In this document: one piece after another, positions 1 to 64,000 of the stretch
Position numbering within the stretch: position 1 is the first letter of the stretch
Layout: each line of letters opens with the position of its first letter
Program-made: the position numbers and the translations under genes
Origin: an uncultured Clostridium sp.
GTDB lineage: Bacteria > Bacillota > Clostridia > Christensenellales > CAG-138
NCBI GenBank assembly: GCA_964392455.1
Contig: CAYMPG010000003.1
Span: forward strand, 802 to 64,801
DNA: 64,000 nucleotides
Direction of reading: 5' to 3'
Notes under the pieces: model-generated
The model's input: the letters and a program-made list of their open reading frames with translations, nothing else
Database searches by the model: none
What the model was told of the DNA's origin: nothing

Positions 1-1
1 T

Positions 2-337
2 GAAGGAGATCAGCCCCGGGTGCGCCCCTTTGGCACGGCGCACATATTCGAGGGCAGGCTGTACATTCAGACGGGCAAAGTAAAGCCCGTATCAAAGCAG
101 CTTGCTGCAAACCCCAAGGCTGAGATATGCGCCTTTAAGGATGGCGCCTGGCTGCGCCTTTGCGGAGAGCTGGTGGAGGATGACCGCCCTGAAGCCCGCA
201 AGTCCATGCTGGATGCTTACCCTGAGCTGCGCGCCATGTATAATGAAAATGACGGCAATACTCAGGTGCTGTATTTCAAGCACGCCATTGCCACTTTTTC
301 CTCCTTTACCACCCCTGCGGAAACCATCGAATTCTAA
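2..337 (+). CDS. Pyridoxamine 5'-phosphate oxidase-like (FMN-binding split-barrel) family protein; 5' end cut by the window edge
   Basis: The frame is open from base 2. The translation '..GDQPRVRPFGTAHIFEGRLYIQTGKVKPVSKQLAANPKAEICAF..' matches the pattern I recall for small PNPOx-like proteins (QPRVRPFG..F.g.lYf.T...K.vykQL..NPkvEIca). Confidence 0.6.
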   Translation, partial: EGDQPRVRPFGTAHIFEGRLYIQTGKVKPVSKQLAANPKAEICAFKDGAWLRLCGELVEDDRPEARKSMLDAYPELRAMYNENDGNTQVLYFKHAIATFSSFTTPAETIEF

Positions 338-451
338 TATGATCACCTTAAAGCCCTCCCATTGTCCGGGAGGGCTTTGTACCATTACAGCCTGCGGGCT
401 ATTATCATGCGGCACATTCTAATAATACTGCCGCCGCAATGGAGACAAGCT

Positions 452-1225
452 ATGACACAGGAAGAAAGACGCATATACCTTATAAAGGCGCTGCTCAGCG
501 AAAAGCCCGAGTACCGCAAAACAGAGCTGCCCTCCCATGAAAGCGGACAAAGGCAGCTCCTCCGCTCCCTTATGAACCTCCGGGAGGCGGCTCCCCTCTC
601 ACCTGAGCTAATCCGCATACAGGATGCATACCTTCAGGAGGATATACGCTCCATCGGCATCACGGCGCTGGATGACCTTGCACCTATGGCCGATGGGCTG
701 TACCTGTGGCAGGGAGATATAACCACGCTGAAATGCGATGCCATCGTAAACGCCGCCAACAGCGGCATGACCGGCTGCTATCTGCCCTGCCATAACTGCA
801 TAGACAACTGCATCCATACCTATGCCGGCATGCAGCTAAGGCTTGCCTGCGCCGAGCTTATGGAGCGGCAGGGCCATGAGGAGCCTACCGGCACAGCAAA
901 GCTCACCCCGGCATACAATCTGCCCTGCCGTTACGTGCTCCACACGGTAGGCCCCATAGTTGACAGTCAGGTGACCCCACAGGACGAGGCGCTGCTGGCC
1001 TCCTGCTACCGCTCCTGCATGGAGCTTGCCGTAGAAAACGGCCTTAAGAGCGTTGCCTTCTGCTGTATTTCCACAGGCGTATTCTGCTTTCCAAACCACA
1101 GAGCAGCAGAGATAGCCATAGCAACCGTAAGACAATTCCTTAAGGATACCGGCAGCGACATAAAGGTCATTTTTAATGTGTTCAAGGATGAGGACTATGA
1201 CATCTATCGTAGCCTGCTCTCATGA
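452..1225 (+). CDS. Macrodomain protein-ADP-ribose hydrolase (SirTM-associated type)
   Basis: The core 'WQGDITTLKCDAIVNAANSGMTGC..CIDNCIHTYAGMQLRLAC..YVLHTVGP..VAFCCISTGVFCFP' is a macrodomain. It closely resembles the Staphylococcus/Streptococcus sirtuin-linked macrodomain proteins. ATG at 452 is preceded by GGAG. The long ORF start at 362 lacks an RBS. Confidence 0.85.
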   Translation: MTQEERRIYLIKALLSEKPEYRKTELPSHESGQRQLLRSLMNLREAAPLSPELIRIQDAYLQEDIRSIGITALDDLAPMADGLYLWQGDITTLKCDAIVNAANSGMTGCYLPCHNCIDNCIHTYAGMQLRLACAELMERQGHEEPTGTAKLTPAYNLPCRYVLHTVGPIVDSQVTPQDEALLASCYRSCMELAVENGLKSVAFCCISTGVFCFPNHRAAEIAIATVRQFLKDTGSDIKVIFNVFKDEDYDIYRSLLS

Positions 1226-2069
1226 GCTTGCCCGCCTTCGCCATGAGCTTGACACGGCTGATGCCATAGTCATAGGCGCCGGGGCCGGGCTCTCCGCATC
1301 GGCCGGATTAAGCTACAGCGGCCAGCGCTTTATGCAGTATTTTTCGGATTTTTATCAGAAATACGGCATTACCGATATGTATTCAGGGGGCTTTTATCCC
1401 TTTGACACCAACGAGGAATACTGGGCCTGGTGGAGCAGGCATATTTACTGCAATCGATATATGGCTGCCCCCGGTGCCGCCTACCGTGACCTGCTGGCGC
1501 TTGTGCAGGATAAAAACTACTTTGCGCTGACCACCAATGTGGATCATCAATTTCAGCTGGCCGGCTTTAATAAGAAGCGCCTGTTTTACACCCAGGGGGA
1601 CTATGGCCTTTGGCAATGCAGCAAGCCCTGCCATCAGGCCACATATGACAATGAAGCCCAGGTGCGCCGTATGCTGGAGCTTCAAAAGGATATGAAGATT
1701 CCCCATGAGCTTATCCCCCGCTGCCCCAAATGCGGCCGCCCAATGACCATGAACCTCAGGAGCGATGACACCTTTGTGCAGGATGAGGGTTGGTACGCTG
1801 CGGCGGAAAGATACAGGCAGTTTCTTTCGGATAATAGCGGCAGGCATATTCTGTTTATGGAGCTGGGCGTAGGAGGCAATACCCCGGTTATAATCAAATA
1901 TCCCTTCCTGCGAATGACCCTTCACAATGACCGTGCTGTCTATGCCTGTATAAACCTTGGGGAGGCCATGACCCTTCCTGAGCTCAGCAGCAGATCCATA
2001 CTGATAGATGGGGATATAAGCGAAGCACTTGATGCGCTGCTTTCCATAGGCTGCCCCGCTAAGCCCTGA
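1197..2069 (+). CDS. SIR2-family protein, macrodomain-linked (SirTM-like) sirtuin
   Basis: It has 'IVIGAGAGLSASAGLSYSG', 'TTNVDHQF' and a CPKCG zinc-ribbon element. It overlaps the end of the macrodomain gene, which suggests translational coupling. The start codon is uncertain (1176 or 1197). Confidence 0.8.
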   Translation: MTSIVACSHELARLRHELDTADAIVIGAGAGLSASAGLSYSGQRFMQYFSDFYQKYGITDMYSGGFYPFDTNEEYWAWWSRHIYCNRYMAAPGAAYRDLLALVQDKNYFALTTNVDHQFQLAGFNKKRLFYTQGDYGLWQCSKPCHQATYDNEAQVRRMLELQKDMKIPHELIPRCPKCGRPMTMNLRSDDTFVQDEGWYAAAERYRQFLSDNSGRHILFMELGVGGNTPVIIKYPFLRMTLHNDRAVYACINLGEAMTLPELSSRSILIDGDISEALDALLSIGCPAKP

Positions 2070-2112
2070 TGTCGCACACAGTTATCCCTGCACGCCGCCT
2101 TATTTTTTCACT

Positions 2113-2157
2113 AAAAAACCGCAGCTACCTTTTTGGCAAACTGCGGTTATGTTTTTA
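2113..2157. terminator. Bidirectional rho-independent terminator between convergent genes
   Basis: Stem AACCGCAG (2117-2124) pairs with CTGCGGTT (2141-2148). An A-run lies upstream and a T-rich run downstream. Confidence 0.6.
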
Positions 2158-2175
2158 TTGTAGAAAAGTAATGTA

Positions 2176-2925
2176 CTATTTGCTAACGGCTGTGTTTTTC
2201 TTTGCCTTTTTAGCTATCTCCCAGGGCAGATACATTATCAGCCATACCACAGCAAGCATTGGGAATGCACCGAGTATGTACCACGGCCTGCCCCACATAC
2301 CCTCAAATATGGAAAGAGGATTGCCCACATCTGCCCAGTTAAGGAACATAAAGTTGCTATTGAGCAGCTTATTGAGGAAATACAGCGGTATTGCCAGCAG
2401 CACCACCGTCAGCAGGCACTTGGGCAGCAGCTTATAATTTGGCCTGTATCCTCCCGCAAGAAGGAGTATGGGATACAGCACTATGAGTATATGGGTAATG
2501 AAGCTCTGTATATGGTGGAAATTCCAGAAGGGCAGCATTGTCCAATTGCAGAACAGCAGCGCCATGAGAGCCCCTATGAAGGACAGGGAATACAGCAGCT
2601 CTGAATTGAGCCTGTTTGGCTTAAAGGCGTGCCATACGGAGAAGTATATGCTGAAGCTGCAAAGCTGAAGGGGCAGATAATTTGGCCGCCATACGCCTGT
2701 AGCCACGAGCACGGTCTGCTTGACTATTTCCGTACCAAGCATGGCAAGGGCAACTATCTTGAGGCAACGCCGCCTGGTGGCCTCATCCTGCTTTTTGTAC
2801 CAGAACCACATTATGACATATACGGCAACAGAGACTGCGAGCCATCCAAGATGCAGCGGGCCAAAAAGCTTAAAGCCCACGCCATCGGGTATGGTTTCCT
2901 TGGCATCGAAAAAGTATTGAAGCAT
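2176..2925 (-). CDS. Polytopic membrane protein, TIGR02206/YwaF-like family
   Basis: The 249-aa product is highly hydrophobic with multiple predicted TM helices. The N-terminus 'FF...F.LFGPLHLGWL' is typical of this family as I recall it. Confidence 0.55.
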   Translation of the reverse strand: MLQYFFDAKETIPDGVGFKLFGPLHLGWLAVSVAVYVIMWFWYKKQDEATRRRCLKIVALAMLGTEIVKQTVLVATGVWRPNYLPLQLCSFSIYFSVWHAFKPNRLNSELLYSLSFIGALMALLFCNWTMLPFWNFHHIQSFITHILIVLYPILLLAGGYRPNYKLLPKCLLTVVLLAIPLYFLNKLLNSNFMFLNWADVGNPLSIFEGMWGRPWYILGAFPMLAVVWLIMYLPWEIAKKAKKNTAVSK

Positions 2926-3010
2926 TCGTCAATTCCTCCGAATTTTCTCAGGAGATTTTACTATATTTTTGTCCTAATTAAAAGAGAAACTTCTTCCACT
3001 GCCATAAGCA

Positions 3011-4345
3011 TCAGTAATGATACTTTTTCCGTTTTATCACGAGGAATGTGGCAGAAAGCATCACTGCCATCACCTCTGCCGCCACTATGGATATCCATAC
3101 CCCCTGAATACCCCACATGATTGGCAGCAGAATTACTGCCGCCACCTGAAATACCAGCGTGCGTAGGAATGAGATTATCGCAGAGGTCACTCCGTCATTA
3201 AGGGCGGTGAAAAAGCCGGAAGCATATATGGCAAAGCCCATAAACAAAAACGATAGGGCAAACACTCTGAAGCCGGATACCGTAAGCTCAAGCAGCTCAG
3301 CATCATAGCCTACGAATATCTTTGAGAGGGGCGCCGCCATAAGCTCCGCCACCCCCGTCATGCACAGGCCGAATATGCCTATCATGGTAAGGCTTTTTCT
3401 CAGGAGGCTTTTCAGCTCGGCGTGATTCTCTGCGCCGAAATGGTAGCTGACTATGGGTGCAGTGCCTATGGAATAGCCTATGAATGCCCCTGAGAATATC
3501 ATGCTCACGTACATCATAACGCCATATGCTGCAATGCCGTTTTCCCCTGCATACTTTATGAGCTGAATATTATACAGCATACCCACCACGCTCATGGATA
3601 CATTGCTCATGAATTCAGATGAACCATTTGCACAGGCCTTCAGCACTGCCTTCGCGCTCCTGGCCGCCCTGCCAAGGCGCAGTATGCTGTCATTTTCGCT
3701 GAAGAAATAATACAGCGGCAAAATTCCACCGACTGCCTGGCTCATTGCCGTAGCCACCGCAGCGCCCGCCAGCTTATGCTCCTGGGGCAGCAGCAGCACC
3801 AGCACGGCATCCAGTATCATATTTGTCACTCCGGACAGCACCGTGATGGACAGGCCCAGCTTTGGCCGCTCCGCCGTTATCAGGAAGCTCTGAAACATTA
3901 GCTGAAGCACGTAAAAGGGCAGCGCTGCAAGGTTGATGCGGGCATATATCACGCAGTTTTCCAGCAGCTCCCCATCTGCGCCAAGCAAAGCGGATATGGG
4001 CCGAATGAATACTATGCCCAGCACTGCAAACACTACGCCCAGTATAAATGCCACATATACAAACAGCGAAAAATACTCATTCGCCTTTTCGTTATCTCCC
4101 TCGCCCAGCGTCTTTGCTACGATTGCAGAGCCGCCGGTGCCAAACATGAAGCCCACAGTGGCCACTATCATCAGGAAGGGCATAATGAGGTTTACCGCCG
4201 CAAATGGTGTCTTCCCTGCAAAATTTGACACAAAGAAACCATCCACCACGCCGTAGATGGATGTAAATATCATCATGGCGATGGAAGGCAGTGTAAAGCG
4301 TATGAGCCGCCTGTAGGTAAAGTGATCAGAAAGCTGTATCCTCAT
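3011..4345 (-). CDS. MATE family efflux transporter
   Basis: About 12 TM segments, with 'LIRFTLPSIAMMIFTSIYGVVDGFFVSNFAGKTPFAAVNLIMP' typical of MATE/NorM. ATG at 4345 is preceded by GGGAG at 8 nt spacing. Confidence 0.85.
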   Translation of the reverse strand: MRIQLSDHFTYRRLIRFTLPSIAMMIFTSIYGVVDGFFVSNFAGKTPFAAVNLIMPFLMIVATVGFMFGTGGSAIVAKTLGEGDNEKANEYFSLFVYVAFILGVVFAVLGIVFIRPISALLGADGELLENCVIYARINLAALPFYVLQLMFQSFLITAERPKLGLSITVLSGVTNMILDAVLVLLLPQEHKLAGAAVATAMSQAVGGILPLYYFFSENDSILRLGRAARSAKAVLKACANGSSEFMSNVSMSVVGMLYNIQLIKYAGENGIAAYGVMMYVSMIFSGAFIGYSIGTAPIVSYHFGAENHAELKSLLRKSLTMIGIFGLCMTGVAELMAAPLSKIFVGYDAELLELTVSGFRVFALSFLFMGFAIYASGFFTALNDGVTSAIISFLRTLVFQVAAVILLPIMWGIQGVWISIVAAEVMAVMLSATFLVIKRKKYHY

Positions 4346-4734
4346 GGGTATTCTCCCTATTATCATAGTAAGCATCCTGTGACGCACGCCGCCTATTATA
4401 CATCATAAAAGCGGATATGTATAATACTTTTTCCCATGCTGAGGCCCAGCTTCAGGCTGCCACCATCCGCAGTACAGTTTCTCACTAAATACACAATACC
4501 CTGCACACGGTATTGCGCCGGCTGCAGGATATTATGCTATCTATCCGTACTTACGTTACAGCTCCTCTATATATGCCATGCCGGGCATGGTTCTGAGGGC
4601 CCGTATTATTTCGTTGTGGGTCACCTCGCGGGATTTAAGCGTCACACTGGAGGCGACCACGCCGGGATTATATGCATCCTTTGCCTGCATTTAAAAGCTG
4701 CTGGCAGCTTCTGTACACAGGATTTCTTTTTCAC

Positions 4735-4780
4735 ATAAAAAAGCTGACCTCCCATAAGAGAGCGTCAGCTTATTTTTTTG
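4735..4780. terminator. Bidirectional rho-independent terminator downstream of the SDR gene
   Basis: Stem AAGCTGAC (4741-4748) pairs with GTCAGCTT (4764-4771), flanked by an A-run and a T-run. Confidence 0.65.
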
Positions 4781-4788
4781 CGGCAGGC

Positions 4789-5553
4789 CTACTTTTTGCC
4801 CTGCTGCCTGCACCATATGTTCATTATCCACTCCACAGGCAGCAGCTTTACCATGCGTACCTGCATACGCACAGGGAAGCCCAGTATGGATACCTTCTTT
4901 CTCTTTTTAAAATCCTTCATGGCCTTGTCTATTACCTCTCTGGCAGTATACCAGCGGTCATAATAGCTGATGGTATTATCATGCACGGCCCTGTCCATAA
5001 ACTCGGTCTTTATCCATCCGGGGCAAACGCACATTACGAATATGCCCCTTTCCTTCAGCTCCCTGCCTATGGCACGGCTGAAGCTCAATACATACGCCTT
5101 GCTGGCACCGTATACCGAAAGATACGGCACAGGCTGCCAGCTTGAATTTGAGCCCATATTGATTATGGAATCTCCCTTTTGCATATATGGCAGGCTCATC
5201 AGGCACATGGCAGTCAGGGCCTTGTCATTAAGGTCGATTATGCCGAGCTGGTTTTCCAGCTCCATATTTTCAAATGTACCAAAAAGGCCGTATCCGGCAG
5301 CGTTTATCAGCATATGTATCTGGGGCTGCTCTGCCTCAAGAAGCTCTCTGTACATTGCAAAGCTCCCGCCGTCGGTAAGATCCATTGATATGGGGCGCAC
5401 AGGAGTTTTGCACTGCGCCTTCAGCTCCTCCAGCCGCTCCTTTCGCCGGGCTATTACCCATATTTCATCCAGCTCAAATTCCCTGTCCACGGCGTATACG
5501 AATTCCCTGCCCATGCCGGAGGATGCCCCGGTGATAACGGCTATCTTTTTCAT
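4789..5553 (-). CDS. Short-chain dehydrogenase/reductase (SDR) family oxidoreductase
   Basis: 'KKIAVITGASSGMGREF' (TGxxxGxG) and 'YGASKAYV' (YxxxK) are present. Confidence 0.9.
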   Translation of the reverse strand: MKKIAVITGASSGMGREFVYAVDREFELDEIWVIARRKERLEELKAQCKTPVRPISMDLTDGGSFAMYRELLEAEQPQIHMLINAAGYGLFGTFENMELENQLGIIDLNDKALTAMCLMSLPYMQKGDSIINMGSNSSWQPVPYLSVYGASKAYVLSFSRAIGRELKERGIFVMCVCPGWIKTEFMDRAVHDNTISYYDRWYTAREVIDKAMKDFKKRKKVSILGFPVRMQVRMVKLLPVEWIMNIWCRQQGKK

Positions 5554-5674
5554 ATGCAATATTCTCCCCTTCTATTGATGCTACAGTAAGATATTATCCC
5601 TTTGCCGAAAATAAATCAACACAATATGCATCAGGGCCGCCTTATACGTGGCAGCCCTGTGGATATTTCGTCAG

Positions 5675-6370
5675 CTATTTCAGCTCCATGCTGTCTCCGC
5701 AGCGTCTTCGTAGCGCATCCATCCTCACATCCAGCGCAGCGCTCATCTCAGCACAGGCAAGCAGCTCCTGCTCCATATCCTCAGTAAATGATACATCCTT
5801 CTTATAATGCATCTGATGCTCCAGGCTTGCCCAGAAATCCATGGCGATCGTTCTTAGCTGCACCTCCACCTTCATCTCCCGCCGCTCGCTTGCAAGGAAT
5901 ATGGGAATTGCCACTATGAGATGAAGGCTGCGGTAGCCATTTGCCTTTGGCGAAGCTATGTAGTCCTTTTTGCGAATGAGCTGTATATCATCCTGCCTCA
6001 AAAACGCCTCTGACAGCGTATACACATCCTGAGGAAATGCACATATTACCCGCACGCCCGCTATGTCGTTTATCTCCCGCTCCAACGTTTCCAGCTTGAG
6101 GGGCAGGTCACGGCTCTGCATTTTTTCGATTATGCTGGGCACCCGCTTGAGCCTTGACTTTATGCTGCTAATGGGATTACGGTCGTGTATGAGGGCATAT
6201 TCCTCATTGAGCACGTTAAACTTTGTTTCTATTTCCATCATGGCGCACTTATAGTAGCACATCAGCCTGAGGAATTCCTTTGACTTTTCCTCAAGCCAGC
6301 CAAATGTACCATTTTCCTGCGCCGCCGCAAGCTGCCCCATTATGCTCTGGTTATCCCATTCATATTGCAT
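5675..6370 (-). CDS. Small alarmone synthetase (RelP/RelQ-type GTP pyrophosphokinase)
   Basis: 'IAGVRVICAF..', 'GYRSLHLIV' and 'VEVQLRTIAMDFWASLEHQMHYK' are RelA/SpoT synthetase-domain motifs. At 231 aa it has no hydrolase domain. AAGGAG lies 6 nt before the ATG. Confidence 0.9.
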   Translation of the reverse strand: MQYEWDNQSIMGQLAAAQENGTFGWLEEKSKEFLRLMCYYKCAMMEIETKFNVLNEEYALIHDRNPISSIKSRLKRVPSIIEKMQSRDLPLKLETLEREINDIAGVRVICAFPQDVYTLSEAFLRQDDIQLIRKKDYIASPKANGYRSLHLIVAIPIFLASERREMKVEVQLRTIAMDFWASLEHQMHYKKDVSFTEDMEQELLACAEMSAALDVRMDALRRRCGDSMELK

Positions 6371-6523
6371 ATTGTTCTCCTTGGTATTTACAGTTTCATC
6401 TATATGATAAGCGGCAAATATAAAGCCAGTATGAACATCAGTGCAACTTTCTGTTGCAAAAGGGCGTGGTCAGCATATGATGATCACGCCCTTTATATTA
6501 TGGTATTTCAGGCAAATATGCGG

Positions 6524-8311
6524 CTATGCCTGCTGCTCCGCCTCACCGGTATCCAGCCTGTCCAGAGCATCGCAGTATTTTTTTACATTGGCTGCAAGGC
6601 GTATGCTGTACTCCTCGCTGTTGACCTGCTTGAAGGTGCGAAGGTATTTATGGGATTCCATCTGCCCGGCGTATGCTTCAAGCACAGCCACGGCAAGGTT
6701 TGAGCAGTGGTCAGCAGTACGCTCAAAGTTATGCACGCAGTCATTAAGTATAAAGCCCAGCTCCAGAGTACACTTTCCCGACTGAAGGCGCTGAATGTGC
6801 CGCTCCTTTATCTTATCGGTAAGGGCATCTATTACCTCCTCAAGGGGCTCCACCATGCCGGCACGCTCTATATCGTTTTCAATTACGGCCTGCTGGGTGA
6901 TATCCAGTATTTCACGAACGGCATCGGCGCAAATGGTCAGCTCCTTCACTGCCTGGTCTGAGAAGAATATCTTCTTTTCATCAAGCTCCTGTGCAAGCTC
7001 GGAAAGGTTCACCGCATGGTCAGATATGCGCTCCAGGTTGCTGAGGCTGCTGAGATAGCGGGCGGCTATACGGGTCTCCTCCACGGTAAGCTCCTGTGCA
7101 TTAAGCTGCACAAGGTATTCGCCCAGCTCGTCCTCGTAGCGGTCTACCTTTTCCTCGCGGCGCTGCACCTTCTGGAAGCCCTCCGGGCTGTAATCTCCGA
7201 TAAGCTCTATGGACTTTCTCAGGTTTTTGAACGAAGTCTCGGTCATCATCCTGAGGGTCTGGCGGCACTGCTCCAGGGCAAGGGAGGGATAGCTTAGGAA
7301 GCGCTCATCCAGCAGATTATCCTCAGCCTCCAGATCCTCATCGCCTGCCCGCTCTTTGACGATGGAGCAAACCAGCCTTTCAATGCTGCCCGCGAAGGGT
7401 ATGAGCAGTATAGTGGCAGCCACCTTGTATACAGTATTGAATACCGCTATGCCCATGCTGCTTGCAGCAGTGGACATAAAGCTGAACTTTACAAATGCGT
7501 TTATAATATAGAAAGGTATGAGCAGCACCACAGTGCCTATCACATTGAACAGCAGATATACCAGCGCGGTTCTCTTACCACCCACATTTGCCCCTATGGC
7601 AGAAATGAGCACCGGCACGCAGGCACCTATGCACATACCCAGCACCATGGGAATGGCTATCTCGTAGCTTATTACCCCCGTGACCGACAGGGCCTGCAAT
7701 ATACCTATGGAGGCTGAGCAGCTCTGCAGCACGGCAGTAACCACTATGCCCACGCCTATTGATACTATGGGATTTGATACGGCGGATATAAAGCCGAGAA
7801 ATGCCTCGCTCTCCTTAAGGGGGGCCATTGCGCCGCTCATGGACTGCATGCCGCTCATAAGCACAGACAGGGCAAGCAATATCATGCCCACATTGCGGGT
7901 GGTATTCTTTTTGCAGAAGAAATAAAGTATTATGCCGATAAATGCGATGAGCGCAAATATCGTGGCGGAGGAAAATGCAGCCTCCCCCTCTACCCCGGCC
8001 AGAACCAGTATCCAGCCGGTGGCGGTGGTGCCGATGTTAGCGCCCATGATAATGCCGATGGCATTTGTAAGCTTCATAAGGCCGGAGTTTACAAAGCCCA
8101 CCACCATCACAGTAGTGGCGGAGGAGGACTGTATCACAGCCGTGACAACCGTGCCCAGCAGTACGCCCCTGAGAGTGGTGGAGGTAAGCCTGCCAAGTAT
8201 TACCTCCAGCTTTTTCCCTGCTACCCTCTTAAGCCCCTCTCCCAGCAGGCTCATGCCAAACAGGAAAAAAGCCAGCCCGCCAAGCAGCGATATGGTATTT
8301 GCTATGTCCAT
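6524..8311 (-). CDS. Na/Pi cotransporter family protein with C-terminal PhoU-like domain
   Basis: The N-terminus 'LLGGLAFFLFGMSLLGEGLKRVAG', the motif 'VIQSSSATTVMVVGFV' and a duplicated membrane module point to this family. The helical cytoplasmic C-terminus is PhoU-like. The start at 8311 was chosen over the extended ORF start at 8395. Confidence 0.85.
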   Translation of the reverse strand: MDIANTISLLGGLAFFLFGMSLLGEGLKRVAGKKLEVILGRLTSTTLRGVLLGTVVTAVIQSSSATTVMVVGFVNSGLMKLTNAIGIIMGANIGTTATGWILVLAGVEGEAAFSSATIFALIAFIGIILYFFCKKNTTRNVGMILLALSVLMSGMQSMSGAMAPLKESEAFLGFISAVSNPIVSIGVGIVVTAVLQSCSASIGILQALSVTGVISYEIAIPMVLGMCIGACVPVLISAIGANVGGKRTALVYLLFNVIGTVVLLIPFYIINAFVKFSFMSTAASSMGIAVFNTVYKVAATILLIPFAGSIERLVCSIVKERAGDEDLEAEDNLLDERFLSYPSLALEQCRQTLRMMTETSFKNLRKSIELIGDYSPEGFQKVQRREEKVDRYEDELGEYLVQLNAQELTVEETRIAARYLSSLSNLERISDHAVNLSELAQELDEKKIFFSDQAVKELTICADAVREILDITQQAVIENDIERAGMVEPLEEVIDALTDKIKERHIQRLQSGKCTLELGFILNDCVHNFERTADHCSNLAVAVLEAYAGQMESHKYLRTFKQVNSEEYSIRLAANVKKYCDALDRLDTGEAEQQA

Positions 8312-8682
8312 GCCCAAAGTAATCCTTTCTCTGGCAAACCCCACATATGGTTTGCATATCCTGTCGAATTTTTGTATATATGGTAAGTATACCACCAGCC
8401 CGCCGTGAAATACAAGGCATTAAGGAAACACCGGCTCAATACAGTGTCATTATTGCCCAAAAAACTCTGCTCCCGGGCAAAGGCAGCAGCATTTTTTTGC
8501 ATGATTTTGGCGCAAAAATACGATATAATCTAATCGTAGCAAAGCTACCACGAGAGTGTATCTCGGCAGGTACTCCGGCGGCAGCCGCCGTATCAACAGC
8601 CTCATGTTTGGTTCGAGCATCTCTCTGCATTATGGGTCGCATATTTCTGCCGTAATGTATCAGACCAAAAGGAGGTGTTACC

Positions 8683-8931
8683 GTGAAGCGTGTTAAAGCT
8701 GCATGCATTTTTCAAACGCTGGTTTTCTCCCAGAAGCCTGAAATGGGCTACAGCAGGGAGCGTGCGCTGGAAATAAACCGTGCCGACATAGAGCATTATA
8801 AGGCCACTCTGGATCGTACCAGAACCAGATACCAGATCACCGATACCGCTGAGCAGGAAGATGGCTCTATCCTTCTCCGGGTGAGAAAGCAGTATAATGA
8901 CAAGGCCGATGTTTCCGAATATTTTGAGTAA
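8683..8931 (+). CDS. Small conserved hypothetical protein (82 aa)
   Basis: A GTG start lies 7 nt after AAGGAGG. The gene sits directly upstream of veg. I do not recognise a function. Confidence 0.55.
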   Translation: MKRVKAACIFQTLVFSQKPEMGYSRERALEINRADIEHYKATLDRTRTRYQITDTAEQEDGSILLRVRKQYNDKADVSEYFE

Positions 8932-8989
8932 CCCTGAAGCCGCCTGACCTTTCAGGCGGCTTTCGCTGTACGGCAGTAAGGAGGCCGCC

Positions 8990-9256
8990 ATGACTTCATT
9001 AGACAGCATAAAAAACAACATCAGGAGGCTGTATAATACCCATCCTGATATACACATAAACGTATCCCTTTCCAGCCCCAGAATAAGCCTTACGGATGAG
9101 CCGGTGGTCATAACAGGGGTGTACCCCCATGTTTTTCAGATAGAGGAGCAGGGTTCTTCCCTTCCCCGCAGACGCCATACCCTGCAATATACAGATGTCT
9201 TAACAAGGCGCATTACCATAGCCGAGCTTGATGACGCAGAGGCTGCACATAAATAG
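8990..9256 (+). CDS. veg: Veg family protein
   Basis: 'LDSIKNNIRRL..', 'VITGVYPHVFQIEE' and 'HTLQYTDVLTRRITI' parallel B. subtilis Veg ('..ETYPSVFVIQLD..SYSYADILTETVEL'). AAGGAGG precedes the ATG. Confidence 0.8.
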   Translation: MTSLDSIKNNIRRLYNTHPDIHINVSLSSPRISLTDEPVVITGVYPHVFQIEEQGSSLPRRRHTLQYTDVLTRRITIAELDDAEAAHK

Positions 9257-9420
9257 CACCGCATTTCTGATAACGCCTGTGATAAAGATGATTCATATAA
9301 TGCCCTTCATTATAATATTGGGCCAGGCAATGATTATGTGCTTTGATGGAAAAAAGCAAGTATCAGTTCCCAATGCTGTTCAGCTATGCACAGAAATTGC
9401 TCAAACAGCAACAATTAAAG

Positions 9421-9460
9421 AATCCCACCCGGTTTTAAAATGGGTGGGATTCTTTTTTTA
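9421..9460 (+). terminator. Rho-independent terminator
   Basis: AATCCCACCC (9421-9430) pairs with GGGTGGGATT (9442-9451), followed by a T-run. Confidence 0.8.
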
Positions 9461-9670
9461 AAAAAGCAAACAGAGATATTTCTGCTCAGGATATGTTATT
9501 GTAGAAAACGAATGGAATTTCGTTCAGAATCGGGTAAAAGCACATTTAAATAAGTGTGATACATGAGTCGATTCCTGTTCTTGGAAAACATTACACAACT
9601 AAACGCTATAAATAATCCTAATAATATCCAGGGCAAAGCCAAAAGAACTCAACCATTTCCCATATTACGC

Positions 9671-10222
9671 CTATTCCTTATGAACCGATTTATAATACTT
9701 CCAGTATGAAATTGCGAATGAGATAAAAATCCCTAAATACATTACAAACATAATGCAGAAGAATATCATTAAGCCATGGCTAAAGGGCGTGCCAATTGAG
9801 CTCTGCCGAATCATTTGCGGTATGATTATCAGAAAGAAAACTATCAAAAGGGGAATCATGCGCCCTTTAATAATCCGCTTCATCATATCTAAACGTGAGA
9901 CGTCATCACAGAATATTTCTTCTATTCCTTTCATTTCAGAAGCTGCCTTGCGAAAATAGCTGTAGCCCGCATAATCCTGCAAATATTCCCAGCCGCAATC
10001 GCTGAACATTTTCACGTATTCTTCCTTGTGGTCAAGCCCTTCCTGATTATAATCAAGCTGATAAATAACATCTTCCGGAACGCACTTTTCAAAATGGTAG
10101 GTACAAAACCCGGATACCCTGACAAATCTCCAGCCATTTTTGTGCTGTTCTCTTAAATATGCTTCCTCTTTTTTCCATTCGGGAACGGAAAAAAACCTCA
10201 ACTCCGTTTTCGTATTATTCAT
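9671..10222 (-). CDS. DUF2812-type membrane protein (PadR partner)
   Basis: 'ELRFFSVPEWKKEEAYLREQHKNGWRFV' plus C-terminal TM helices. The ATG overlaps the PadR stop (ATGAATAA). Confidence 0.75.
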   Translation of the reverse strand: MNNTKTELRFFSVPEWKKEEAYLREQHKNGWRFVRVSGFCTYHFEKCVPEDVIYQLDYNQEGLDHKEEYVKMFSDCGWEYLQDYAGYSYFRKAASEMKGIEEIFCDDVSRLDMMKRIIKGRMIPLLIVFFLIIIPQMIRQSSIGTPFSHGLMIFFCIMFVMYLGIFISFAISYWKYYKSVHKE

Positions 10223-10538
10223 ATTGTTTTGCCTCCACCATGCTTTTATATAGTCGCTCAATTCTTTTCATTTCCAGCTCAAGCACCTCCGTGCCGAGTT
10301 CCGTAATGGAATATATCTTGCGCTTATCTTCCTCTTTTATAAATTTGATTAGGCCATCCTTTTCCATTTTGGATAGGCTGCCGTATAGTGTACCGGGGCT
10401 GATTTTTATTTCTCCATCAGTCAACAGTTCCGTTTGTTTCACAATGCCATATCCGTGTGATTCTTCTCTAAGGCACAGTAAAATATAAAACCCTGTTTCA
10501 GTCATTGGTACATATACTTTTTTAATATGATTATTCAC
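10215..10538 (-). CDS. PadR family transcriptional regulator
   Basis: 'FYILLCLREESHGYGIVKQ..GTLYGSLSKMEKDGLI' is the PadR winged-helix signature. The GTG start is preceded by GAGGTGA. Confidence 0.9.
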   Translation of the reverse strand: MNNHIKKVYVPMTETGFYILLCLREESHGYGIVKQTELLTDGEIKISPGTLYGSLSKMEKDGLIKFIKEEDKRKIYSITELGTEVLELEMKRIERLYKSMVEAKQYE

Positions 10539-10583
10539 CGTATCACCTCACTGAGCACTGCGATGTATCGCACCTCGATATAG

Positions 10584-10612
10584 ACTATAGCACTGCGATA
10601 TAGTTATGTCAA
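10584..10612 (-). promoter_or_regulatory. Sigma-A-type promoter of the padR operon
   Basis: On the minus strand, TTGACA (10612-10607) is followed by a 17-nt spacer and TATAGT (10589-10584). Confidence 0.6.
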
Positions 10613-10738
10613 GAACAAATAAAAATGATTTATTGCATACGTTTAAATAGGTATAAAAATCCGACCTGTGATGATTATCACAGGCCGAATCGGTTGTTTT
10701 ACGCCCCCAAAGATAAGAGTGGGCATTTTTTATATCAA

Positions 10739-11848
10739 TTACTGTTCATCTGCCTCTGTTATCGGCAGGCCAAGCTGCTTTGCCTTTATAAGAAGCTCAT
10801 GATTTCTTTTATTCATTGAGCCGTATTCACTGAGGCAGTTTATCACCCTTTTGCAGCGCAAAAGCTGCCGCTCTGCCGCTTTATAGGCTTCATCCGATAT
10901 GGGCTCAAAGGCAGCCTCGGATATTACCTCCATAGCAAGCCCCCTTGCGGCAATATAATCAAGGTCATTTTCATGGATTATCCCTGTGATGAATGGTATG
11001 CCGCTTTTTTGCAGCTCCCTGTATACAGGCGTTGCCCTGCCTCCGCCGCCAATGACGAATATCTCTATCTCGCCCTCCGGCCTTTGCAGCTCCACAGTGC
11101 CAAATAGCTGATTATAGCTGCCGCCATGTATGCCATACAGCTCCTGAATAAGCTCCTTTTTGAATATCTGCCCTGTAGGGCCATAGTGGGAGATATATTC
11201 GCCCTTTACGCACATCACCTCATCCGATACCCGCTCAGCCATATCCAGCTCATGCAGCGACATGAGCACGGCTATATTGCGGCTGTGCGCCATGCTGCGG
11301 AGGGTATTCAAAAATTCCAGCTTGTACCGTATATCAAGGTATGACGTGGGCTCATCCAGCACTATCACCTGGGGTTGCTGGCATATGGCCCGGGCCAGCA
11401 GCACCCGCTGACGCTGCCCGTCACTTATCTGGGAAAAATCCCGCTGGGCTATCCGGCTCACATCCACCAGCTCCATGGCCTCGCTTACCTGCCGCTTATC
11501 CTCCTCTGAAAGTATCCCAAGCATCCCCGTATAGGGATAGCGGCCGGTAGCTACCACATCCCGGCAGGTCATAAGCTCGGTTCTCACAGGCTGCGTCAGC
11601 ACCACGGATACGTTCCTTGCAAGGTCACGGCCTCCCATGGAATCAAAGGAGTGCCCATCAATAAGCACCGTGCCGCCTATGCTTTTCAGTTGCTTTGTTA
11701 TGGTTTTTAGTATGGTGGATTTTCCCGCGCCGTTTGGCCCTATAAGGGTGAGTATGCGGCCCTTTTTCAGCCTTATCTCAATGTCCCGTATGAGGGGCTT
11801 CCCATCATAGCCCACGGTAAGCTGCTTTGTTGAAAAGAAATGCTCCAT
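10739..11848 (-). CDS. Iron/corrinoid-type ABC transporter ATP-binding protein with an extra ~110-aa C-terminal domain
   Basis: Walker A 'GPNGAGKST', signature 'ISDGQRQRV' and Walker B 'VIVLDEPTSYLD' are present. Unassigned sequence follows after about aa 255. Confidence 0.9.
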   Translation of the reverse strand: MEHFFSTKQLTVGYDGKPLIRDIEIRLKKGRILTLIGPNGAGKSTILKTITKQLKSIGGTVLIDGHSFDSMGGRDLARNVSVVLTQPVRTELMTCRDVVATGRYPYTGMLGILSEEDKRQVSEAMELVDVSRIAQRDFSQISDGQRQRVLLARAICQQPQVIVLDEPTSYLDIRYKLEFLNTLRSMAHSRNIAVLMSLHELDMAERVSDEVMCVKGEYISHYGPTGQIFKKELIQELYGIHGGSYNQLFGTVELQRPEGEIEIFVIGGGGRATPVYRELQKSGIPFITGIIHENDLDYIAARGLAMEVISEAAFEPISDEAYKAAERQLLRCKRVINCLSEYGSMNKRNHELLIKAKQLGLPITEADEQ

Positions 11849-11853
11849 TTTTT

Positions 11854-12876
11854 TCAGCTTTCCCTCCGCCTTTTCATCATTATGGCTATGACTATCGGTG
11901 CGCCGAATACCGCCGTAACCGAGCTGATGCTAAGCTCACTGGGGGCGAACACCGTTCTTGCTATCAGGTCGCACCCAAGACAGAATATGGCTCCCCCAAG
12001 AAAGCAGCCCGGTATTACCAATATTGGCTTTGACGATTTTATCAGGGATTTTACTATATGGGGCACCGCAATGCCCACAAAGGATACCGGCCCTGCGAAG
12101 GCCGTAACACAGGCCGACAAAAGGCTGGAAAGCAGCACCAGCCCAAGCCTGAAGGCCCGTATATTCACGCCCATATTCTGTGCGTAGCTTTCGCCAAGCT
12201 GATATGCGCCCATGGGCTTTGAAAGGAGGAACACCGCCAGCGATGCAGCGGTTATCACCGCCGCCATGACCTTCACGTCTCCCCATGCTATTCCCGAAAA
12301 GCTGCCGCGGGACCAGTTGTGCAGGTTTACTATGCTGGCATCGTCCGCAAAGGCGATGATAATATCCGTAACGGCTGAGCATATATACCCTATCATCACT
12401 CCGCTCACAATAAGCATGGAATTATGATGCACCTTCTGGGATACCAGCAGCACAAAGCCCATGGATACCATGGCCCCCACAAAGGCCGCCCCTATCAGCA
12501 TGGCAGAACTTACGGAGCGATGAGCCCCCAGCACTATTACCATCACCACTGCCACCGCAAGCTTTGCGCCGGAGGATATGCCCAGCACATACGGCCCTGC
12601 AATGGGATTATTAAAAAAGGTTTGCAGCAAAAAGCCAGATAGAGCCAGCCCGCCCCCCAGGAATACCCCTGCAAGCATACGCGGGAGCCTTATCTTCCAG
12701 ATAATATCCTGAGACATATCGCCGCTGCTCCCATGCAATACTGCATCCCATACCTGAGATGGAGCTACCCTTACGCTGCCAAGGCCCATATTCATCATCA
12801 TCAGCAGCAGGGTCAGCGCCGCCATAATGAGCATTACGGTAATATATCGTGCTGTTCTGTTGTTTTCAGCTTCCAC
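11854..12876 (-). CDS. FecCD/BtuC-family ABC transporter permease
   Basis: The 340-aa polytopic protein has 'RLPRMLAGVFLGGGLALSG..LQ..F.NPIAGPYVLGISSGA' typical of FecCD/BtuC. Confidence 0.9.
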   Translation of the reverse strand: MEAENNRTARYITVMLIMAALTLLLMMMNMGLGSVRVAPSQVWDAVLHGSSGDMSQDIIWKIRLPRMLAGVFLGGGLALSGFLLQTFFNNPIAGPYVLGISSGAKLAVAVVMVIVLGAHRSVSSAMLIGAAFVGAMVSMGFVLLVSQKVHHNSMLIVSGVMIGYICSAVTDIIIAFADDASIVNLHNWSRGSFSGIAWGDVKVMAAVITAASLAVFLLSKPMGAYQLGESYAQNMGVNIRAFRLGLVLLSSLLSACVTAFAGPVSFVGIAVPHIVKSLIKSSKPILVIPGCFLGGAIFCLGCDLIARTVFAPSELSISSVTAVFGAPIVIAIMMKRRRES

Positions 12877-12906
12877 CTTGTATTCCTCCGCTTTTTACAG
12901 GCTGCA

Positions 12907-14046
12907 TCAGCTCAGCTTATGCAAAAACTCCAGCTCATCCAAAGCAGGGTCCTCATTGGTGAGCATCTGATGAATATCCTTTATCATGCTGCCGAGCTGT
13001 GTAGTCTCCTGAAACAGGTTTTTCCCGGTACACCACACATTGCCGTCCTTTACCGCCTTAAAATCTCCCAGCAGCTCGTTTTTTTTCAATAGCTCCTCAA
13101 GGGTGTATATCTCGCCGCCAATGGTGCTATTGTAAATGATATAATCCGCATCCCGCGCGGTCTGGTAGAATTTCTCCATTTCCAGCGTTACGGTGGAGGT
13201 GGCAGTACCCGGGTCTCCAAGGTCTTTAAAGATATACTCGCCCCCCGCAAGCTCTATCATTTTGGTAACATAGTCTCCGGATTTACGGGCCACGGCATAG
13301 CCCGAGCTGCTGATATGGAAAAAGGCCACGGTTTTCCCCGTTGGCTCAATATCTGCCATCTCCTCCACATATGCAGTCTGCCGGGCAAACAGCTCCTCTG
13401 CCCTGTCATCCTTACACAGCAGCGCACCATACAGCCTTATCCACTCGGTTCTGCCAAGAGGGTGTGTCTCAAGGCTGGAAAGATCCACCAGCACAGGTAT
13501 ACCAAGCTCCTCCAGCTTTTCCTTCACCTCGGGGGCATGGCTTATCATCATGGACTGTATGGCCAGCTCGCAGCCCGCTGAAAGCATAAGCTCATAGTCA
13601 GGCTCGCTGTATTTTCCTGCATATTGTATTACTCCAGCCTCCATTGCAAGGCGGGCATTTTCATTATACCAGCCATCTGCCCTGGTTCCCGACAGGGCTA
13701 TGCTGCCCAGCGAATCCAGCCCATCAAACAGGCACATGGCGGATGTGGCTGCAAGGTATATGTTTTTCACCGGCCCATACAGCAGGATAATATCCTTATC
13801 TATGCCCTCCGGCGCCTGCATCCCCTCCGGCACCACAAGATACCGGCTGCCATCAGAAAGCATTATAAGCCTGTAGCCATCCTGATAGTAATCCACGGCA
13901 AACTGGGTAGCATAGGCGGTGTCCATGCTACTCATGGGCTCCCAGCCGTTTCCCAGGCCGCTCTTTATTCCAGAAGCTTCCACGCCACAGCCCGTAAGGA
14001 TAAGCAGCAGCACGGCACATATCAGCGAAAGAACTCTGCGCTTCAT
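12907..14046 (-). CDS. ABC transporter substrate-binding lipoprotein (BtuF/FhuD-like periplasmic binding protein)
   Basis: The lipobox is 'LLLILTGCG'. The gene lies in the operon with the FecCD permease. Its start ATG overlaps the upstream stop (ATGA). Confidence 0.8.
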   Translation of the reverse strand: MKRRVLSLICAVLLLILTGCGVEASGIKSGLGNGWEPMSSMDTAYATQFAVDYYQDGYRLIMLSDGSRYLVVPEGMQAPEGIDKDIILLYGPVKNIYLAATSAMCLFDGLDSLGSIALSGTRADGWYNENARLAMEAGVIQYAGKYSEPDYELMLSAGCELAIQSMMISHAPEVKEKLEELGIPVLVDLSSLETHPLGRTEWIRLYGALLCKDDRAEELFARQTAYVEEMADIEPTGKTVAFFHISSSGYAVARKSGDYVTKMIELAGGEYIFKDLGDPGTATSTVTLEMEKFYQTARDADYIIYNSTIGGEIYTLEELLKKNELLGDFKAVKDGNVWCTGKNLFQETTQLGSMIKDIHQMLTNEDPALDELEFLHKLS

Positions 14047-14531
14047 TTTGCTTTCCTCTGCCTTCTGTATGCGAGAACAACTACAGCCGCTGCCGCTGCG
14101 GATACAATGGCAGCCGCATACGGCCAAATTGCGCCGCTGTCAACTGGCTTTATCGTGGCCGAATCCAGCCGCAGAGTGTATTCTATCTCGTGGGGCTCGC
14201 TCATGGCCACAGTAAGAGCCGCCACTGGTATATCCTCATCCAGCGTTACAGGTATCTCAAAGGTGGCATTTCCTTCCTCCTGTATTGGCTCGTACCTTAC
14301 CCCATCAATGCTCATGTATTCATAGTACGGGCTGCTCCACACCACCACCAGGGTGCAGACACCCTTCTCCACCCTGAGCAGGGCGGGAGATTCAACCCCT
14401 GCCCGGCCCGAGCCGCCGGTTAGCACAGCCTCTATGCTGTACTCTCCATCCTCAGGCAGCTCTGCCGCCATGGACATAGCAGGCAGTATAAGCAGCAGGG
14501 ATAATATTATTGCGGCGATAAAACGCTTCAC
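14043..14531 (-). CDS. Secreted protein with C-terminal membrane anchor, unknown function (paralogue of 14536..15054)
   Basis: GTG start, signal peptide 'FIAAIILSLLLILPAMSMA', a beta-rich ~110-aa domain and a C-terminal 'AAAIVSAAAAAVVVLAYRRQRKAK' anchor. Confidence 0.6.
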   Translation of the reverse strand: MKRFIAAIILSLLLILPAMSMAAELPEDGEYSIEAVLTGGSGRAGVESPALLRVEKGVCTLVVVWSSPYYEYMSIDGVRYEPIQEEGNATFEIPVTLDEDIPVAALTVAMSEPHEIEYTLRLDSATIKPVDSGAIWPYAAAIVSAAAAAVVVLAYRRQRKAK

Positions 14532-14535
14532 GCCT

Positions 14536-15054
14536 CTACTCCTCCGTAATAACGCCATCAGGCAGCATATCCGATTCAAACACCAGCACCCTGTCATACC
14601 ACTTTTCCTTGCGTATGCTCCATGCTGCACAATTCGTATCCACATTCAGCACCTCCACAGGCACTGTAAATGTCTTTGCACCATCCTCATCCAGCACAAA
14701 TGGAATATAAGTATCCTCAGTGTCTGCAAGAGCCTGCTCTCCTGTACCCATATAAAGGAAGCCATACCCCTGCCCGCTCATGGTCATGCATACCTCCATG
14801 CTGCCATTCTCCACGGTGAGCACGGCCTTTATCGGGCGAAACATGGATGAGCTTGAATCCACCTCTATATCATAGCTGCCCTCTGCTATCATATTGGCAT
14901 ACACTTGCTTGGGCGGCTCAGGCGTAGGCTCTGGCGTGGCCTCAGCAACAGCCTCCGCATCAGCTTCCAAGGCAGCGTCCTTTGCCCCGCACCCGCACAG
15001 CAGCACCACAAGCAGCATAATTGCAGCAATCAGACGCCAGTTTTTCCCCATCAT
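14536..15054 (-). CDS. Lipoprotein, unknown function (paralogue of 14043..14531)
   Basis: Lipobox 'VVLLCGCG', a Pro/Glu/Ala linker and then a domain alignable by eye with the neighbour ('EGSYDIEV..LTVENGS' versus 'DGEYSIEA..LRVEKGV'). GGAGG lies 7 nt before the ATG. Confidence 0.6.
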   Translation of the reverse strand: MMGKNWRLIAAIMLLVVLLCGCGAKDAALEADAEAVAEATPEPTPEPPKQVYANMIAEGSYDIEVDSSSSMFRPIKAVLTVENGSMEVCMTMSGQGYGFLYMGTGEQALADTEDTYIPFVLDEDGAKTFTVPVEVLNVDTNCAAWSIRKEKWYDRVLVFESDMLPDGVITEE

Positions 15055-15145
15055 AATATTGCCTCCATATAAATGGCTTCTGTGCATATAAATATACTGC
15101 TTATATGCACAGAAGCGCAGTAATTGCCTAATTATTCTTTGCAGA

Positions 15146-16030
15146 TCATTCTGCGGCAGCAGCATGCTCCACGATTATCTGGCGCACGCCCTCATACTCG
15201 CCCAGGCCCTTAAGTACACATTCTACCTCATAGCCCTCGGCAATAAAGGCAGTCTTCCAGGAATCTTCCTCATCGCCTGCCATGTCGTTGGTGGCATGGT
15301 CGCCTGCAACTATCATCAGGGGCAGCAGCACTACCTTCTTGGCACTGCTTGCCTTTACCATTTCTATCACCTGCTCAAGGGAGGGCTCAGCCTCTACGGT
15401 GCCGATAAAGTAATTTGCATACCCTGCTTCAGCAAGCTTATCCTGAAGGGTGGCATACACGGCATTCTGCTCATGGTGAGTGCCATGGCCCATGAATACT
15501 ATGGCAGTATCCTCGGTATTATAGGAGGCGGTCTCCTCGGTGATGGCGGCTATGAGCTTTGCATAGTCCTCATCGGCAGTAAGTATGGCCTTGCCGATCT
15601 TCATGCTGTCAAACTTGTCAACAAATTCAGATACTTCGTTTACCATGTCATCATATTCAAAGCCGTTCATAACGTGGGTGGGCTGGATGAGCACATCCTT
15701 TACCCCGTCTGCAACCAGCCTTTCCATGGCCTCGGTCACGTTGTCGATCTCAAGGCCCCTTTCAGCCTGTATGTCGATTACTATCTGGCTGGTAAATGCA
15801 CGGCGCACCTCATACTCCGGATAAGCCTCTGCAAGGGCAGCCTCAACGGAGCCAATGGATGCATCAAGGTTATCATAGCTGGTGCCAAAGCTTACAGCAA
15901 GCAGCACAGGCTTTGTTTCCACAGCATCTGCGGCAGGTTCTTCTGCGGCGGGCTGAGCGGCGCAGCCCACTGCACCCAGTACCATTGCCAATACAAGCAG
16001 CATGCTGAAAAGTACTTTTACGTTTTTCAT
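15146..16030 (-). CDS. CbiK-family chelatase homologue with lipoprotein signal peptide (extracytoplasmic)
   Basis: 'MKNVKVLFSMLLVLAMVLGAVGCA' is a lipobox. It is followed by 'LLAVSFGTSY', 'IQPTHVMNGFEY' and 'VFMGHGTHH', which are typical of sirohydrochlorin cobaltochelatase CbiK. AGGAGG precedes the ATG at 16030. Confidence 0.8.
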   Translation of the reverse strand: MKNVKVLFSMLLVLAMVLGAVGCAAQPAAEEPAADAVETKPVLLAVSFGTSYDNLDASIGSVEAALAEAYPEYEVRRAFTSQIVIDIQAERGLEIDNVTEAMERLVADGVKDVLIQPTHVMNGFEYDDMVNEVSEFVDKFDSMKIGKAILTADEDYAKLIAAITEETASYNTEDTAIVFMGHGTHHEQNAVYATLQDKLAEAGYANYFIGTVEAEPSLEQVIEMVKASSAKKVVLLPLMIVAGDHATNDMAGDEEDSWKTAFIAEGYEVECVLKGLGEYEGVRQIIVEHAAAAE

Positions 16031-16075
16031 TGTGTTCCTCCTGAGATTATGGTTAATATGGATACGCATTTGCGC

Positions 16076-16118
16076 TCCAAAAAATAAATACCGTCTGCAT
16101 TCAGCCTTGCAGACGGTG
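16076..16118 (-). terminator. Intrinsic terminator, probable expression platform of the minus-strand cobalamin riboswitch
   Basis: On the minus strand, ACCGTCTGCA-loop-TGCAGACGGT is followed by ATTTATTTTTT. It sits between the aptamer and the cbiK-like start. Confidence 0.7.
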
Positions 16119-16224
16119 AAAACCAAACCCCGGGGCAACACAAAAAAAGCATAGCCACCTGTCACCATCCATTGCTCCGGAAGTCCGCAGAGCTGAATGA
16201 GCCGCAATTACTACACATTGCGGC

Positions 16225-16390
16225 GAGGATACAGGCAAGTATTCTGGCTTATCGTGCGGAAGGGATGACCCTGCCCGCCGGAACGCCTTCCCGGAAAAAG
16301 CTCCAGTGACATAATGCTCCGGCTTCACGAATCACAGCAACGGCCTTGCGAGGGAATTACACCCTGCTTCCAGTACCTGTTCCCGGATAT
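16225..16390 (-). promoter_or_regulatory. Cobalamin (AdoCbl) riboswitch aptamer
   Basis: The minus strand reads 'GGAAGCAGGGTGTAATTCCCTCGCAAGGCCGTTGCTGTGA..GAAGCCGGAGC..GTCACTGGAGCTTTTTCCGGGAAGGCG'. This contains the GGTG.AA.TCC core, the B12-box AGCCGGA and the CACTGG..GGGAAGGC element. Confidence 0.85.
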
Positions 16391-16481
16391 TCTGTTGCGT
16401 ATAATAGGATAATACTTTATCCGTCTTTTGTCCACATGAAATTTTTTATGATAACAGCAGAGGCACACTCTCCTCCTCCGC

Positions 16482-16511
16482 TTGACAAGGCTCGTAGCCT
16501 GGATGTATCCT
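16482..16511 (+). promoter_or_regulatory. Candidate promoter of the cob operon leader
   Basis: TTGACA (16482-16487), an 18-nt spacer, then TATCCT (16506-16511). Confidence 0.4.
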
Positions 16512-16514
16512 TAA

Positions 16515-16655
16515 GAAAATAAGATGGGGAAGCAGGGTGAAATTCCCTCGCAAGTGCGTTACCGTTACAGCCGGATTGCCATGTTGCATATTCCTTTGCG
16601 GACACCGAAGGATATGTGTTGCTGTATACCTTAATGTATAAGTATACCTCCTCAC
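16515..16655 (+). promoter_or_regulatory. Cobalamin riboswitch aptamer (second copy, divergent)
   Basis: 'GGGGAAGCAGGGTGAAATTCCCTCGCAAGTGCGTTACCGTTACAGCCGGATTGCC' shares the same core as the minus-strand copy and has the B12-box AGCCGGA. It lies upstream of cbiD. Confidence 0.75.
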
Positions 16656-16682
16656 ACCACGGTTCCGTTCCGTGGTTTTTTG
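16654..16682 (+). terminator. Intrinsic terminator of the plus-strand riboswitch expression platform
   Basis: ACCACGG (16656-16662) pairs with CCGTGGT (16670-16676), followed by a T-run, about 20 nt before the cbiD RBS. Confidence 0.75.
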
Positions 16683-16702
16683 TGTTTTGGGGAGGTAAGA
16701 TT

Positions 16703-17836
16703 TTGCAGGAATTCAGGCTGGTTAATCAAAGGCTGCTGCGCTGCGGCTATACCACAGGCAGCTGCGCTGCCGCCGCCGCAAAGGCAGCGGCACATATGCT
16801 GCTTACCGGTGAATACATAAACAGCATCCCCCTTACCACCCCAAACGATACCTTACTAACGCTGGACATACTGGAGCCTGAAATAGCCGATTCATCCGCA
16901 AGCTGCGCCGTAAAAAAGGACTCCGGCGATGACCCTGACGTGACCAACGGCATACTCGTATACGCCCGGGTCACAAGGGCCGAGGGTGGCATTACCATAC
17001 AGGGCGGTGTGGGCGTAGGCCGTGTAACAAAGCCGGGGCTGGATCAGCCTGTGGGGGAGGCCGCAATAAACTCCACCCCCCGCCGCATGATAACAGAGGC
17101 CCTGGAAGAAATATGCTTAAAATGCGGCTATGTCGGCGGCCTGACCGTAATCATATCCATACCCGAAGGCGAAGCCCTGTCAGGGCGCACCTTTAATCCA
17201 CGAATGGGCATTGAGGGGGGCATTTCTGTAATAGGCACCACGGGCATAGTGGAGCCCATGAGCAACAGGGCCGTGATAGACACCATACGGCTGGAGCTCA
17301 GCCAGCTTGCAGCCTCAGGCGAGCGCAGCGTAATACTCACCCCCGGCAACTACGGCGAGAGCTTTATCCATAGCAGCCTGCTGCCCGAAGCCCATCCCGT
17401 CCTCTGCTCAAACTTTATAGGCGACAGCATTGATATGGCTGTGGAGCTGGGCTTTTGCAGCATATTTCTTGTGGGCCACATAGGCAAGCTCGTAAAGCTC
17501 GGCATAGGCGTTACGAATACCCACTCCTCCTTTGGCGATGGCCGCATGGAGACCCTTATGGCCTGCGCTTTGGAGGCAGGCGGGGATATCCCCCTGCTGA
17601 AGGAAATAATGGGCTGCATTACCACGGATGCTGCCATAGAGCTTCTTTCTGCCGCAAACATTTTGGATAAGACCATGACCATACTTGGCCGCAGGATAGA
17701 TGCCTGTCTTACTCGCCGCATACCCGGCGGAGTAACGGCGGGATACATAATGTTTACCAATCTTGAAGGACATAAGGGAATACTTTGCAGCAGCGAAAAT
17801 GCAGACGAGCTGCTGGATATATGGAGGAAAAGCTAA
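16703..17836 (+). CDS. cbiD: Cobalt-precorrin-5B (C1)-methyltransferase CbiD
   Basis: 'LRCGYTTGSCAAAAAKAA' and 'DDPDVTNG' are present. The TTG start at 16703 lies 7 nt after GGAGG. The longer ORF from 16616 would run through the terminator. Confidence 0.9.
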   Translation: MQEFRLVNQRLLRCGYTTGSCAAAAAKAAAHMLLTGEYINSIPLTTPNDTLLTLDILEPEIADSSASCAVKKDSGDDPDVTNGILVYARVTRAEGGITIQGGVGVGRVTKPGLDQPVGEAAINSTPRRMITEALEEICLKCGYVGGLTVIISIPEGEALSGRTFNPRMGIEGGISVIGTTGIVEPMSNRAVIDTIRLELSQLAASGERSVILTPGNYGESFIHSSLLPEAHPVLCSNFIGDSIDMAVELGFCSIFLVGHIGKLVKLGIGVTNTHSSFGDGRMETLMACALEAGGDIPLLKEIMGCITTDAAIELLSAANILDKTMTILGRRIDACLTRRIPGGVTAGYIMFTNLEGHKGILCSSENADELLDIWRKS

Positions 17837-18591
17837 TGATACACTTTGTGGGAGCAGGCAGCGGAGCCCCGGATCTTATCACGCTGCGTGGCGCAAAGCT
17901 TGTGAGCCAGGCTGACGTTATAATATACGCAGGGTCTCTGGTGAATCCGGAGCTGCTGACCATGGCAAAAAAGGATGCCGAAATACACAACAGCGCCCTT
18001 ATGACGCTGGATGAAATAATCGCCAAAATGGAGCAGGCCGAAGCACGTGGGCTTACCACAGTGCGGCTTCATACGGGCGACCCTTGCCTCTATGGTGCCA
18101 TACGTGAGCAGATGGACAGGCTGGATGAGCTTGGCATACCATACGATATTTGCCCCGGAGTATCCAGCTTTTGCGGGGCGGCTGCAACACTTCGGGCCGA
18201 ATATACCCTGCCCGGCGTAAGCCAGAGCGTGATAATAACCCGCATGCCCGGAAAAACCCCCGTGCCTGAGCGGGAAAGCATGGCTTCCCTTGCAGCCCAC
18301 AGCTCCACCATGGTGATATTTTTAAGCACCGGCCTTCTCCATGAGCTTTCTGCCGAGCTTATAAAGGGCGGCTATGATCCCTGCACCCCTGCCGCCATAG
18401 TGTACAAGGCCACCTGGCCGGAAGAAAAAGTCATACGCTGCACGGTAGCTTCCCTTGAAGCTGCCTCAAAGGAAAACGGCATAACCAAAACGGCCCTCGT
18501 GGTCGTAGGGGGCTGCCTTGGTGATAATTATGACCTTTCCCGCCTGTATGCGGCTGACTTTTCCACGGAATTCAGGCAGGCCAAGGTATGA
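17836..18591 (+). CDS. cbiF: Cobalt-precorrin-4 C11-methyltransferase CbiF
   Basis: 'MIHFVGAGSGAPDLITLRGAKLVSQADVIIYAGSLV' is the CbiF/CobM signature. The start overlaps the cbiD stop (TAATG). Confidence 0.9.
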   Translation: MIHFVGAGSGAPDLITLRGAKLVSQADVIIYAGSLVNPELLTMAKKDAEIHNSALMTLDEIIAKMEQAEARGLTTVRLHTGDPCLYGAIREQMDRLDELGIPYDICPGVSSFCGAAATLRAEYTLPGVSQSVIITRMPGKTPVPERESMASLAAHSSTMVIFLSTGLLHELSAELIKGGYDPCTPAAIVYKATWPEEKVIRCTVASLEAASKENGITKTALVVVGGCLGDNYDLSRLYAADFSTEFRQAKV

Positions 18592-19583
18592 AGATAGCTG
18601 CAATAGCCTTCACAGAGCGTGGTATGCAGCTTGGCAGGCAGCTATGCGCCGCCACGAATGAAGTAACCCTTGAGCGGTGCGGGAATGGTATGCTTTCAGG
18701 CTGGACAGAGGCCGCCTTTCAGTCTGCCGATGCAATATTGTTCATAGGTGCCGCGGGCATAGCAGTTCGTGCCATAGCCCCTTTTATAAAGAGCAAAGCT
18801 GCCGATCCGGCAGTTATAGTTATTGATGAAGCCGGGCGGTACGCTATCCCCCTCCTCTCAGGCCATATTGGCGGGGCAAATGACCTTGCCATACGCCTTG
18901 GAGGGCTTATGGGGGCGCAGCCCGTTATTACCACTGCCACCGATATAAATCACACTTTTGCAATAGACACCTGGGCCAAAAAGCAGGGCCTTATCATAGC
19001 CGAGCCGGAGCGCATAAAAAACGTATCCTCAAGGCTCCTCTCAGGCGACAGCATAGGCATACATTCAGCTTATCCCATACACGGCGCTCCTCCCGAGGGC
19101 GTATCGCTGCAAAGCCGGCCATGTGATGCTGACGTACTCATCTCGCATCTTGCGGATAGCGGCAGTGCGCTTCACCTTATTCCCCCGGCTGTTACCCTGG
19201 GCATCGGCTGCCGCCTGGGCAGCAGCGCCCATATGATAGAGGAAGCATTTCAGCTTGCCCTGAAGAAGTCCAATTGCCATCAGGCCGCCATTTGCGGCGT
19301 GGCCAGCATAGACATAAAGCAAGACGAGCCTGGCATAAATGAATTCTGCGTAGCCCGTTCTCTGCCCTTTAGCACCTTTTCTGCAAAAGAGCTTGAAAGA
19401 ACTCAGGGTGAATTTACCCCCTCCCCTTTCGTTAAAAGCGTTACCGGGGTGGATAATGTATGCGAGCGGGCGGCTGTGCTGTCATCCGGCGGTAATCTTA
19501 TTATGAGTAAGATGGCCCATAATGGGGTGACCATGGCGCTGGCAATAAAGGAACCATTATTGTATTTTCAGGAGGACGCATGA
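18588..19583 (+). CDS. cbiG: Cobalt-precorrin-5A hydrolase CbiG
   Basis: 331 aa, with 'IAVRAIAPFIKSKAADPAVIVIDEAG..IPLLSGHIGGAN' and a C-terminal 'LGIGCR' module typical of CbiG. Confidence 0.85.
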   Translation: MKIAAIAFTERGMQLGRQLCAATNEVTLERCGNGMLSGWTEAAFQSADAILFIGAAGIAVRAIAPFIKSKAADPAVIVIDEAGRYAIPLLSGHIGGANDLAIRLGGLMGAQPVITTATDINHTFAIDTWAKKQGLIIAEPERIKNVSSRLLSGDSIGIHSAYPIHGAPPEGVSLQSRPCDADVLISHLADSGSALHLIPPAVTLGIGCRLGSSAHMIEEAFQLALKKSNCHQAAICGVASIDIKQDEPGINEFCVARSLPFSTFSAKELERTQGEFTPSPFVKSVTGVDNVCERAAVLSSGGNLIMSKMAHNGVTMALAIKEPLLYFQEDA

Positions 19584-20311
19584 GCAGGCTGTACGTTGTA
19601 GGCATAGGCCCGGGAGAGCCGGGCGGCATGACGGAAAATGCCCGCAGGGCCCTTGCTGTCTCGGATATTATAGTGGGCTACAAAAAATACGTTGAGCTGG
19701 TGCGCCCCATTATGCCGGATAAGGAATATATGGATTCCAATATGCTTCAGGAAGTAGAGCGCTGCAAGGCTGCCCTTTCCCTTGCCCGCTCCGGCAAATG
19801 CGTATCCCTCATATGCAGCGGCGATGCAGGCGTATACGGTATGGCGGGTCTTGTATATGAGCTTTCGGAAGGTGACCGGACGGTAGAAATAACCATCATA
19901 CCGGGAGTTACCGCAGCACTTAGCGGCGCTGCGCTTCTTGGCGCACCCCTTGGGCATGATTTTGCAGTAATAAGCCTATCAGACCTGCTTACCCCATGGG
20001 AGCTGATAGAAAAGCGTCTCAGATGCTCCGCAGAGGCAGGGCTGTGCATATGCCTTTATAACCCTGCCAGCCACAAGCGGCGGGATCATCTGAAAAAAGC
20101 CTGCGATGTGCTGCTTGAGCTCATCAGCGAAGATACACCCTGCGGCATGGCAAAAAATATAGGCCGTGAAGGCGAAAGCTGCCAGCTTATGAGCCTTGCA
20201 GAGCTCAGGGATGCAGAGGCGGATATGTTTACAACGGTATTCATAGGCAATTCCTCCACGCTGAATATTGGCGGCAAGCTTGTTACCCCCAGGGGGTATC
20301 GCAATGTATGA
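19580..20311 (+). CDS. cbiH: Cobalt-precorrin-3B C17-methyltransferase CbiH
   Basis: 'LYVVGIGPGEPGGMTENARRALAVSDIIVGYKKY' and 'SGDAGVYGMAGL' are present. Confidence 0.9.
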   Translation: MSRLYVVGIGPGEPGGMTENARRALAVSDIIVGYKKYVELVRPIMPDKEYMDSNMLQEVERCKAALSLARSGKCVSLICSGDAGVYGMAGLVYELSEGDRTVEITIIPGVTAALSGAALLGAPLGHDFAVISLSDLLTPWELIEKRLRCSAEAGLCICLYNPASHKRRDHLKKACDVLLELISEDTPCGMAKNIGREGESCQLMSLAELRDAEADMFTTVFIGNSSTLNIGGKLVTPRGYRNV

Positions 20312-21056
20312 CGTGATACTCTTTGGCGGTACCACCGAGGGGCGGCTGCTGGGCGAATTCCTGTGCGATAAGGGCATCCCTGCCCTGGTTTGCGTGGCTA
20401 CTGCCTATGGGGACAGCCTGCTTGACCTCAGGCCCCCCGTGGAAATACGCACCGGCCGCATGGATCAGGAGGAAATGCGCCAGCTCTTTCGTAAGGAACG
20501 TCCCCGGCTCGTGCTTGACGCCACCCACCCCTATGCGGACATAGTCAGCAAAAACATACAAGCCGCCTGCTCCCTTGAGGGCTGCCGCTATCAGCGAATA
20601 AGGCGAGAAGCCACCTGTGCAGAGGGCTGCCTGTTTTTTGACACCATGGATGAGCTTGTGGCCTGGCTGAATAAAACCCATGGCGTAATATTCTCCGCCA
20701 TGGGCGCAAAGGAGGCCGCCGCCCTGTGCAGCGTATCCGATTATAAAAGCAGAATATACCTCCGCCTGCTTCCCTCCCCCGAGGGAATAGCCCATTGCCT
20801 TGAGCTTGGATACCCTACAAAGCACCTTTACTGCATGCAGGGGCCATTTTCTGAGGAATTCAATGTGGCCCAGTTCAGGCAGGCAGGGGCCGCAATCCTT
20901 ATCACCAAGGAATCCGGCCTCCATGGAGGCTTTCCTGAAAAGGCCGCTGCCGCCAGAGCCTGCGAAATGCAGATAGCAGTGCTGAAGCGTCCGCTGGATG
21001 CTGACGGCATTTCCCCACAAGCAGCCATGGAACTTTTACAGGAGATATGCCTATGA
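20304..21056 (+). CDS. cbiJ: Cobalt-precorrin-6A reductase CbiJ
   Basis: 'MYDVILFGGTTEGR', 'DATHPYA' and 'ITKESG' are CobK/CbiJ motifs. Confidence 0.85.
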   Translation: MYDVILFGGTTEGRLLGEFLCDKGIPALVCVATAYGDSLLDLRPPVEIRTGRMDQEEMRQLFRKERPRLVLDATHPYADIVSKNIQAACSLEGCRYQRIRREATCAEGCLFFDTMDELVAWLNKTHGVIFSAMGAKEAAALCSVSDYKSRIYLRLLPSPEGIAHCLELGYPTKHLYCMQGPFSEEFNVAQFRQAGAAILITKESGLHGGFPEKAAAARACEMQIAVLKRPLDADGISPQAAMELLQEICL

Positions 21057-22246
21057 AAAAAATATCCATAATAGGCGCAGGCGTGGGCCCTGCTACCATT
21101 ACCCGGGAGGCCGAAGATGCCATACAGGCCGCAGAGGTGCTGCTTGGGGCAAGGCGCATGCTGGATATGTTTTCTATGCCTGATAAGCAGGCCATAGCTG
21201 CATTTTCTCCGGATGAGGTGCGCCGGGCCATTGATGAAAGCTCCGCCTCTCGCTTTGCCATAATAGTTTCGGGGGATACGGGCTTTTACAGCGCAGCAGA
21301 GGGCCTTTGCAGCGCCCTTTGCAGGGATGAGTACCAGCTAAGGGTGCTTCCCGGCATTTCCTCCCTGAGCTGCCTTTTTGCAAGACTGCGGCGGCCCTGG
21401 CAGGATGTCGCACTTATAAGCTGCCACGGGCGGGATACAAACATCGTGGATACCGTGCGAAGAAACCGGCTCACCTTTGCCCTTACCGGCGCAAATGCCA
21501 ATGAACTGGCAAAAAAGCTCACCGATGCAGGCTTTGGCAGCCTTTCTGCAACAGTGGGAGAAAACGTTGGCGCAGATAACGAATGTATATACACCCTCTC
21601 TGTAGCGGAAATGGAGCATACGGCTATAGCTCCCCTGTGCGTTGTGCTGGTGGACAATCCCCGCTTTGACAGCAGGACACCAACAGGCATACCAGACACC
21701 AGCTTTATCCGCAGCGATATACCCATGACCAAGTCCGAGGTACGTGCAGTCATAATGAGCAGGCTGGCCATACACCCCCATGACATCTGCTGGGACATAG
21801 GCTGCGGCACAGGCTCGGTAACTGTGGAAATGGCGCTCTCCGCCTATCGTGGACACGTATACGCCATAGATAAAAATGAGGCCGCAGCAGCACTCACGCA
21901 GGATAACTGCGCCGCATTTCACATTGGCAATGTTACCGTGCAGACCTGCAGCGCACCCTCAGCCCTCAGCAGCCTACCCATGCCGGATGTGGTATTCATA
22001 GGCGGCAGCGGCGGCAGTATGCAGGCTGTGATAAAGCACGTAGCTGCCATAAACCCAAAGGCCCGCATAGCCGTCACAGCCATCGCCCCCGAAAGCCTTT
22101 GCGCTGCCCTTACAGCCCTTGAGGAATGTGGCATAAAGGCAGATGCCGTTCAGGTATCCATAGCAAGGGCTCAGAAAGCAGCAGGGCTGCATATGCTGAT
22201 GGCCCAGAATCCCATATTTGTAATTACCGGAGGCTGCAATGGGTAG
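21047..22246 (+). CDS. cbiET: Fused CbiE/CbiT precorrin-6B C5,15-methyltransferase/decarboxylase
   Basis: The N-terminal tetrapyrrole methylase half has 'ISIIGAGVGP'. The C-terminal SAM-methyltransferase half has 'MTKSEVRAVIMSRL..WDIGCGTGSVTVE'. The start could be 21047 or 21053. Confidence 0.85.
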   Translation: MPMKKISIIGAGVGPATITREAEDAIQAAEVLLGARRMLDMFSMPDKQAIAAFSPDEVRRAIDESSASRFAIIVSGDTGFYSAAEGLCSALCRDEYQLRVLPGISSLSCLFARLRRPWQDVALISCHGRDTNIVDTVRRNRLTFALTGANANELAKKLTDAGFGSLSATVGENVGADNECIYTLSVAEMEHTAIAPLCVVLVDNPRFDSRTPTGIPDTSFIRSDIPMTKSEVRAVIMSRLAIHPHDICWDIGCGTGSVTVEMALSAYRGHVYAIDKNEAAAALTQDNCAAFHIGNVTVQTCSAPSALSSLPMPDVVFIGGSGGSMQAVIKHVAAINPKARIAVTAIAPESLCAALTALEECGIKADAVQVSIARAQKAAGLHMLMAQNPIFVITGGCNG

Positions 22247-23570
22247 AGTGCTTATCGCCGGCACAAATTCCGGCTGCGGCAAGACCACCGTATCAACAGG
22301 GCTCATGTGCGCCCTAAAGGGCCGTGGGCTTAATATTTCTGCCTTTAAGTGCGGCCCGGATTATATCGATCCCATGTTTCACAGGGAGGCCATAGGCATC
22401 CCCTCCTGCAATCTTGATGTCTTCTTTTCATCGGATACCCAGCTTCGCCGTCAGCTCGCAGAAAGCCCCGGGGATATATCCATAATAGAAGGAGTCATGG
22501 GCTACTATGACGGCATCGGCACAGAGGGCCAGGCCAGCACCTATACCATAGCCCGGGCCACAGATACCCCTGCCATACTGGTAGTAAATGCCAGAGGCAT
22601 GTATACCTCCGCAGGGGCAATAATACAGGGCTTTTTAAATTTCAAGAAAAACAGCGGCATACGTGGAGCAGTATTCAATGGCATATCCAAGGGTACTTAT
22701 TCCGGCCTTTATCAGATAGCAAAGGATGCAGGCATTGCCCCGCTGGGCTTCCTGCCCAATTGTGAGGATATTCATATCGGCAGCCGTCATCTTGGGCTGA
22801 TAACCGCCCCTGAGCTTGCCGACCTTCAGGATAAGCTTGCAGCCCTCGGGCGCATGGTAGAGGATAATATCGATATAAGCGGCATACTGTCCATTGCCTC
22901 CACTGCCCCAAATATAGCCACGCAGCCCACATCCATAAGAAATATATCCGATGTTTCCATCGCCGTAGCCAGGGACAGGGCCTTCTGCTTTATGTACGAT
23001 GAAAATCTGCGGCTGCTCAAGGCCCTTGGCGCAAGGATAATACCCTTCAGCCCCCTTGAGGATGCAGCGCTTCCGGAGGGTATAGGCGGGCTGTACCTTT
23101 GCGGCGGATACCCGGAGCTTTATGCAAAGCAGCTCTCCGGCAACAGCTCAATGCTCCATTCAATACGCACTGCCATAAATAGCGGCCTGCCCACCATAGC
23201 AGAATGTGGCGGATACCTTTACCTTCACGACCTGCTGGATGGGCTGCCCATGGCAGGCGTTATCCACGGGAGTGCCTGCCGTGCAGACAGCCTTCAGCGC
23301 TTTGGCTATGCTACCATTACTGCAAGCGGCGATAATCTCCTTTGCAATGGCGGCGATAGCATCCCGGTTCATGAATTTCACTACTATAAAAGCACATTTG
23401 AGGGCAGCGGCTTCATCGCCAAAAAGGCCGGCAATGGCCGGGAATACCCCTGCGTTTACGCCACGGCGTCTCTGTATGCGGGCTTTCCCCACCTTTATCT
23501 GCCGGCAAATCCCCGCTTTGCAGAATCCTTCATAAGAAAGGCAGCCGCATATGCTTCAGGAGCTTATTAA
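22239..23570 (+). CDS. cbiA: Cobyrinate a,c-diamide synthase CbiA
   Basis: 'IAGTNSGCGKTTVSTGLM..FKCGPDYIDP' and a C-terminal glutamine amidotransferase region 'AECGGYLYL' are present. Confidence 0.9.
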   Translation: MGRVLIAGTNSGCGKTTVSTGLMCALKGRGLNISAFKCGPDYIDPMFHREAIGIPSCNLDVFFSSDTQLRRQLAESPGDISIIEGVMGYYDGIGTEGQASTYTIARATDTPAILVVNARGMYTSAGAIIQGFLNFKKNSGIRGAVFNGISKGTYSGLYQIAKDAGIAPLGFLPNCEDIHIGSRHLGLITAPELADLQDKLAALGRMVEDNIDISGILSIASTAPNIATQPTSIRNISDVSIAVARDRAFCFMYDENLRLLKALGARIIPFSPLEDAALPEGIGGLYLCGGYPELYAKQLSGNSSMLHSIRTAINSGLPTIAECGGYLYLHDLLDGLPMAGVIHGSACRADSLQRFGYATITASGDNLLCNGGDSIPVHEFHYYKSTFEGSGFIAKKAGNGREYPCVYATASLYAGFPHLYLPANPRFAESFIRKAAAYASGAY

Positions 23571-24600
23571 TAAAATCCACCCGGCAGACAGTGCCATATA
23601 TGACGACTGCATCGGGGTATTTAACAGCATCGCCAAGCCCATAGGCGGCCTCGGCAGGCTGGAAGGGCTCATAGCCCGCATAGGCGCTGCATCAGGCAGC
23701 ACCCGTATAGACATAGCTGAAAAATGCGTGCTGGTATTCTGCGCGGATAATGGAGTAGCTGCCCAGGGCGTGGCCCAGTGCTCACCCTCCGTTACCGCCT
23801 CCATTGCCCGCATGATGGCAGAGGGAAACTCCAGCGTATGCGTCATGGCAGCGGCGGCAGGGGCTGACATTATCCCTGTAGATATCGGCATAAACGGCCC
23901 TGCGCCCGGACTTATGGACTGTAAGCTCATGCCAGGCACAGGGGATATCTCCACCGGCCCCGCCATGACGGCCCAATGTGCCATGGATGCAATACTTATC
24001 GGCATAAGCCTTGCAGAGCGGCAGAAAAAGGCAGACTATAAGCTGATTGCCACGGGGGAAGCAGGCATAGGCAATACCACCACCGCAGCCGCCATGGCAA
24101 GCCTTTTGCTGCATATACCTCCCGAGCAGGCCGCAGGCCGCGGCGCAGGGCTTTCTGATGAGGGCCTGAAAAGAAAGATAGCGGCCATACGCCGGGCTCT
24201 GGAGGTCAACAGGCCGGATGTTAACGACCCTCTGGATGTGCTCGCAAAGGTCGGCGGGCTGGATATAGCCGCAATGACAGGCGTTTTTCTTGGCGGCGCG
24301 CTGCACCATATACCTGTGGTGATAGATGGAATAATATCCTCCGTTGCAGCGCTGACGGCAGTGCGGCTATGCCCCCATGCAAGGGATTATATGCTGCCCT
24401 CCCACCTGAGCTCAGAGCCTGTGGGGCCGCTGCTCATGGATGAGCTGGGCTTCTCCCCCATGCTCCATGGGGAAATGCACCTTGGGGAGGGCACAGGGGC
24501 AGTTGCCCTTTTCCCGCTGCTGGATATGGCCGCAGCAGTATACCACAGCGGCGCAAGGTTTCACGAAATCTCTCTGGAGGCATACAGCGTAGACCCATGA
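23551..24600 (+). CDS. cobT: Nicotinate-nucleotide--dimethylbenzimidazole phosphoribosyltransferase CobT
   Basis: 'KPIGGLGRLE', 'ADNGV', 'GEAGIGNTT' and 'GEGTGA' motifs are present. Confidence 0.9.
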   Translation: MLQELINKIHPADSAIYDDCIGVFNSIAKPIGGLGRLEGLIARIGAASGSTRIDIAEKCVLVFCADNGVAAQGVAQCSPSVTASIARMMAEGNSSVCVMAAAAGADIIPVDIGINGPAPGLMDCKLMPGTGDISTGPAMTAQCAMDAILIGISLAERQKKADYKLIATGEAGIGNTTTAAAMASLLLHIPPEQAAGRGAGLSDEGLKRKIAAIRRALEVNRPDVNDPLDVLAKVGGLDIAAMTGVFLGGALHHIPVVIDGIISSVAALTAVRLCPHARDYMLPSHLSSEPVGPLLMDELGFSPMLHGEMHLGEGTGAVALFPLLDMAAAVYHSGARFHEISLEAYSVDP

Positions 24601-25115
24601 TGATGCTTATACTGGGCAAAAATGGCAGTGGAAAAAGCCTTTATGCCGAAAACGCCGCCTGCCGCCTTTCTGATGGCGCACTTTACTATATTGCCACCAT
24701 GATACCCTATGGCAGCGAGGGCGCCAATCGCATTGAGCGGCACAGGGCGCAGCGCAGCGGCAAGGGCTTTATTACCATAGAAGCCCCATATGGAGAAGCC
24801 ACAGGCATCTCCGGCACGGTGCTGCTGGAGGATGTATCAAACCTTGCGGCAAACCTGATGTTTGATAAGAAACTGCCCTCCCCCGAAGACCAAGCTGTTG
24901 AGCGGATAAGCAGGCTGAATAGCGTATCTGCTAACCTTATCGCAGTAAGCATCAGCGGCCTCGATGGGCAGGGCTGCTCGGATGAGGATACCTTATCTTA
25001 CATAAGGCTTATGAATAACGTGAATCGTCGGCTTGAACTCATGGCCGATGTGGTAATAGAAATGGCAAGCGGCATTGCCACCATAAAAAAAGGAGGCTCA
25101 TTATGGCCGTATTAA
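24597..25115 (+). CDS. cobU: Adenosylcobinamide kinase/adenosylcobinamide-phosphate guanylyltransferase CobU
   Basis: 172 aa with the P-loop 'ILGKNGSGKSLYAE'. It sits between cobT and cobS. Confidence 0.8.
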   Translation: MMMLILGKNGSGKSLYAENAACRLSDGALYYIATMIPYGSEGANRIERHRAQRSGKGFITIEAPYGEATGISGTVLLEDVSNLAANLMFDKKLPSPEDQAVERISRLNSVSANLIAVSISGLDGQGCSDEDTLSYIRLMNNVNRRLELMADVVIEMASGIATIKKGGSLWPY

Positions 25116-25870
25116 GGGCAATATGCATTGCTTTTTCCACATATTCCGCCATCCCCATGCCACGGGTAGAATGGAGCGGCCAGGGCAGACGCTATGCAAT
25201 CTGCGCCCTGCCATTGGTGGGCATTATAATAGGCATCCTGCTGCTTGTGTGGTATAGAATATGTGCCCTGCTCAATATAGGCCAGGCGTTATTCTCCGCA
25301 GTGGCCTCTGCCCTGCCGCTGATGATAAGCGGCGGCATACATATGGATGGCTTCTGCGATACCGTGGATGCGCTGTCCTCCCATCAATCAAAGGAGCGCA
25401 AGCTGGAAATACTCAAAGATCCCCATACAGGGGCCTTTGCCGTTATATATGCTATCGTATATATGCTAATATGCTTCGGAGCATACACAGAGCTGTATGA
25501 TATGCGCTGCATTTCAGTAATCTGCACAGGGTTTGTGCTTTCCCGCAGCCTGTGCGTGCTTACGGTGCTTACCACCCCAAATGCCCGCAGGGGCGGCATG
25601 CTCTCAGCCCTTACTGAGGACATGGCCCGTGGGCTAATATGGGGGATAACAGCCGTTTTTCTTCTTGGGGCAATGGCCTGCATGGCGGCCCTCTTTCCTG
25701 CCGCTGGCTGTCCCTCCATACTGCTGTGCTGGTGCTGGTTTTTCCTTTACCGGGCCATGACGCTCAGAGAATTTGGCGGGGTGACCGGAGATACCTCAGG
25801 GTTTTTCCTGCAAATATCAGAGGCACTTATACTGCTTGGCTGCGTGGGAGGCAGCGCCGTTTTATCATGA
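25103..25870 (+). CDS. cobS: Adenosylcobinamide-GDP ribazoletransferase CobS
   Basis: A polytopic membrane protein with 'HMDGFCDTVDAL' and 'GGVTGD'. Confidence 0.9.
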   Translation: MAVLRAICIAFSTYSAIPMPRVEWSGQGRRYAICALPLVGIIIGILLLVWYRICALLNIGQALFSAVASALPLMISGGIHMDGFCDTVDALSSHQSKERKLEILKDPHTGAFAVIYAIVYMLICFGAYTELYDMRCISVICTGFVLSRSLCVLTVLTTPNARRGGMLSALTEDMARGLIWGITAVFLLGAMACMAALFPAAGCPSILLCWCWFFLYRAMTLREFGGVTGDTSGFFLQISEALILLGCVGGSAVLS

Positions 25871-26433
25871 AAAGGCTATGGCTAATACGCCACGGGGAAA
25901 CCGATGGCAACAGCAGAAAAAAATACATAGGCATTACAGATGAGCCGCTGAATGACACCGGGCGCAGACAGGCAGCCGCCCTATGCGCCATTGAAGCGGA
26001 TGAGGTTTTCACAAGCCCCCTGATGCGCTGCATTGAAACAGCGCAGCTCGCCTTTCCAAATATGCAGCACAAGATATGCGCTGGCCTTGCCGAATGTAAC
26101 TTTGGCATATTTGAAGGGAAAAGCGCCGATGAGATGGCATCACTGCCTGCCTACAGGCACTGGGTGGATACAGGCTGCCTTGAAGCCATACCCGGCGGCG
26201 AAAGCGTATCCGGCTTTAAGGAGCGGTGCTGCGCTGCCTTCCTTGAGGCGCTGGGCTCATCCTCTGCACGGTGCCCCGCCTTTGTAATACACGGCGGCTG
26301 CATAATGGCCATAATGGAGCGCCTTGAGGGCAGCAGAAGCTTTTATGATTATCACATCGATAACGGCGGCGCTGTCCTTTGTGAATATGACGACCAGGGC
26401 AGGCTCCGCATACTTGGAGGTTTTCCATGGTGA
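25867..26433 (+). CDS. cobC: Alpha-ribazole phosphatase CobC (histidine phosphatase family)
   Basis: 'LWLIRHGETDGN' is the RHG motif. The ATG overlaps the cobS stop (ATGA). The longer ORF from 25639 lies out of context inside cobS. Confidence 0.8.
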   Translation: MKRLWLIRHGETDGNSRKKYIGITDEPLNDTGRRQAAALCAIEADEVFTSPLMRCIETAQLAFPNMQHKICAGLAECNFGIFEGKSADEMASLPAYRHWVDTGCLEAIPGGESVSGFKERCCAAFLEALGSSSARCPAFVIHGGCIMAIMERLEGSRSFYDYHIDNGGAVLCEYDDQGRLRILGGFPW

Positions 26434-27413
26434 TATACTCTGCCGGAGCAATGCTGCTTGGCTTCATTCTGGATATGCTGCTGGGAGACCCCCGTGGTAT
26501 ACCCCATATAGTCATCGCCATGGGCAGGCTGATAGCCCTGCTTGAAAATAAGCTGCGGGCCGCCTTCCCAAAATCGGCAAGGGGCGAGCTTTTATCAGGC
26601 CTTACGTTGGTGCTTATAATGCTGCTTGCATGGAGCGCACTGCCACTGCTGGTATTGTATTCGCTTTACAGAGTCTCGCCATGGGCCGGCGTAATCATGG
26701 AAGGGGTGCTGTGCTGGCAGCTCATAGCGGCAAGGGACCTTAAGGACGAAAGCATGGCCGTATATGAAAGGCTGGCTGCCAATGACCTTTCAGGTGCCCG
26801 CAAGGCAGTTTCCATGATAGTTGGCCGGGATACCATGGCTCTTGATGAGGCGGGCGTTACAAGGGCTGCTGTGGAAACAATAGCCGAAAATACCTCCGAT
26901 GGCGTGATTGCCCCAATGTTCTATATGCTGCTGGGCGGCGGTGTGCTGGGCTGCGTATACAAGGCGGTAAACACCATGGATTCCATGGTGGGGTATAAAA
27001 ACGAAAAGTACCTCTACTTTGGCCGTGCCGCTGCAAGGCTGGATGACGTATTGAATTTTATCCCCGCCCGGCTGTCAGCGGAGCTTATGATACTATCCAG
27101 CCGCATCATCGGCCTTAACAGTAAAAACGCCAGACGAATATACCTTAGGGACAGGCGCAAGCATCCCAGCCCAAACTCTGCCCATACCGAGGCAGTCTGT
27201 GCCGGGGCTCTTGAGGTACGCCTGGCAGGAAACGCATGGTACTTTGGCCAGCTTTACAAAAAGCCGTACATCGGTGATGATATACGTCCTATTGAGCCTG
27301 AGGATATCCCCCGGGCAAACCGGCTCATGCTTACCACGTCTGTGCTTATGCTGCTGCTTTGCCTGGCTGTACGCATTATCATAGCAGGAGGAATGTACTA
27401 TGGAGCGCTATGA
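26427..27413 (+). CDS. cbiB: Adenosylcobinamide-phosphate synthase CbiB
   Basis: A membrane protein with 'LGDPRGIPHIVIAMG' and 'AENTSDGVIAPMFY'. Confidence 0.9.
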   Translation: MVIYSAGAMLLGFILDMLLGDPRGIPHIVIAMGRLIALLENKLRAAFPKSARGELLSGLTLVLIMLLAWSALPLLVLYSLYRVSPWAGVIMEGVLCWQLIAARDLKDESMAVYERLAANDLSGARKAVSMIVGRDTMALDEAGVTRAAVETIAENTSDGVIAPMFYMLLGGGVLGCVYKAVNTMDSMVGYKNEKYLYFGRAAARLDDVLNFIPARLSAELMILSSRIIGLNSKNARRIYLRDRRKHPSPNSAHTEAVCAGALEVRLAGNAWYFGQLYKKPYIGDDIRPIEPEDIPRANRLMLTTSVLMLLLCLAVRIIIAGGMYYGAL

Positions 27414-28437
27414 CCATGGCGGGAACAGGTTTTCCTGTGAAAACATACGGCTGGATTTTTCCGTAAGCCTCAACCCTCTGGGTATGCCTCCAGAAGTAAA
27501 GGAAGCAGTATCCTCCGCCATTGCAGAATATGAAACATATCCCGATACCCGCTGCCGTAGGCTGTGCAGTGCCATTGCCGCCCGGGATGGGGTGCAGCCT
27601 GACGACGTGCTGTGTGGAAACGGCGCATCGGAGCTAATATACCGCCTGTGCCTTGTAACACAGCCCAAGACCACCCTGCTGCTGGCCCCCACCTTCTCGG
27701 AATACGAGCGGGCGGCGCTGCTATATGGCAGCAGCATACGCTATCACTATCTGGATGAATACAATGGGTTTGCCCTCACTGAAAGCATACTTAAGGACAT
27801 TACCCCTGAGATAGACCTTTTTTTCCTGTGCAATCCCAACAACCCCACAGGCCAGCTTGTGGATATAAACCTTATGGAGGCCATCGCCCACCGATGCCAC
27901 GCCACCGGTACACAGCTAATGGTGGATGAATGCTTCCTTTCCCTCACAGAGGGCACCTCCTGCCGGGCGCTGCTGGATAAATACCACAATATGCTGCTGC
28001 TGGATGCCTTCACCAAGAGATATGCCATGGCCGGGCTAAGGCTCGGGTATGGCGTTTCAAAGAATCATGCCCTCATGGAAAAGCTTGCAGATGCCGGGCC
28101 ATGCTGGAATGTATCAGCAGCGGCACAGGCCGCCGGGCTTGCCGCCCTTGAATGCGGCGAATATGAGCAGCAGGCAAAGGCCCTTCTCAGCTCTGAGCGC
28201 AGCTTTCTTACCGGCGCACTGAAGGAGCTGGGGCTAAAGGTATACCCCTCTCAGGCAAACTATCTGCTGTTTTCCTGTGAAAAGGAGCTTAAGGAGCCGC
28301 TGATGAGCAAAGGGATGCTCATACGCTCCTGCGAAAACTTTGAGGGGCTGGATCGGCGCTATTACCGGGTATGCATAATGAAGCATCAGTACAATTGCGA
28401 GCTTGTCGCAGCACTCAGGGAGGTACTTAATGGCTAA
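27400..28437 (+). CDS. cobD: Threonine-phosphate decarboxylase CobD (class I/II aminotransferase fold)
   Basis: 'DFSVSLNPLGMP', 'NPNNPTG' and 'FTKRYAMAGLRLGY' (PLP lysine context) are present. Confidence 0.85.
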   Translation: MERYDHGGNRFSCENIRLDFSVSLNPLGMPPEVKEAVSSAIAEYETYPDTRCRRLCSAIAARDGVQPDDVLCGNGASELIYRLCLVTQPKTTLLLAPTFSEYERAALLYGSSIRYHYLDEYNGFALTESILKDITPEIDLFFLCNPNNPTGQLVDINLMEAIAHRCHATGTQLMVDECFLSLTEGTSCRALLDKYHNMLLLDAFTKRYAMAGLRLGYGVSKNHALMEKLADAGPCWNVSAAAQAAGLAALECGEYEQQAKALLSSERSFLTGALKELGLKVYPSQANYLLFSCEKELKEPLMSKGMLIRSCENFEGLDRRYYRVCIMKHQYNCELVAALREVLNG

Positions 28438-29914
28438 GCCTATCATGATACAGGGCACCATGTCCAATGCTGGCAAAAGCCTGCTGTGTACAGGGCTTTG
28501 CAGGGTATTCAGGCAGGATGGGTACAGGGTAGCCCCATTTAAAAGCCAGAATATGGCCCTTAATTCCCACATCACCGCCGATGGGCTGGAAATGGGCCGT
28601 GCCCAGGCAGTGCAGGCAGAGGCCTGCGGCCTGGAGCCCTCCGTACATATGAATCCAATACTTCTAAAGCCCGTTACGGACATGGGCTCCCAGGTGATAG
28701 TAAATGGCCGGGTATTGGGCAACATGAAGGCCGCCGATTATTTTGCCATGAAAAAGAGCCTGATACCTGATATTATGAGCGCATATGATGCACTTGCGGC
28801 GCAAAATGATATAATCGTAATAGAAGGCGCAGGGAGCCCCGCAGAGATAAACCTCAAGCAGGATGACATCGTAAATATGGGCATGGCCCGCATGGCCGGG
28901 GCACCTGTGCTGCTGGTTGGAGATATTGACCGTGGCGGCGTATTCGCCCAGCTTGCAGGTACGCTTATGCTGCTAAATAAGGATGAGCAGGCCATGGTAA
29001 AGGCCACCGTGATAAACAAATTCCGTGGGGATGTTGAGCTGCTGCGCCCCGGCCTTGATATGCTGTACGGCATTACCGGCAAGCCCGTGGCAGGGGTACT
29101 GCCTTACCTTAAGGTGAATATCGAGGCAGAGGACAGCCTGTCCCAGCCCTCATCAAAGGGACATGAGGCCATAGATATTGCGGTAATACGGTTTCCCCGC
29201 ATTTCAAATTTTACCGACCTTGCGCCCCTTGAGGCCACGCCCGGCGTGGGCGTAAGATATATATCCTCCCCCCTTGAGCTGGGTACGCCGGATATGCTGG
29301 TGCTGCCCGGCACCAAGAATACCATATCCGATCTGCTGTGGCTTAGAAGCTCCGGCCTTGAGGGCAGTATAAAAGCGCTGTCACATGGCAGCACGCTTAT
29401 CGTTGGCATATGCGGCGGCTACCAGATGCTGGGCAGGAGCATTAAAGACCCTGAAGGCGTTGAGGGCGGCGGCGAAATAACAGGGCTGGGGCTGCTTCCC
29501 GTTCATACGACATTCCGGCGGCAAAAGCACCGTACCCGCACCACAGGCAGCATAATCTGCTCAGGCGAGCTGCAGCCCCTTAACGGCCTATCGATATACG
29601 GTTACGAGATACACATGGGCAGCACTTCCCCCGAGCCCGGAGCCCAGCCCCTTTTGCTGCTGGACAATGGCCTTACTGACGGCTGCATTTCAGGGAATGT
29701 TTTAGGGAGCTATCTGCATGGCTTTTTCGATAGCGCCGAATGTCGCCAAGGCATAATAAACCTGTTATGCCAGCGAAAGGGTATAGACCCCTCCGCCTAT
29801 GCAGCCTTTGACTACACCCTATACAAAGAACAGCAATACGACCTGCTGGCAGATGCGCTAAGGAGCAGCCTTGATATGAGCATGATATACCGTATACTTG
29901 AGGAGGGCATATGA
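28430..29914 (+). CDS. cobQ: Cobyric acid synthase CobQ/CbiP
   Basis: 'IMIQGTMSNAGKSLL..APFKSQNMALNS', 'EGAGSPAEINL' and a C-terminal GATase region 'GICGGYQMLG' are present. Confidence 0.9.
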   Translation: MAKPIMIQGTMSNAGKSLLCTGLCRVFRQDGYRVAPFKSQNMALNSHITADGLEMGRAQAVQAEACGLEPSVHMNPILLKPVTDMGSQVIVNGRVLGNMKAADYFAMKKSLIPDIMSAYDALAAQNDIIVIEGAGSPAEINLKQDDIVNMGMARMAGAPVLLVGDIDRGGVFAQLAGTLMLLNKDEQAMVKATVINKFRGDVELLRPGLDMLYGITGKPVAGVLPYLKVNIEAEDSLSQPSSKGHEAIDIAVIRFPRISNFTDLAPLEATPGVGVRYISSPLELGTPDMLVLPGTKNTISDLLWLRSSGLEGSIKALSHGSTLIVGICGGYQMLGRSIKDPEGVEGGGEITGLGLLPVHTTFRRQKHRTRTTGSIICSGELQPLNGLSIYGYEIHMGSTSPEPGAQPLLLLDNGLTDGCISGNVLGSYLHGFFDSAECRQGIINLLCQRKGIDPSAYAAFDYTLYKEQQYDLLADALRSSLDMSMIYRILEEGI

Positions 29915-30435
29915 ACGGCCTGATACACATCTACACCGGCGACGGCAAAGGCAAGACCACCGCAGCCCTCGGGCTGGCCATTCGGGCTGCAGGCTGTGGC
30001 AAGAGGGTGCTTATTGTGCAGTTTTTCAAGGGCAGAGATTGCGGAGAGCTGCACTCGCTGGAGCTGATTAAAAACATTTCCCTCCTCCGCCCCGAGGCCT
30101 GCCACGGCTTCTATAAGTACATGACCGACGACCAGCGAAAGGAAATATATCAGGAGCATACCCGGCTCCTTTCTCTTGCCCTGGAGCAGGCCCACAGCGG
30201 CACATTGGATATGCTCATACTGGATGAGGTAATGTCTGCCTATCAGCACGACGCAGTGGATACGACCATGGTAGACGCTCTGCTGCAAAGCAAGCCCGCC
30301 ACCCTTGAGCTTGTGCTGACAGGCCGTGATGCCCCTCCCCACTTCATAGCCATGGCTGACTATGTAACAGAAATGCACAAGGTAAAGCACCCCTACGATA
30401 GGGGCATTTCCGCAAGGGAGGGAATAGAATTTTGA
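29911..30435 (+). CDS. cobO: Cob(I)yrinic acid a,c-diamide adenosyltransferase (CobO/BtuR type)
   Basis: 'IHIYTGDGKGKTTAALGLAIRAAGCGKRVLIVQFFKG', 'LDE' and 'TGR.AP' are present. Confidence 0.9.
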   Translation: MNGLIHIYTGDGKGKTTAALGLAIRAAGCGKRVLIVQFFKGRDCGELHSLELIKNISLLRPEACHGFYKYMTDDQRKEIYQEHTRLLSLALEQAHSGTLDMLILDEVMSAYQHDAVDTTMVDALLQSKPATLELVLTGRDAPPHFIAMADYVTEMHKVKHPYDRGISAREGIEF

Positions 30436-31064
30436 CCCATAATATTGACAATATCTCCCCCGGAGATATTGAAAAGCGCAGCTTTGAGATCATCCAATCA
30501 GAGCTGCCCCATCCCCTGGACCCTGAGCTTGCCCCGATCATAAAGCGGGTGATACACGCCTCAGCGGATTTTGACTATGCCGATAATATGTATTTTTCCG
30601 ATAACGCCGTAAAGCACGCCCTTAGCGCCATACTTGAGGGCGCATGCATAGTTACCGATACAAACATGGCTAAGGGGGGAATAAATAAAAAAGCTTTGTC
30701 CAGGCACGGCGGAGAGGTATTCTGCTTTATGGCAGATGAGGACATACAGCTTTCTGCAAAGGCCAACGGCACCACCCGGGCAGCGGCCTCCATGGACAAG
30801 GCCTGCGCCATAGACCGGCCGCTGATATTCGCCATAGGCAATGCACCCACGGCGCTGATACGGCTGCACGAGCTGATTTCCGATGGCCGTATTTCCCCCC
30901 GGCTCATAATCGGCGCACCTGTTGGCTTTGTAAATGTCATTCCGGCGAAGGAGCTCATCATGGAGCTGGATACGCCCTGCATAGTTGCCCGGGGACGCAA
31001 GGGCGGCAGCAATATCGCCGCCGCAATATGCAATGCCCTGCTGTATATGCTGGGCCGGGAATAG
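30432..31064 (+). CDS. cbiC: Cobalt-precorrin-8 methylmutase CbiC
   Basis: TTG start. 'IEKRSFEII', 'VIHASADFDY', 'IGNAPTAL' and 'IIGAPVGFV' are present. Confidence 0.9.
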   Translation: MTHNIDNISPGDIEKRSFEIIQSELPHPLDPELAPIIKRVIHASADFDYADNMYFSDNAVKHALSAILEGACIVTDTNMAKGGINKKALSRHGGEVFCFMADEDIQLSAKANGTTRAAASMDKACAIDRPLIFAIGNAPTALIRLHELISDGRISPRLIIGAPVGFVNVIPAKELIMELDTPCIVARGRKGGSNIAAAICNALLYMLGRE

Positions 31065-31155
31065 CACAGCCTGCCGCTAAATTACATTCATCAGTGAAAT
31101 TTAGAACATTTTCCGCATATATTTAGCATACCAACTTGACGGAGGTGTTTAAATT

Positions 31156-31388
31156 TTGCGTATATTGGTGATCAGTAAGCGCACGCTCATAATTGCTGCC
31201 ATAGTTCTTCTGGTGCTCATCGTTGCCATCCTGCTGCTGCTCAGCTTCGCCCCCGATGCGGCTGCCGCCAGCTCACGCCCCATTGAGGAATACGAGCTGG
31301 AAGTCCTTGCAGGGCAAAAAAAAGAGCTGCCCATCTACAGCGTAGACCGCAGCGATAAAAAAATAGCCCTTACCATTGATGCAGCATG
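31156..31388 (+). pseudogene. 5' fragment (codons 1-77) of a split NodB-type, PdaB-like polysaccharide deacetylase gene
   Basis: The TTG start lies 8 nt after GGAGGTG. An N-terminal TM anchor is followed by 'PIYSVDRSDKKIALTIDAA'. After 31388 the frame continues into unrelated sequence for 7 codons and stops (31408-31410). The missing remainder is found at 43770..44345. Confidence 0.85.
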
Positions 31389-31407
31389 TGCTGCGGCTCA
31401 AATGTGG
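31368..31407. other. attL junction of the inserted element (crossover at or near TG 31387-31388)
   Basis: The host half is 'ccattgatgcagca', then TG, then the element half 'TGCTGCGGCTcaAATGTGG'. The 7 bp CAGCATG (31382-31388) is repeated at 43765-43771. Confidence 0.8.
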
Positions 31408-31424
31408 TAACCGCCGCCCATTAC

Positions 31425-31458
31425 AAAACCCCGCCGAATATCGGTGGGGGTATTTTTC
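31425..31458. terminator. Bidirectional hairpin terminator just inside the element's left end
   Basis: CCCCGCCGA (31429-31437) pairs with TCGGTGGGG (31441-31449). A T-run follows on the plus strand, and TTTTG follows on the minus strand. Confidence 0.6.
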
Positions 31459-31516
31459 TTTCCCTCGTCAAAGCACCTCTGCCCCAGCGTAAGGCCACTA
31501 ATGTGTCATCAAAATC

Positions 31517-32212
31517 GTTTAAGACCCCTCTGGAATTACACAGCTCTCAAACGCGGCGGCGTTCATGGCGTAGTATTCTACGGTTTAAGACCCCTCTGGA
31601 ATTACACAGCTCTCAAACATGACAAGCTCTTTCATGCGGACTTGCTTTGTTTAAGACCCCTCTGGAATTACACAGCTCTCAAACAGACGCTGGAAGAAGC
31701 AAGGGCACGCTTCGGTTTAAGACCCCTCTGGAATTACACAGCTCTCAAACTGCCGAGCCTTATGTTATCGAGAAAGATGAGTTTAAGACCCCTCTGGAAT
31801 TACACAGCTCTCAAACGGTGGCTGAGGCCGCTCCTCTTTCTCCGGTGTTTAAGACCCCTCTGGAATTACACAGCTCTCAAACGGAGCCATCCTTCCAAGC
31901 GAGCTTGACCCGGTTTAAGACCCCTCTGGAATTACACAGCTCTCAAACAAGAACTGAATATAACGAGCCTTAAAGAAAGTTTAAGACCCCTCTGGAATTA
32001 CACAGCTCTCAAACTATTTTTTATGCATTTTCTTTTTCTTATTTGTTTAAGACCCCTCTGGAATTACACAGCTCTCAAACAACCCCCCAAAGCACCTTCC
32101 GCATAGGCTCGTTTAAGACCCCTCTGGAATTACACAGCTCTCAAACGAGCCGACCTCTCAAAGGCTATCCGTGATGGTTTAAGACCCCTCTGGAATTACA
32201 CAGCTCTCAAAC
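31517..32212 (-). CRISPR. CRISPR array: 11 identical 36-bp repeats and 10 spacers of exactly 30 bp
   Basis: The plus-strand repeat is GTTTAAGACCCCTCTGGAATTACACAGCTCTCAAAC at 31517, 31583, 31649, 31715, 31781, 31847, 31913, 31979, 32045, 32111 and 32177. In the transcribed (minus) orientation it is GTTTGAGAGCTGTGTAATTCCAGAGGGGTCTTAAAC, a type II-A-like repeat. Confidence 0.98.
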
Positions 32213-32301
32213 CTCAAATTTGAAAATCGGCCCAGCCAGCCGTGTGTACTTCCAAAGGAACACCTGTGTCTTTATTATACTGTAAAACCATTCTTTTGCA
32301 A
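32213..32301 (-). promoter_or_regulatory. CRISPR leader with candidate promoter
   Basis: This is the 89-bp interval between the csn2 stop and the first repeat. On the minus strand, TTGCAA (32301-32296) is followed by a 16-nt spacer and TATAAT (32279-32274). Confidence 0.6.
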
Positions 32302-32967
32302 CTATATTTCACATAAATCCCTGTCTATAATTGTGCGCCGCTCACCGCTCAGCAGCGGATGCTCACTCCCCTCTATCATAAGTATTCTATGCTTGCGGGG
32401 GCATGTGGTATAAAAGAAATCTGTCAGCTCCTCATCTGAAAAATAGCTTCTTAAATTAACAAAGATAAACAGCTTTTCCCGCTCAAATTCTGCCACCATA
32501 TCCATATAGCTTATTATTGCATCAATATCATTTTCAGGTGCTTCCTCCACAGCAAGGTTTGCCTGTTTTAAAAAGGATGCTATGGTCAGCTTATCGCTAT
32601 CAAAGGTAAGCGGGTATTCTCCGCACAGCTCTGTCAGCAATTGCTCTATACCTGATAATACCAGGTGGTAGCGCTCAAAGTATTCGGATTCCATGGCCCT
32701 GCTCTCTATTTGGGATATTATACGGGTAAGCAGCGTCTTTTTATTGCAGGGGAAGGGAACTATCTCTGTAAACATTTCAGCGTGCTTTGAAATGCTCAGC
32801 AGCTTGCCTTCTGATGAAAGCACGCAGGTTCCCGGTTCATCACAAAGCTGACGGCGTATGTCCTTTATGAGGCTGCGGAAGGCACTTTGATTTTCAATCA
32901 CTATCGAGCAGGCGCAGCCTTCCTCAAGGGGTACAGGCGGGCTATATTGAGAAAAAAGCAGCTTCAA
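32302..32967 (-). CDS. csn2: Csn2 (type II-A adaptation protein)
   Basis: 221 aa, positioned after cas2 and before the array. 'KLFIFVNLRSYFSDEEL' parallels S. pyogenes Csn2 'KLLIFINSGAFLTKDEV'. Confidence 0.85.
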   Translation of the reverse strand: MKLLFSQYSPPVPLEEGCACSIVIENQSAFRSLIKDIRRQLCDEPGTCVLSSEGKLLSISKHAEMFTEIVPFPCNKKTLLTRIISQIESRAMESEYFERYHLVLSGIEQLLTELCGEYPLTFDSDKLTIASFLKQANLAVEEAPENDIDAIISYMDMVAEFEREKLFIFVNLRSYFSDEELTDFFYTTCPRKHRILMIEGSEHPLLSGERRTIIDRDLCEI

Positions 32968-33284
32968 AGAATCACCAGCCTTTCATCGCTAGTTACCACA
33001 TCTGTTTCAAGCCTGCCCACCAGATATTCCATGCCTGCGAATTGCTTTTCCGTAACGGTGAGCATCTGTACCAGGCCTGCCGGCGGCCTGTTTTTGCGTA
33101 CGGTATCCATTGCCGCCTTGCCTGCACCGGCATTTATCAGCAGGCGGCAGTATACCGACTCCTGCATCATTATAAACCCATTGCTTATCAGCGCCTTGCG
33201 AAAGCGCCGATAGTTTCGCCTGTCATCCGGCGTTTCTGTAGGCAGGTCAAAAAATACCAATACACGCATAAATCTGTAGCTCAT
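32964..33284 (-). CDS. cas2: Cas2
   Basis: 'MRVLVFFDLPTETPDDRRNYRRFRKALISNGFIMMQESVY' is typical of Cas2. It overlaps the cas1 stop and the csn2 start. Confidence 0.95.
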   Translation of the reverse strand: MSYRFMRVLVFFDLPTETPDDRRNYRRFRKALISNGFIMMQESVYCRLLINAGAGKAAMDTVRKNRPPAGLVQMLTVTEKQFAGMEYLVGRLETDVVTSDERLVIL

Positions 33285-34153
33285 AGCAGTGGAAACTTTA
33301 TTGCTTCAATGTCATCGCCGTTCAGTGCATCGAATACGCTCTTTGTGTATATCTTTATCGAATTGAGCACGGTCTGTTCGCTGCCATTTATGCTTACTGT
33401 ATCATTAAGCACAGCAATTACCCTGTGCTTTTCCTCAGGGCTAAAATCCCATAGCTCCATGGACAGCACCCTTTTATCTATTAGCGGCCGATATGGCTCC
33501 ATAAGGTCACAGCTCAGATTAAACTGATTGAACACATTGTCATGAAACAGCCCAAATTGCGTTAGATACCCATTTGCCGTCACCTCCCTGTTAAATACAG
33601 AAAGGATTATCCCGTAGCCATAATCCAGCGCCGCATTTATCGGATCCGGCGAAGCCCTTCTAACAAAGTCCATTCCAAACAGCCCATTGAAATAAACCTT
33701 CGCTGCATGGCCCTCCCTGTTTGTCACATCGCCAAATTCAATCTCCCCAATATATCTGGTCAGCTTATCCGCCTCGTTTTCCCTGCCGGCAGCCCGCAAT
33801 ACGCCTGCCTGGTTTTTAATCTTTTCTGTAACTATGGCCGTCCATACGTGGCCCTTGGTCAGGTCTGTCCACTGCATTTGCTGCTTTACCTTGCGTGAAG
33901 TATCGTGGCTGCCATAATACGGGCAAAGCTCTGCGGTGGGATTTCTTTTCCCATCGCAGAACACCACCCTTATCTTTTTATTCACCAGCTCGGATAACAG
34001 ATACCCCGTCATGGATACCGCAGTGCTTTCTATCATCAGCAGAGCAATCTCATCCATAAACACCCGCCTGGTCTCCTCGCCCCGTACCACAAGGTAGCCC
34101 ATTTTATAGTCCAGCTTGCATCTGCTGGAAATCACCACCGTGCGCCAGCTCAT
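33281..34153 (-). CDS. cas1: Cas1 (type II)
   Basis: 290 aa with 'GYLVVRGEE', 'NAALDYGYGIL' and 'HDNVFNQFNLSCDLMEPYRPLID'. Confidence 0.95.
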   Translation of the reverse strand: MSWRTVVISSRCKLDYKMGYLVVRGEETRRVFMDEIALLMIESTAVSMTGYLLSELVNKKIRVVFCDGKRNPTAELCPYYGSHDTSRKVKQQMQWTDLTKGHVWTAIVTEKIKNQAGVLRAAGRENEADKLTRYIGEIEFGDVTNREGHAAKVYFNGLFGMDFVRRASPDPINAALDYGYGIILSVFNREVTANGYLTQFGLFHDNVFNQFNLSCDLMEPYRPLIDKRVLSMELWDFSPEEKHRVIAVLNDTVSINGSEQTVLNSIKIYTKSVFDALNGDDIEAIKFPLL

Positions 34154-34157
34154 ATCT

Positions 34158-37100
34158 TTACAGCAGCGTCAGCAGGTTTATCGACGCCTTCTCATACAGA
34201 CCCGATGGCGATTGATCTATTATGCGAACGTCTGAGTAGCTCTTCTTCCAGTTCGAAAGGCTTGAGCTTAATGTAGGCACCCCTGCCTTTCCAACACCGC
34301 CTATGGCTGTAAAGTCACTTCCACCGCCATTCCTGCTGAATACAACAAGTATTTCAGACAGGATTTTAATTTGCTCATCAGGAGCTAAGCCAATAAACTT
34401 CTTCCGTCCGTTCACGAGCGTATCTATCACGTTGCTGACTGCAGGCCGCTTGTTGAATGGATATGCCGACAGCTTCTGCGTGAGCACATCGTATAGCTCT
34501 ATATTCTTTTCAGGTGTCAGCTTATCATAATCGGCATTCAGCTTGAGCTGCTGATTATCCCTGCGTTTATTCTGGAATGACTCTATGCGCTTAATGTATC
34601 TCTCATCCTCCGGCTCCAGCCGCAGCGGCATCAATGGTGATACAAGCAGCAGCTTTCCGCCGCTGGCTTTTCCGGACAGAGCCACACGGAAGCCGTCCAG
34701 CGACAGAATGGTATTTACCCTGAGTATGCGGGCTTCCATCGGCAATTCCACGCTATCAACAGCCTTGCCGATGACTTTTTCTATGGCCGCCCTGGTAACC
34801 TCTCTGGCTGCCGCATAGCTTTCAGCAAACTTTGCTGCCATTATCAGCTCAATAGGAACTATCATCAGCTCGCTTTTTTTACCCAGATAATACTTTGCCA
34901 GCACGAAGAACGTGGCTGTAGGCTTTCTGTATCCACCATACTTCTCAGGTGGCAGGTTGTTTTTGCGGGGCAGCAGTTCGCTTTTTAATGTAGCGCCCAT
35001 TGGCTGCTGATCATACAGCGAGCCTTTGCGGCAGAATGCATACCGTGTTACGTGGATATGGTTCTTCTGCACTATTCGCTTGACCCTGCCGATATCTGCC
35101 TCTCCGCGCCATACGCATCCGTTTTTCCCTACCGGATGGTCAAATATCTCCTTTGTCTTCATGCTGTATTTCTGATCCAGCCTGAAGTAGTTTTTATTGA
35201 ATTTTTCATGGTATACGTTGCCTACCACCACATTCAGGTAAGCATCCTTGGCATGGTGCAAATCATTCACCGTGCGGCATTTCAGCATTTCAAATTCATG
35301 ACGAAAATCAGCTACCAGCCCAGCCTTTACGTACACTATCTCGGTATCAGGATAACGCTCCTTAAGGATAGATGTGACTGCCTTGGTGGACTGTCGGGTC
35401 TCTACCAGCTGGCGCTGTATAAAGCCCATCAGCTCATCATCGGTAAACTGCGTGGTTCTGGTAAGCCTGCGATACTTTTCTTCGGTAATAAGATTCTTAT
35501 CATGCAGCTTTTTCCAGAACACGCCCATGCGGCTTCTTATATCCGCCTTAATCGGGTATTTGTCCCCTTTATCTCCGTTACACTCAGAACGACACAGCAC
35601 CTTGTTGTTGAGTATACTGTCATCCTTTACCTTGCACTGGGGATAAATGTGATCCACGTCATAGATTTTTTGATCCGATAAATGTTCCAGCGCAATAGGC
35701 TCCCCGCTATACATACACTTGCCCAGCTGCATAAAGTAAAGGTACAGCTTGTCGCTTTGCAGGGCGTTATCGTCCTTTGTCTCCAGCAGGTTTTTCAGTT
35801 CACGTACTTCGCTCTCACTAAACTCCTTATACGCTTCCAGTATCTGAGTGCGGCGTGACTTTGTGCGCTTTCCCTTTTGTTCCTCGTTGGCTCCCCGTGC
35901 CATTTCTACAAATATCCTGCTGGGTGGCGCTCCCAGGGCTTTCACAACGTCCTTTACCACATCAAGCGTGCGATATATCTGACGCCGTACCGTATTGGAT
36001 AAATACAGCTCATCCATCCGTTTGGACAGGCTCTTTGGGTTTTCTCTATAATACTCGGTTACTTCATTTTTGATATTATCTGCAAATGTGAACTTATCCG
36101 TCAGCAGCTCCATGATGGTATAGTTGGTTTCCCACATAGCCTGCAGCATGGTGAATACCTGGCCCGTACCCGAATTCCTTTCCATTCCTTCAATTTCACA
36201 GAGGAGTCTGCGTGAAAGCCTCCCGAAGTCCTTAAACTTCTGATTGGAAAGGTATTTGGCATCTTCCGTGCATATATTGGGAAATTCTTTTGATATCCAT
36301 CGGATAAAGCGTGCCTTGTCCTCGGTGCAGGTGATGCGCTCTATAATCTGCTCCGCCTGATCCACCGTTAGCATTCCTGCATCCAGGAGCTTCCGGAAAG
36401 CATGCCATGGTTGCAATGAAGACTTTATGCCCTCAGTATCCACTCCGCTCAGTATATCGGAGCTGAGCATGTATCCTTCGCTTATGCAGAACTCCTTCAG
36501 TGCTTTAAAGGTTACACGTTTTTTTCTTTCAAATAGCTCACGGTATATGCTTTGCTTCTGTTCTACAGTGATTGGGATGCCATTTATTTTTATAGGATTG
36601 ATTTCATTAAGAACAGTAAACTTTGTATAATACAGCGAATTCTTGGGCAATACATACTCCGAAGGGAGATATGTACAGCGGCCAATCATATTATGAATAA
36701 ACCTATCCTCGCTCTTGTCCAGATCCACCATATCCTCAAAATTCCACGGGTATATCCTGCCTGCCTTTCTTTCCAGCCAGGCATAGCTGCTGCGATTATT
36801 CAGCGGCCCTACATAGTATGGAATTCTAAACCTGAATACGGATATTATCTTTTCAGATACAGTAAGCCCGTCGCTATCCCTTTCCCTGAGAAATGGTAGA
36901 TATTGCTCTGCATTTTCCAGTATTTTCTTCAGCTCCACCAGATAAAGCTGATATGGTATGACACGGTTGTCTGTGTCCTTCTGCTTCGGCATAAATGTAT
37001 ACATCTCCAGCCGGGCAAGCATATCATCATATTCTGCTTTGTCAGCCTGCTGCACATCAATATTCTTTACTATTTTCTTTATATAATCGCAAAAGTCCGT

Positions 37101-38243
37101 TTTTTTCGCATATTTGTCCGTCTTCTTTCCTTTGCCAGAGGAATGGTGCGAATATGCACAGTAATTCTTTTCTGTTGCGTCATTAAACACTTCATCGTAT
37201 TTACCCGGTGCGTATTTTTTAACAAAGCCTTTTAGGTAAGCAAGGTCGGCTTTATGCTGCTGGTATATTTTTACCTTGGCGCTGGATATATACTTTTCCT
37301 CCTGAAGAACATCGGTAAGCACAGACCAATCGTACAATTCCTTCAGCTTGCGTACCAGCTCTGCATCATCGCCCAGCTGCATAAGTACAGACTCCAATTT
37401 CCCTTCATCGCCGCCGAGATCTATGGACTCAGCACTTGCATACTCGTCCGCCTTATGCGGGAAAAGCTTTCCCGGCATCACCTTGCCCCCGCACAAAAGC
37501 GATATCATGCCTGAGCGAGATATTATCGGAGCCGCCTTATCCTCATCATCAAGGTGCATATCGGTCGGCTTTTTGCCATCAAATAAAAGCTCATTAAATG
37601 CTTTCACCTTATCGCTTATGCGAAGCTTTGTTTTGAGTATGCGGGCAAAGTCCTCTACGTTACAATACCAGGGCTTTTCCCCATCAAACCAGTTTATAAA
37701 GCCATCATATATTTCGGATATATCAGTAGCAGCCTCTACGTTATCCTCGCTGACCGAGCTGAGAAAATGCCCTCTATGAGCCACCAGCCATGCACAAGCA
37801 ATATATACCAGCCTCACATCATGGGGTTCGTGTGATTCCATCAGGTCAACGATAAGGTGGTGAATAGTTGGATAGGCCTTATAATAGTCCTTTTCACTAT
37901 AGTCAGCATCATTAAAGTACACACCCTCAGAGCCGGTTGTGGACTTGTCCTCCTGCCATAATGCACTTTCGCGTATGCGGATGAAAAATTGCGGATCTTT
38001 AGCCGTTATCGGTACAGCTAACAATTCCTGAATAAGCTGTACCCGCTGCTTACGCCTATCAACACGCCGCCGTGCGGTACGATTTGCGCGGCGTTCTTCC
38101 GAAAGGGCGGCACTATCAAAAGTCATGACACCAGCCATGGGCTCTCCTTTAAATTTTTGGAGGTTGTATTCCGTATCGGTAACAGCATAGCCTACAGAGT
38201 CAGTGCCACAATCCAATCCCAGATAGTATTCTTTGTTTTTCAT
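34158..38243 (-). CDS. cas9: Cas9 (type II-A, 1361 aa), nuclease motifs intact
   Basis: RuvC-I is 'YYLGLDCGTDSVGYAV'. HNH is 'DVDHIYPQCKVKDDSILNNKVLCRSECNGDKGDKYP'. The RuvC-III region is 'NDLHHAKDAYLNVVVGN'. 'IPYYVGPL' is also present. Confidence 0.97.
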   Translation of the reverse strand: MKNKEYYLGLDCGTDSVGYAVTDTEYNLQKFKGEPMAGVMTFDSAALSEERRANRTARRRVDRRKQRVQLIQELLAVPITAKDPQFFIRIRESALWQEDKSTTGSEGVYFNDADYSEKDYYKAYPTIHHLIVDLMESHEPHDVRLVYIACAWLVAHRGHFLSSVSEDNVEAATDISEIYDGFINWFDGEKPWYCNVEDFARILKTKLRISDKVKAFNELLFDGKKPTDMHLDDEDKAAPIISRSGMISLLCGGKVMPGKLFPHKADEYASAESIDLGGDEGKLESVLMQLGDDAELVRKLKELYDWSVLTDVLQEEKYISSAKVKIYQQHKADLAYLKGFVKKYAPGKYDEVFNDATEKNYCAYSHHSSGKGKKTDKYAKKTDFCDYIKKIVKNIDVQQADKAEYDDMLARLEMYTFMPKQKDTDNRVIPYQLYLVELKKILENAEQYLPFLRERDSDGLTVSEKIISVFRFRIPYYVGPLNNRSSYAWLERKAGRIYPWNFEDMVDLDKSEDRFIHNMIGRCTYLPSEYVLPKNSLYYTKFTVLNEINPIKINGIPITVEQKQSIYRELFERKKRVTFKALKEFCISEGYMLSSDILSGVDTEGIKSSLQPWHAFRKLLDAGMLTVDQAEQIIERITCTEDKARFIRWISKEFPNICTEDAKYLSNQKFKDFGRLSRRLLCEIEGMERNSGTGQVFTMLQAMWETNYTIMELLTDKFTFADNIKNEVTEYYRENPKSLSKRMDELYLSNTVRRQIYRTLDVVKDVVKALGAPPSRIFVEMARGANEEQKGKRTKSRRTQILEAYKEFSESEVRELKNLLETKDDNALQSDKLYLYFMQLGKCMYSGEPIALEHLSDQKIYDVDHIYPQCKVKDDSILNNKVLCRSECNGDKGDKYPIKADIRSRMGVFWKKLHDKNLITEEKYRRLTRTTQFTDDELMGFIQRQLVETRQSTKAVTSILKERYPDTEIVYVKAGLVADFRHEFEMLKCRTVNDLHHAKDAYLNVVVGNVYHEKFNKNYFRLDQKYSMKTKEIFDHPVGKNGCVWRGEADIGRVKRIVQKNHIHVTRYAFCRKGSLYDQQPMGATLKSELLPRKNNLPPEKYGGYRKPTATFFVLAKYYLGKKSELMIVPIELIMAAKFAESYAAAREVTRAAIEKVIGKAVDSVELPMEARILRVNTILSLDGFRVALSGKASGGKLLLVSPLMPLRLEPEDERYIKRIESFQNKRRDNQQLKLNADYDKLTPEKNIELYDVLTQKLSAYPFNKRPAVSNVIDTLVNGRKKFIGLAPDEQIKILSEILVVFSRNGGGSDFTAIGGVGKAGVPTLSSSLSNWKKSYSDVRIIDQSPSGLYEKASINLLTLL

Positions 38244-38280
38244 ATTGACATCCTCCGGAAAGATATGGTATTTTGGTCAT

Positions 38281-38399
38281 GTAAGAACAGTCCCCTCTGG
38301 ACTTACACAGCAAGTTCAAATAAGATTTCATCGAAATCGTCAGCTTGTCTGACCGTACAAGAGTACGACTTAAAGATGCCCGATTGGGTGTCTTTTTTT
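38281..38399 (+). ncRNA. tracrRNA (divergent from cas9)
   Basis: The anti-repeat 'CCCCTCTGGACTTACACAGCAAGTTCAAATAAG' is complementary to the crRNA repeat with the usual bulge. It continues like the Sp tracrRNA 'AGCAAGTTAAAATAAGG'. It ends in the hairpin GCCCGATTGGGTG plus T7 (38392-38398). Upstream are TTGACA (38245-38250) and TGgTATTTT. Confidence 0.75.
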
Positions 38400-38698
38400 G
38401 TTTGTTTTCGCAGGGGTTCTTTCAGATAGACGGTTAATTCTTTTTTCGATATGGTAAGATGTGTGTTGATTATACTCTATTTTTCTCCATATCGCAACAA
38501 ATTATCTTGTGGCAGCTCGTATAATTTTGCTTTTATTTTACTCCTGTACATTTTTTCCTGTTCGGATGCATTTTATCAACAATTATAATGTATTTTTGTC
38601 AGGTAAGCACACAGCCCTAAAGCCGAACCCGAGCAGCCTATTTATGTGCCTTGAAAGGCGCTCCCCGCCATAACCATATTTTCCCTGTACTCCGGGCT

Positions 38699-40204
38699 TT
38701 ATTCGCCCCACCTGTAGCGTATTTGGACAACGCCATTTGGAAATACCTTTACACAATCAAGTATTATGCCTATCGTTGCCCGGTCCAGCTTTATAATGGC
38801 TCTTTCATTCGCCAGCCTGTTCAGCCACTGTGCTGTACAGGGAGCGCTTTCTTCTTCGCAGATGGTCTGCCGCAGCTTCTCCATGCGATGCTCCAGGGCT
38901 GCCTGAATTTCTGTAAATTCATTACGGTTCAGCTTATTATTCTTATATCTCTCATAGGCATACCGCTTATCCATGGCAAGGCCGGACATGGCAAGCGCCA
39001 GCGCTGCGAGGCTTTTCTCTTTTCTGCGCCGTGCGTCCTCTGCCATACTGCCGCATATACCGGCTACGTCTGCTTTTTCAATTAGGCGATTTACATCCTC
39101 CAGCACAATGCGGCTCAGCTTTGCTTCATATATTCTGTGGCTGCCGCAGGCACATGGCCCGCCAGTTTTATACCGTGTACAGAAATATGCCCCTCTACCA
39201 TGGTAATTTACCAGCTTCATCCTGCCGCCGCAGGCTCCGCAGTATATCAGCCCAGCGAAAAGGCTGCCTGACCCACGAAATGCCCTGCCAGTGCTGCGCC
39301 CGGCAAGCATTGCCTGCGCCTGCTCCCATTCCTGCCGCCCGATGATTGCGGGATGAGTATCCCGATGGATGATCCATCGCTCCCGTGGAATGGAGAAAGC
39401 CCTATCATGCATGCTGCTCTTTCTGCTTTTGCCTTCAGGCGTATCCCCTGCATATACAGGGTCACGCAGCAGCCTATCCACGGAAAATATGCTCCACGCC
39501 CAGTTTTTTGTATTGGGTGCAGCCCTTTTATAAAACCCGCTTTCTGCCCGCCTTACCCCCGGGCAGGGTATTTCCCGCCGGTTCAGTTCGCTTGCAATGG
39601 CGGTTTTGCCCATGCCCCCAAGATACATGGCGTATATCTGCCTTACAGTTTCGCTGTCGCCATTTGGAATAAGGCTGCCATCTCCACCGGCTGCTTTGTC
39701 ATAGCCATACGGCGGCGATGGGCAAAGGTACTTCCCCTGGGCTCTGCGGGTGCTTAAGGCCGTACGCACCTTTTTTGAAATATCCTCTGCATACTGGGCA
39801 TTCATAAGGTTAACAACTGGAAGCCTTATGCCATCATATGGGCTCGTGACGCTATCCATATTGTCATTGATGGCGATAAAGCGCACGCCAAGGCGGGGAA
39901 ATACCCGCTCAAGATATTCACCCGCCAGTATAAGGTCGCGGCCAAAGCGGCTAAGGTCCTTTACCACCACGCAATCTATGCAGCCCGCCTCGATATCCCG
40001 AATCATCTCATTAAAGGCAGGCCGGTCAAAGCATACGCCGGAATAGCCATCATCGGAATAATGCCCTGCTATGCTCAGCTCTTCGCTGCGGAGGCAATAC
40101 TCCTCCAGTAGCTGCCGCTGCACCCGTATGCTTTCGCTGGGCGCATCCTCCCCATCCTCCCTGGATACCCTTTCATACAGAGCCGCCCTGTATACCTTCT
40201 GCAT
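38699..40204 (-). CDS. Large serine recombinase (501 aa)
   Basis: The N-terminal resolvase domain has 'AALYERVSREDG..SIRVQRQLL..DDGYSG' and 'VVVKDLSRFGRD'. A recombinase domain and the zinc ribbon 'CGACGGRM..FCTRY..CACGSHRI' follow. The C-terminal coiled-coil tail is TnpX/TndX-like. Confidence 0.9.
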   Translation of the reverse strand: MQKVYRAALYERVSREDGEDAPSESIRVQRQLLEEYCLRSEELSIAGHYSDDGYSGVCFDRPAFNEMIRDIEAGCIDCVVVKDLSRFGRDLILAGEYLERVFPRLGVRFIAINDNMDSVTSPYDGIRLPVVNLMNAQYAEDISKKVRTALSTRRAQGKYLCPSPPYGYDKAAGGDGSLIPNGDSETVRQIYAMYLGGMGKTAIASELNRREIPCPGVRRAESGFYKRAAPNTKNWAWSIFSVDRLLRDPVYAGDTPEGKSRKSSMHDRAFSIPRERWIIHRDTHPAIIGRQEWEQAQAMLAGRSTGRAFRGSGSLFAGLIYCGACGGRMKLVNYHGRGAYFCTRYKTGGPCACGSHRIYEAKLSRIVLEDVNRLIEKADVAGICGSMAEDARRRKEKSLAALALAMSGLAMDKRYAYERYKNNKLNRNEFTEIQAALEHRMEKLRQTICEEESAPCTAQWLNRLANERAIIKLDRATIGIILDCVKVFPNGVVQIRYRWGE

Positions 40205-40206
40205 GG

Positions 40207-41778
40207 CTATGCATCATCCCGAGAGCAGGCCCCGGCAATATCCGAAAAGCGATAGCATATCTTTACACAGTCATCATTGTACACATATATGCCCTCCACC
40301 GTTGCAGCAAGCGTCACCCGGTCCAGCGATTCTATTCGCCTCTGCTCAATGAGCTGTCCTGCCCATTTTTTACTTGGCAGGGCTTGCTGCTCCACAATCT
40401 CATTCTCCACCTGTAGCTGCCGCCTGAGGGCTTCCTCGCCTGCCTCATACTCTGCCCTGTATGAAATATAATCCTCGCCGGAAAGCAGCCCGGCCTTATA
40501 ATCCTCATAAAGGCTGCGGCGCAGTCTCTCCATTCGCTCAATGGATTTTTGTATCCGCTCTTTTTCTGCCGTGTGCCGGGTGGGCGGCACTGTCTTTGGT
40601 ATTCTTATGCTGCTCATATCAGGTATGGCTTCAAGCATGGAGTTCAGATCGCCAAGTAATATGGCCGCCACAGTGCTGCGCCATATCCTGCTGCCGGAAC
40701 AGGCCCCTGTGCCATATCGCTCATAGCTGCCGCAGGAATATTTCGCCTTTTCCCCCTTGCCACGGGACACCATGCTCCGGCCGCACAGCCCGCATTTTAT
40801 AAAGCCCCTGAGCGGATCCTCCAGCACGGGGCCATGGCTCCTCTCCCTCACCTTAAGCAGCCGCTGTACCCTCTCCCACTGTTCAGCCGAGACCACCGGG
40901 TCATGGGTGTTTTGCTTAACTATCCATTTATCCCGCTCCTGCAGCCGGGCTTTGCCATGCATGGCTGGCCGGCAGTACTTTCCCTGCACCATGTGGCCTG
41001 CATATACGGGATTGCACAGTATCCTGTGAATGGTGGAATACGTCCAGTAGGTGGTACCATCCAGCTTAAGTCCGTTTTTATAGTTTTCCCCCATAAGCCG
41101 CTTGTATTGGCTGGGGCAGGGTATACCCTCATCATTCAGTCGACGGGCAATGGCATCCTTGCCCTGGCCCCCTTCAAACATATCGTATATCCTCCTCACC
41201 ACCCCTGCTGCCCCCTCGTCAATCACAAGATGGCTATGGGCCTCAGGGTCACGGCAATAGCCATAGCTGCAAAACGCCCCTATAAACTCACCCCGTCTGC
41301 GCCTTGTGTCGAAGGAGCTCCTTATCTTCCCGGAAATATCCCTGGCGTATTGAGAATTGAATATATTCTTTATTGGCAGCATCATGTCATATGCTCCATT
41401 GATGCTGTCCACATTGTCATTTATGGCGATAAAGCGCACGCCCTTCTGGGGCAATATGCGCTCAAGATACCTGCCGGTATCTATATAATCCCTGCCAAAG
41501 CGGCTCAAATCCTTTACGATGATACAGTTTATCCTGCCTTCCTCCACAGCCTCCATCATCTGCCTGAATGCAGGCCGTTCAAAGCTGGTGCCGGTAAAGC
41601 CGTCATCCACATAGTGGCAGGCTATCTCCATATCCTCCGCCTGATGGCAGTAGCTTTCCAGCATATTTAGCTGGCTGGTAATGCTGTCGCTCTCCGCCTT
41701 ATCCCCATCCTCACGGGAGAGCCTTGCGTACAATCCGCATCTGTAAATCTGCCGCCCGGGCTTTGCCATATCCTGCAC
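40207..41778 (-). CDS. Large serine recombinase (523 aa), tandem paralogue
   Basis: 'CGLYARLSREDGDKAESDSITSQLNML..DDGFTG', 'IIVKDLSRFGRD' and the zinc ribbon 'CGLCGRSM..YSCGSY..GACSGSRI' are present. Its stop is 2 nt before the downstream recombinase start. Confidence 0.9.
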   Translation of the reverse strand: MQDMAKPGRQIYRCGLYARLSREDGDKAESDSITSQLNMLESYCHQAEDMEIACHYVDDGFTGTSFERPAFRQMMEAVEEGRINCIIVKDLSRFGRDYIDTGRYLERILPQKGVRFIAINDNVDSINGAYDMMLPIKNIFNSQYARDISGKIRSSFDTRRRRGEFIGAFCSYGYCRDPEAHSHLVIDEGAAGVVRRIYDMFEGGQGKDAIARRLNDEGIPCPSQYKRLMGENYKNGLKLDGTTYWTYSTIHRILCNPVYAGHMVQGKYCRPAMHGKARLQERDKWIVKQNTHDPVVSAEQWERVQRLLKVRERSHGPVLEDPLRGFIKCGLCGRSMVSRGKGEKAKYSCGSYERYGTGACSGSRIWRSTVAAILLGDLNSMLEAIPDMSSIRIPKTVPPTRHTAEKERIQKSIERMERLRRSLYEDYKAGLLSGEDYISYRAEYEAGEEALRRQLQVENEIVEQQALPSKKWAGQLIEQRRIESLDRVTLAATVEGIYVYNDDCVKICYRFSDIAGACSRDDA

Positions 41779-41781
41779 AGA

Positions 41782-41913
41782 TTATGCCTCCGGCTGCCTG
41801 TCCTGGTGGGCCTTTATCAGCTCTATCACCACCTGCTCAGGGCTCTTTTCGCCGGAAAAAAACCTTACCACCTTTATGCCGCCTTCCATTTCATCGTTTG
41901 CCCGGGTATCCAT
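41782..41913 (-). CDS. Small ORF (43 aa) immediately upstream of the recombinase pair; possible directionality/accessory factor
   Basis: The product is 'MDTRANDEMEGGIKVVRFFSGEKSPEQVVIELIKAHQDRQPEA'. GGAGGAGG lies about 7 nt before the ATG, and the stop is 3 nt before the recombinase ATG. It is below the ORF-track length cutoff and was found by hand translation. Confidence 0.45.
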   Translation of the reverse strand: MDTRANDEMEGGIKVVRFFSGEKSPEQVVIELIKAHQDRQPEA

Positions 41914-42014
41914 AGAGCGCCTCCTCCTTTTTTCTTTTATAAATCTCTATTTCGCCCATACGGCCCATATGAATGGTTTCACAAATAAAATCCCTGGCCT
42001 GTGCTGTTTATATG

Positions 42015-42050
42015 CAAAAACCCCACGGGCTGCATTTGCACCCATGGGGC
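42015..42050 (-). terminator. Rho-independent terminator after the cNMP-binding genes
   Basis: On the minus strand, CCCCATGGG-loop-CCCGTGGGG is followed by TTTTTG. Confidence 0.65.
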
Positions 42051-42085
42051 TTTGCTAAATTCAATGGGCTGTCTACGGGCTGGGG

Positions 42086-42586
42086 TCAGTATATGCGCCC
42101 ATTGATGTATGTATCCGATATGGCCTCCACATAGTCGTTTATAAACTTGCCAACCTTTTCCCAGAACATTCCCTCCCGGGGCTTATCTTCCTCCTCCTTC
42201 TTTACGGCCTCTGCCACCGCCCGGCAGGTCTCCAGGTAATCTCTGGTAAGCTCCCGCGTGCGCCGGCTCAGGTTTTTCATAATGCACAGCAGCGCCTCAG
42301 GGTCATCTCCAAAGTAATCTGCAAAGGCCTCCCCGGTGACCAGCCTGGTTTCAACATCATCCAGCGCAACTGCCGTGGCAGATCGGCGCATGGAGTCCAC
42401 CAGGCCAATTATGCCCACAGTGGCGCCGGGGCCGCCCTTTACCTCGGTAAGCTTGAATTCATCCGGCATGCCGTAGTTTTTATATATGCCCACCGTGCCG
42501 CTTCGCAGGTCATACATCCACATTTCGAAGCTGCCCTCTTTATATATGACATCGCCCTTTTTAAACAGGCGGGTGGTATCTTCCAT
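42086..42586 (-). CDS. Cyclic-nucleotide-binding-domain protein without a DNA-binding domain (166 aa)
   Basis: 'FKKGDVIYKEGSFEMWMYDLRSGTVGIY..VGIIGLVDSMRRSATAVAL' is a Crp-like beta-barrel. It is followed only by a helical tail. ATG at 42586 lies 1 nt after the upstream stop. Confidence 0.75.
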   Translation of the reverse strand: MEDTTRLFKKGDVIYKEGSFEMWMYDLRSGTVGIYKNYGMPDEFKLTEVKGGPGATVGIIGLVDSMRRSATAVALDDVETRLVTGEAFADYFGDDPEALLCIMKNLSRRTRELTRDYLETCRAVAEAVKKEEEDKPREGMFWEKVGKFINDYVEAISDTYINGRIY

Positions 42587-42587
42587 T

Positions 42588-43013
42588 TTACTTTTCCTCC
42601 ACTGCCTTTTCCCCTTGTGAGCTAAGAGCCTCTGCAAGGGCACTGCGGGCCTCCATGTAATCTCTGGTGATATCACGGATGCGCCTGCACATATTCTGTA
42701 TAATATCCACCACCCTCTCAGGCCGCTCATTCAGATAAAACCTGAAGGTCTCTCTTGTGATTATCTCAAGCCTCGTTTCCCCATCCATGGCTATTGCCGT
42801 GGCGCTGTGAGGCACCTGATCCACAAAGCTCATTTCTCCAAACACCTCATCGCCACGGCGCAGAGCCAGCATTTTTTCATTCTCCGTGCCGTAGTCCACA
42901 TATATGCCCACGCTGCCCCAGCGTATATCATACATACACTCGGCAGGCTCTCCCTGCCTGAATATTATCTCTCCCTTTTTATAGGTTCTATATTCCCTGC
43001 TTGATGCTGCCAC
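42588..43013 (-). CDS. Cyclic-nucleotide-binding-domain protein without a DNA-binding domain (141 aa), paralogue
   Basis: 'YKKGEIIFRQGEPAECMYDIRWGSVGIYV..FGEMSFVDQVPHSATAIAM' is present. It shares the helix 'RRIRDITRDYMEA' (versus 'RRTRELTRDYLET') with its paralogue. The GTG start is uncertain. Confidence 0.7.
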   Translation of the reverse strand: MAASSREYRTYKKGEIIFRQGEPAECMYDIRWGSVGIYVDYGTENEKMLALRRGDEVFGEMSFVDQVPHSATAIAMDGETRLEIITRETFRFYLNERPERVVDIIQNMCRRIRDITRDYMEARSALAEALSSQGEKAVEEK

Positions 43014-43058
43014 CCTGCAAATTCCTGCCTTTCATAATGCTGCCTGTCAAATGCCCTT

Positions 43059-43592
43059 TTACACGCGCCTGCCCATATCATAGGCATCCGCCATGGCCTT
43101 TGTACCCTTTATTTCTCCCTTTTCATAAACGCCCATGCCGCATATCACGCCCATTTCCCTTGCGCCCTCTATGCAGTCAGCATAGCCTCTCAGGCAGGCC
43201 AGCGGCGTATCCGCAGAAGCCAGCTCCTCATCCGCCGCAGTCACTATATAATACAGATCCTTGTCCTTTACCTCAGTCCAGCGGGCGACAGTTCTATCAA
43301 TAAGTGCCTTAAGCTGGGCGCTGATGGAATAAAAGTAGACGGGGCTTGCAAGCAGGATAACATCTGCATCTATCATCTTTTGCAGCACCTGACCCATATC
43401 GTCATCTATAACGCAGCTTCCTTTTTTACAGGCATAGCAGCCCCTGCAAAACCCTATATTTTTCTCGGCCACCCTTATCTTCTCCACGGTATGGCCCATT
43501 TCCATTGCACCCCGCATAAATTCATCGCAGAGCATATCAGAATTGCCGCCCTTTCGGGGACTGCCGGACAGTATCAATACATTTTTACCCAT
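43059..43592 (-). CDS. Flavodoxin-like fold NAD(P)H-dependent FMN reductase/iron-sulfur flavoprotein family protein
   Basis: 'KNVLILSGSPRKGGNS' and 'DADVILLASPVYFYSISAQLKALIDR' are present. GGAGG lies 8 nt before the ATG at 43592. Confidence 0.8.
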   Translation of the reverse strand: MGKNVLILSGSPRKGGNSDMLCDEFMRGAMEMGHTVEKIRVAEKNIGFCRGCYACKKGSCVIDDDMGQVLQKMIDADVILLASPVYFYSISAQLKALIDRTVARWTEVKDKDLYYIVTAADEELASADTPLACLRGYADCIEGAREMGVICGMGVYEKGEIKGTKAMADAYDMGRRV

Positions 43593-43661
43593 TTTATTGC
43601 CTCCACTTATCATACTGGCTGCATCACACAGCCTCTGCCCCCATAGCTCGAGCGCACCTTA

Positions 43662-43691
43662 AATATACAATGAAACGCCTCTGCATTTCAA
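43662..43691 (-). promoter_or_regulatory. Candidate promoter for the flavodoxin/cNMP operon, just inside attR
   Basis: On the minus strand, TTGAAA (43691-43686) is followed by an 18-nt spacer ending in TG and then TATATT (43667-43662). Confidence 0.5.
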
Positions 43692-43744
43692 CAGTCTTCC
43701 GTCTGAAGCCTGTCTTAAAATGCCCCATATTCCATACATGCTTT

Positions 43745-43785
43745 TCCATCCACATTATCAGCCTCAGCATGGGAAGACGACAAGA
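43745..43785. other. attR junction of the inserted element (crossover at or near TG 43770-43771)
   Basis: The element half is 'CCACATTatcAGCCTCAGCA', then TG, then the host half 'ggaagacgacaag', which resumes the deacetylase reading frame. Confidence 0.8.
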
Positions 43786-44345
43786 CTCCATTCATACTGG
43801 AAACGCTGGATAAATACGGCATAAAGGCCACATTCTTCCTCTGCGGTTTTTGGGTGGAGGCATACCCCGATGAGGTAAAGCAGATATTCGAGGCCGGCCA
43901 CCAGCTTGGCAATCATACCTCCACTCACCCTCACATGAACCAGCTCTCGGTCTCCGAGATAAAAAAGGAGCTCACCCATTTTGACGACATGGTGGAAAAG
44001 CTCACCGGCCAGCGCACCACCGCCTTTAGAGCCCCCTACGGCGAATATAACGACACCGTTATCACCACCGTAAGGGATATGGGGTATGAAGTATACCAGT
44101 GGAGCATTGACACCATCGACTGGCGGGAGGAGCGCAGCGCACAGACCATACTGGATACGGTGCTGCCAAAGCTGCACGATGGCTGCATAATCCTCTGCCA
44201 CAACAATGGCTATAAAATAAAGGAGTATCTTCCTGCGCTCATTGAAGCAGCCCAGGGACAGGGATACAAATTCGTTACGGTAAGCGAGCTCACGCTCAGC
44301 GGCAATACCATAATAGATGTAAACGGGGTGCAGAAGGCGGCATAA
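43770..44345 (+). pseudogene. 3' fragment (191 codons) of the split PdaB-like polysaccharide deacetylase gene
   Basis: The frame reads 'WEDDKTPFILETLDKYGIKATFFLCGFWVEAYPDEV..GHQLGNHTSTHPHM..RAPYGEYN..WSIDTIDW..ILCHN'. These are NodB motifs 2-5. The in-frame stop upstream at 43704-43706 lies inside element sequence. The ORF-track ATG at 43854 is internal. Confidence 0.85.
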
Positions 44346-44731
44346 TAGTCTCCCCCACTATATCGTCCAAACGCAGTCACATTATTGCTGCAAAGTAGCC
44401 TGTTTGTCACTTTATAGGAAGGGGCTGGAATACTCTTCCAGTCCCTAGATATGTTCTTAAATAAATCTGCGGCCAGTCATGGGCTGCCTCCCACCTCAGA
44501 TTATCCACAACATTATCCGGAGCTTTACCTTGTCTTTATACTAATAAACAGAGAACGTCATGTCTTTTTTCGGCAGCATGCACAAATAATCTTCTAACGG
44601 CAGCTTCGAAATACGCATATAGCCAGCAATGCCTATTACCACATATATCTGAACAAACTCAAAAGGAGCGTCCCTTTATGACACTCCTTTTTTATTTCTA
44701 ACTGTCAGCACATGGTCTAATAATAATATCC

Positions 44732-45682
44732 TTACATCTCCGCCCATCCATGCAGCTTCTTTAATCCACACTCTGCCACAGCCGCACCACCCATAAGACC
44801 GCCAAACTGGCCAAACCGGGTAGGCTGAATGACTAGATGACGATTTGCATTTTTGTAAATGGACTGATCAATCTTTTGCAGCATGGCCTCTTTAAACAAA
44901 TCAAATGACAGGCTCACACCTCCGCCTATTATCACCTTGCTGGGATTTAATATATTGCATGCCGCAGCCAACGCCTTGCCAATATAGTATCCCTCCAGGC
45001 GATACGTTTCCAGCGCTGTTTCATTGCCTCTACGTGCAAGGCCAGCTATAAGCTCTGCATTTGCCGGTATACCATCTATCAGCTCAGGGCCACCCAGCTC
45101 AATAAAGTTTCTCGCAATGGCAGGCCCGGCAGCATACATTTCCAGGCAGCCCCTTGCGCCGCAATTGCATCGTCTCCCGCCATCCACTACAGTAACGTGG
45201 CCAAGCTCGCCTGCATTTCCCGCCATACCGTAGTATATTCTGTCTTTCATAAACACTGCGCCGCCGCAGCCATTTGAAACAGTAAGATATACAAAGTCCG
45301 TTACATCGCGGCATTGGCCATACAGTCTTTCTGCCAAAGCGCATGCCTGACCATCATTGTCAATATAGGCCGGCAGATTAAATGCCTCCGTGAGTTCGGC
45401 TGCCACGTTTATGCCTCCCACACCTGAAAAACACGCCTCTACCCATACGCCATTGGCCGGGTCTGCCAGGCCCGGGATAGTTACCCCTATTGCCACAGGC
45501 AGCAGTTCACCATGTATTTTCAAAAGCTCTTTGGCAGAGGCTATTATGCTGTGCATTATTCCTCTCCCTGTAAGCTCTTTCCATTCGCCTCTGATACTGT
45601 CCACGATGTTTCCATAGCCATCCACCAGCCCAACAATATATTTTGAGCCGCCTATGTCTATAGATAATACAACATCTCTCAT
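44732..45682 (-). CDS. ROK family sugar kinase
   Basis: 'VLSIDIGGSKYIVGLVD', 'DNDGQACALAE' and 'GHVTVVDGGRRCNCGARGCLE' are present. There is no N-terminal HTH. Confidence 0.85.
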   Translation of the reverse strand: MRDVVLSIDIGGSKYIVGLVDGYGNIVDSIRGEWKELTGRGIMHSIIASAKELLKIHGELLPVAIGVTIPGLADPANGVWVEACFSGVGGINVAAELTEAFNLPAYIDNDGQACALAERLYGQCRDVTDFVYLTVSNGCGGAVFMKDRIYYGMAGNAGELGHVTVVDGGRRCNCGARGCLEMYAAGPAIARNFIELGGPELIDGIPANAELIAGLARRGNETALETYRLEGYYIGKALAAACNILNPSKVIIGGGVSLSFDLFKEAMLQKIDQSIYKNANRHLVIQPTRFGQFGGLMGGAAVAECGLKKLHGWAEM

Positions 45683-45775
45683 GTACTCTCCCCCCACCCA
45701 TTAAGACACGCAAGCCCCGGTATGCCCGAGGCTTGCAAACCTGTTCTGTAATTTTTATTCTTTCACAATTTACCC

Positions 45776-46765
45776 TTATTCTGTTTTTAGGGCCGAATCG
45801 AATGCGATATCAGAGGGTTCAAAGTTTATCTTTTTTGTAAACTCATAAGCCTCAGTAGCTCCAAAGGTGCGCTCCATTCCACTATCCTCCCATTCCACAG
45901 AAAGGGGACCATGATAGCCCATCTGGTTCAGTTCGCGAATGATGCCATCAAAATCCACATTGCCATGGCCCAGAGACACAAAGTTCCAGCCGCGGCGGGT
46001 ATCGCCAAATTCTATATGGCTGCCCAGTATACCTGCCCGTCCGTCCAAAGTGACCTTAACATCTTTCATATGTACATGATATATCCTGTTTGAAAAATCG
46101 CGCAGGAATACGCAGGGATTTACCCCCTGCCATACAAGATGAGAGGGATCAAAATTAAGTCCCAGGGTAGGACGGTGATCAAACACTTCAAACAGCTTCT
46201 GTGTGCTGTAATAATCAAATGCTATCTCCGTAGGATGCACTTCCAACGCAAACTTCACGCCACATCTGTCAAATTCGTCAAATATGGGAGTCCACAGCTC
46301 TTTTATCTTCGCAAAGCCGGCATCTACCATACTCTGGGGGGTCTGCGGGAAAGAATACCAATAATACCATATGGGAGAGCCCAAAAAACCGGTAACTACC
46401 TTTATGCCCAATTTATGTGCGGCCCTTGCTACCACCTTCATTTCCTCTATAGCCCATTCCCTTATGGCCTCTGGCTTGCCCGAAAGAGCCGCAGGGGCAA
46501 AATTATCCAGGCGTTCATCCCAGTTATCACCCACGCACTGTCCTACAAGATGTGCACCAAGTGCCCAGCACTGTAAGCCATATTTTGCCAGGGTAGCCTT
46601 AAAGCTTTCAGCATAGCCGTCATCATCCACGACCTTATGTACGTCCAGATGGGCATGACATGCTATCTCCAGCCCGTCATAACCGATCTCACTTGTAAGC
46701 TTACAAAGTTCCTCCAGGGACATATCGCCAAACTGTCCTGTTGTTATGGTGATGGGTCGTTTCAT
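45776..46765 (-). CDS. Sugar phosphate isomerase/epimerase (xylose isomerase-like TIM barrel)
   Basis: 329 aa with 'FALEVHPTEIAFD' and 'IYHVHMKD' typical of the AP endonuclease 2/TIM-barrel family. Confidence 0.8.
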   Translation of the reverse strand: MKRPITITTGQFGDMSLEELCKLTSEIGYDGLEIACHAHLDVHKVVDDDGYAESFKATLAKYGLQCWALGAHLVGQCVGDNWDERLDNFAPAALSGKPEAIREWAIEEMKVVARAAHKLGIKVVTGFLGSPIWYYWYSFPQTPQSMVDAGFAKIKELWTPIFDEFDRCGVKFALEVHPTEIAFDYYSTQKLFEVFDHRPTLGLNFDPSHLVWQGVNPCVFLRDFSNRIYHVHMKDVKVTLDGRAGILGSHIEFGDTRRGWNFVSLGHGNVDFDGIIRELNQMGYHGPLSVEWEDSGMERTFGATEAYEFTKKINFEPSDIAFDSALKTE

Positions 46766-46775
46766 GAGTGCCTCC

Positions 46776-47816
46776 TTACTTTATCTCTACCGCTCTGCCG
46801 GTTCTTGCAGATTCCTCGTTGGCAAAAATCACCTTCATGGCATGCATTGCACTCTCGCCGCTGATGGCAGGAGGAGTATTGGTAACTATGCTGTCCACAA
46901 ATGCATCTATGACACCAGTAGAAGTACGGCCACCGGTAGTCTGCTCCTTGTTAGACGTAAGCAAATCCAGCTCGTAGGGTATCACCTCTCCATCCTTCTT
47001 TTCCACTATGAGGGAATACCGAGGATCATCGTAGAGGCGCAGCACGCCACCCTCCATGAATATCTTAGTGGAATTATCCTCTGCACCATAATTGGTCCAG
47101 CTTACATGCATGGTACCCACTACGCCATCCTCCATTGTATAGATGGCATAAGCATTGTCATCCACGCTTATGGGAGTACCATCTGACATGGTCTTATGAA
47201 GCGTAGCCAGCACAGCGCTGGTCTTAACAATTCGCTTGCCAGTGAGGTAATGGATAAGGTCTGTTTTATGTACGCCAAGGTCTGCCATTACGCCAAAGAA
47301 AGCCACCTTTTTATCAAAAAACCATGAATCCTTCTTGCCAGTCCACCCTTCAGGGCCTGGATGAGCGAAGTGGGTAGCAAAGGTTATGACACGGCCCATC
47401 TCTCCGCTCTGGATTATGTCATGAGCCTTTACATGTGCCTTTGCGAGGCGCTGATTCTGGCCTATCATAAGGAACTTACCCGCTTCCTTTGCAGCCTGTA
47501 CCATAGCTTCACAATCTTCAGGAGTAGTAGCCATAGGCTTTTCACACAGAACATGCTTGCCAGCCTTCAAAGCCTGTATGGCAGTCTGTGCATGATATGC
47601 GTTGGCAACGCATACACTCACCGCATCCACATCAGAAGCCAGCAGCTCCTCTATGGAGCCATATGCTTTTGCGCCATACTGCTTTGCCATTGCCTCGGCC
47701 TTTTCCGGCACTACATCGAAAAAGGCAGCCAGCTCACAATTCGGGTTTTCTGCATACTCAGGAGCATGCCTTACCTCAGTAATCTTTCCGCAGCCAATTA
47801 TACCAACCTTCAGCAT
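46776..47816 (-). CDS. Gfo/Idh/MocA family oxidoreductase
   Basis: 'MLKVGIIGCGKITEVRHAPEY' and 'VLCEKPMA' are present. Confidence 0.9.
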   Translation of the reverse strand: MLKVGIIGCGKITEVRHAPEYAENPNCELAAFFDVVPEKAEAMAKQYGAKAYGSIEELLASDVDAVSVCVANAYHAQTAIQALKAGKHVLCEKPMATTPEDCEAMVQAAKEAGKFLMIGQNQRLAKAHVKAHDIIQSGEMGRVITFATHFAHPGPEGWTGKKDSWFFDKKVAFFGVMADLGVHKTDLIHYLTGKRIVKTSAVLATLHKTMSDGTPISVDDNAYAIYTMEDGVVGTMHVSWTNYGAEDNSTKIFMEGGVLRLYDDPRYSLIVEKKDGEVIPYELDLLTSNKEQTTGGRTSTGVIDAFVDSIVTNTPPAISGESAMHAMKVIFANEESARTGRAVEIK

Positions 47817-47859
47817 ATCTTTATATCCTTTCTCGTATTTTAGAGTTTACTTTCGTACT

Positions 47860-48846
47860 TTAGTGTTTGCGGTTCTGGAAATTCTGCAGCAGTACAGCAA
47901 CTATGATTATAGCACCGCTTATCGCACCATTGAGGAAGGTGGAAACATCTGCAGCAGTAAGTATGTTGCTTATCATCTTAAACATCAGCACACCAGCAAA
48001 GGTGCCAAGTATCTTGCCACGCCCGCCGCTCATTGCAGTGCCGCCGATGGCTACGGAAGCTATGGCCTCCATTTCGTACCCATTTGCCGCAGAGGCCGCT
48101 GCAACGGCGGTCATACGGGAACCATAGATAAACGCAGCTATGCCACAGAGCACACCGGTAATCATGAAAGTGAGGCACTTTACCAAATCAACATTAATAC
48201 CTGACAGGCGTGCGGATACCTCATTGCTACCCACGGCATATACATGCTTACCCAGTTTAGTATTCTTCATGATATTATCGAAGATGATAACAGCGGCAAT
48301 AAATATCAGCATCAGATAGGGAATCTTGAAGTTTTCGCCTATCTTTATGCCGCCCACGGCAAGCTGACGGAATGACTCATAATAATTGGTATCAACTGTG
48401 AAGGGGCCGCCAGACCCAAAATGATTGATAATGGAACGGCAGGCACTCTGCATTGCCATGGTAGCAATCATCGGAGGCATACCGCCCTTTGTTACCAGCA
48501 GGCCGTTTATGCTGCCCAGTATGAGACCTGCAACACAGCAGAACAGCAGCATTATCATCGCAGAACCAGTAGCATTGAGCACCAGAATTCCAAAGCCGCC
48601 TATAAATGCAACCTGAGAACCAACAGATATGTCTATCATACCTGCAGATATAATCATGCTCATACCCATGGCTATAAGGCCTATCATGGTACTCTGAACG
48701 AATATATTGGAAATATTCGTCCAAGTGAAAAAGTTTTTGTTAACGATAGCCGCTATTATTACCAGCAGTATAAACGAAAAGACGAAGCTGTATTCGGATA
48801 CCAGTTTCTTGAATACATCCTTAAAGTTGATTTTGGTGTTAGTCAT
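47860..48846 (-). CDS. Monosaccharide (ribose-type) ABC transporter permease
   Basis: A polytopic 328-aa protein resembling RbsC/AraH. It overlaps the ATPase stop. Confidence 0.85.
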   Translation of the reverse strand: MTNTKINFKDVFKKLVSEYSFVFSFILLVIIAAIVNKNFFTWTNISNIFVQSTMIGLIAMGMSMIISAGMIDISVGSQVAFIGGFGILVLNATGSAMIMLLFCCVAGLILGSINGLLVTKGGMPPMIATMAMQSACRSIINHFGSGGPFTVDTNYYESFRQLAVGGIKIGENFKIPYLMLIFIAAVIIFDNIMKNTKLGKHVYAVGSNEVSARLSGINVDLVKCLTFMITGVLCGIAAFIYGSRMTAVAAASAANGYEMEAIASVAIGGTAMSGGRGKILGTFAGVLMFKMISNILTAADVSTFLNGAISGAIIIVAVLLQNFQNRKH

Positions 48847-50344
48847 TCTTTTCCCCCTCCAAATTTGCGCCTGTGGAATAATACATCACGTTTTTCTCGG
48901 TAAGCTGTTCACGATTCAGCACAGCGTTTATATTTCCCTTATACAGCACCATGCAGCTATCTGCCACCTTGTATATCTCAGGGAACTCCTGACTGAACAC
49001 TATTACGGATTTTCCCTGCTTTGCCAATCTTAGTATGAGATGGTAAATCTCAAACTTCGTGCCTACATCTATACCCTGAGTAGGATTGTCAAAAAGCAGA
49101 ATATCCGCATTAGCTTCCAGCCACTTGCCAAGTATCACTTTCTGCTGATTGCCGCCTGAGAGCGAAGTTATGGGGTTTCTTGGGGTGCCAACCTTAATGG
49201 ACAGGGCCTTCTTTTGTCTTTCAAACCGGTTGCTCACGTCCTTCTTTGTAATCATAAGGCTGTTAAAATCGGTATTCAGATAGGCCATATAAAGGTTGTC
49301 ATAAATGGAGAGGTCATTATGTATGCCTCTCTCCTTACGCATACGAGGAACCAGCGCCACACGATTCTGCATGAACGCTTTAATGCCAGCACCTGGACGC
49401 ATAACATTATCGCCCACCTTCAAGGTTCCCGTATAAGGTATTACGCCAAACAGGGCATCTGCCAGGGCATCGCGTCCGCTGCCCTGAAGGCCGGTTATGG
49501 CAAGTATTTCACCTTTGTGAAGCTCAAAGTTTATATCGTTGAAGCCTTCGCCGCTAATGTTCTTTGCGGACATGGCCACCTTGTCCTCCGCAACACAAAC
49601 ATGGTGAGAAAAGTCGTCATCTGCAAGCTGCCGGCCTATCATAAGCTCGGTTATGCCGTTTTCATCAATATCGGCAAAATTACCATTTGCCACGAGCTTG
49701 CCATCCCTGAGGACATAATACGAATTACATATCTCAAAAAGCTCCGGCATTTTGTGGGAGATGTAAATAAAGCTTACGCCTTCTTCATGCAGCTGGCGCA
49801 TAATACGGAAAAGGCTCTCTATTTCCCTGGTTGAAAGGGCGGTAGACGGCTCATCCATGATTATAAGCTCGCTCTTGAACAGCAGCGCTTTGGCAATTTC
49901 TACGAGCTGCTTCTCTGCCGCAGGAAGTTTTTCAACATGCTCCATGGGGTCTATCTTTACCTCCATGCGCGCAAAAACCTCCTGACAACGTTCAATCATG
50001 CGCTTTTTATCCAGCATGCCATTTTTCTTGACGATTTCATCACCAAGAAACATGTTTTCAAACACACGCAGGTCGTTACAGAGGTTCAGCTCCTGGTGTA
50101 TAAAGCGTATACCAAGCTGATTAGCCGCTCTGGCATTGGGTATGTTTACCTTTTTCCCGTCAATGAATATTTCGCCTGCGGTTGCTGAATATGTGCCTGC
50201 AAGCACATTCATCAGGGTAGACTTTCCTGCTCCGTTTTCACCAAGCAGGCCCACTATGTCGCCAGGTTCCACGGTAAAATCCACGTGATCTACAGCGCGC
50301 ACAGGGCCAAAGTCCATTACTATGCCCTTCATTTCTACGAGCAT
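48839..50344 (-). CDS. Sugar ABC transporter ATP-binding protein (duplicated ABC domains, RbsA-like)
   Basis: 'GENGAGKSTLM', 'IIMDEPSTAL' and a second half with 'LSGGNQQKV' and 'LLFDNPTQGIDV' are present. Confidence 0.9.
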   Translation of the reverse strand: MLVEMKGIVMDFGPVRAVDHVDFTVEPGDIVGLLGENGAGKSTLMNVLAGTYSATAGEIFIDGKKVNIPNARAANQLGIRFIHQELNLCNDLRVFENMFLGDEIVKKNGMLDKKRMIERCQEVFARMEVKIDPMEHVEKLPAAEKQLVEIAKALLFKSELIIMDEPSTALSTREIESLFRIMRQLHEEGVSFIYISHKMPELFEICNSYYVLRDGKLVANGNFADIDENGITELMIGRQLADDDFSHHVCVAEDKVAMSAKNISGEGFNDINFELHKGEILAITGLQGSGRDALADALFGVIPYTGTLKVGDNVMRPGAGIKAFMQNRVALVPRMRKERGIHNDLSIYDNLYMAYLNTDFNSLMITKKDVSNRFERQKKALSIKVGTPRNPITSLSGGNQQKVILGKWLEANADILLFDNPTQGIDVGTKFEIYHLILRLAKQGKSVIVFSQEFPEIYKVADSCMVLYKGNINAVLNREQLTEKNVMYYSTGANLEGEKND

Positions 50345-50534
50345 ATATCGTCTATTCTCCCTTCAAAAAAATTCCATTGCATATACATTAGCGCCAGCTT
50401 GTCTGGCGTTGTATTCGATATTAATCCAAGTCTATATAATTGTAGGTATACTAAAGGCCGTATGCCTTTGACATGTTTTAAGAAAAACAGGCCGGCCGGC
50501 AATGGCCGGCCTGTCCTTTGAAAGAAAAACTTCT

Positions 50535-51626
50535 TTAGAAGTTACCGATGGAGTAACGCTCTGCATAGGTGTCAGATGCACGATAGGAATCGAAATCGTA
50601 ATCAGCACCGCCAGCATTGGAGACGGAGAAGGAGGGAATCAGGTACTGGCCATCGGTCAGAGGAGCACCGGTGAATTCCTCGCCATAGAGATGGGTTGCG
50701 CCAAGACGCATAGCCTCACGAATGAAGGAAGGAGCGAAGTAGAAAGTGGTGAACTGAACACCAGTCTGAGTGTTCTCAAACTTCTGCAGGGTAGCTTCAC
50801 GACCGCCAACAGAAGTGATGACCTTGATGTTAATCTCGCCGGTATAAGCGTCAAGAGCATTCATCAGACCGTCAACGATTTCGTCATCGTGGGTCACAAT
50901 CAGATCCAGAGCAGCTACTTCCTCAGCGGAGTGAGCATTGAGCCAGTCTTCCATCTGCTGCTGAGCAGTTTCGGTGGACCAGTTGGTTACAAAAGTCTCA
51001 GCAATCTGGTTGAACTTAGCATCGATAACAGCATCCATACCATCGGAACGCTGGCTGGTAACAGTGGAGCTATCGCCTACGAAGCGCAGATAGTCAACTG
51101 CCTCGTAGTCAGCATAGTAGGTGTTGAGCCATTCGCCCATCATGTTGCCTATGCCTACGTTGTCGCCCATGATTTCGCCTACAAGACCCTCAAAGTCATT
51201 GATCAGGCGGTCATAAACGATCAGCTCAATGCCAGCATCGATAATGGTCTGAGCGGCAGAACGGAGAGCTTCGCCCTCCATGGGCCACAGCATAACGAGA
51301 TCTACGTCGCCGCCGGCGATGAAGTTCTCAATGGAAGTAATCTGGTCGGAAGCCTCGAGACCATCAGCTACAACAACTTCCAGGCCATCGTACTTCTCCA
51401 TCAGGGCCTCAGCTTCCATCTTGCAGTGAGCAACGGACTCACCGGTAAAGCCGTGGTCACCAGAGGGGATAACGCAGGCGATCTTGTAAGATGCGGCTGC
51501 TTCCTCAGCGGGAGTTTCCTCTACAGGGGTCTCCTCAACGGGAGCTTCCTCAGCAGCGGGAGCGGCGCAAGCTACCAGAGACAGTGCCATTACGAGCACA
51601 AGCAGCATTGCAAAGAACTTCTTCAT
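50535..51626 (-). CDS. Sugar ABC transporter substrate-binding lipoprotein (RbsB-like fold)
   Basis: The lipobox 'LSLVACAAP' is followed by a Glu/Pro/Ala linker and a periplasmic-binding-protein type I domain. Confidence 0.8.
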   Translation of the reverse strand: MKKFFAMLLVLVMALSLVACAAPAAEEAPVEETPVEETPAEEAAASYKIACVIPSGDHGFTGESVAHCKMEAEALMEKYDGLEVVVADGLEASDQITSIENFIAGGDVDLVMLWPMEGEALRSAAQTIIDAGIELIVYDRLINDFEGLVGEIMGDNVGIGNMMGEWLNTYYADYEAVDYLRFVGDSSTVTSQRSDGMDAVIDAKFNQIAETFVTNWSTETAQQQMEDWLNAHSAEEVAALDLIVTHDDEIVDGLMNALDAYTGEINIKVITSVGGREATLQKFENTQTGVQFTTFYFAPSFIREAMRLGATHLYGEEFTGAPLTDGQYLIPSFSVSNAGGADYDFDSYRASDTYAERYSIGNF

Positions 51627-51692
51627 TACAACTTTCCTCCTTGGAAAATATTATATTTGATAATCGGCCGCTAAGCCGCATTATCCACTGTA

Positions 51693-52667
51693 TTACTCGA
51701 AAGTGATAACACCCTTGAGATAGCCATCACTCTTTTTGATGGACTTGATGAATATGTCATTCATTGCGTCCATATCTCCAAATTGAGCCGTATGTGTTAC
51801 GAGGCGCTTTGTGTCATATAGCCCGCGCGCTATAAGTGCGCCGGTAGGTACAGTTAAATCCCTGAAGCGCGGATTGGTCTTGGGTGCCACGTTCATTACG
51901 GTAAGCCCGGTAGTATGCCAGCGATTGCCATCTATCCTGCGCTCGCCCCTGTGCCATGCGCCAAATACCAGCTTGCCTCCCACGCCTGCAGTGAGCCGAT
52001 TTGCAAGGGCAAAAGTAGATTCTGCCGCTGCAAATTCTATTACTACATTTGCTCCGCCCGCTTCTTCAATTCCCTTTATGCGCGCCTGTCCTTCAGGGGA
52101 ATTTATATTGTAGCAATCGTGCGGGAAATACTCCCTGGCAATATCGAGATTATGGTCATTTATGTCGAGTATAGTCATCTGCCCATAGGCAGTGCCTCTG
52201 AGGCCCTGCACTGTCAACAGCCCCATATATCCTGCGCCTATCATTACCACACTGTCGCCAGGCTGTATATCCGCCTTTTGAAGGATATTTACTACGCATA
52301 CAGTAGGCTCACCCACCCATTTTACGAAATCTTCTTCGCCTTCGGGTATCTTGGCCACACAATCATACTGCACATTGAAATCGGCTGCCATCATTTCATC
52401 GCCGCCTGTGCCGACGAATATTTTATCGCCTATTGAAAAGCCTTTCACGCCTTCTCCCATAGCAGTGACCACACCCACGCCTTCATGGCCCAGCCTGTAG
52501 GGCAAAGGACCCGGTGCACTCATACCACGATACAGATATGAGTCCCAGGCGCAGATGCCTACTGCTTTGGTATGTATCTGAAGTTCATCATATCGAGGAG
52601 CTGGAAGCTCCACTTCACGAATCTCTATTTTTTCCGGTTCTGTTACCCAAAGCGCTCTGGTTTTCAT
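51693..52667 (-). CDS. Zinc-type medium-chain alcohol/polyol dehydrogenase (MDR family)
   Basis: 'GICAWD', 'GHEGVGVV' and 'VVMIGAGYMGLL' are present. Confidence 0.85.
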   Translation of the reverse strand: MKTRALWVTEPEKIEIREVELPAPRYDELQIHTKAVGICAWDSYLYRGMSAPGPLPYRLGHEGVGVVTAMGEGVKGFSIGDKIFVGTGGDEMMAADFNVQYDCVAKIPEGEEDFVKWVGEPTVCVVNILQKADIQPGDSVVMIGAGYMGLLTVQGLRGTAYGQMTILDINDHNLDIAREYFPHDCYNINSPEGQARIKGIEEAGGANVVIEFAAAESTFALANRLTAGVGGKLVFGAWHRGERRIDGNRWHTTGLTVMNVAPKTNPRFRDLTVPTGALIARGLYDTKRLVTHTAQFGDMDAMNDIFIKSIKKSDGYLKGVITFE

Positions 52668-52677
52668 TTTAATCCTC

Positions 52678-53685
52678 CTATATATTGCAGGTATCCAGCT
52701 TTCGTACCACTCCGTCTACTGTAGCCGTACCAGTGACGCCTATCTGCTTGATTACGATGCTGGAGCAGGCATTACCCACTACAGCAGCCTCTGCCAGCGG
52801 TATCCCCTTGGTAAGAGAAAACATCACACCGGCATTATAGGCATCGCCTGCACCGCATATATCTACCTGTCCCTCCACCTTGAAGGCTGGCGCATAATGC
52901 GATGCACCATCAAAGGTTACGCACCCCTGCTCTCCAAGAGTAACTATTACCGGTTTGCGGTTCTGGTCATATAGCCGTGCTGCCAGCTCTGCTGCACCAT
53001 CCACATCCACTCTGTCTGGATTTTCTCCAAAGATTGCAGCTATCTCTCGATGATTGCATTTCACCATCACGTTACTGAACAAGTCTATATGGCCTCTTGA
53101 ATCTGCATACCACAGGCCACTGTCAGCCATTTCACCTATCGCCCTGCGAACACGCCCTGTAACCGCCGCCATATCCGATTCCACATACTGATCGCAGATT
53201 ATAACTGCATCACTGTCCCGAGCTGCAAGCCTAAGGTTTTCTATCAGTGCATCCTCAACATCAGCCGGTGTGGCTGTAAAATTACGCATATCAATGCGGT
53301 TCAATTCTATTTCACAATCTTGATGGCCACGCATGGGCTTTATGTATGTGCATGTCTGCCGCTTATCAGTATGCACCATCCTGCTTACATCGGCCCCTAT
53401 ATCCCTGAGACACGCTTCCAGCTCATGGCCCTCGCCATCTTTGCCTATGATGCCTATGCACGTTACATCTGCTCCAAGTGCCCTGAGATTATTGGTTATG
53501 GTACCAGCAGCACCTGGATAGCATTTTGTATGAGTTACCTGATAGGCTGTAAGCCCCGTTTCGACAGACGGCTCATCCAGTGCAGGATCTATATAGAGAT
53601 ACTTGTCCAGGCAATAATCGCCAAATACGGTTATATGTGGCACCTTATCGCTGCACAACATTTTTTTCAATGCACCGATATTCAT
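52678..53685 (-). CDS. PfkB-family carbohydrate kinase resembling the HldE/RfaE heptose-7-phosphate kinase domain
   Basis: 'ITVFGDYCLDKYLYID..PGAAGTITNNLRALGADV..GIIGKDGEG' parallels HldE 'VVGDVMLDRYWYG..PGGAANVAMNIASLGA'. The C-terminal 'DICGAGDA' is also present. Confidence 0.7.
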   Translation of the reverse strand: MNIGALKKMLCSDKVPHITVFGDYCLDKYLYIDPALDEPSVETGLTAYQVTHTKCYPGAAGTITNNLRALGADVTCIGIIGKDGEGHELEACLRDIGADVSRMVHTDKRQTCTYIKPMRGHQDCEIELNRIDMRNFTATPADVEDALIENLRLAARDSDAVIICDQYVESDMAAVTGRVRRAIGEMADSGLWYADSRGHIDLFSNVMVKCNHREIAAIFGENPDRVDVDGAAELAARLYDQNRKPVIVTLGEQGCVTFDGASHYAPAFKVEGQVDICGAGDAYNAGVMFSLTKGIPLAEAAVVGNACSSIVIKQIGVTGTATVDGVVRKLDTCNI

Positions 53686-54653
53686 TACCTATCCTCCAGC
53701 ATTGCCAGCTTTGCAAGGCTGGGCAGGGTCTTGTGGTGCTGCCCCTGGACGTAGTAGCTCTTTCCCCCGTCTGCCACGGTACGCGCAAGTATTGTCTTCC
53801 ACGGGCGGAAATAGTAGCGAGGGTCAGTCTTCGGTGGAGTTACATCATAACCCTCGTCGGGCAGATCTTGCATATCAAATACAGCAGTAGTAAAGTGAGC
53901 AATGCACTCGCCCTTCTGATGCGCCACATTGCGTGCCATTGCAAGGGCCTTCAGATATACCTCCGGGCCTGCCACAGCCGAACCAAAATTCAGAAACAGC
54001 CCATTTTCAAGGTTTTTAACGGTGTAGGCATATATCAGAAAATCTCTGTAGGAAGCTTCACCAAGCACTGCCCCACTGGTATTTGGGTGCTCATGCAGAA
54101 TATCATTACCTACGCCAATATGTACCGTACATGGAACGTGCATATGGTATCCCTGGGCAAGCACACTATGCTCCCTGTATGGGAGATTCTGCTCCCATAT
54201 ATACCTACCTATAGCCTCTCCTGCGCCAAGACCATCCTCGACACCTTCCCTGAGGATATCGTTTATATATCCAGTCTCCTTCCAAAGCCCAAACTGCCCT
54301 TCACTCACATACCTGGCCACGGATTCACATGTATGCCCTATGAGTGAAAACTCAAAATCGTGTATGCTGCCTGCGCCATTAGTTGCGAAGTGGTTAACAA
54401 GGCCTCTACGCATCAGCTCTATCATATAATCTGCACAACCGGTACGTATCACATGGGCACCGTACATGAGCAGGGAAGCAGCTTCAGCCTTCTTTGCGGC
54501 AACCATTGCATTTGCCAGCGCTCTGAGCTTTGGATTATCCATTTCCGGGGGCGTACCATCCACAGGAATGAGAACTTTTTTTAAATCCACATCATGTATC
54601 CGCTCATCAAGGGACTTTATCAGCAGTTCCTCCCTGTTAAACATGGGAAACAT
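53685..54653 (-). CDS. Conserved protein of unknown function (322 aa)
   Basis: The reading frame is clean with operon-consistent overlaps. It has motifs such as 'GAHVIRTG' and 'ATNGAGSIHDFE', but I cannot assign a family with confidence. Confidence 0.5.
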   Translation of the reverse strand: MFPMFNREELLIKSLDERIHDVDLKKVLIPVDGTPPEMDNPKLRALANAMVAAKKAEAASLLMYGAHVIRTGCADYMIELMRRGLVNHFATNGAGSIHDFEFSLIGHTCESVARYVSEGQFGLWKETGYINDILREGVEDGLGAGEAIGRYIWEQNLPYREHSVLAQGYHMHVPCTVHIGVGNDILHEHPNTSGAVLGEASYRDFLIYAYTVKNLENGLFLNFGSAVAGPEVYLKALAMARNVAHQKGECIAHFTTAVFDMQDLPDEGYDVTPPKTDPRYYFRPWKTILARTVADGGKSYYVQGQHHKTLPSLAKLAMLEDR

Positions 54654-54659
54654 ACCCTT

Positions 54660-56045
54660 TTACCTCCCGAAAATATAATCCATCAGACGCCCGGTATTTG
54701 AAAAATCCGGTATAACACAATCCGCTCCTGCGGATATAAGCCTGTTACGTTTCCAGTAATTCACGGAATGATTCCGCTCCGCCTCACTGGTGGCCACGGC
54801 AACAGCATACCCGCCCGCCTGCTTTGCAAGCTCTATTTCAACATACCCATCTCCAAAGCCCACAAGGCCGGCTCCACTGAGATGTTTTTCCTCTATAAGC
54901 TGCCTGAGCACCACTTCCTTCGCACACACAGTGGAGTTTAGGTCAGTGGCACCATGAATGCTTTCAAATAAATCATGCACACCAAGCAACTTAGCTTCAT
55001 TTATGACATCAGCCTCGTCTGTGCCGCTGGTAAGATAGCATCTTACGCCACGCTCTTTCAGGGCCTTTAATGTATCTACTACCCCCGGTACAAGATACGG
55101 CTCCGGATTGGCGCCATTTTCCAGCGCCTCATGGCGCTCATTTATGCGTTCTCCAAGGCGCCTGAGATACTCTGCCTTGTATTCGAGAGGATTCTTTGCT
55201 GTGCCGCCAAGCTTTTCCACTTCTTCCGCAAGCCGCATACACTGGAAAATAGTCTGTTTTCCAGTAAGCATGTCCACGAAATCCATTACAAGCTTTCTGG
55301 TTTCTTCCTCTGTATTATGCTTTGGGCATGCCATCAGTTCCTCGGTAAAATATCCGTACATTATTGGCTGCCAGCCCTCCCTGAGAAGGCTCACAGTGCC
55401 ATCAAAGTCAAATATGGCAAACTCTGGATGCGCCGAAGGATAGTGTATCGTTTCAATATCCCATACATACCTGAGCCTGTCCCTGAGATGACATACCAGT
55501 GCATGCACATAAAACATATGAAGGTCTTCAAGCTGTTCCATGCTGTAGGTAGGCGCAAGAAGGCATATATCGCACAGAGGCTTCATGCTGCCTCCGTCCC
55601 GGCCTCCCATGCCTATTACTTTCATGCCCTTTTCACGTGCCACGGCACAGGCCCTTACTATATTGGCAGAATTGCCGCTGCCGCTGAATACTATGAGCAA
55701 ATCTCCCGGCCTCGCAAGGGTACGCAGCACTATCTCATACACTTCCGCATAGCTGAAGTCATTGGCAAGGCAGGTCACTACAGCATTTGGATCATTAAGA
55801 CAAATAGCCCTAAATCCCTCTCTGCCATCCACGCGGCATCCCTTCATCAGGTCGTTTATCATGTGGCTGGCGGTGGCAGCACTTCCTCCATTACCCGCTG
55901 TAAAGATGGTATTACCAGTCTCTTTGGTGGCAAGTATCGCTTTCGCTATATCCCTAAGGGCTGCGAAATCTGTCCTGCCCAGGGCTTCACATACTTCATT
56001 TGCATATATTTCAGGCTCGGGAGAGCCATTGCAATTGCAGCTCAT
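54660..56045 (-). CDS. Fusion protein: GmhA-like SIS (phosphoheptose isomerase-type) domain plus HAD-family phosphatase domain
   Basis: The N-terminal half 'FTAGNGGSAATASHMINDL..NDFSYAEV..GDLLIVFSGSGNSANIV..AREKGMKVIGMGGRDGG' follows the E. coli GmhA pattern. The C-terminal half has 'FAIFDFDGT', 'LTSGT' and 'GFGDG' (HAD motifs). GGGAGG precedes the ATG at 56045. Confidence 0.75.
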   Translation of the reverse strand: MSCNCNGSPEPEIYANEVCEALGRTDFAALRDIAKAILATKETGNTIFTAGNGGSAATASHMINDLMKGCRVDGREGFRAICLNDPNAVVTCLANDFSYAEVYEIVLRTLARPGDLLIVFSGSGNSANIVRACAVAREKGMKVIGMGGRDGGSMKPLCDICLLAPTYSMEQLEDLHMFYVHALVCHLRDRLRYVWDIETIHYPSAHPEFAIFDFDGTVSLLREGWQPIMYGYFTEELMACPKHNTEEETRKLVMDFVDMLTGKQTIFQCMRLAEEVEKLGGTAKNPLEYKAEYLRRLGERINERHEALENGANPEPYLVPGVVDTLKALKERGVRCYLTSGTDEADVINEAKLLGVHDLFESIHGATDLNSTVCAKEVVLRQLIEEKHLSGAGLVGFGDGYVEIELAKQAGGYAVAVATSEAERNHSVNYWKRNRLISAGADCVIPDFSNTGRLMDYIFGR

Positions 56046-56061
56046 TTTTTCCTCCCATACG

Positions 56062-57234
56062 TTACATTGCATTTTCTTCCGATTTAAATATCTCCATGGT
56101 GGATACATCGCCCTGATGCTCTATCATCAGCGGCGCAGCACCCCTTATTCTTGCATCCAGTGAAAAGGTCGCAGGGCACACCCGAACATTTTTGTGAAGG
56201 AACTTTCGCTGATTTATCTCTGCCTCAATTGGCCAACTCGACATATTCAGCAGCTCCGTGCCCCTATCGCCTATATAGATGCAGTCTACATCTACCACAT
56301 TTATCAGGTTTACCAGGCCACTCGTCAGGTATCTCCCCATACGGGACATAGCTGCCATAGCTATATCATCGCCACTGCGAGCATACTCGATTAGCTCGTC
56401 CCAGCTCACCTTATGAATGCCCCTGTAAGCGGAATACCACTCGCAGGCGGCCTGAGTAGATGCATACCGTTCAAGACAACCAAAATTGCCGCATTTACAT
56501 GGCAGGCCGCCATTTTCAATGGTCATATGGCCTATTTCTCCTGTAAAGCTATGCTTGGTACTGAATAGCGCTCCGCCTACCACCAGCCCTGTACCTACGC
56601 CCTCATCCACCTGAACGTATATAAAATTCTCAGGTGGATTTTCCCCGTAATACAGCTCCGCAAGGGCTGATACATTGGAATCATTTTCTGCAAATACCGG
56701 CAGGCCGTATTTTTTGCCCAGCCGCTCATTAAGGTCAGTTACCCTTCCCACCCGTGGGAGGAAGAATTCTAACTCGAGGATATTGTTCTGGGTATCCACG
56801 CAACCTAAGCTGGATACCGCTATCCCGGCAAAGCGCCCGCCGCCACCGATGATATGGTCTATCCCGGTGTATATCTTCTGGTAGAAGCTGTCAGTTGTTT
56901 CATTCGGATTCAGCTGGCATTCCCAAAGCTCGCTGTAGCTGCCATCCAATGCCACCGGCGCCACGTACAGGCCATGGTGGGTTATCATTATTCCTATGGT
57001 AACAGCCGCATCCGGCACAACCTCGATAAGCTCTGTCTTTCTCCCTACGCCATTACCCTCGTAGCCACACTGGCGCATTATGCCAGCCTCTATAAACTCT
57101 CCTACGAGGTTTGTCACCGTCATTTTACTCAGGCCGGTACGTCGATGCAGCTCCAGCCTGGAAATAGTGCCATTAATACATACCTGTCTGAATATGCTGG
57201 CCTTGTTTTGTGCTTTTGAATACTGACTGTTCAT
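56062..57234 (-). CDS. ROK family transcriptional regulator (NagC/XylR type)
   Basis: The N-terminal winged HTH is 'ISRLELHRRTGLSKMTVTNLVGEFI'. The ROK sugar-binding domain has 'GEIGHMTI..CKCGNFGCLE'. Confidence 0.85.
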   Translation of the reverse strand: MNSQYSKAQNKASIFRQVCINGTISRLELHRRTGLSKMTVTNLVGEFIEAGIMRQCGYEGNGVGRKTELIEVVPDAAVTIGIMITHHGLYVAPVALDGSYSELWECQLNPNETTDSFYQKIYTGIDHIIGGGGRFAGIAVSSLGCVDTQNNILELEFFLPRVGRVTDLNERLGKKYGLPVFAENDSNVSALAELYYGENPPENFIYVQVDEGVGTGLVVGGALFSTKHSFTGEIGHMTIENGGLPCKCGNFGCLERYASTQAACEWYSAYRGIHKVSWDELIEYARSGDDIAMAAMSRMGRYLTSGLVNLINVVDVDCIYIGDRGTELLNMSSWPIEAEINQRKFLHKNVRVCPATFSLDARIRGAAPLMIEHQGDVSTMEIFKSEENAM

Positions 57235-57896
57235 ATCACATCATCCGCAATAATGTGGCTTACACATCAAAAAAGAAATTTTTGTCCGCCGTCTATACTT
57301 TTTAAAAATGTTTTATTAATATGTTTATAATACTTCTTTGTCGTATTATTTGTCAATAGCTATGAACATAATCAAACCATATGCTCCGCCACTCCTGTAA
57401 ACCCATAAAAACTGAAATCATATCCTTTCATCCTGCGGCAAATTGCGCTTGTACACCTTTTTTCTTTAAACCATATCCACTCAAATGCCATAACTTCAGC
57501 CTATATCAAAAGCATCATTACCGCTGAAATGCATTTTTCTGCATTCTTCTGCCCATATCCATATAAAAAAGCCTCGATAGAGGTTTCCTCCATCGAAGCT
57601 GTTCGGTTTTCAGCCATTTTGCCTGTTTACCTGTCGATATAAATAATTATCAGTCATCCGTCACAATAAAACCTTCTTACGGTAAAAAATGATGTTTCGC
57701 AGCAATGACGCAATCCTGTGGAATATGATTATACACCACGTCTATTATGTATTTTTATCCCCTGAGCGCGTCTCCGTTCTACTATAGTGCGGAATTTTTT
57801 CACGGTTCTGTATTCAGGAATTACGGTATTGTAATCCCTGTTTGCACAGAATCGGCCCTGGCTTCCTTTTTTACCGCATTTTCGCCCCCACACATA

Positions 57897-57950
57897 AAAG
57901 CCCCCGTATTTCTCCGATACCTATGGGGCGGAAAAATACGGGGGACATAT
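57897..57950 (-). terminator. Hairpin terminator downstream of the phosphorylase gene
   Basis: CCCCCGTATTT (57901-57911) pairs with AAATACGGGGG near 57938-57948. A short T-run follows on the minus strand. Confidence 0.5.
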
Positions 57951-57961
57951 GCTGCCGGATA

Positions 57962-60127
57962 TCAGATATTGTACCAGCGTATCTCGTTGGCATCCATGTG
58001 GATATCAAAGCTGCCGGTATCGGTGTATACGGTGGTATCCTGGGACTCGTAGGTATTGTTGACTACGCAATACTTTCCGTTTTTAACGAAAGCGTGTACT
58101 TCCACATTGTAGTTGGTGGAATACCACTTATTGAGCTCATCCTCCCCATGGGCAGACCACAGTATGGCACGATACAGCACACGGCTGTTTTCAAAGGAAT
58201 AGGGCAGGCCGGAGATATACACGCTGCGGCCGTTGCCGTAGGCATTTGCAGCAAGCTGCACTTCTTTGTCAATCTGCACAAGCACATCTGTGCCCTCAAG
58301 AGCATAAATGCTCTTTTTGCCTTCTCCGAAATCCACCTGGTCGGCCACATCGGCAAGTATAAAGTGAGCACGGTTCTGCTCCCAGTTGTACTTATCGTAG
58401 TTAAGGGTAAAGCCCGTTTCCCTTTCCACGCCCAGCAGGGATGCAAGCTGCAAGTACCTGCCCTGATACTGGTGGCCTGAGGGCTCGCCCACGCCGATAA
58501 AGCCGCCGCCATTGTAAACGAACCTGCGGATGGCAGAGGAAATTGCAGGGTCTTCCCACTCTGCGCCGCCCGTATGTGCGGTATCGCCATCGCCCACGTT
58601 GATTATAACATCCACAGAATCCAGCACGGCGGGATCATTGCGGATATCGTCAAAGGAAATAAACCTTACATCAAAGGGCGCACCGGACAGGGCCTCTATT
58701 ACGCCTGCATAAGAGTAATTCTGCTTCTGATACAGGGCATGGTGTACCATATGGCAACCCCATGCACGCATCCTGCCCCAGCTATTCAGCACGGCAACAG
58801 TCTTTACACAATAGGGCGTGGTGCCCTTGATGTTTTCATACAGCTCACGGAACTCATTGCAGACGGACTCTATATAGTCTATAAACTCCGGAAACTGCAA
58901 TGCGAGCTTCAGATAGCCACCATAGCCTATTCTGTCTATGGGCTTTCTCAGTATGGCTCGCCTGGCTGTGACCCAGTTTTCCTTGGCCTCCTTTACAGGA
59001 TCCCCTCCCTCATGGAAGGTATCCGGGAAAAAGTAAGGCAGAAACCGGCCTTCGGTGTACTTTACACCCGGAATATCGGATATGAGCCGCAGTGTGGAGC
59101 CATTGCCCACGGAGCCTACCACTGCATCTATGCCTATGGACTTCCATTCATCCATGAAGGGCTCTGTGCCTATCCAGTGGTCTCCCAGGAACATCATAGC
59201 TTCCTTGCCCAGCTCGTGGGTAATGTCCACCATTTCCTTTGCAAGCTTTGCCACCTCACGGCGCTGGAAAGCCTGGAAATCCTTGAATTCCTTGCTGGGC
59301 ACACGATACTGGTTATTGTGATAGCCCTGATCCACAATGAACTCCGGACGGAACTTATAGCCCACTTCCTTTTCAAACTGCTCCAGTATGTAGGGAGAAA
59401 CAGAAGCTGAGTAGCCATACCAGTCCACAAATTTTTCCCGCTTCAGTTCGTCAAATACCAGGGTAAACTGATGGAAAAAGGTAGTATAGCGGATAACGTT
59501 TACATAGGGATGCTCAGCGATGAATTTGCGGAGCCGCTCCATGGTAAACTTGTGGGTCTTTGGCTGCCTTACATCAAAGGTTATCTGGTGCTCAAAGTTC
59601 TTCCAGCCGTTTGTAACGGCATTGTACATATGCACCGGATCCCATATGATATAGGTCAAAAAGGCAACAGTGTACTCATGGAATGGCACGGGCTGAGCTA
59701 TTACAACGCAGCCGCTTTCCTCGTCATAGCTCCATCCGTCGGCCTCAAGGGGCTGCCCGGTGGTTCTGTCCATAACCTCCCACCAGCGCTTGATATCATC
59801 CCTGGTATTCACCTGCATAAGCTCAGGGGAGATGCCCTTCATAAGCGGTATATGGAGGGGAGCATCCTTCGCAGTATGGAAGCCTGTCATGATATAGCAC
59901 TGCTGCACCTCGTCAGGGTTGGCCTTTGCCCAGGCGTTGTCCTTGCGGGTGGTGTAGTAGGTGGAGTATATTTTGGCGTTTTGATCCCTGAGCTCTGCGG
60001 GGAAATCCGTGCCATCGCAATCCCTTATGGCATCGGCGCCCCAACGCTTCATTATTTCCAGAGTTTCAGGCACCACATCCAGGTCTGTAGGTATGGTAAC
60101 ACGGCCTGTGTTGCGTATATCCTTCAT
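57962..60127 (-). CDS. lnpA: 1,3-beta-galactosyl-N-acetylhexosamine phosphorylase (lacto-N-biose/galacto-N-biose phosphorylase, GH112)
   Basis: There is long collinear similarity to the Bifidobacterium LNBP as I recall it: 'WGADAIRDCDGT', 'HEYTVAFLTYIIWDPVHMYN', 'GKEAMMFLGDHWIGTEP', 'DIPGVKYTEGRFLPYFFPDTF' and 'GRSVYISGLPYS'. Confidence 0.92.
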   Translation of the reverse strand: MKDIRNTGRVTIPTDLDVVPETLEIMKRWGADAIRDCDGTDFPAELRDQNAKIYSTYYTTRKDNAWAKANPDEVQQCYIMTGFHTAKDAPLHIPLMKGISPELMQVNTRDDIKRWWEVMDRTTGQPLEADGWSYDEESGCVVIAQPVPFHEYTVAFLTYIIWDPVHMYNAVTNGWKNFEHQITFDVRQPKTHKFTMERLRKFIAEHPYVNVIRYTTFFHQFTLVFDELKREKFVDWYGYSASVSPYILEQFEKEVGYKFRPEFIVDQGYHNNQYRVPSKEFKDFQAFQRREVAKLAKEMVDITHELGKEAMMFLGDHWIGTEPFMDEWKSIGIDAVVGSVGNGSTLRLISDIPGVKYTEGRFLPYFFPDTFHEGGDPVKEAKENWVTARRAILRKPIDRIGYGGYLKLALQFPEFIDYIESVCNEFRELYENIKGTTPYCVKTVAVLNSWGRMRAWGCHMVHHALYQKQNYSYAGVIEALSGAPFDVRFISFDDIRNDPAVLDSVDVIINVGDGDTAHTGGAEWEDPAISSAIRRFVYNGGGFIGVGEPSGHQYQGRYLQLASLLGVERETGFTLNYDKYNWEQNRAHFILADVADQVDFGEGKKSIYALEGTDVLVQIDKEVQLAANAYGNGRSVYISGLPYSFENSRVLYRAILWSAHGEDELNKWYSTNYNVEVHAFVKNGKYCVVNNTYESQDTTVYTDTGSFDIHMDANEIRWYNI

Positions 60128-60158
60128 AGCATGGTTCTCCTTGAGAAGATGTTTACGG

Positions 60159-60344
60159 TTATTTTTTATATGCGGCATTGTATACCAGCAGCGCAGTCAG
60201 CAGGAACACCATGCCTATCAGCATTATGCCCAGCCCAAGGAGCTTGCCGGTCATTTTCCAGCCAACAAAGGTAAGCACTATGCCTATGATAAAAAACAGG
60301 GTGATAAGTATGGTGCGGAGCTTTTCGTGATTTTTCCAGTTCAT
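60159..60344 (-). CDS. Small two-TM membrane protein (61 aa)
   Basis: AAGGTGA precedes the ATG. It fits exactly between the permease stop and the phosphorylase RBS. Two hydrophobic helices are apparent. Confidence 0.55.
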   Translation of the reverse strand: MNWKNHEKLRTILITLFFIIGIVLTFVGWKMTGKLLGLGIMLIGMVFLLTALLVYNAAYKK

Positions 60345-60353
60345 GATATCACC

Positions 60354-61244
60354 TTATCCTTTCAGGCCGCCCACAGTCATGCCCTTGGTAAGGTTTTTCT
60401 GTACGCAGCAGTAAAGTATCAGCGTGGGCAGCATGACCAGCACAAGGCCCGCATACATGGGGCCGTAGTTTGCCGCAGACTGCTGGGCCTGCATAAGGTT
60501 CAGCAGGCCTACCGGCAAAGTCTTTGCCCCGTTTGCCGAGGTCATAAGGGTCATGGAGATAATGTACTCATTCCAGAAGGACAGGAAGTTAAACAGTATC
60601 ACCGTGATTATGGAGGGCTTTGCCATGGGGAATATTACCTGCACCATTGTGCGGAAATACCCTGCGCCGTCAATATACGCAGCCTCCTCATAATCATGAG
60701 GCAGGGTGGCAAAATAGCTGGACAGCAGGTATATGGTAAAGGGCAGCGCCGTGGAGGCATATACCACCGCCAGCACCACAAGGTTATTGAGCAGGAAGCC
60801 CTCGCCTATTACGCTCTTGAGCCATACATCTCCATCCCGCAGCATCAGGAATATGGGCACCACAATGTAGTTTACATTGATGAACAGGCCCGCCATAAAG
60901 GCAGTATTCAAAAACTTTTTGCCAAAGAACTTGAAGCGGGAAAGACAGTATGCAGCAGGCAGCGCCACCACCAGCAGCAGGGCGAGGCCCAGCGCAGTGA
61001 CCATGACGGAATTGAGCATATAGTCGCCCATTTTTGCCGTTTCCCAGGCCTCCACGAAATTCTGGAAATAAAAGCCCTTGGGAAGATTCCACGGATTTGT
61101 ATAAAACTCGGGATTTTCCTTGATAGAAGCCATGAATACCCATGCCACGGGCACTATTATGAGCAAAGCCAACAGCCCCAGCACAAGGTAAATAAATGTC
61201 TTATAAAGCCGTTCTCCGGAGGATGCTTTTTTATTCTGCTTCAT
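60354..61244 (-). CDS. Carbohydrate ABC transporter permease (MalG-like)
   Basis: 296 aa with six TM segments. The EAA-type loop is 'EEAAYIDGAGYFRTMVQVIFPMAKP'. Confidence 0.9.
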   Translation of the reverse strand: MKQNKKASSGERLYKTFIYLVLGLLALLIIVPVAWVFMASIKENPEFYTNPWNLPKGFYFQNFVEAWETAKMGDYMLNSVMVTALGLALLLVVALPAAYCLSRFKFFGKKFLNTAFMAGLFINVNYIVVPIFLMLRDGDVWLKSVIGEGFLLNNLVVLAVVYASTALPFTIYLLSSYFATLPHDYEEAAYIDGAGYFRTMVQVIFPMAKPSIITVILFNFLSFWNEYIISMTLMTSANGAKTLPVGLLNLMQAQQSAANYGPMYAGLVLVMLPTLILYCCVQKNLTKGMTVGGLKG

Positions 61245-61256
61245 GTTTCTTCCTCC

Positions 61257-62141
61257 TTAGAATTCCAGAGTTTCCCGCTCGGTGACCTTATTTACCAGCG
61301 CAGACAGCGCAAAGGACAGCAGGAATATTACCACGCCTATGGCCATGCAGTAGCCATAGAGGCCATTGTTCTTCTGGCTGTACATATAGCCAAGCACCAC
61401 CTCGGAGGCGCCGTTCGGGCCGCCGCCTGTCATGGCCTTTACAAAAAGGAACGCCATGTTTATGGTGGAGATTATGAAGAAGGTAAGGGTGGTGCGGATG
61501 TTTGTCCAAATTAGGGGTATGGTTATCTTGAAGAACTGGGTCAGTCTGCCAGCCCCATCCAGTGATGAGCTTTCATACAATGAGCCCGGGACGGCGGACA
61601 TTGACGCCATGTACATTACCATATAGTAGCCTATGGCCTGCCATACCATGGCGATGATTATGCTCACCATTACCAGCTTTTCGCCCTTCCACAGTATGGC
61701 CTGCTCAAGGTTTGCAAAGGCTTCGATTATGGAATTGAGCATACCGTTCTCAGTCTGGTAAACGGCAGAAAATATACCGGAAATTACAACAACGGACAAA
61801 ATATTGGGTATATAGAATACTACCCGGAAGAAATTCTGCCCCTTGATTTTTTCTCTTGTTAAAATGCCTGCGAATATCAGTGCCAGTGACATGGTAATCA
61901 CCGTGACCACCACTATAAGCAGCAGAGTGTTTTGCATTGAACGAATGAAGGCCGTATCTGTCAGCAGCATTTTAAAGTTGCTCAGGCCAACAAAGTTCTC
62001 CTTTGCGGAGAAGGCGCTCCTCTCGTAAAGAGACATGCGGAATACATTGACGGTAGGCAGTATCATAAAGATAGTGAAAAGAATCACTGCCGGTGCAATG
62101 CAGGTTATCAGGAATGCGATGCGGCGCTTATTGCTCCTCAT
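61257..62141 (-). CDS. Carbohydrate ABC transporter permease (MalF-like)
   Basis: The EAA loop is 'YESSSLDGAGRLTQFFKITIPL'. The start at 62141 (MRSNKRR) has an upstream GAAAGGAG. Confidence 0.88.
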   Translation of the reverse strand: MRSNKRRIAFLITCIAPAVILFTIFMILPTVNVFRMSLYERSAFSAKENFVGLSNFKMLLTDTAFIRSMQNTLLLIVVVTVITMSLALIFAGILTREKIKGQNFFRVVFYIPNILSVVVISGIFSAVYQTENGMLNSIIEAFANLEQAILWKGEKLVMVSIIIAMVWQAIGYYMVMYMASMSAVPGSLYESSSLDGAGRLTQFFKITIPLIWTNIRTTLTFFIISTINMAFLFVKAMTGGGPNGASEVVLGYMYSQKNNGLYGYCMAIGVVIFLLSFALSALVNKVTERETLEF

Positions 62142-62264
62142 TTTTGTAAGCGCTCCTTTCTTTTGTGGGGTAAAGCGCATTGGGAAAAAATAGTGAAAAA
62201 GGATGGCAGCGGCGGCTGCCGCTGCCATCTTATATGTTTTGCTAAGAACTAAGCCCTAATGGAA

Positions 62265-63623
62265 TTAGCCCAGCAGGTTGGCGCGCATCTGCTCATTGGC
62301 AGCTTCGATGTTTGCCTGATACTCCTCGATGGTCAGAGTGCCTGCTACCAGGGAGTTGATGGGATCATAGTATACGGTGGTGGAATCTACACCGGGAATG
62401 GCTTCGAATGCAGCCCAGCCGCCCATAGCAGCCTTAGCACCGTTGTCATAGATGGAGTAGAACAGAACGTTGTCGCCCTCCAGCATATCGGCAATGCCCA
62501 GCACAGGCTGAATAGCGCCGCCAGCGGTAAACAGCTCGCAAGCCTTATCGGAGTACAGGTATGCAATGAACTGCTTAGCAGCGTCAACATTGGCAGCACC
62601 TGCGGGGATCCAAGCCTGCTCGAACCAGCAGAAAGCATACTGGTCATCACCCTCGGAAACGGCGGGGATGGCGGTCATGCCCCACTCAAAATCATTGGTC
62701 AGAGTGGCTTCGGCATCAGCCATTTCGCCTACGATCCAGGTACCGTTGGGCATGAACAGGGCGTCATTGGTCATAACCATGAGCTGGTTCTTGGTGAAGT
62801 CCTGATTGTTAGCCTGAGCGGGAGTGGTGGGGTTGGTGTAATCAGCCAGCTTGTCCAGAATCTGCATGAAGGTCTGACCAGCCTCGGTCTGCCAGATGCC
62901 TTCCTCGTAGCGGCAGGCAGCATCAAAGAACTCGGGGCCGCCAGCAGCATACATCAGAGCGTACATGAAAGCGTCAAAGTAGCCGGCGGTGGGGTAAGTG
63001 AACAGAGCGATACCCTCGGCAGCAGCCTTGTCGCCCAGCTCCCACATCTGATCCCAGGTGGTGGGAACTTCCCAGCCTTTTTCCTCAAACAGCTTGGCGT
63101 TGTAGAACAGGCCGCAGGGAGAATAGAACATGGGAGCAAGATAGGTCTTGCCATCGGCATAGGGGTTGGTCAGGGAAGTGTCGGTGAAACCGGCAGCGAT
63201 CTTGTCGCTTACCAGAACTTCCTCGCCAGGAACGGTCATGGAGAGAACGTCGGTAATATCGGTGAGAGCCTGGTCCTTGATGAACTGCTCAGTCAGGCCA
63301 GCGGGACGGCCGGTAGCCAGATGGATAACATCGGGATACTCGCCACCCTGCATGGAAGCAGAGATAACATCCTCAAGGTTCTTATCGGTGATAAGGTCTA
63401 CCTTGATGCCGGTGGTCTCGGTGAAAGCAGCGCATACGTTCTGCCATACCTCGGAGCCGTAAGCGGTCTCGATGGCGGCGACCTGAATGGTCACATCCTC
63501 GGCAACCTCAGCAGCGGGAGTCTCCTCGGCGGGAGCTTCTACAGCAGGCTCCTCAGCAGCGGTGCAGGCTACCATGGACAGAGCCATAGCCAGAACCAGC
63601 AGCATTGCAATAAGCTTCTTCAT
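62265..63623 (-). CDS. Extracellular solute-binding lipoprotein of the GNB/LNB-type ABC importer
   Basis: The lipobox is 'LAMALSMVACTAA'. It belongs to the family-1 solute-binding proteins. AGGAGG lies 8 nt before the ATG at 63623. Confidence 0.85.
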   Translation of the reverse strand: MKKLIAMLLVLAMALSMVACTAAEEPAVEAPAEETPAAEVAEDVTIQVAAIETAYGSEVWQNVCAAFTETTGIKVDLITDKNLEDVISASMQGGEYPDVIHLATGRPAGLTEQFIKDQALTDITDVLSMTVPGEEVLVSDKIAAGFTDTSLTNPYADGKTYLAPMFYSPCGLFYNAKLFEEKGWEVPTTWDQMWELGDKAAAEGIALFTYPTAGYFDAFMYALMYAAGGPEFFDAACRYEEGIWQTEAGQTFMQILDKLADYTNPTTPAQANNQDFTKNQLMVMTNDALFMPNGTWIVGEMADAEATLTNDFEWGMTAIPAVSEGDDQYAFCWFEQAWIPAGAANVDAAKQFIAYLYSDKACELFTAGGAIQPVLGIADMLEGDNVLFYSIYDNGAKAAMGGWAAFEAIPGVDSTTVYYDPINSLVAGTLTIEEYQANIEAANEQMRANLLG

Positions 63624-63890
63624 TCGTATTTCCTCCTGATTAATTTGCATTTTAGGGGTGCTTCCCCTTCTATATCCTTAAGTATACCTTGCACAAAATT
63701 TTTCTCAACGTGTTTATTGTGATTAATTTTAGATATATTGCTATACATTTATTGTGTATCGACTCCGGACTTTTGCATGATATTCATTTAAATCCCTCCT
63801 ATGCACACTAAAATCTGTTGTCAAGGCCACTGCGGTGCAATATAATGGGCATAAGAACAATATGTATAAAATTGTCCCGGGAGCCTTAAC

Positions 63891-64000
63891 ATGAGCAATC
63901 AGCGCTATGCTCTGGATATTTCCAAAGAAAACGACATACGTTCAAATACCAGGCTGCTGAATGTTGGCAGCGCAAAGTATACTGGCGACTGGCATTCTGT
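63891..64000 (+). CDS. AraC-family regulator, N-terminal fragment cut by the window end
   Basis: 'MSNQRYALDISKENDIRSNTRLLNVGSAKYTGDWHS' resembles the effector-binding N-terminus of AraC/XylS regulators. It is divergent from the sugar locus. Only 36 codons are visible. Confidence 0.45.
   Translation, partial: MSNQRYALDISKENDIRSNTRLLNVGSAKYTGDWHS

Follow-up and report, generated by a model that had tools for sequence, protein, structure and literature searches.

How a complete Cas9 system comes to be part of a recombinase-bounded insertion that interrupts a host gene, and whether such an insertion travels between hosts or stays with one of them, is the question raised by this locus of a gut Clostridia bacterium. 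In the window, the whole 64,000-nucleotide stretch of DNA that was analysed, the island occupies positions 31389-43771 (12,383 bp) inside a gene for a PdaB-like polysaccharide deacetylase, and its biggest passenger, taking up 6.9 of the 12.4 kb, is a type II-A CRISPR-Cas9 locus (31517-38400) with a complete set of parts. The explanation that we consider probable is that the island entered the PdaB-type gene through a TnpX-like recombinase, and that it is long-resident, excisable and carries a functional CRISPR-Cas9 system.

The two parts of the deacetylase gene (Table 1) fuse in frame, giving a protein of 268 aa, and the insertion point falls in the region coding for motif 1. The rejoined protein belongs to the Pfam family Polysacc_deac_1 (2e-38), and its top NCBIfam match is TIGR02764, PdaB, with 201 bits, under the cutoff of 237. 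Intact relatives of 268-271 aa match it along the entire length (100%) with as much as 87% identity, and those at 66-67% identity carry the JGI name PdaB. An earlier, sequence-only reading of this DNA had missed this probable identity of the split gene as a PdaB-type sporulation deacetylase, for which the best family match lies below its cutoff, and which suggests an intervening element of the skin/gin type. In Bacillus subtilis, pdaB (spoVIE) is a member of the sigma-E regulon and is required for sporulation (PMC4703394). No further sporulation genes were found among the 20 window proteins scanned, and no promoter of the sigma-E or sigma-K type was spotted by eye upstream of pdaB or of a 43-aa ORF located beside the recombinase genes. 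By analogy with those elements, the island might be kept as a gin/skin-like element that is cut from the mother-cell chromosome at sporulation, a reading that is plausible but, in our view, less likely than not.

The ends of the island are marked by a common 7-bp core, and the P′ arm is an inverted repeat of the P arm. The attP reconstructed from them is an imperfect palindrome of about 2 x 20 bp with a central TG, and its dyad symmetry (17/20) is a level reached at one of 63,900 window positions. The junctions expected after excision are ...CCATTGATGCAGCATGGGAAGACGACAAG... for attB and ...TTATCAGCCTCAGCATGTGCTGCGGCTCAAATG... for attP. Thus, the in-frame halves and the attP dyad bear out the earlier claim of a recombinase-bounded insertion splitting a host gene, and the island looks excisable with precision. 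The terminator-like hairpin located just inside attL faces transcription coming from the 5′ part of pdaB, and may have an insulating role.

Table 1. Features of the island and of the split deacetylase gene (window positions; dN/dS values refer to the comparison with the second strain).
Feature	Position	Strand	Remarks
PdaB-like gene, 5′ part, 77 codons	31156-31388	+	ends in attL core
attL	31382-31410		7-bp core CAGCATG (31382-31388) and island-side P′ arm TGCTGCGGCTCAAATGTGG
Terminator-like hairpin and T-run	31429-31449	+	9-bp stem, 7 GC pairs
CRISPR array	31517-32212	-	11 identical 36-nt repeats, 10 spacers of 30 nt; leader-proximal end 32212
Leader	32213-32301	-	TTGCAA-16-TATAAT promoter 32301-32274, immediately past csn2 stop
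csn2, 221 aa	32302-32967	-	TIGR01866 1.8e-43, PF09711; dN/dS 0.07
cas2, 106 aa	32964-33284	-	TIGR01573 2e-18, PF09827; dN/dS 0.07
cas1, 290 aa, type II Cas1	33281-34153	-	TIGR03639 1e-87; dN/dS 0.08
cas9, 1361 aa, intact	34158-38243	-	TIGR01865 1.9e-270; dN/dS 0.135
tracrRNA gene	38245-38400	+	transcript ~38282-38400; terminator 38372-38400
SR1, large serine recombinase, 501 aa	38699-40204	-	Resolvase, Recombinase, Zn_ribbon_recom domains; PHROG 95 integrase; dN/dS 0.23
SR2, large serine recombinase, 523 aa	40207-41778	-	37% identity to SR1; dN/dS 0.13
43-aa ORF, conserved	41782-41913	-	immediately upstream of SR2; present in second strain
Host-like block	42086-43613	-	two cNMP-binding genes and FMN reductase (Pfam)
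cNMP-binding protein, 166 aa	42086-42586	-	Pfam
cNMP-binding protein, 141 aa	42588-43013	-	Pfam
FMN reductase	43059-43613	-	Pfam
attR	43745-43771		island-side P arm CCACATTATCAGCCTCAGCA and core CAGCATG (43765-43771)
PdaB-like gene, 3′ part	43772-44345	+	190 codons and stop

All the CRISPR-Cas parts that had been listed from the letters are present within the att-bounded insertion, with the tracrRNA gene divergent from cas9-cas1-cas2-csn2-leader-array, and the profiles identify Cas9, Cas1 and Cas2 together with the subtype marker Csn2. Cas9 contains the Pfam domains REC, HNH (HNH_4), RuvC, bridge-helix (BH) and PI, and its catalytic residues D11, E781, D864/H865, H997 and D1000 are kept in the motifs GLD11CGTDSVG, FVE781MAR, DVD864H865IYPQ, NNKVL/SECNGDKGD and HHAKD1000AYLN; as had been stated, its RuvC and HNH catalytic motifs persist and the adaptation genes cas1, cas2 and csn2 are intact. 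Its top match among solved structures is 9jwk (5e-207). The repeat, read in the crRNA sense, is GTTTGAGAGCTGTGTAATTCCAGAGGGGTCTTAAAC, and 128 bp separate the end of the array from the attL core, close to the distance of about 130 bp given before. The leader is 97.8% identical in a second strain and resembles that of L033, the locus of a Cas9 relative with 71% identity. The tracrRNA gene has a promoter, TTGACA-18-TATTTT, at 38245-38274 and a 23-nt anti-repeat at 38289-38311 with 91% identity to the repeat, after which three hairpins and a T-run follow; tracrRNA and repeat co-fold at -69 kcal/mol. This RNA, which has no matching family in Rfam, is near-invariant between the two strains, while the neighbouring intergenic DNA diverges.

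The CRISPR-Cas9 locus has all its parts and looks functional, and the identical repeats and the dN/dS values of 0.07-0.135 argue, at the level of sequence, for a working system. In such a system, the tracrRNA gene would be transcribed from its own promoter and the array from that of the leader, and tracrRNA and pre-crRNA would form a duplex for processing by RNase III and Cas9; Cas9 would cut PAM-flanked targets, with Cas1-Cas2-Csn2 inserting new spacers at the leader end. The search of the spacers against phage and plasmid databases, suggested by the sequence-only reading, came back empty: none of the 10 spacers matched INPHARED, PLSDB, the window itself or the fetched loci, and the six of them compared with IMG/VR gave no exact match.

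Both recombinases are intact, with Resolvase, Recombinase and zinc-ribbon domains and the catalytic serine (motif RVSREDG in SR1), and the TnpX catalytic domain is the closest solved structure to both of them, being the top PDB match of SR1 (1.3e-27). Their assignment to the Ccr recombinases was rejected, the NCBIfam models CcrA/B/C giving 40-113 bits against cutoffs of 700-900. Tandem serine-recombinase modules are frequent on small gut contigs and plasmids. The 43-aa ORF, a candidate directionality factor or regulator, matches no Pfam or PHROG family. Its motif V-I/V-R-x-FSGE-K/R-SPEQV-x2-ELIKAH recurs in an ORF of 45 aa located upstream of an SR2 homologue with 64% identity. It is proposed that a TnpX-like large serine recombinase put the island into the motif-1 coding region of the deacetylase gene, and that SR1 and/or SR2, possibly with the 43-aa protein, would excise it precisely, leading to the reconstruction of that gene.

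As had been observed before, the island contains neither phage structural nor conjugation genes, according to Pfam, NCBIfam and PHROG searches of its genes; no relaxase or Mob domain was detected in any of its ORFs, and no oriT-like function was found. The description of the element as minimal does not hold, since the 43-aa ORF, two cNMP-binding genes and an FMN reductase are also aboard. The last three form a block whose genes share 75.5% nucleotide and 77-90% amino acid identity with those of the closest syntenic relative (L037), in which the orthologues are ordinary chromosomal neighbours outside an intact pdaB and the site is empty, within the synteny cob operon-cbiC-pdaB...ROK. The block is also found in the island of the second strain. 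The three host-like genes would be accounted for if, as we propose, the island has swapped DNA with the chromosome around it.

The second strain (~94% nucleotide identity) shares the recombinase-cas9 block with the window, as well as the right junction, which is the one covered by this comparison. The block SR2-SR1-cas9-cas1-cas2-csn2 recurs in samples SRR17221338 and SRR19576299, and in the latter the pdaB 3′ part is again followed by FMN reductase, the two cNMP-binding genes, the 43-aa ORF and SR2. Features of island and host are uniform between the strains (92-98% nucleotide identity), purifying selection acts on every cas and recombinase gene (dN/dS 0.07-0.23), and dS is 0.06-0.33 for island genes and 0.19 for a host gene. 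This synonymous divergence of the only other carrier, equal to that of host genes, together with the same right junction, points to vertical inheritance; thus, the island appears, from these comparisons, to be inherited with its host and not to hop between hosts, and it would be a long-resident passenger. In the same species, neither an excised circle nor an empty site was found, and the intact deacetylase gene was seen only in related species (at most 87% identity). No second insertion site was found either, and searches of IMG/VR, of JGI metagenomes and of the genomes representing 185,579 species turned up no copy of the island. Concerning where else the cassette occurs, a point raised by the sequence-only reading, it is present at the same right junction in the second strain, and the next-closest Cas9 loci (71% and 63% identity) lie in unrelated contexts without recombinases. 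Of the proposal that this is a mobile or excisable cassette, the second term agrees with the att sites and the first is disfavoured by a single further carrier with the same right junction and host-like divergence.

Three other explanations have to be weighed. An assembly artefact, or the coincidence of a chromosomal CRISPR locus beside an unrelated recombinase element, could be imagined for a window that apparently comes from a metagenome-assembled genome and for a Cas9 most of whose relatives have no recombinases. However, the recombinase-cas9 linkage and the right junction are repeated in independent assemblies of two other samples, which indicates neither an accident of assembly nor a chance juxtaposition, in agreement with the earlier view that the association is not coincidental. 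Moreover, the gene parts on either side of the CRISPR locus complement each other exactly as the two halves of a single gene, and the two island ends make a palindromic attP, so this explanation is effectively refuted. The island could also be an actively mobile cassette of the Tn4451/SCC kind, circularised by its TnpX-like recombinases and inserted into the deacetylase motif of new hosts, which it would reach through helper plasmids, transduction or transformation, knocking out a dispensable deacetylase paralogue with no developmental role. The likeness of both recombinases to TnpX, the frequency of tandem modules on small contigs and plasmids, and the targeting of a conserved coding motif, usual for broad-host serine integrases, agree with it, as do the G+C content of the CRISPR block (0.43-0.49), below that of the upstream host DNA (0.53-0.57), and the 71% and 63% Cas9 relatives in unrelated contexts, which imply past transfer of the CRISPR module. 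Nevertheless, there is one carrier lineage with one site and a divergence equal to that of the host, mobilisation protein and relaxase are absent, the wide searches returned zero copies, and orthologues of neighbouring host genes lie within the island; we regard active mobility as unlikely.

It has also been considered that the island is a fossil, in which an old integration has lost excision, CRISPR-Cas9 has become a chromosomal locus like any other and the deacetylase gene is broken for good. The apparently vertical inheritance, the failure to find an empty site or circle and the host genes embedded in the island fit this idea, and so do surroundings that are rearrangement-prone, the second strain having a 13.5-kb indel that begins at the stop codon of pdaB. 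Against it, SR1 and SR2 are still intact in both strains, with dN/dS values (0.23 and 0.13) that speak of purifying selection. The arm and core of attR show perfect conservation, the identical stretch around the core exceeding 60 bp in a region whose nearby non-coding DNA has diverged by ~10%, and the reading frames of both deacetylase halves are still open, with high identity (96.5% of nucleotides in the 3′ half), which would be unexpected in a long-dead pseudogene. A fossil is, in our opinion, improbable, and a resident, excisable island remains the preferred explanation.

Among known systems, SCC elements are also chromosomal cassettes without transfer genes that have large serine recombinases and may bring a complete CRISPR-Cas as cargo, SCCmec carrying one of type III-A. 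SCC excises as a circle, whereas excision of the island is predicted from its sequence; SCC recombinases are Ccr enzymes that target the 3′ end of rlmH (orfX), while those described here are non-Ccr and entered a deacetylase coding sequence. In addition, the island is of type II-A (Cas9), measures 12.4 kb, compared with 38-59 kb, and lacks a resistance gene. In Bacillus cereus, gerE is interrupted by gin, a non-phage element that encodes several serine recombinases and has a directionality factor of 42 aa (PMC5595907); skin, SPbeta, vfbin and vrin are other intervening elements (PMC4191935, PMC5025042). The island resembles gin in being non-phage, with several serine recombinase genes and an accessory ORF of ~42 aa, inside the coding sequence of a gene that is putatively of a sporulation type, and it shares with the gin/skin type a short common core, an inverted-repeat attP and the rebuilding of a gene by precise excision, predicted in this case. 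Its 43-aa ORF, in turn, has no detectable likeness to a named Pfam or PHROG family, and a pdaB-like target or a CRISPR-Cas cargo is absent, by term search, from PMC4191935 and PMC5595907 and from the wider literature searched.

Tn4451/Tn4453 (TnpX) and Tn5397 (TndX), small clostridial elements that excise as circles, share with the island the catalytic-domain signature RxSREDG...SxSI..Q, and the TnpX domain is the best structure match of its recombinases. Unlike Tn4451, the island has two tandem recombinases instead of one, neither a Mob protein nor an oriT-like function, and CRISPR-Cas9 in place of chloramphenicol resistance as cargo. The central dinucleotide used by TnpX is GA, that of the island being inferred as TG, and TnpX is not known to need a directionality factor. 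The earlier view that the arrangement has no precedent has to be narrowed, taking into account SCCmec with its type III-A system and gin, and it holds for Cas9 or type II-A, for which no report as cargo of such an element appeared in the literature searched. The locus itself follows the Streptococcus pyogenes type of II-A systems in gene order, 36-nt repeats, 30-nt spacers and conserved catalytic residues, with a Cas9 distant from SpCas9 (~1e-133, aligned only over residues 3-1017), and it differs from canonical chromosomal II-A loci in that the whole of it lies within a recombinase-bounded insertion.

A NodB-type deacetylase gene is split by the island: the ORF at 31156 covers its first 77 residues before passing into foreign sequence, and the gene continues from 43772. 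The motif CAGCATG is present at both breakpoints, as the core of the island ends attL and attR, and joining the two parts yields a 268-aa protein with a Polysacc_deac_1 domain (2e-38), whose best NCBIfam model, the sporulation protein PdaB, scores 201 bits, below its cutoff of 237. Uninterrupted proteins of 268-271 aa align to this joined product across 100% of its length with up to 87% identity, and the gene stands intact in a matching cob operon-cbiC-pdaB neighbourhood of the closest syntenic relative (L037). Element-free contigs of the same species were sought by exact look-ups of the host CbiC and FMN reductase, and none was recovered. The joined island ends, or predicted attP, read CCACATTATCAGCCTCAGCA-TG-TGCTGCGGCTCAAATGTGG, their arms forming a 17/20 inverted repeat; across 63,900 window positions, this symmetry score is equalled just once, by a terminator hairpin. 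The predicted junctions are CCCTTACCATTGATGCAGCATGGGAAGACGACAAGACTCC for attB, the rebuilt gene site, and CCACATTATCAGCCTCAGCATGTGCTGCGGCTCAAATGTGG for attP. The sequence-only reading, which had placed a CRISPR-Cas9 system as the cargo of an att-bounded recombinase island, was borne out in this respect, and its inventory of the system (array, leader, csn2-cas2-cas1-cas9 and tracrRNA) proved to be complete and well described.

The CRISPR-Cas block accounts for 6.9 kb of the 12,383-bp island and consists of the array followed by four minus-strand ORFs, csn2, cas2, cas1 and cas9, with a leader promoter (TTGCAA-16-TATAAT) immediately past the csn2 stop. Cas9 keeps the RuvC-I Asp, the RuvC-II Glu, the HNH Asp-His and Asn, and the RuvC-III His/Asp, and it aligns end to end with the solved Cas9 9jwk (5e-207). 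An Rfam search of 30500-45000 gave zero matches, the tracrRNA included. Taking into account the completeness of the parts, the conserved catalytic residues and the purifying selection acting on them, the CRISPR part would most likely operate as a canonical II-A system.

Principal features of the island and of the gene that it splits (window positions)
Feature	Position	Strand	Evidence or description
pdaB-like gene, 5' part	31156-31388		
attL core	31382-31388		CAGCATG
CRISPR array	31517-32212		11 identical 36-nt repeats, 10 spacers of 30 nt; Tandem Repeats Finder and direct reading
csn2		minus	TIGR01866, 1.8e-43
cas2		minus	ORF match
cas1, type II		minus	TIGR03639, 1e-87
cas9, 1361 aa		minus	TIGR01865, 1.9e-270; full set of Pfam Cas9 domains
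tracrRNA gene		divergent from cas9	TTGACA-18-TATTTT promoter, anti-repeat pairing with the repeat, three hairpins, T-run
SR1, serine recombinase	38699-40204	minus	501 aa
SR2, serine recombinase	40207-41778	minus	523 aa
43-aa ORF	41782-41913	minus	directly upstream of SR2
cNMP-cNMP-FMN-reductase block	42083-43697		
attR core	43765-43771		CAGCATG
pdaB-like gene, 3' part	43772-44345		

Two further transcription signals were observed around this block. A good promoter-like site (TTGCGA-17-TATAAT, 38469-38497, minus) lies on the cas9 strand upstream of the tracrRNA gene; should cas9 be transcribed from this site, the 5' UTR of its mRNA would run antisense to the entire tracrRNA, and the two may regulate each other. 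On the plus strand, a strong terminator-like hairpin (31429-31449), 40 bp into the island from attL, is oriented against read-through from the truncated 5' part of pdaB and would additionally shield the array from antisense transcription.

SR1 and SR2 are tandem large serine recombinases with a mutual identity of 37%, each with Resolvase, Recombinase and zinc-ribbon domains and the RxSREDG motif, and the best solved relative of both is the TnpX catalytic domain. Close relatives of SR1 were absent from JGI metagenomes and IMG/VR; relatives of SR2, at most 64% identical, are single recombinases accompanied by the small ORF and without Cas9. In an unrelated island (contig L040), a 45-aa ORF (9842-9979) upstream of the 64%-identical SR2 homologue is the counterpart of the 43-aa ORF, and both have in common V-I/V-R-x-FSGE-K/R-SPEQV-x2-ELIKAH; no Pfam or PHROG family matched the 43-aa product. 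The 43-aa ORF is a real gene. The gin element encodes the 42-aa GirX (PMC5595907), and by analogy the 43-aa product is a candidate for a recombination directionality factor, or else for a regulator. Modules of tandem serine recombinases, 32-38% identical to SR2, occur commonly on small gut contigs and plasmids. Two human-faecal entries deposited as 'Bacteriophage sp.' (MT837953.1, 5.9 kb, and MT836038.1, 14.8 kb) consist mostly of large serine recombinase genes, three in tandem and 32-38% identical to SR2. From such sequences, small gut elements that were deposited as phages seem commonly to carry multi-recombinase modules.

A Cas9 scan of 185,579 species genomes retrieved 30 loci with a top identity of 53%, none of them with a serine recombinase or a pdaB fragment within 10 kb. 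In a collection of 5.8 billion proteins, the closest Cas9 is 95% identical and belongs to the same island: two Logan contigs from different samples (SRR17221338 and SRR19576299) encode it in the gene order SR2'-SR1-cas9-cas1-cas2-csn2, with 94% DNA identity to window 32183-41323. A third contig, from the second of these samples (SRR19576299), carries the 3' part of pdaB followed by FMN reductase, cNMP, cNMP, the 43-aa ORF, SR2 and SR1' (93.7% identity), which places the right junction and the passengers as in the window. The next Cas9 relatives (71% and 63%) lack recombinases and have a helicase/DUF559 gene or rubrerythrin genes as neighbours; the repeat of the 71% relative is one base off that of the window, and its leader is similar. 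The 31-nt repeat prefix was absent from JGI metagenomes and IMG/VR. Following cas9 through other genomes, as the earlier reading had suggested, therefore shows the CRISPR module both inside and outside such islands.

The spacers returned nothing from the databases: blastn of all ten against INPHARED phages and PLSDB plasmids was negative, and the six submitted to an exact search of IMG/VR gave zero matches. Neither the window (at up to seven mismatches) nor the fetched related loci (at up to five) contained a spacer match.

Comparison with the second strain, the approximately 94% identical carrier, informs on the history of the island. Every feature, whether of island or host, is 92-98% identical between the two strains, and synonymous divergence of the island genes (0.06-0.33) brackets the 0.19 of a host phosphorylase gene. 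The dN/dS ratios are 0.07-0.135 for the cas genes, 0.13 for SR2, 0.23 for SR1 and 0.03-0.09 for host-like genes. More than 60 bp surrounding the attR core are identical, the adjacent non-coding DNA being about 10% diverged; likewise, the tracrRNA is nearly invariant and the spacer DNA beyond it diverges. Taken together, these values count against both a dead fossil and a recent, independent acquisition; the island appears to be a maintained resident, passed on by vertical inheritance. The description of the cassette as mobile was too strong, taking into account that it is as similar between strains as the host features are and keeps the same right junction. The term minimal was also excessive, because the island additionally contains two cNMP-binding genes and an FMN-reductase gene.

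These three genes are host-like. The block aligns with L037 12755-14388 at 75.5% nucleotide and 77-90% amino acid identity, the latter inside the range of flanking host genes (63-98%). In L037 it lies outside the intact pdaB, between a xanthine-dehydrogenase-like operon and a ROK gene, and in the window between the pdaB halves. Some 77 bp of the FMN-reductase/ROK spacer (L037 14312-14391) exist in the window as two diverged copies (43660-43697 and 44499-44580). Homology of the island copy to L037 stops at CAACAG, where L037 reads CAACAGCATGTGC, and the backbone copy, between pdaB and ROK, bears a third CAGCATG at 44574, a possible trace of a secondary or pseudo att site. A history of one or two recombinase-mediated excision-reintegration steps through this site and the L037 CAACAGCATGTGC was considered and abandoned, because the CAACAG/TCTTCC junction (43697/43698) lies off the TG crossover and the spacer copies are too diverged for ordering events. 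Two histories fit: capture of adjacent host DNA by the island, or an older island of which the L037 block is the relic. Homologues indicate corrected starts for two of these genes: Met49 of the 214-aa cNMP ORF (42086-42730), giving 166 aa from 42586, and Met8 of the 184-aa FMN-reductase ORF (43059-43613), giving 177 aa from 43592. ORFs of 68 and 54 aa called in the second strain were discarded as genes, both being interrupted by stops in the window.

The second strain lacks 13.5 kb between the pdaB stop codon and 57873 (window 44347-57873 against 1341-1377 of its contig L042), and about 36 bp past the stop it resumes its match at window 57874-59213, with 95% identity. The missing DNA is devoted to sugar metabolism (ROK kinase, AP-endonuclease-fold isomerase, GFO/IDH oxidoreductase and others). 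On this alignment it is a strain-specific indel beginning exactly at the pdaB end, and the locus is generally plastic. Divergence from L037 is uneven (23037-31388 versus 44499-47165): protein identity is 63-82% for the upstream cob genes and 92-98% for the downstream ROK, AP-endonuclease-fold and GFO genes, which suggests that the sugar-gene block was recently recombined or transferred between species. Low-G+C pockets occur at 9001-11000 and 57001-58000 (0.40-0.42 versus about 0.50-0.55), the former containing a perfect 17/20 hairpin at 9436 and two ORFs that match no NCBIfam model.

With regard to mechanism, the structure of the att sites and its conservation make it most likely that the island leaves the chromosome through recombination of attL with attR at the central TG, which would restore the deacetylase gene. 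Catalysis would fall to one or both TnpX-like recombinases, perhaps with the 43-aa protein giving direction. A gin/skin-like intervening element is favoured over an actively hopping cassette, because the target is a pdaB/spoVIE homologue and the island co-diverges with its host. In B. subtilis, pdaB/spoVIE is a member of the sigma-E regulon required for sporulation (PMC4703394). It is conceivable that during sporulation a TnpX-like recombinase and the 43-aa protein cut the whole island from the mother-cell chromosome, rebuilding pdaB, and that the island, Cas9 included, is kept in the forespore. Such a developmentally excised, germline-restricted Cas9 cassette, that is, adaptive immunity on a skin/gin-like intervening element, is put forward tentatively and is rather unlikely. 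Among 20 window proteins scanned, no other sporulation gene was found, so that the window shows no sign of host sporulation, and visual inspection of the DNA preceding pdaB and the 43-aa ORF revealed no convincing sigma-E or sigma-K promoter.

If the island excises, two separate fields, programmed sporulation-gene rearrangement and adaptive immunity on small recombinase cassettes, would be joined, and pdaB would be added to the genes rebuilt by excision. It would also bring together, in one compact and natural stretch of about 12 kb, a site-specific large serine integrase pair, predicted attP/attB and a new Cas9 only distantly related to SpCas9. Without excision, it would simply be an old island that houses a chromosomal type II-A locus. 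Sporulation-coupled excision, if shown, would make the island notably more interesting; it would then be the first skin/gin-like element with defence cargo and the first targeting pdaB.

Literature searches found neither a Cas9/type II-A system on such an element nor pdaB as a target. [quoted passage not shown] This is the nearest functional precedent, a CRISPR-Cas system on a serine-recombinase cassette without transfer genes, which excision of the island would widen to Cas9 and gut Clostridia. However, the island is no SCC, as its scores against the Ccr models lie far under their cutoffs and the target is different, nor is it of the Tn4451 type, since it has no Mob function. Architecturally, the nearest precedent is gin in gerE (PMC5595907).

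Follow-up and report, generated by a model that had tools for sequence, protein, structure and literature searches.

On the minus strand of the window (the whole 64-kb stretch of DNA analysed here), a short ORF and the genes of two recombinases, LSR-A and LSR-B, form a tightly packed module (Table 1). The stop codon of the small ORF lies 3 nt ahead of the GTG start of LSR-A, which is preceded at a distance of 8 nt by a GGAGG site located inside the small ORF, and only 2 nt separate the LSR-A stop from the LSR-B ATG. The alternative LSR-A start, ATG 41769, lacks a suitably spaced ribosome-binding site, and LSR-B is without a clear site of its own in the window. This layout agrees with the earlier note, which had given lengths of 523 and 501 aa, a 43-aa ORF with its ribosome-binding site, and the two gaps. 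A search for sigma-70 promoters gave none ahead of the small ORF.

Table 1. Features of the element, its att sites and the gene that it splits (positions in the window)
Feature	Position	Strand	Remarks
Whole gene-intervening element	31389..43771	-	12,383 bp; bounded by attL and attR
PdaB-like deacetylase gene, 5' fragment	31156..31388	+	TTG start, membrane anchor, ends ...KKIALTIDAA
PdaB-like deacetylase gene, 3' fragment	43770..44345	+	WEDDKT... up to the stop
attL	31363..31412	+	gene B arm, centre TG 31387-88, element P' arm
attR	43746..43795	+	element P arm, centre TG 43770-71, gene B' arm
FMN reductase	43059-43613	-	Pfam; between attR and module (cargo block 42086..43613)
cNMP-binding protein	42588-43013	-	Pfam; between attR and module
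cNMP-binding protein	42086-42586	-	Pfam; between attR and module
Ribosome-binding site GGAGGAGG of the small ORF	41920..41927	-	6 nt before ATG 41913, read from sequence
43-aa ORF, candidate accessory or directionality factor	41782..41913	-	ATG 41913, TAA 41782
LSR-A, 523 aa, TnpX-like large serine recombinase	40207..41778	-	GTG 41778, TAG 40207
LSR-B, 501 aa, second TnpX-like recombinase	38699..40204	-	ATG 40204
cas9 promoter	38497-38469	-	promoter search
Type II-A CRISPR-Cas cargo	31516..38403	-	between LSR-B and attL
tracrRNA	about 38281-38403	+	anti-repeat, promoter, terminator
cas9	34158-38243	-	type II-A locus member
cas1	33281-34153	-	Pfam
csn2	32302-32967	-	Pfam
CRISPR array	31516-32212	-	repeats

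LSR-A and LSR-B align over their full length with 37% identity, and each contains the Pfam domains Resolvase, Recombinase and Zn_ribbon_recom. The nucleophilic serine occurs as YARLS21RED in LSR-A and as YERVS14RED in LSR-B and is invariant across both clades, as are the arginines of the LSRFGRD motif and the four zinc-ribbon cysteines; the B clade retains Y10, R12, S14, D17, R86 and R89 along with these cysteines. By their three domains, catalytic serine and conserved arginines both proteins are large serine recombinases, and the earlier description of two full-length, three-module enzymes is borne out, neither enzyme lacking the nucleophilic serine. Among solved structures, both catalytic domains are closest to that of TnpX from Tn4451/Tn4453 (2mhc; 105 bits with LSR-A, 99.7 bits with LSR-B). 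Exact look-ups of LSR-A, LSR-B and Cas9 returned no match, searches of phage and plasmid records gave no LSR-A relative closer than 38%, and the B-clade alignment, run against metagenome and viral contigs, revealed no true LSR-B orthologue, the best match being 38% identical.

The module lies within an element that splits a deacetylase gene. The 5' fragment of this gene, with GGAGG 9 nt before its TTG start, was recognised by tblastn (E 5e-8) using the uninterrupted 5' portion of the L275 homologue as query. Joining of both fragments at their shared TG yields an in-frame protein of 268 aa, which matches positions 1-190 of 191 of the PdaB profile TIGR02764 with 201 bits and is named PdaB-like because this score is below the cutoff of 237. 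The boundaries of the element are attL (ATAGCCCTTACCATTGATGCAGCA TG TGCTGCGGCTCAAATGTGGTAACC) and attR (CCATCCACATTATCAGCCTCAGCA TG GGAAGACGACAAGACTCCATTCAT), which have the core CAGCATG in common. The attP junction predicted from joining attL and attR, CAGCCTCAGCATGTGCTGCGGCTC, is a 50-bp imperfect palindrome, and the joined gene fragments predict the restored attB, GATGCAGCATGGGAAGACGAC. Recombination between attL and attR at the shared TG would free a 12.4-kb circle and restore the deacetylase gene. Neither an excised product nor an empty site was observed, and we infer from the sequence that the element is active in excision. The locus has the makeup of a sporulation gene-intervening element, specifically, a split sporulation gene whose fragments join in frame, a recombinase inside, and an inverted-repeat attP centred on a short core that also occurs in attB. 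It does not qualify as a prophage, as no phage or conjugation genes were found in the whole window by Pfam and further scans. Both the element and the palindromic attP proposed in the earlier note proved real, with att sites that flank the split of the deacetylase gene.

Several other readings of the boundaries were rejected. Positions 43720-43769 are element DNA belonging to the P arm and not, as a reading with a 1-nt frameshift would have it, the beginning of the deacetylase gene. A break after the codons IQWDVD is common to IMG/VR viral contigs with a different junction recombinase and was rejected as the LSR-A site; the gene halves flanking this break diverge at an equal rate, which argues against an element carrying its own N-terminal copy of the gene. 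Repeat searches for att sites among intergenic regions, made before the split gene was recognised, gave chance-level matches only, and a look-alike half-site at 42059-42076 is treated as chance.

The small ORF is located 1.86 kb from attR, close to the distance of about 2 kb given in the earlier note, and the module is separated from attL by 7.3 kb; its mid-element position results from the Cas9 locus that separates LSR-B from attL. We know of no other sporulation gene-intervening element with a full Cas9 system. PADLOC matches to the neighbouring genes are at the domain level only.

The LSR-A clade marks non-phage elements of 2-12 kb at the same codon in many gut Clostridia, and LSR-A is orthologous to the sole recombinase of many of these sister elements. 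At more than 15 loci, beside LSR-A-clade genes, 5' fragments of the deacetylase end with ...FDAA at the break and 3' parts begin with WG.EDT, the elements being 2.7 to 11 kb in size, and the element-side arms have a distal CCGCAA / TTGCGG motif in common. These small, non-phage gene-intervening elements represent a new, widespread family in gut Clostridia (Oscillospiraceae, Lachnospiraceae), and full-text literature searches did not return the PdaB-like gene as a target of such elements. Since sister elements with an LSR-A orthologue alone use the same target codon as the element in the window, LSR-B is not needed for finding this site. The symmetric attP fits one protein species on both arms and does not obviously require LSR-B.

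The A+B module was found in at least four other lineages (L089/L090, L092, L091 and L003), and in L089/L090 it ends at the 5' fragment of the deacetylase gene. LSR-B orthologues always directly follow an LSR-A orthologue, with gene overlap or abutment (2-nt gap) kept across at least five lineages. In the tree, the paired A proteins form one subclade and the B proteins one clade, which is small and faster-evolving, and three sister pairings match between them. Comparison with strain L003 gave dN/dS values of 0.127 for LSR-A and 0.15 for LSR-B (82 codons). The matching trees, the overlap or abutment and the purifying selection together indicate that the pair is old and functional.

A homologous ORF of about 40 aa precedes most LSR-A-clade recombinases at a distance of 3-47 nt, with the core motif V.R.F.G..S.E.(V/L)...LI..H; in Lachnospiraceae, a divergent form occupies the same position. 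The small-ORF profile matches upstream of 25 of the 31 recombinases that reach a score of 745 or more with the LSR-A profile, and of 0 of the 529 others, demonstrating conservation beside related recombinases, on which the earlier note had made its reading depend. The 24-codon core shows pS 0.72 and pN 0.37 across lineages; between the window and L003, dN/dS of this ORF is near 1, a value that comes from only 5 differences and counts against a role as a factor. L015, at 2.7 kb, and L014, at 3.7 kb and from Flavonifractor hominis CLA-AP-H34, are the smallest elements and have only the small ORF and the recombinase in common with other elements, making the small ORF the best candidate for a directionality factor, comparable to the 42-aa GirX of the gin element. 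Co-translation with LSR-A would be unusual for such a factor unless the operon is on only for excision. No match to the small ORF was found in Pfam, NCBIfam, PHROG or PDB, the latter including SprA-SprB (YotN) fusion chains, none of which was returned by the profile; phmmer against 1.84 billion proteins gave 0 matches, a word-based homology search returned its own cluster only, and there is no detectable similarity to known directionality factors, with GirX compared by description only. A single-sequence AlphaFold model, a helix-loop-helix with pLDDT 73, was judged too weak for use.

TnpX works alone, on a small transposon and with low target specificity, and we know of no PdaB target or pair of large serine recombinases for it. 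A parallel to the overall arrangement is offered by gin, inserted in gerE of Bacillus cereus, which encodes GirC and GirX, the latter with no conserved motif, plus girA/girB, a pair that is dispensable for gerE rearrangement and whose transcripts were not detected (PMC5595907). Like gin, the element described here is non-phage, splits a sporulation gene, combines a large serine recombinase with a partner of about 42 aa without known motif, carries extra tandem serine recombinase genes and has an inverted-repeat attP around a short shared core; GirX and the 43-aa ORF are likened by size and lack of a motif, from description only. It differs from gin in its target, PdaB-like instead of gerE, in the small ORF, which immediately precedes the recombinase gene and is coupled to it in translation, and in the second recombinase, which is co-translated and co-evolving, whereas girAB is dispensable. 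A large serine recombinase would here rebuild a mother-cell sporulation gene by excision, as happens in skin (SpoIVCA) and SPbeta (SprA/SprB), and both of those elements need a small directionality factor; however, they are prophage-derived, 48-134 kb in size, and have one recombinase, and SprA matches LSR-A and LSR-B with only 55-57 bits.

Two adjacent large serine recombinases are also characteristic of SCCmec, where CcrA and CcrB are co-expressed and act together, and the same adjacency and coupling are seen in LSR-A and LSR-B. Mobilisation of CRISPR-Cas cassettes is a further activity of Ccr enzymes (PMC11470126). Nevertheless, LSR-A and LSR-B are not Ccr orthologues by the NCBIfam models (113 and 76 bits for CcrB against a cutoff of 900; 40 and 53 bits for CcrA against 700), and the target lies in a sporulation gene and not in rlmH, with one attL/attR pair in place of direct-repeat arrays. 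Large serine recombinase triplets have been published for Streptococcus ICEs (PMC4701971). They are similar in being tandem, co-evolving recombinases at an element end, and the loci examined have a conserved short DUF6870 ORF just upstream of the first triplet gene; however, LSR-A and LSR-B fall outside the triplet clades in the tree, and the small ORF gives no detectable match to DUF6870 (PF21757; no hmmscan match, hhalign probability 0.4%, E 0.16).

The best explanation, which we consider probable, is that the three genes serve the site-specific recombination of a non-phage, skin/gin-type gene-intervening element. LSR-A would be its core integrase/excisionase, and LSR-B, presumably an old, catalytically intact paralogue with which LSR-A co-evolves and is coupled in translation, would most likely share one complex with it, much as CcrA and CcrB do. 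The 43-aa protein would serve as the excision (directionality) factor, acting on the recombinase and not on DNA, as GirX on GirC. The common binding region of directionality factors is the coiled-coil / second DNA-binding domain junction. Binding of such factors to a common region of their recombinases has been reported (PMC12286644). Expression of the module, and hence excision, would be expected in the sporulating mother cell.

That LSR-A alone integrates and excises, with LSR-B serving a separate reaction such as capture or release of the Cas9 cassette or a second target, appears unlikely. Single-LSR-A elements at the same target codon and the symmetry of attP agree with such a division, as does the Cas9 locus, which differs in GC content (0.43-0.49 vs 0.55 in the recombinase genes) and fills exactly the interval between LSR-B and attL that is only 350 nt long in the relative L089; however, repeat searches found no second att-like site pair within the element, and the tight B-to-A translational coupling in every lineage points to equal amounts and one complex. 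Quite unlikely, too, is a combined arrangement in which the two recombinases and their 43-aa partner form a heteromer, LSR-A and the small protein run the developmental excision, and LSR-B takes up or releases cargo such as the Cas9 locus. The element would then double as a cassette carrier, and Cas9 immunity would travel with an element under sporulation control that stays in the spore line and is deleted from the chromosome of the mother cell.

The dN/dS values of 0.13-0.15 and the intact, precisely matching att sites with their in-frame junction make it distinctly improbable that the element is an immobile, locked-in relic, kept only via read-through feeding the cas9 operon or by chance. 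Such a relic would be consistent with the lack of a detected terminator between LSR-B and the cas9 promoter and with the upstream neighbours (the deacetylase 3' fragment, the FMN reductase and the two cNMP-binding genes), which are the same in L003, where the order of the latter three genes is identical, and on three short contigs of different samples, with DNA divergence of up to ~6%. A non-catalytic, regulatory or structural role of one recombinase, to which the small, faster-evolving B clade and the lack of a clear LSR-B ribosome-binding site might point, is very unlikely given the invariant catalytic residues and zinc-ribbon cysteines of both clades and the purifying selection on both genes. 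Finally, elements commonly accumulate in tandem at hot spots, and in L025 a small ORF lies between two LSR-A-like genes, yet the conserved A-B order and spacing in at least five lineages, the matching trees and the single attL/attR pair leave hardly any probability for an accidental adjacency of recombinases from two juxtaposed or nested elements.

As a site-specific recombination module, the recombinase with its candidate directionality factor of about 40 aa and the mapped 50-bp att sites make up a compact testable set; recombinase/directionality-factor pairs are sought as genome-engineering tools. The A+B variant beside single-recombinase sisters at the same site makes it possible to test directly what is gained from a second, co-evolving large serine recombinase, a question that to our knowledge has been answered so far only for CcrAB. 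Among 253 loci fetched by recombinase homology, a biased sample for such counts, there were 133 single, 50 double, 77 triple and 24 quadruple tandem recombinase runs. The pair, the intact enzymes and the small ORF of the earlier note are upheld, with the qualification that large serine recombinases in twos or threes are not rare.

The module comprises three tandem minus-strand genes, in which a 43-aa ORF (the small ORF) is followed by two large serine recombinases, LSR-A (523 aa) and LSR-B (501 aa). An earlier note had described two full-length, three-domain recombinases lying 2 nt apart, diverged from each other and preceded by this ORF at 3 nt, with the module in the middle of the element; this description is supported throughout. 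The coordinates and domains agree with it: Resolvase, Recombinase and Zn_ribbon_recom domains are present in both enzymes, which are 37% identical end to end. A GGAGG motif is located 8 nt upstream of the LSR-A GTG, within the small ORF. For both LSR-A (105 bits) and LSR-B (99.7 bits), the nearest solved relative is the TnpX catalytic domain, and both proteins score below the NCBIfam cutoffs for CcrA, CcrB and CcrC. Neither enzyme appears catalytically dead, an outcome that the note had considered, since alignments of 22 LSR-A relatives and nine LSR-B relatives show no substitution of the nucleophilic serine, of the LSRxGRD arginines or of any of the four zinc-ribbon cysteines.

Features of the recombinase module, the element and its surroundings in the window
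Feature	Position	Strand	Details
Small ORF	41913 (ATG) to 41782 (TAA)	minus	43 aa
RBS of small ORF		minus	GGAGGAGG; 6 nt 5' of its ATG
LSR-A	41778 (GTG) to 40207 (TAG)	minus	starts 3 nt past small-ORF stop
LSR-B	40204 (ATG) to 38699	minus	starts 2 nt after LSR-A end
attL			ATAGCCCTTACCATTGATGCAGCA-TG-TGCTGCGGCTCAAATGTGGTAACC
attR			CCATCCACATTATCAGCCTCAGCA-TG-GGAAGACGACAAGACTCCATTCAT
Element	31389-43771		12,383 bp
Deacetylase 5' fragment	31156-31388		ends ...ALTIDAA
Type II-A CRISPR-Cas9 locus	31516-38403		complete; inside element
cNMP-binding protein genes	42086-43013		166 and 141 aa
Inverted repeat	41244-41269 / 42782-42807		26 nt; 15-nt perfect core
Block missing in L003	44347-57873		13.5 kb
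Cobalamin riboswitch	16217-16395	minus	
Cobalamin riboswitch	16510-16589	plus	

Overall, the window looks chromosomal, with a cobalamin operon, sugar-utilisation genes and a type II-A CRISPR-Cas locus. Of the fetched loci, 58 have a recombinase with an LSR-A profile score of 600 or more, and in 24 of them a polysaccharide deacetylase homologue is located within 6.5 kb of the recombinase. All these copies start exactly at a WG.EDT motif; the signal anchor upstream of it and the "SFDAA" codons are missing. Using the uninterrupted 5' end of a homologue as a query, we found the missing part in the window directly after the cobalamin operon. When the two fragments are joined at the TG of the core CAGCATG, which is common to attL and attR, they yield an in-frame protein of 268 aa that aligns to positions 1-190 of the 191-position PdaB sporulation deacetylase model with 201 bits (cutoff 237). 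In the rebuilt attP, the proximal arms AGCCTCAGCA and TGCTGCGGCT are complementary at 9 of 10 positions, and the distal arms are CCACAT and ATGTGG with a 1-nt offset. A second hot spot for insertions into the deacetylase gene is placed exactly behind the IQWDVD codons (immediately following ATHCARTGGGAYGTGGAY) and is used in L015, L017, L018, L034, L040, L093 and L096 and in the IMG/VR viral contigs L260 and L275. At this junction, the large serine recombinase of the viral contigs is a different one (N-terminus ...IYARQSIDKKDSISIESQI), and the insert of L040 also holds a recombinase of this kind.

The same split-gene design was found in other contigs. Deacetylase 5' fragments ending in ...FDAA are located at the far element end in L014, L015, L019, L023, L039 and L040 and adjoin LSR-A-clade genes in L011, L031, L032, L037, L045 and L094, while a 78-aa ORF located 350 nt past LSR-B in L089/L090 is such a fragment. 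Element sizes start at 2.7 kb in L015 and 3.7 kb in L014 and reach 11 kb in L039, and in their DNA the genomes have only the recombinase, its small ORF and the fragments of the deacetylase gene in common. The element arms share a distal CCGCAA / TTGCGG motif, whereas the proximal arm is GCTG(A/C)GGCT in pair-bearing elements and GGGTGA otherwise. The recurrence of this design indicates that the LSR-A clade and its small ORF form the integration/excision module of a non-phage element family that splits the deacetylase gene. L089 additionally contains five to six iteron-like repeats (TTGATTAACAYGATTTT; 7120-7331, between LSR-B and the element end) spaced by 33 nt or multiples thereof; nothing similar occurs within the window.

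The LSR-B clade is small: only eight matches outside its own cluster score higher on LSR-B than on LSR-A, and a ninth member, P0131, was placed by tree position. In every readable context of an LSR-B orthologue (L089/L090, L092) the order is small ORF, LSR-A, LSR-B, as it is in L003, from a second strain of the window's species; in L091, the LSR-A gene beside the orthologue is interrupted by the contig end. Further pairs are inferred for P0006 with P0129/P0203 and P0008 with P0131, whose contigs agree in length. In a neighbour-joining tree, pair-derived LSR-A proteins form one subclade, which also takes in the single-recombinase locus L005 and P0004 (neighbours not read), LSR-B proteins form a single clade outside all LSR-A proteins, and three sister pairings agree between the A and B trees. 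The A and B genes invariably either overlap, by ATGA or by 14-26 nt, or leave a small gap of 2 nt. Comparison of the window with L003 gives a dS of about 0.25 and a dN/dS of 0.127 for LSR-A and 0.15 for the readable part of LSR-B. The recurrent order, matching trees, coupling and selection rule out a chance juxtaposition and a decaying copy, and on this sequence evidence the pair is old and functional.

The first homologues of the small ORF were 42-45-aa ORFs immediately 5' of LSR-A orthologues in L005 and L006, and a profile built from such ORFs detected a copy 3-47 nt 5' of the recombinase in 20 loci. The conservation check proposed in the earlier note came out positive: among 560 fetched recombinase genes, the profile matches upstream of 25 of the 31 scoring at least 745 on the LSR-A profile and of none of the remaining 529. 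Lachnospiraceae relatives have a divergent form, Y.VEREFLGK.SVEELL.RI.K.H, at the equivalent position. R17 and H36 are nearly invariant among 31 sequences, and in the 24-codon core compared between lineages, synonymous change has reached saturation (pS 0.72) and non-synonymous change is constrained (pN 0.37). These patterns mark the small ORF as a genuine and conserved gene; it has no match in Pfam, NCBIfam, PHROGs or PDB. In these Clostridia contigs, large serine recombinases very commonly occur as tandem triplets (L052-L088 and many viral loci), and in many such loci the first gene is preceded, in the equivalent place, by an ORF that belongs to the Pfam family DUF6870, which has no known function and on which literature searches returned nothing. 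Profile-profile comparison of the small ORF with DUF6870 was not significant.

Elements of this general kind are known, namely skin, SPbeta, vfbin, vrin and gin. New in this case are the gene targeted, the small-ORF family, the Cas9 cargo and the presence of a co-evolving recombinase pair in such an element; literature searches found no report connecting pdaB with serine recombinases. The closest precedent is the gin element of B. cereus, where GirC alone integrates, and GirC with the 42-aa GirX excises the element and rebuilds gerE during sporulation (PMC5595907). By analogy with GirX, and given that the smallest elements have just two genes in common, of which it is one, the small ORF is the best candidate for a directionality factor acting in excision. 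LSR-A is probably the core enzyme, since orthologues of LSR-A act on the same site without a second recombinase. LSR-B may serve another reaction instead, as the symmetric attP and the relatives with a single recombinase would allow; most likely, it joins the LSR-A complex, because it is coupled to LSR-A, co-evolves with it and is catalytically intact. The att sequences now allow a direct test of the heteromer and directionality-factor questions.

The mid-element position of the module is explained by the 7.3-kb Cas9 locus between LSR-B and attL, which has a GC content of 0.43-0.49 versus 0.55 in the recombinase genes; no terminator was detected in the interval from LSR-B to the cas9 promoter. 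The locus comprises an array of 36-nt repeats at 66-nt spacing, csn2, cas1, cas9 (1361 aa) and a tracrRNA that has a promoter and a terminator of its own. A Cas9 50% identical to that of the window is encoded near an LSR-A-clade gene in L016. L091, whose LSR-B orthologue is the closest one (61% identical), encodes downstream of it a 629-aa protein (4722-6611) similar nearly end to end to the Olokun defence protein OloA (PADLOC E 1.5e-14), a hint that cargo recurrently includes defence genes. Other cargo includes two tandem stand-alone cNMP-binding proteins, about 42% identical and encoded 1 nt apart, with an FMN reductase alongside; a related cNMP-binding gene follows a recombinase triplet in L079. 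An inverted repeat links the LSR-A gene to the 141-aa cNMP-binding gene; chance alone would yield about 0.1 such matches, and the repeat has no apparent function.

Outside the element, the block missing in L003 encodes ROK regulators, a sugar ABC transporter, a xylose-isomerase-like protein and a SIS/HAD protein, and no repeats were found at its break points; in L003, a lacto-N-biose phosphorylase gene almost directly follows the deacetylase stop codon. Finally, two back-to-back riboswitches, matching Cobalamin and AdoCbl-II in Rfam, control divergent operons, one encoding CbiK and an ABC transporter and the other being the long cob operon.

Follow-up and report, generated by a model that had tools for sequence, protein, structure and literature searches.

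A paired cyclic-nucleotide-binding protein family member, a putative two-subunit sensor, in the right arm of a Clostridium mobile element

Organization of the locus

The stretch of DNA analyzed here (the window, 64,000 nucleotides of a contig from an uncultured Clostridium sp.) carries a 12.4-kb mobile element that splits a pdaB-like gene. The ends of the element are marked by the core CAGCATG, the only 7-mer common to both junction regions, which lies at 31382-31388 (attL, left end) and at 43765-43771 (attR, right end). When the two gene halves are joined across the core, an uninterrupted deacetylase of 268 amino acids results, with the sequence ...TIDAAWEDDKT... restored. The best family for the rejoined protein is PdaB (TIGR02764, 1.3e-59, profile positions 1-190 of 191), with a score of 201 bits that lies under the curated cut-off of 237. 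Copies of the element that include the genes described below are found in the window and in two other loci, L001 and L011, with 97–100% amino-acid identity. Scanning the 523-aa recombinase of the element against metagenome contigs and viral contigs yielded no further copies, and cluster look-ups placed the element proteins in one to three contigs only, namely the NCBI contig of the window and at most two Logan contigs.

Within the right arm of the element, the region 42086-43691 contains three open reading frames, A, B and C, all on the minus strand. Gene A (43059-43592, minus strand) encodes a protein of 177 aa if translation begins at the ATG at 43592, and one of 184 aa (43059-43613) if it begins at the first ATG; since the homologues have 177–178 aa and a GGAGG sequence precedes the 43592 ATG by 8 nt, the shorter form is the likely product. 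Gene B (42588-43013, minus strand) starts with GTG and encodes 141 aa, and the N-terminus of its product, MAASSREY, agrees with those of its homologues. Gene C (42086-42586, minus strand) encodes 166 aa. A and B are 45 bp apart, and a single base separates the stop codon of B from the ATG of C.

The predicted promoter of the trio is of the sigma-70 type (43662..43691, minus strand; TTGAAA, an 18-nt spacer and TATATT), with 10 of 12 positions matched in the promoter scan, and its -35 hexamer is located about 75 bp inside attR. Taken alone this match is weak, because four promoter-like sites were found in the region against 2.6 expected by chance. In L011, a diverged copy of the element at the same insertion site, both hexamers are identical and the spacer has three substitutions. 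The promoter overlaps an inverted repeat, TGAAA-N10-TTTCA. Gene C is followed by an intrinsic terminator at approximately 42014-42055 (minus strand): RNA folding of positions 42005-42090 on this strand gives a long GC-rich hairpin succeeded by UUUUU (minimum free energy -30.5 kcal/mol, z -2.84), which a simple terminator scan had missed and which is kept in L011. The terminator parts the trio from a downstream small ORF and from the recombinase genes, the latter 308 bp away. No riboswitch or other known RNA was matched in the leader or around the operon in Rfam at E ≤ 1.

These results bear out much of the initial annotation of the locus, which had described the right arm as having an operon with its own promoter about 75 bp inside attR and its own terminator, comprising a flavodoxin-fold gene followed by two paralogous proteins of 141 and 166 aa, each consisting of a cyclic-nucleotide-binding (CNB) barrel and a C-helix. 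The three genes stand as annotated except for the first, which is probably 177 and not 184 aa long.

Domain content of the three proteins

In Pfam, cNMP_binding (PF00027) is the sole domain recognized in B (4.8e-18, 65.4 bits) and in C (6.6e-12, 45.7 bits; the gathering cut-off is 27.5 bits in both cases), and the two proteins are 37% identical. The C-helices quoted in the initial annotation, RRIRDITRDYMEA and RRTRELTRDYLET, are present in the translations. Besides CRP, the best PDB sequence matches include the CNB domains of the protein kinases PKG and PKA (2.6e-14), and the matches of B span CNB domains only. An AlphaFold2 (AF2) model of C (pLDDT 79) consists of the barrel, a short B helix (residues 85-94) and then two helices only: a long C-helix (residues 96-133) and a C-terminal tail helix (residues 140-161, GMFWEKVGKFINDYVEAISDTY), which is amphipathic judging from its hydrophobic moment. 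The phosphate-binding cassette of C is modeled with low confidence (pLDDT 58) and without the usual short helix. In Foldseek matches of the model to PDB structures, the 108–121 aligned columns correspond to the CNB domain and C-helix of CRP-family proteins.

Neither paralog had been thought to contain a helix-turn-helix (HTH), and the profile search that had been called for, now run, returned cNMP_binding only, with no HTH in B or C by Pfam at E ≤ 1. A cryptic HTH is ruled out by this search together with NCBIfam, the AF2 model of C and the Foldseek comparison with the PDB. After the barrel come only about 45 residues in B and 70 in C, modeled as the short B helix, the C-helix and one tail helix, and protein length likewise gives no sign of an HTH. 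Both proteins thus lack the C-terminal winged HTH (HTH_Crp_2 or Crp) that characterizes CRP/FNR transcription factors, and "Crp-like" is an apt description as far as the fold is concerned.

The product of gene A matches FMN_red (2.7e-24, 85.9 bits, cut-off 24) and Flavodoxin_2 (2.3e-15, 57.3 bits), which assigns to it by Pfam the FMN-binding, flavodoxin-like fold of the Isf family, and it carries a compact, Isf-like cysteine motif, CRGCYACKKGSC (CX2CX2CX4C). Among its 6234 homologues at E ≤ 1e-30, some of which are named "flavodoxin family protein" in the sources, the 120 best include 119 with a CX2CX2CX4-6C motif; the last spacing is X5 in 87 of these 120 and X4 in 31. The published Isf motif, which ligates a [4Fe-4S] cluster, is CX2CX2CX5-7C (PMC3164229). 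A PDB sequence search with A at E ≤ 0.001 gave no match to Isf, the best hit being 7d38, "Cd1" (6e-13).

A family of tandem CNB proteins linked to nucleotide cyclases

B and C belong to a family, with HMM scores of 223 and 198 bits, respectively, whose members are encoded in Clostridia of the gut and rumen and in some Coriobacteriales and Anaerolineae; its hosts are anaerobic Firmicutes together with a small number of other phyla. Two arrangements are found, a pair of neighboring genes and a single fused tandem-CNB protein of about 300–345 aa. Among 53 non-redundant loci the fused protein was found in 27 and the pair in 21, in a biased survey in which the 80 top matches to a single central family member supply most of the loci, with one genome per species, and the ORFs come from a crude caller. 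A second CNB gene directly adjoins every relative of B, and B and C themselves, two CNB-only modules side by side, represent the split form. A model of a fused homologue (pLDDT 87.5, pTM 0.82), which serves as a proxy for the B/C pair, shows two modules, each a CNB domain plus C-helix, joined by a disordered linker. We found no account of this family in the literature on bacterial CNB proteins that stand alone or in tandem, on CNB sponges and on cAMP receptors of Firmicutes, and nothing relevant to it in the Galperin census.

A class III cyclase (PF00211) is encoded within 5 kb in 33 of the 44 loci that have at least 2.5 kb of downstream sequence, and these cyclases are usually fused to a PAS domain (PAS + Guanylate_cyc in Pfam). 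The operons often add a putative hydrolase, either a TIM-barrel protein (AP_endonuc_2) or a metallo-beta-lactamase-fold protein (Lactamase_B_2), and related cyclases are also found near partner-switching signaling genes, SpoIIE and HATPase_c_2. Nearly all CNB domains with a readable motif at the cyclase-linked loci retain the canonical cassette, [FLV]GE[MLI]...R[ST][AG]T[AV].

The copy in the window departs from this pattern. Together with those of four other loci (L002, L005, L012 and L014) it forms a derived, orphan subclade in which no cyclase is encoded within 6 kb or more, and none is present anywhere in the 64-kb window. The closest pairs to B and C (72–79% identity) stand in plain chromosomal settings, without a flavoprotein gene; the subclade pairs have dinB as a neighbor at L002, L012 and L014 and a Thioredoxin_3 gene at L005. 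Outside the subclade, the nearest match to B is gene 1, and that to C is gene 2, of two cyclase-linked operons, L003 and L019 (61–64% identity for B and 58–62% for C), and because each is closest to its counterpart in the same operons, the pair is inherited as a unit. A, B and C are all under purifying selection and are functional genes: dN/dS is 0.08–0.18 for B, 0.03–0.24 for C, 0.06 for A compared with L011, and 0.03–0.24 overall, values that include the comparison of two element copies at a dS of 0.13–0.33.

The family as a whole shows no comparable association with mobile DNA. In the 52 non-redundant loci other than that of the window, no serine recombinase and no flavoprotein is encoded near the pair, and none of them is linked to phages or defense islands. 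No family member was found in IMG/VR, phage GenBank records or plasmids, where only generic CNB matches of less than 35% identity were obtained. A viral or anti-defense analog was sought in BFVD as well, and the one significant structural match is a full-length Crp-type protein. The CNB pair is an ordinary chromosomal signaling module without a general link to mobile elements. The trio, in turn, is ruled out as a conserved unit, since the closest homologues of protein A are encoded without a CNB gene beside them. Nor do the three genes make up a conserved functional module bound to the element or to Cas9: the trio is restricted to this element and its components have separate origins. As for the alternative considered in the initial annotation, a common chromosomal housekeeping operon with no association to mobile elements, it is borne out in part: the trio is not such an operon, and the CNB pair is the ordinary chromosomal module just described.

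Altered ligand pockets and the tail helix

Residue equivalences were derived from alignment to E. coli CRP and to family members. In the phosphate-binding cassette of B, GEMSFVDQVPHSATA, His replaces the Arg equivalent to CRP R82 and the Glu is kept; in that of C, VGIIGLVDSMRRSATA, Ile replaces the Glu equivalent to CRP E72 and the Arg is kept. Neither protein, then, has the canonical cAMP/cGMP-binding cassette with both residues. An invariant Thr of the C-helix, which aligns with CRP S128, is present in B and in C. The substitutions are characteristic of the whole subclade, the first subunit having PHS in 22 of 22 B-type sequences and the second G[IT]IGL..RSATA in all five. These changes suggest that the ligand affinity or specificity of the window's copy is altered. 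Its signal may be a related metabolite, or a cyclic nucleotide whose synthesis is encoded in another part of the genome; with the two replacements, the pockets may also be unable to bind cyclic nucleotides of any kind.

The subunits differ as well in what follows the C-helix. The family tail motif, (E)KSGWF...F...Y, is present in C as EGMFWEKVGKFINDYVEAI and falls in the helix at residues 140-161. The tail helix is missing in B and in all B-type sequences of the subclade, and B also lacks the C-helix Cys.

Possible functions of the B/C pair

On balance, B and C probably constitute a heterodimeric small-ligand sensor with a protein-protein output, an altered and cyclase-less version of a split tandem-CNB receptor that the element carries as cargo; the heterodimer, the nature of the ligand, the output through the tail helix and the cargo status are what we infer from family-wide comparison and modeling. 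B and C would pair in the manner of CRP through their long C-helices, with a small-ligand pocket in each beta-barrel. Given that neither protein has a DNA-binding or enzymatic domain, the output would have to be a protein-protein contact, for which the sole candidate surface is the conserved amphipathic tail helix, kept in C and lost in B. The pair would have been placed downstream of an Isf-like flavoprotein gene of a common type, with which it shares a promoter, and the trio would be passenger cargo, outside the recombination and CRISPR-Cas9 machinery of the element. B and C look like passengers because they are a cyclase-less, altered copy of a sensor that in gut Clostridia normally stands beside a nucleotide cyclase. 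Cargo status is argued from the absence of linkage elsewhere, and the retention of the trio and its promoter in two diverged element copies would be compatible with an element-specific role.

The position of the pair behind gene A invites a different assignment, in which B and C are regulatory subunits of the co-transcribed flavoprotein and their binding of a ligand controls the reductase through the tail helix of C in a redox or oxidative-stress module. The three genes share one promoter and one terminator, purifying selection acts on all of them, the subclade pairs have the stress- or redox-related neighbors named above (dinB and Thioredoxin_3), and Isf proteins are redox-active and occur in anaerobes (PMC3164229). 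We regard this assignment as unlikely nonetheless: a flavoprotein gene adjoins the CNB pair in this element only (1 of 53 loci), the relatives of A nearest to it outside the element (75–81% identity) are stand-alone chromosomal genes in unrelated contexts with no CNB neighbor, and the closest B/C pairs work without a flavoprotein.

About as improbable, in our estimate, is the idea that B and C, with the cyclase gone and a key contact missing from each, have become ligand-blind pseudo-receptors, which would either act constitutively or serve a canonical receptor as scaffold or antagonist. The Arg-to-His and Glu-to-Ile replacements do hit both canonical cNMP contacts, a cyclase accompanies none of the five subclade loci, and the cassette of C is modeled poorly and without its short helix. 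Against this stand the strict conservation of the altered cassettes throughout the subclade and the low dN/dS, and the fact that each subunit keeps the other contact together with the C-helix Thr, which resembles a changed pocket more than a dead one.

Regulation of the element itself, in which B and C would sense a nucleotide signal that governs the Cas9 module or excision by the two serine recombinases, would fit the presence of the trio inside the element at a short distance from the recombinase genes and its persistence, with the promoter, in a second, diverged copy at the same insertion site. The lack of a DNA-binding domain, the strong terminator that closes the trio as its own transcription unit ahead of the recombinase genes, the absence of a recombinase near the 52 other family loci and the plain chromosomal settings of the closest pairs make this role highly improbable. 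A more elaborate version, for which we see equally slim chances, would have the His/Ile subclade as a heterodimeric receptor re-tuned to a nucleotide other than 3',5'-cAMP or cGMP (for instance a 2',3'-cNMP, a cyclic pyrimidine or some nucleotide tied to damage or stress) and captured by a CRISPR-bearing element that interrupts a sporulation-type gene, so as to couple excision, Cas9 activity or host stress tolerance to the signal, or to sequester an immune nucleotide.

Finally, a nucleotide sponge or a Pycsar-like part in defense or counter-defense, which would fit the position beside CRISPR-Cas, is very unlikely: the PADLOC models for PycTIR and TIR effectors do match the CNB parts of B (33 bits) and C (20 bits), the PycC models match cyclases of related operons (63–76 bits), and some of those operons encode a metallo-beta-lactamase-fold protein, the fold of the anti-Pycsar protein Apyc1, but the matches are at the level of domains only, the related cyclases, PAS-fused and near SpoIIE and HATPase_c_2, have the look of housekeeping signaling, the family is absent from the phages, IMG/VR and plasmids searched, its single significant viral structural match is the Crp-type protein noted above, and no CNB sponge is described in the literature that we found.

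The sensor-only proteins beside Cas9 are most simply passengers and give no clue to how CRISPR or excision is regulated. The conserved and unstudied module from which they derive, comprising a PAS-regulated class III cyclase, a putative hydrolase and a two-part CNB receptor without an output domain, may be a useful side result. The universal presence of 3',5'-cAMP in Firmicutes was called unclear in a 2016 paper (PMC5217690), and an operon that pairs a cyclase with its own receptor offers a concrete setting for that question. The orphan subclade, with its complementary pocket changes, is a natural experiment on the shift of CNB specificity after loss of the cognate cyclase.

Comparison with known systems

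Protein A resembles the Isf of Methanosarcina thermophila and the FMN_red family in its flavodoxin-like FMN_red fold and compact N-terminal Cys cluster, but its CX2CX2CX4C spacing is one residue short of the published motif, and binding of a cluster by A is putative. Related operons, in which a PF00211 cyclase is encoded together with a PF00027 receptor, recall the Pycsar systems (PycTIR or PycTM with PycC). A Pycsar effector combines a CNB domain with a killing domain, either TIR or transmembrane, and is encoded beside a PycC cyclase, whereas B, C and their relatives have no such effector domain, the related cyclases are PAS-regulated, and the window contains neither a cyclase nor a TIR or transmembrane domain of this kind; the PADLOC hits, confined to single domains, do not amount to membership.

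The similarity to CRP/FNR factors such as E. coli CRP, M. tuberculosis CRP and C. glutamicum GlxR lies in the N-terminal, eight-stranded CNB beta-barrel followed by a long C-helix (the dimer interface in CRP; residues 96-133 in the model of C). These proteins head the Foldseek matches to that model (E approximately 1e-7), and CRP E72, R82, S83 and S128 align with the phosphate-binding cassette and C-helix Thr of B and C. The differences are these: the winged HTH is lacking, no extension precedes the barrel at the N-terminus, two different subunits are encoded where CRP forms a homodimer, and C has the extra amphipathic tail helix.

Eukaryotic PKA regulatory subunits and PKG are likened to the fused family members by the presence of two CNB domains per chain without a catalytic domain. 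The arrangement of the domains differs, as the TM-scores of 0.24–0.32 (normalised by query length, with both domains aligned) rule out a PKA-R-like packing of the fused homologue; no N3A motif precedes the barrel, neither a docking domain nor an inhibitor sequence is evident, there is no known kinase partner, and in the window the receptor is split into two genes. As receptors for cyclic nucleotides that act through binding another protein, PKA regulatory subunits and PKG nevertheless provide the closest functional analogy to the role proposed here for B and C.

A probable sensor pair without a DNA-binding domain

The region 42086–43691 contains three co-oriented genes, all on the minus strand. 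Gene A (43059–43592, minus; 177 aa, or 184 aa from an upstream ATG) encodes a flavodoxin-fold protein with Pfam matches to FMN_red (2.7e-24) and Flavodoxin_2, and is followed by genes B (42588–43013, minus; 141 aa, GTG start) and C (42086–42586, minus; 166 aa), the sole Pfam match of each being the cyclic-nucleotide-binding (CNB) domain (cNMP_binding, 4.8e-18 and 6.6e-12, respectively). A gap of 45 bp separates A from B, and a single base lies between the stop of B and the start of C. These ORFs and domains, together with a promoter (TTGAAA-18-TATATT, 43691..43662, minus; 10 of 12 positions matched) and a terminator consisting of a GC-rich hairpin and a U-run (~42014–42055, minus; MFE -30.5 kcal/mol, z -2.84), confirm the operon proposed in the initial annotation. 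An Rfam search of the region yielded no family matches. An inverted repeat, TGAAA-N10-TTTCA (43671–43690, minus), coincides in part with the promoter's -35 hexamer and spacer; another copy of the element (L011) retains the arms despite a changed spacer, and the repeat is possibly an operator site.

The absence of a helix-turn-helix, also claimed initially, is borne out. The Pfam search, even with hits up to E≤1 admitted, detected no DNA-binding family in B or C; the NCBIfam matches were all partial and sub-threshold, and covered just the N-terminal half of the CRP, NtcA and Fnr models. Past the barrel there are only ~45 residues in B and ~70 in C. The AF2 model of C (pLDDT 79) consists of a β-barrel (residues 5–83), a short B helix, a long C helix (96–133) and a further helix (140–161). 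Foldseek searches of the PDB with this model aligned only 108–121 columns, corresponding to the portion of CRP, GlxR, FNR, CprK and the cAMP-sensing domain of Bd1971 that comprises the CNB and the C helix. Against full-length CRP-type targets, TM-scores normalised by target length were ~0.37–0.42, since nothing in the model matches the DNA-binding domains that these targets carry. Taken together, these data rule out a hidden helix-turn-helix.

The element and its gene content

The trio resides in the right arm of a 12.4-kb element (31382–43771) inserted within a pdaB-like gene, one of the sporulation-type polysaccharide deacetylases. The element is bounded by the 7-bp core CAGCATG (31382–31388 and 43765–43771), across which the flanking gene halves join into an uninterrupted 268-aa deacetylase; the family that this protein matches best is that of the sporulation protein PdaB (TIGR02764, 1.3e-59, full profile, below the curated cut-off). 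Inside are a CRISPR array (31517–32212, 36-bp repeat), csn2, cas2, cas1 and cas9 (1361 aa; TIGR01865, 1.9e-270). Besides this CRISPR-Cas9 locus, which is of type II-A and complete, the element encodes two large serine recombinases (CcrB/XisF type) side by side. The core repeat, rejoined deacetylase and gene content thus show that the element had been delineated correctly. Interruption of sporulation genes by elements that serine recombinases excise is a known phenomenon (PMC5595907, PMC4191935); CRISPR-Cas as cargo of an interrupter of a sporulation-type gene seems unusual, and merits attention by itself. Recombinase-based scans of metagenome and viral contigs found no additional copies of the element.

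A 43-aa ORF, MDTRANDEMEGGIKVVRFFSGEKSPEQVVIELIKAHQDRQPEA (41782–41913, minus), stops 4 bp before the first recombinase gene begins; conserved in L011 and lacking an NCBIfam match, it could be a small regulator or a recombination directionality factor. Immediately left of the element is a long run of co-oriented genes (16616–31064, plus), some of whose translations, read by eye, appear to resemble cobalamin-biosynthesis proteins (CobO-type, precorrin-8X methylmutase-type).

Relatives occur as pairs or fusions, commonly with a cyclase

A word-indexed search retrieved 52 close relatives, which span 89–178 aa and have no Pfam domain other than cNMP_binding; a source name, present in a few cases, reads 'cyclic nucleotide-binding domain-containing protein', and the proteins so named come from Clostridia or Coriobacteriales MAGs. 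The full profile search gave 461 cluster representatives (E≤1e-30), many of 300–345 aa with two matched stretches. The CNB gene is as a rule doubled. A fused tandem-CNB gene occurs at 27 of 53 non-redundant loci and a pair of adjacent CNB-only genes at 21, the remaining 5 having a single or truncated gene. Outside their own subclade, similarity rankings run in parallel, B being closest to the first and C to the second gene of the same operons (L003, L019). This parallel ranking, the alternation of pairs and fusions, and the translational coupling argue that B and C would work as one unit. In a separate subfamily, single CNB-only genes of 158–167 aa (L061 7983–8459, L062 1862–2338, L064 2776–3279) each abut a convergent 310-aa gene lacking a Pfam match, near a conserved three-gene cluster; neither a second CNB gene nor a cyclase is present at these loci.

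Sequence extends 2.5 kb or more downstream at 44 loci, and 33 of these have a class III nucleotidyl cyclase (PF00211) within 5 kb, nearly always close by and on the same strand. The cyclase is usually PAS-fused (430–475 aa). Its frequent companion is a 260-aa AP_endonuc_2 TIM-barrel protein, fused to the PAS-cyclase at one locus (L057), or, for shorter cyclases, a 265-aa Lactamase_B_2 protein. Nearly every CNB domain with a readable motif at these loci has the canonical phosphate-binding cassette [FLV]GE[MLI]...R[ST][AG]T[AV]. The operon is conserved at L003 10001–13226, L019 7977–11196, L043 4298–6799, L009 9062–11623 and ~30 further loci, in Clostridia of the rumen and gut and in Coriobacteriales and Anaerolineae. 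It has the hallmarks of a self-contained module for cyclic nucleotides that combines a cyclase and a receptor with a possible hydrolase; the TIM-barrel or metallo-β-lactamase-fold protein could be the matching phosphodiesterase. Literature searches on bacterial CNB-only and tandem CNB proteins and on Firmicutes cAMP receptors turned up no paper on this module, which is apparently undescribed. Large dCache-HAMP-SpoIIE(PP2C)-HATPase_c_2 proteins recur beside the operon (L022, L027, L031, L047, L049, L052, L053), in some loci alongside ~99-aa ORFs (L022, L052, L053); their recurrence hints at a link to partner-switching signalling.

A derived orphan subclade

The closest relatives of the pair (L002, L005, L012, L014; identity 72–79% for B, 66–74% for C) form with it a subclade in which no cyclase occurs within the 6–9 kb available, nor anywhere in the 64-kb window. 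The cassettes are altered to GEMSFVDxVPHS in B-type proteins (22/22 sequences) and G[IT]IGL..[RC]RSATA in C-type proteins (5/5). In an alignment with E. coli CRP, used only for mapping E72, R82, S83 and S128, the B-type His replaces R82 (phosphate contact) and the C-type Ile/Thr replaces E72 (ribose contact); S83 and an invariant C-helix Thr, aligned to S128, are retained in both. The B-type proteins also lack the family's C-terminal tail 'EKSGWF...F...Y' and conserved C-helix Cys. The low dN/dS (0.08–0.24 against subclade relatives; 0.03–0.09 between two element copies, at dS 0.13–0.33) indicates that these changes are fixed and not decaying.

In the closest non-element relatives, dinB (IMS family) lies 7–243 bp downstream of the pair; in L014 the gap is only 7–25 bp, depending on the start called, so pair and dinB may be co-transcribed there. 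ORFs of 57–64 aa without a Pfam match lie ~130 bp upstream of the pair in L002 (571–765), L015 (570–743) and L016 (876–1049).

Origin and possible function

At E≤1e-30 the homologues of gene A number 6234, those few with a source name being called 'flavodoxin family protein', and a compact CX2CX2CX4-6C motif in 119 of the 120 best resembles the CX2CX2CX5-7C of Isf (PMC3164229). Beyond the element copies (97–100% identity), its nearest homologues (75–81%) stand alone at unrelated chromosomal sites, for example after spoIIR or an Abhydrolase_3 gene. In the neighbourhood survey of 53 CNB loci, the window alone has an Isf-like neighbour and a serine recombinase. On these grounds the trio unites two chromosomal genes that are unrelated and were joined only in this lineage, the flavoprotein being a separate acquisition. 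All occurrences of the trio that were found (the window, L001 and L011) belong to this element, and L011 and the window have insertion site, promoter hexamers and terminator in common.

The implied link to the defence or recombination functions of the element is unsupported. The PADLOC models PycTIR and PycC match at the domain level only, and the window contains neither an effector domain nor a cyclase; searches of the IMG/VR, phage and plasmid collections found no family members, and structural comparison with viral proteins gave a single significant match, to a Crp-type protein of full length. Most likely, B and C are a heterodimeric CRP-fold sensor carried as cargo. As to ligand, partner and physiological role, we infer that the predicted heterodimer would bind a small ligand and signal through protein–protein contact, probably via the tail helix of C; the pair would have been cut loose from an ancestral cyclase, its pockets altered, and would now travel with a common flavoprotein gene.

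The cyclase/tandem-CNB operon and its orphan subclade offer a reasonable, if small, lead in Firmicutes cyclic-nucleotide signalling. In the model of a fused homologue, P0064 (pLDDT 87.5, pTM 0.82), two barrel-plus-C-helix modules, the first of which keeps a tail helix, are joined by a disordered linker. Both domains align with the tandem CNBs of PKA-R and PKG, but with TM-scores of only 0.24–0.32 (normalised by query length), and the packing of the domains in P0064 therefore differs from that in PKA-R and PKG.
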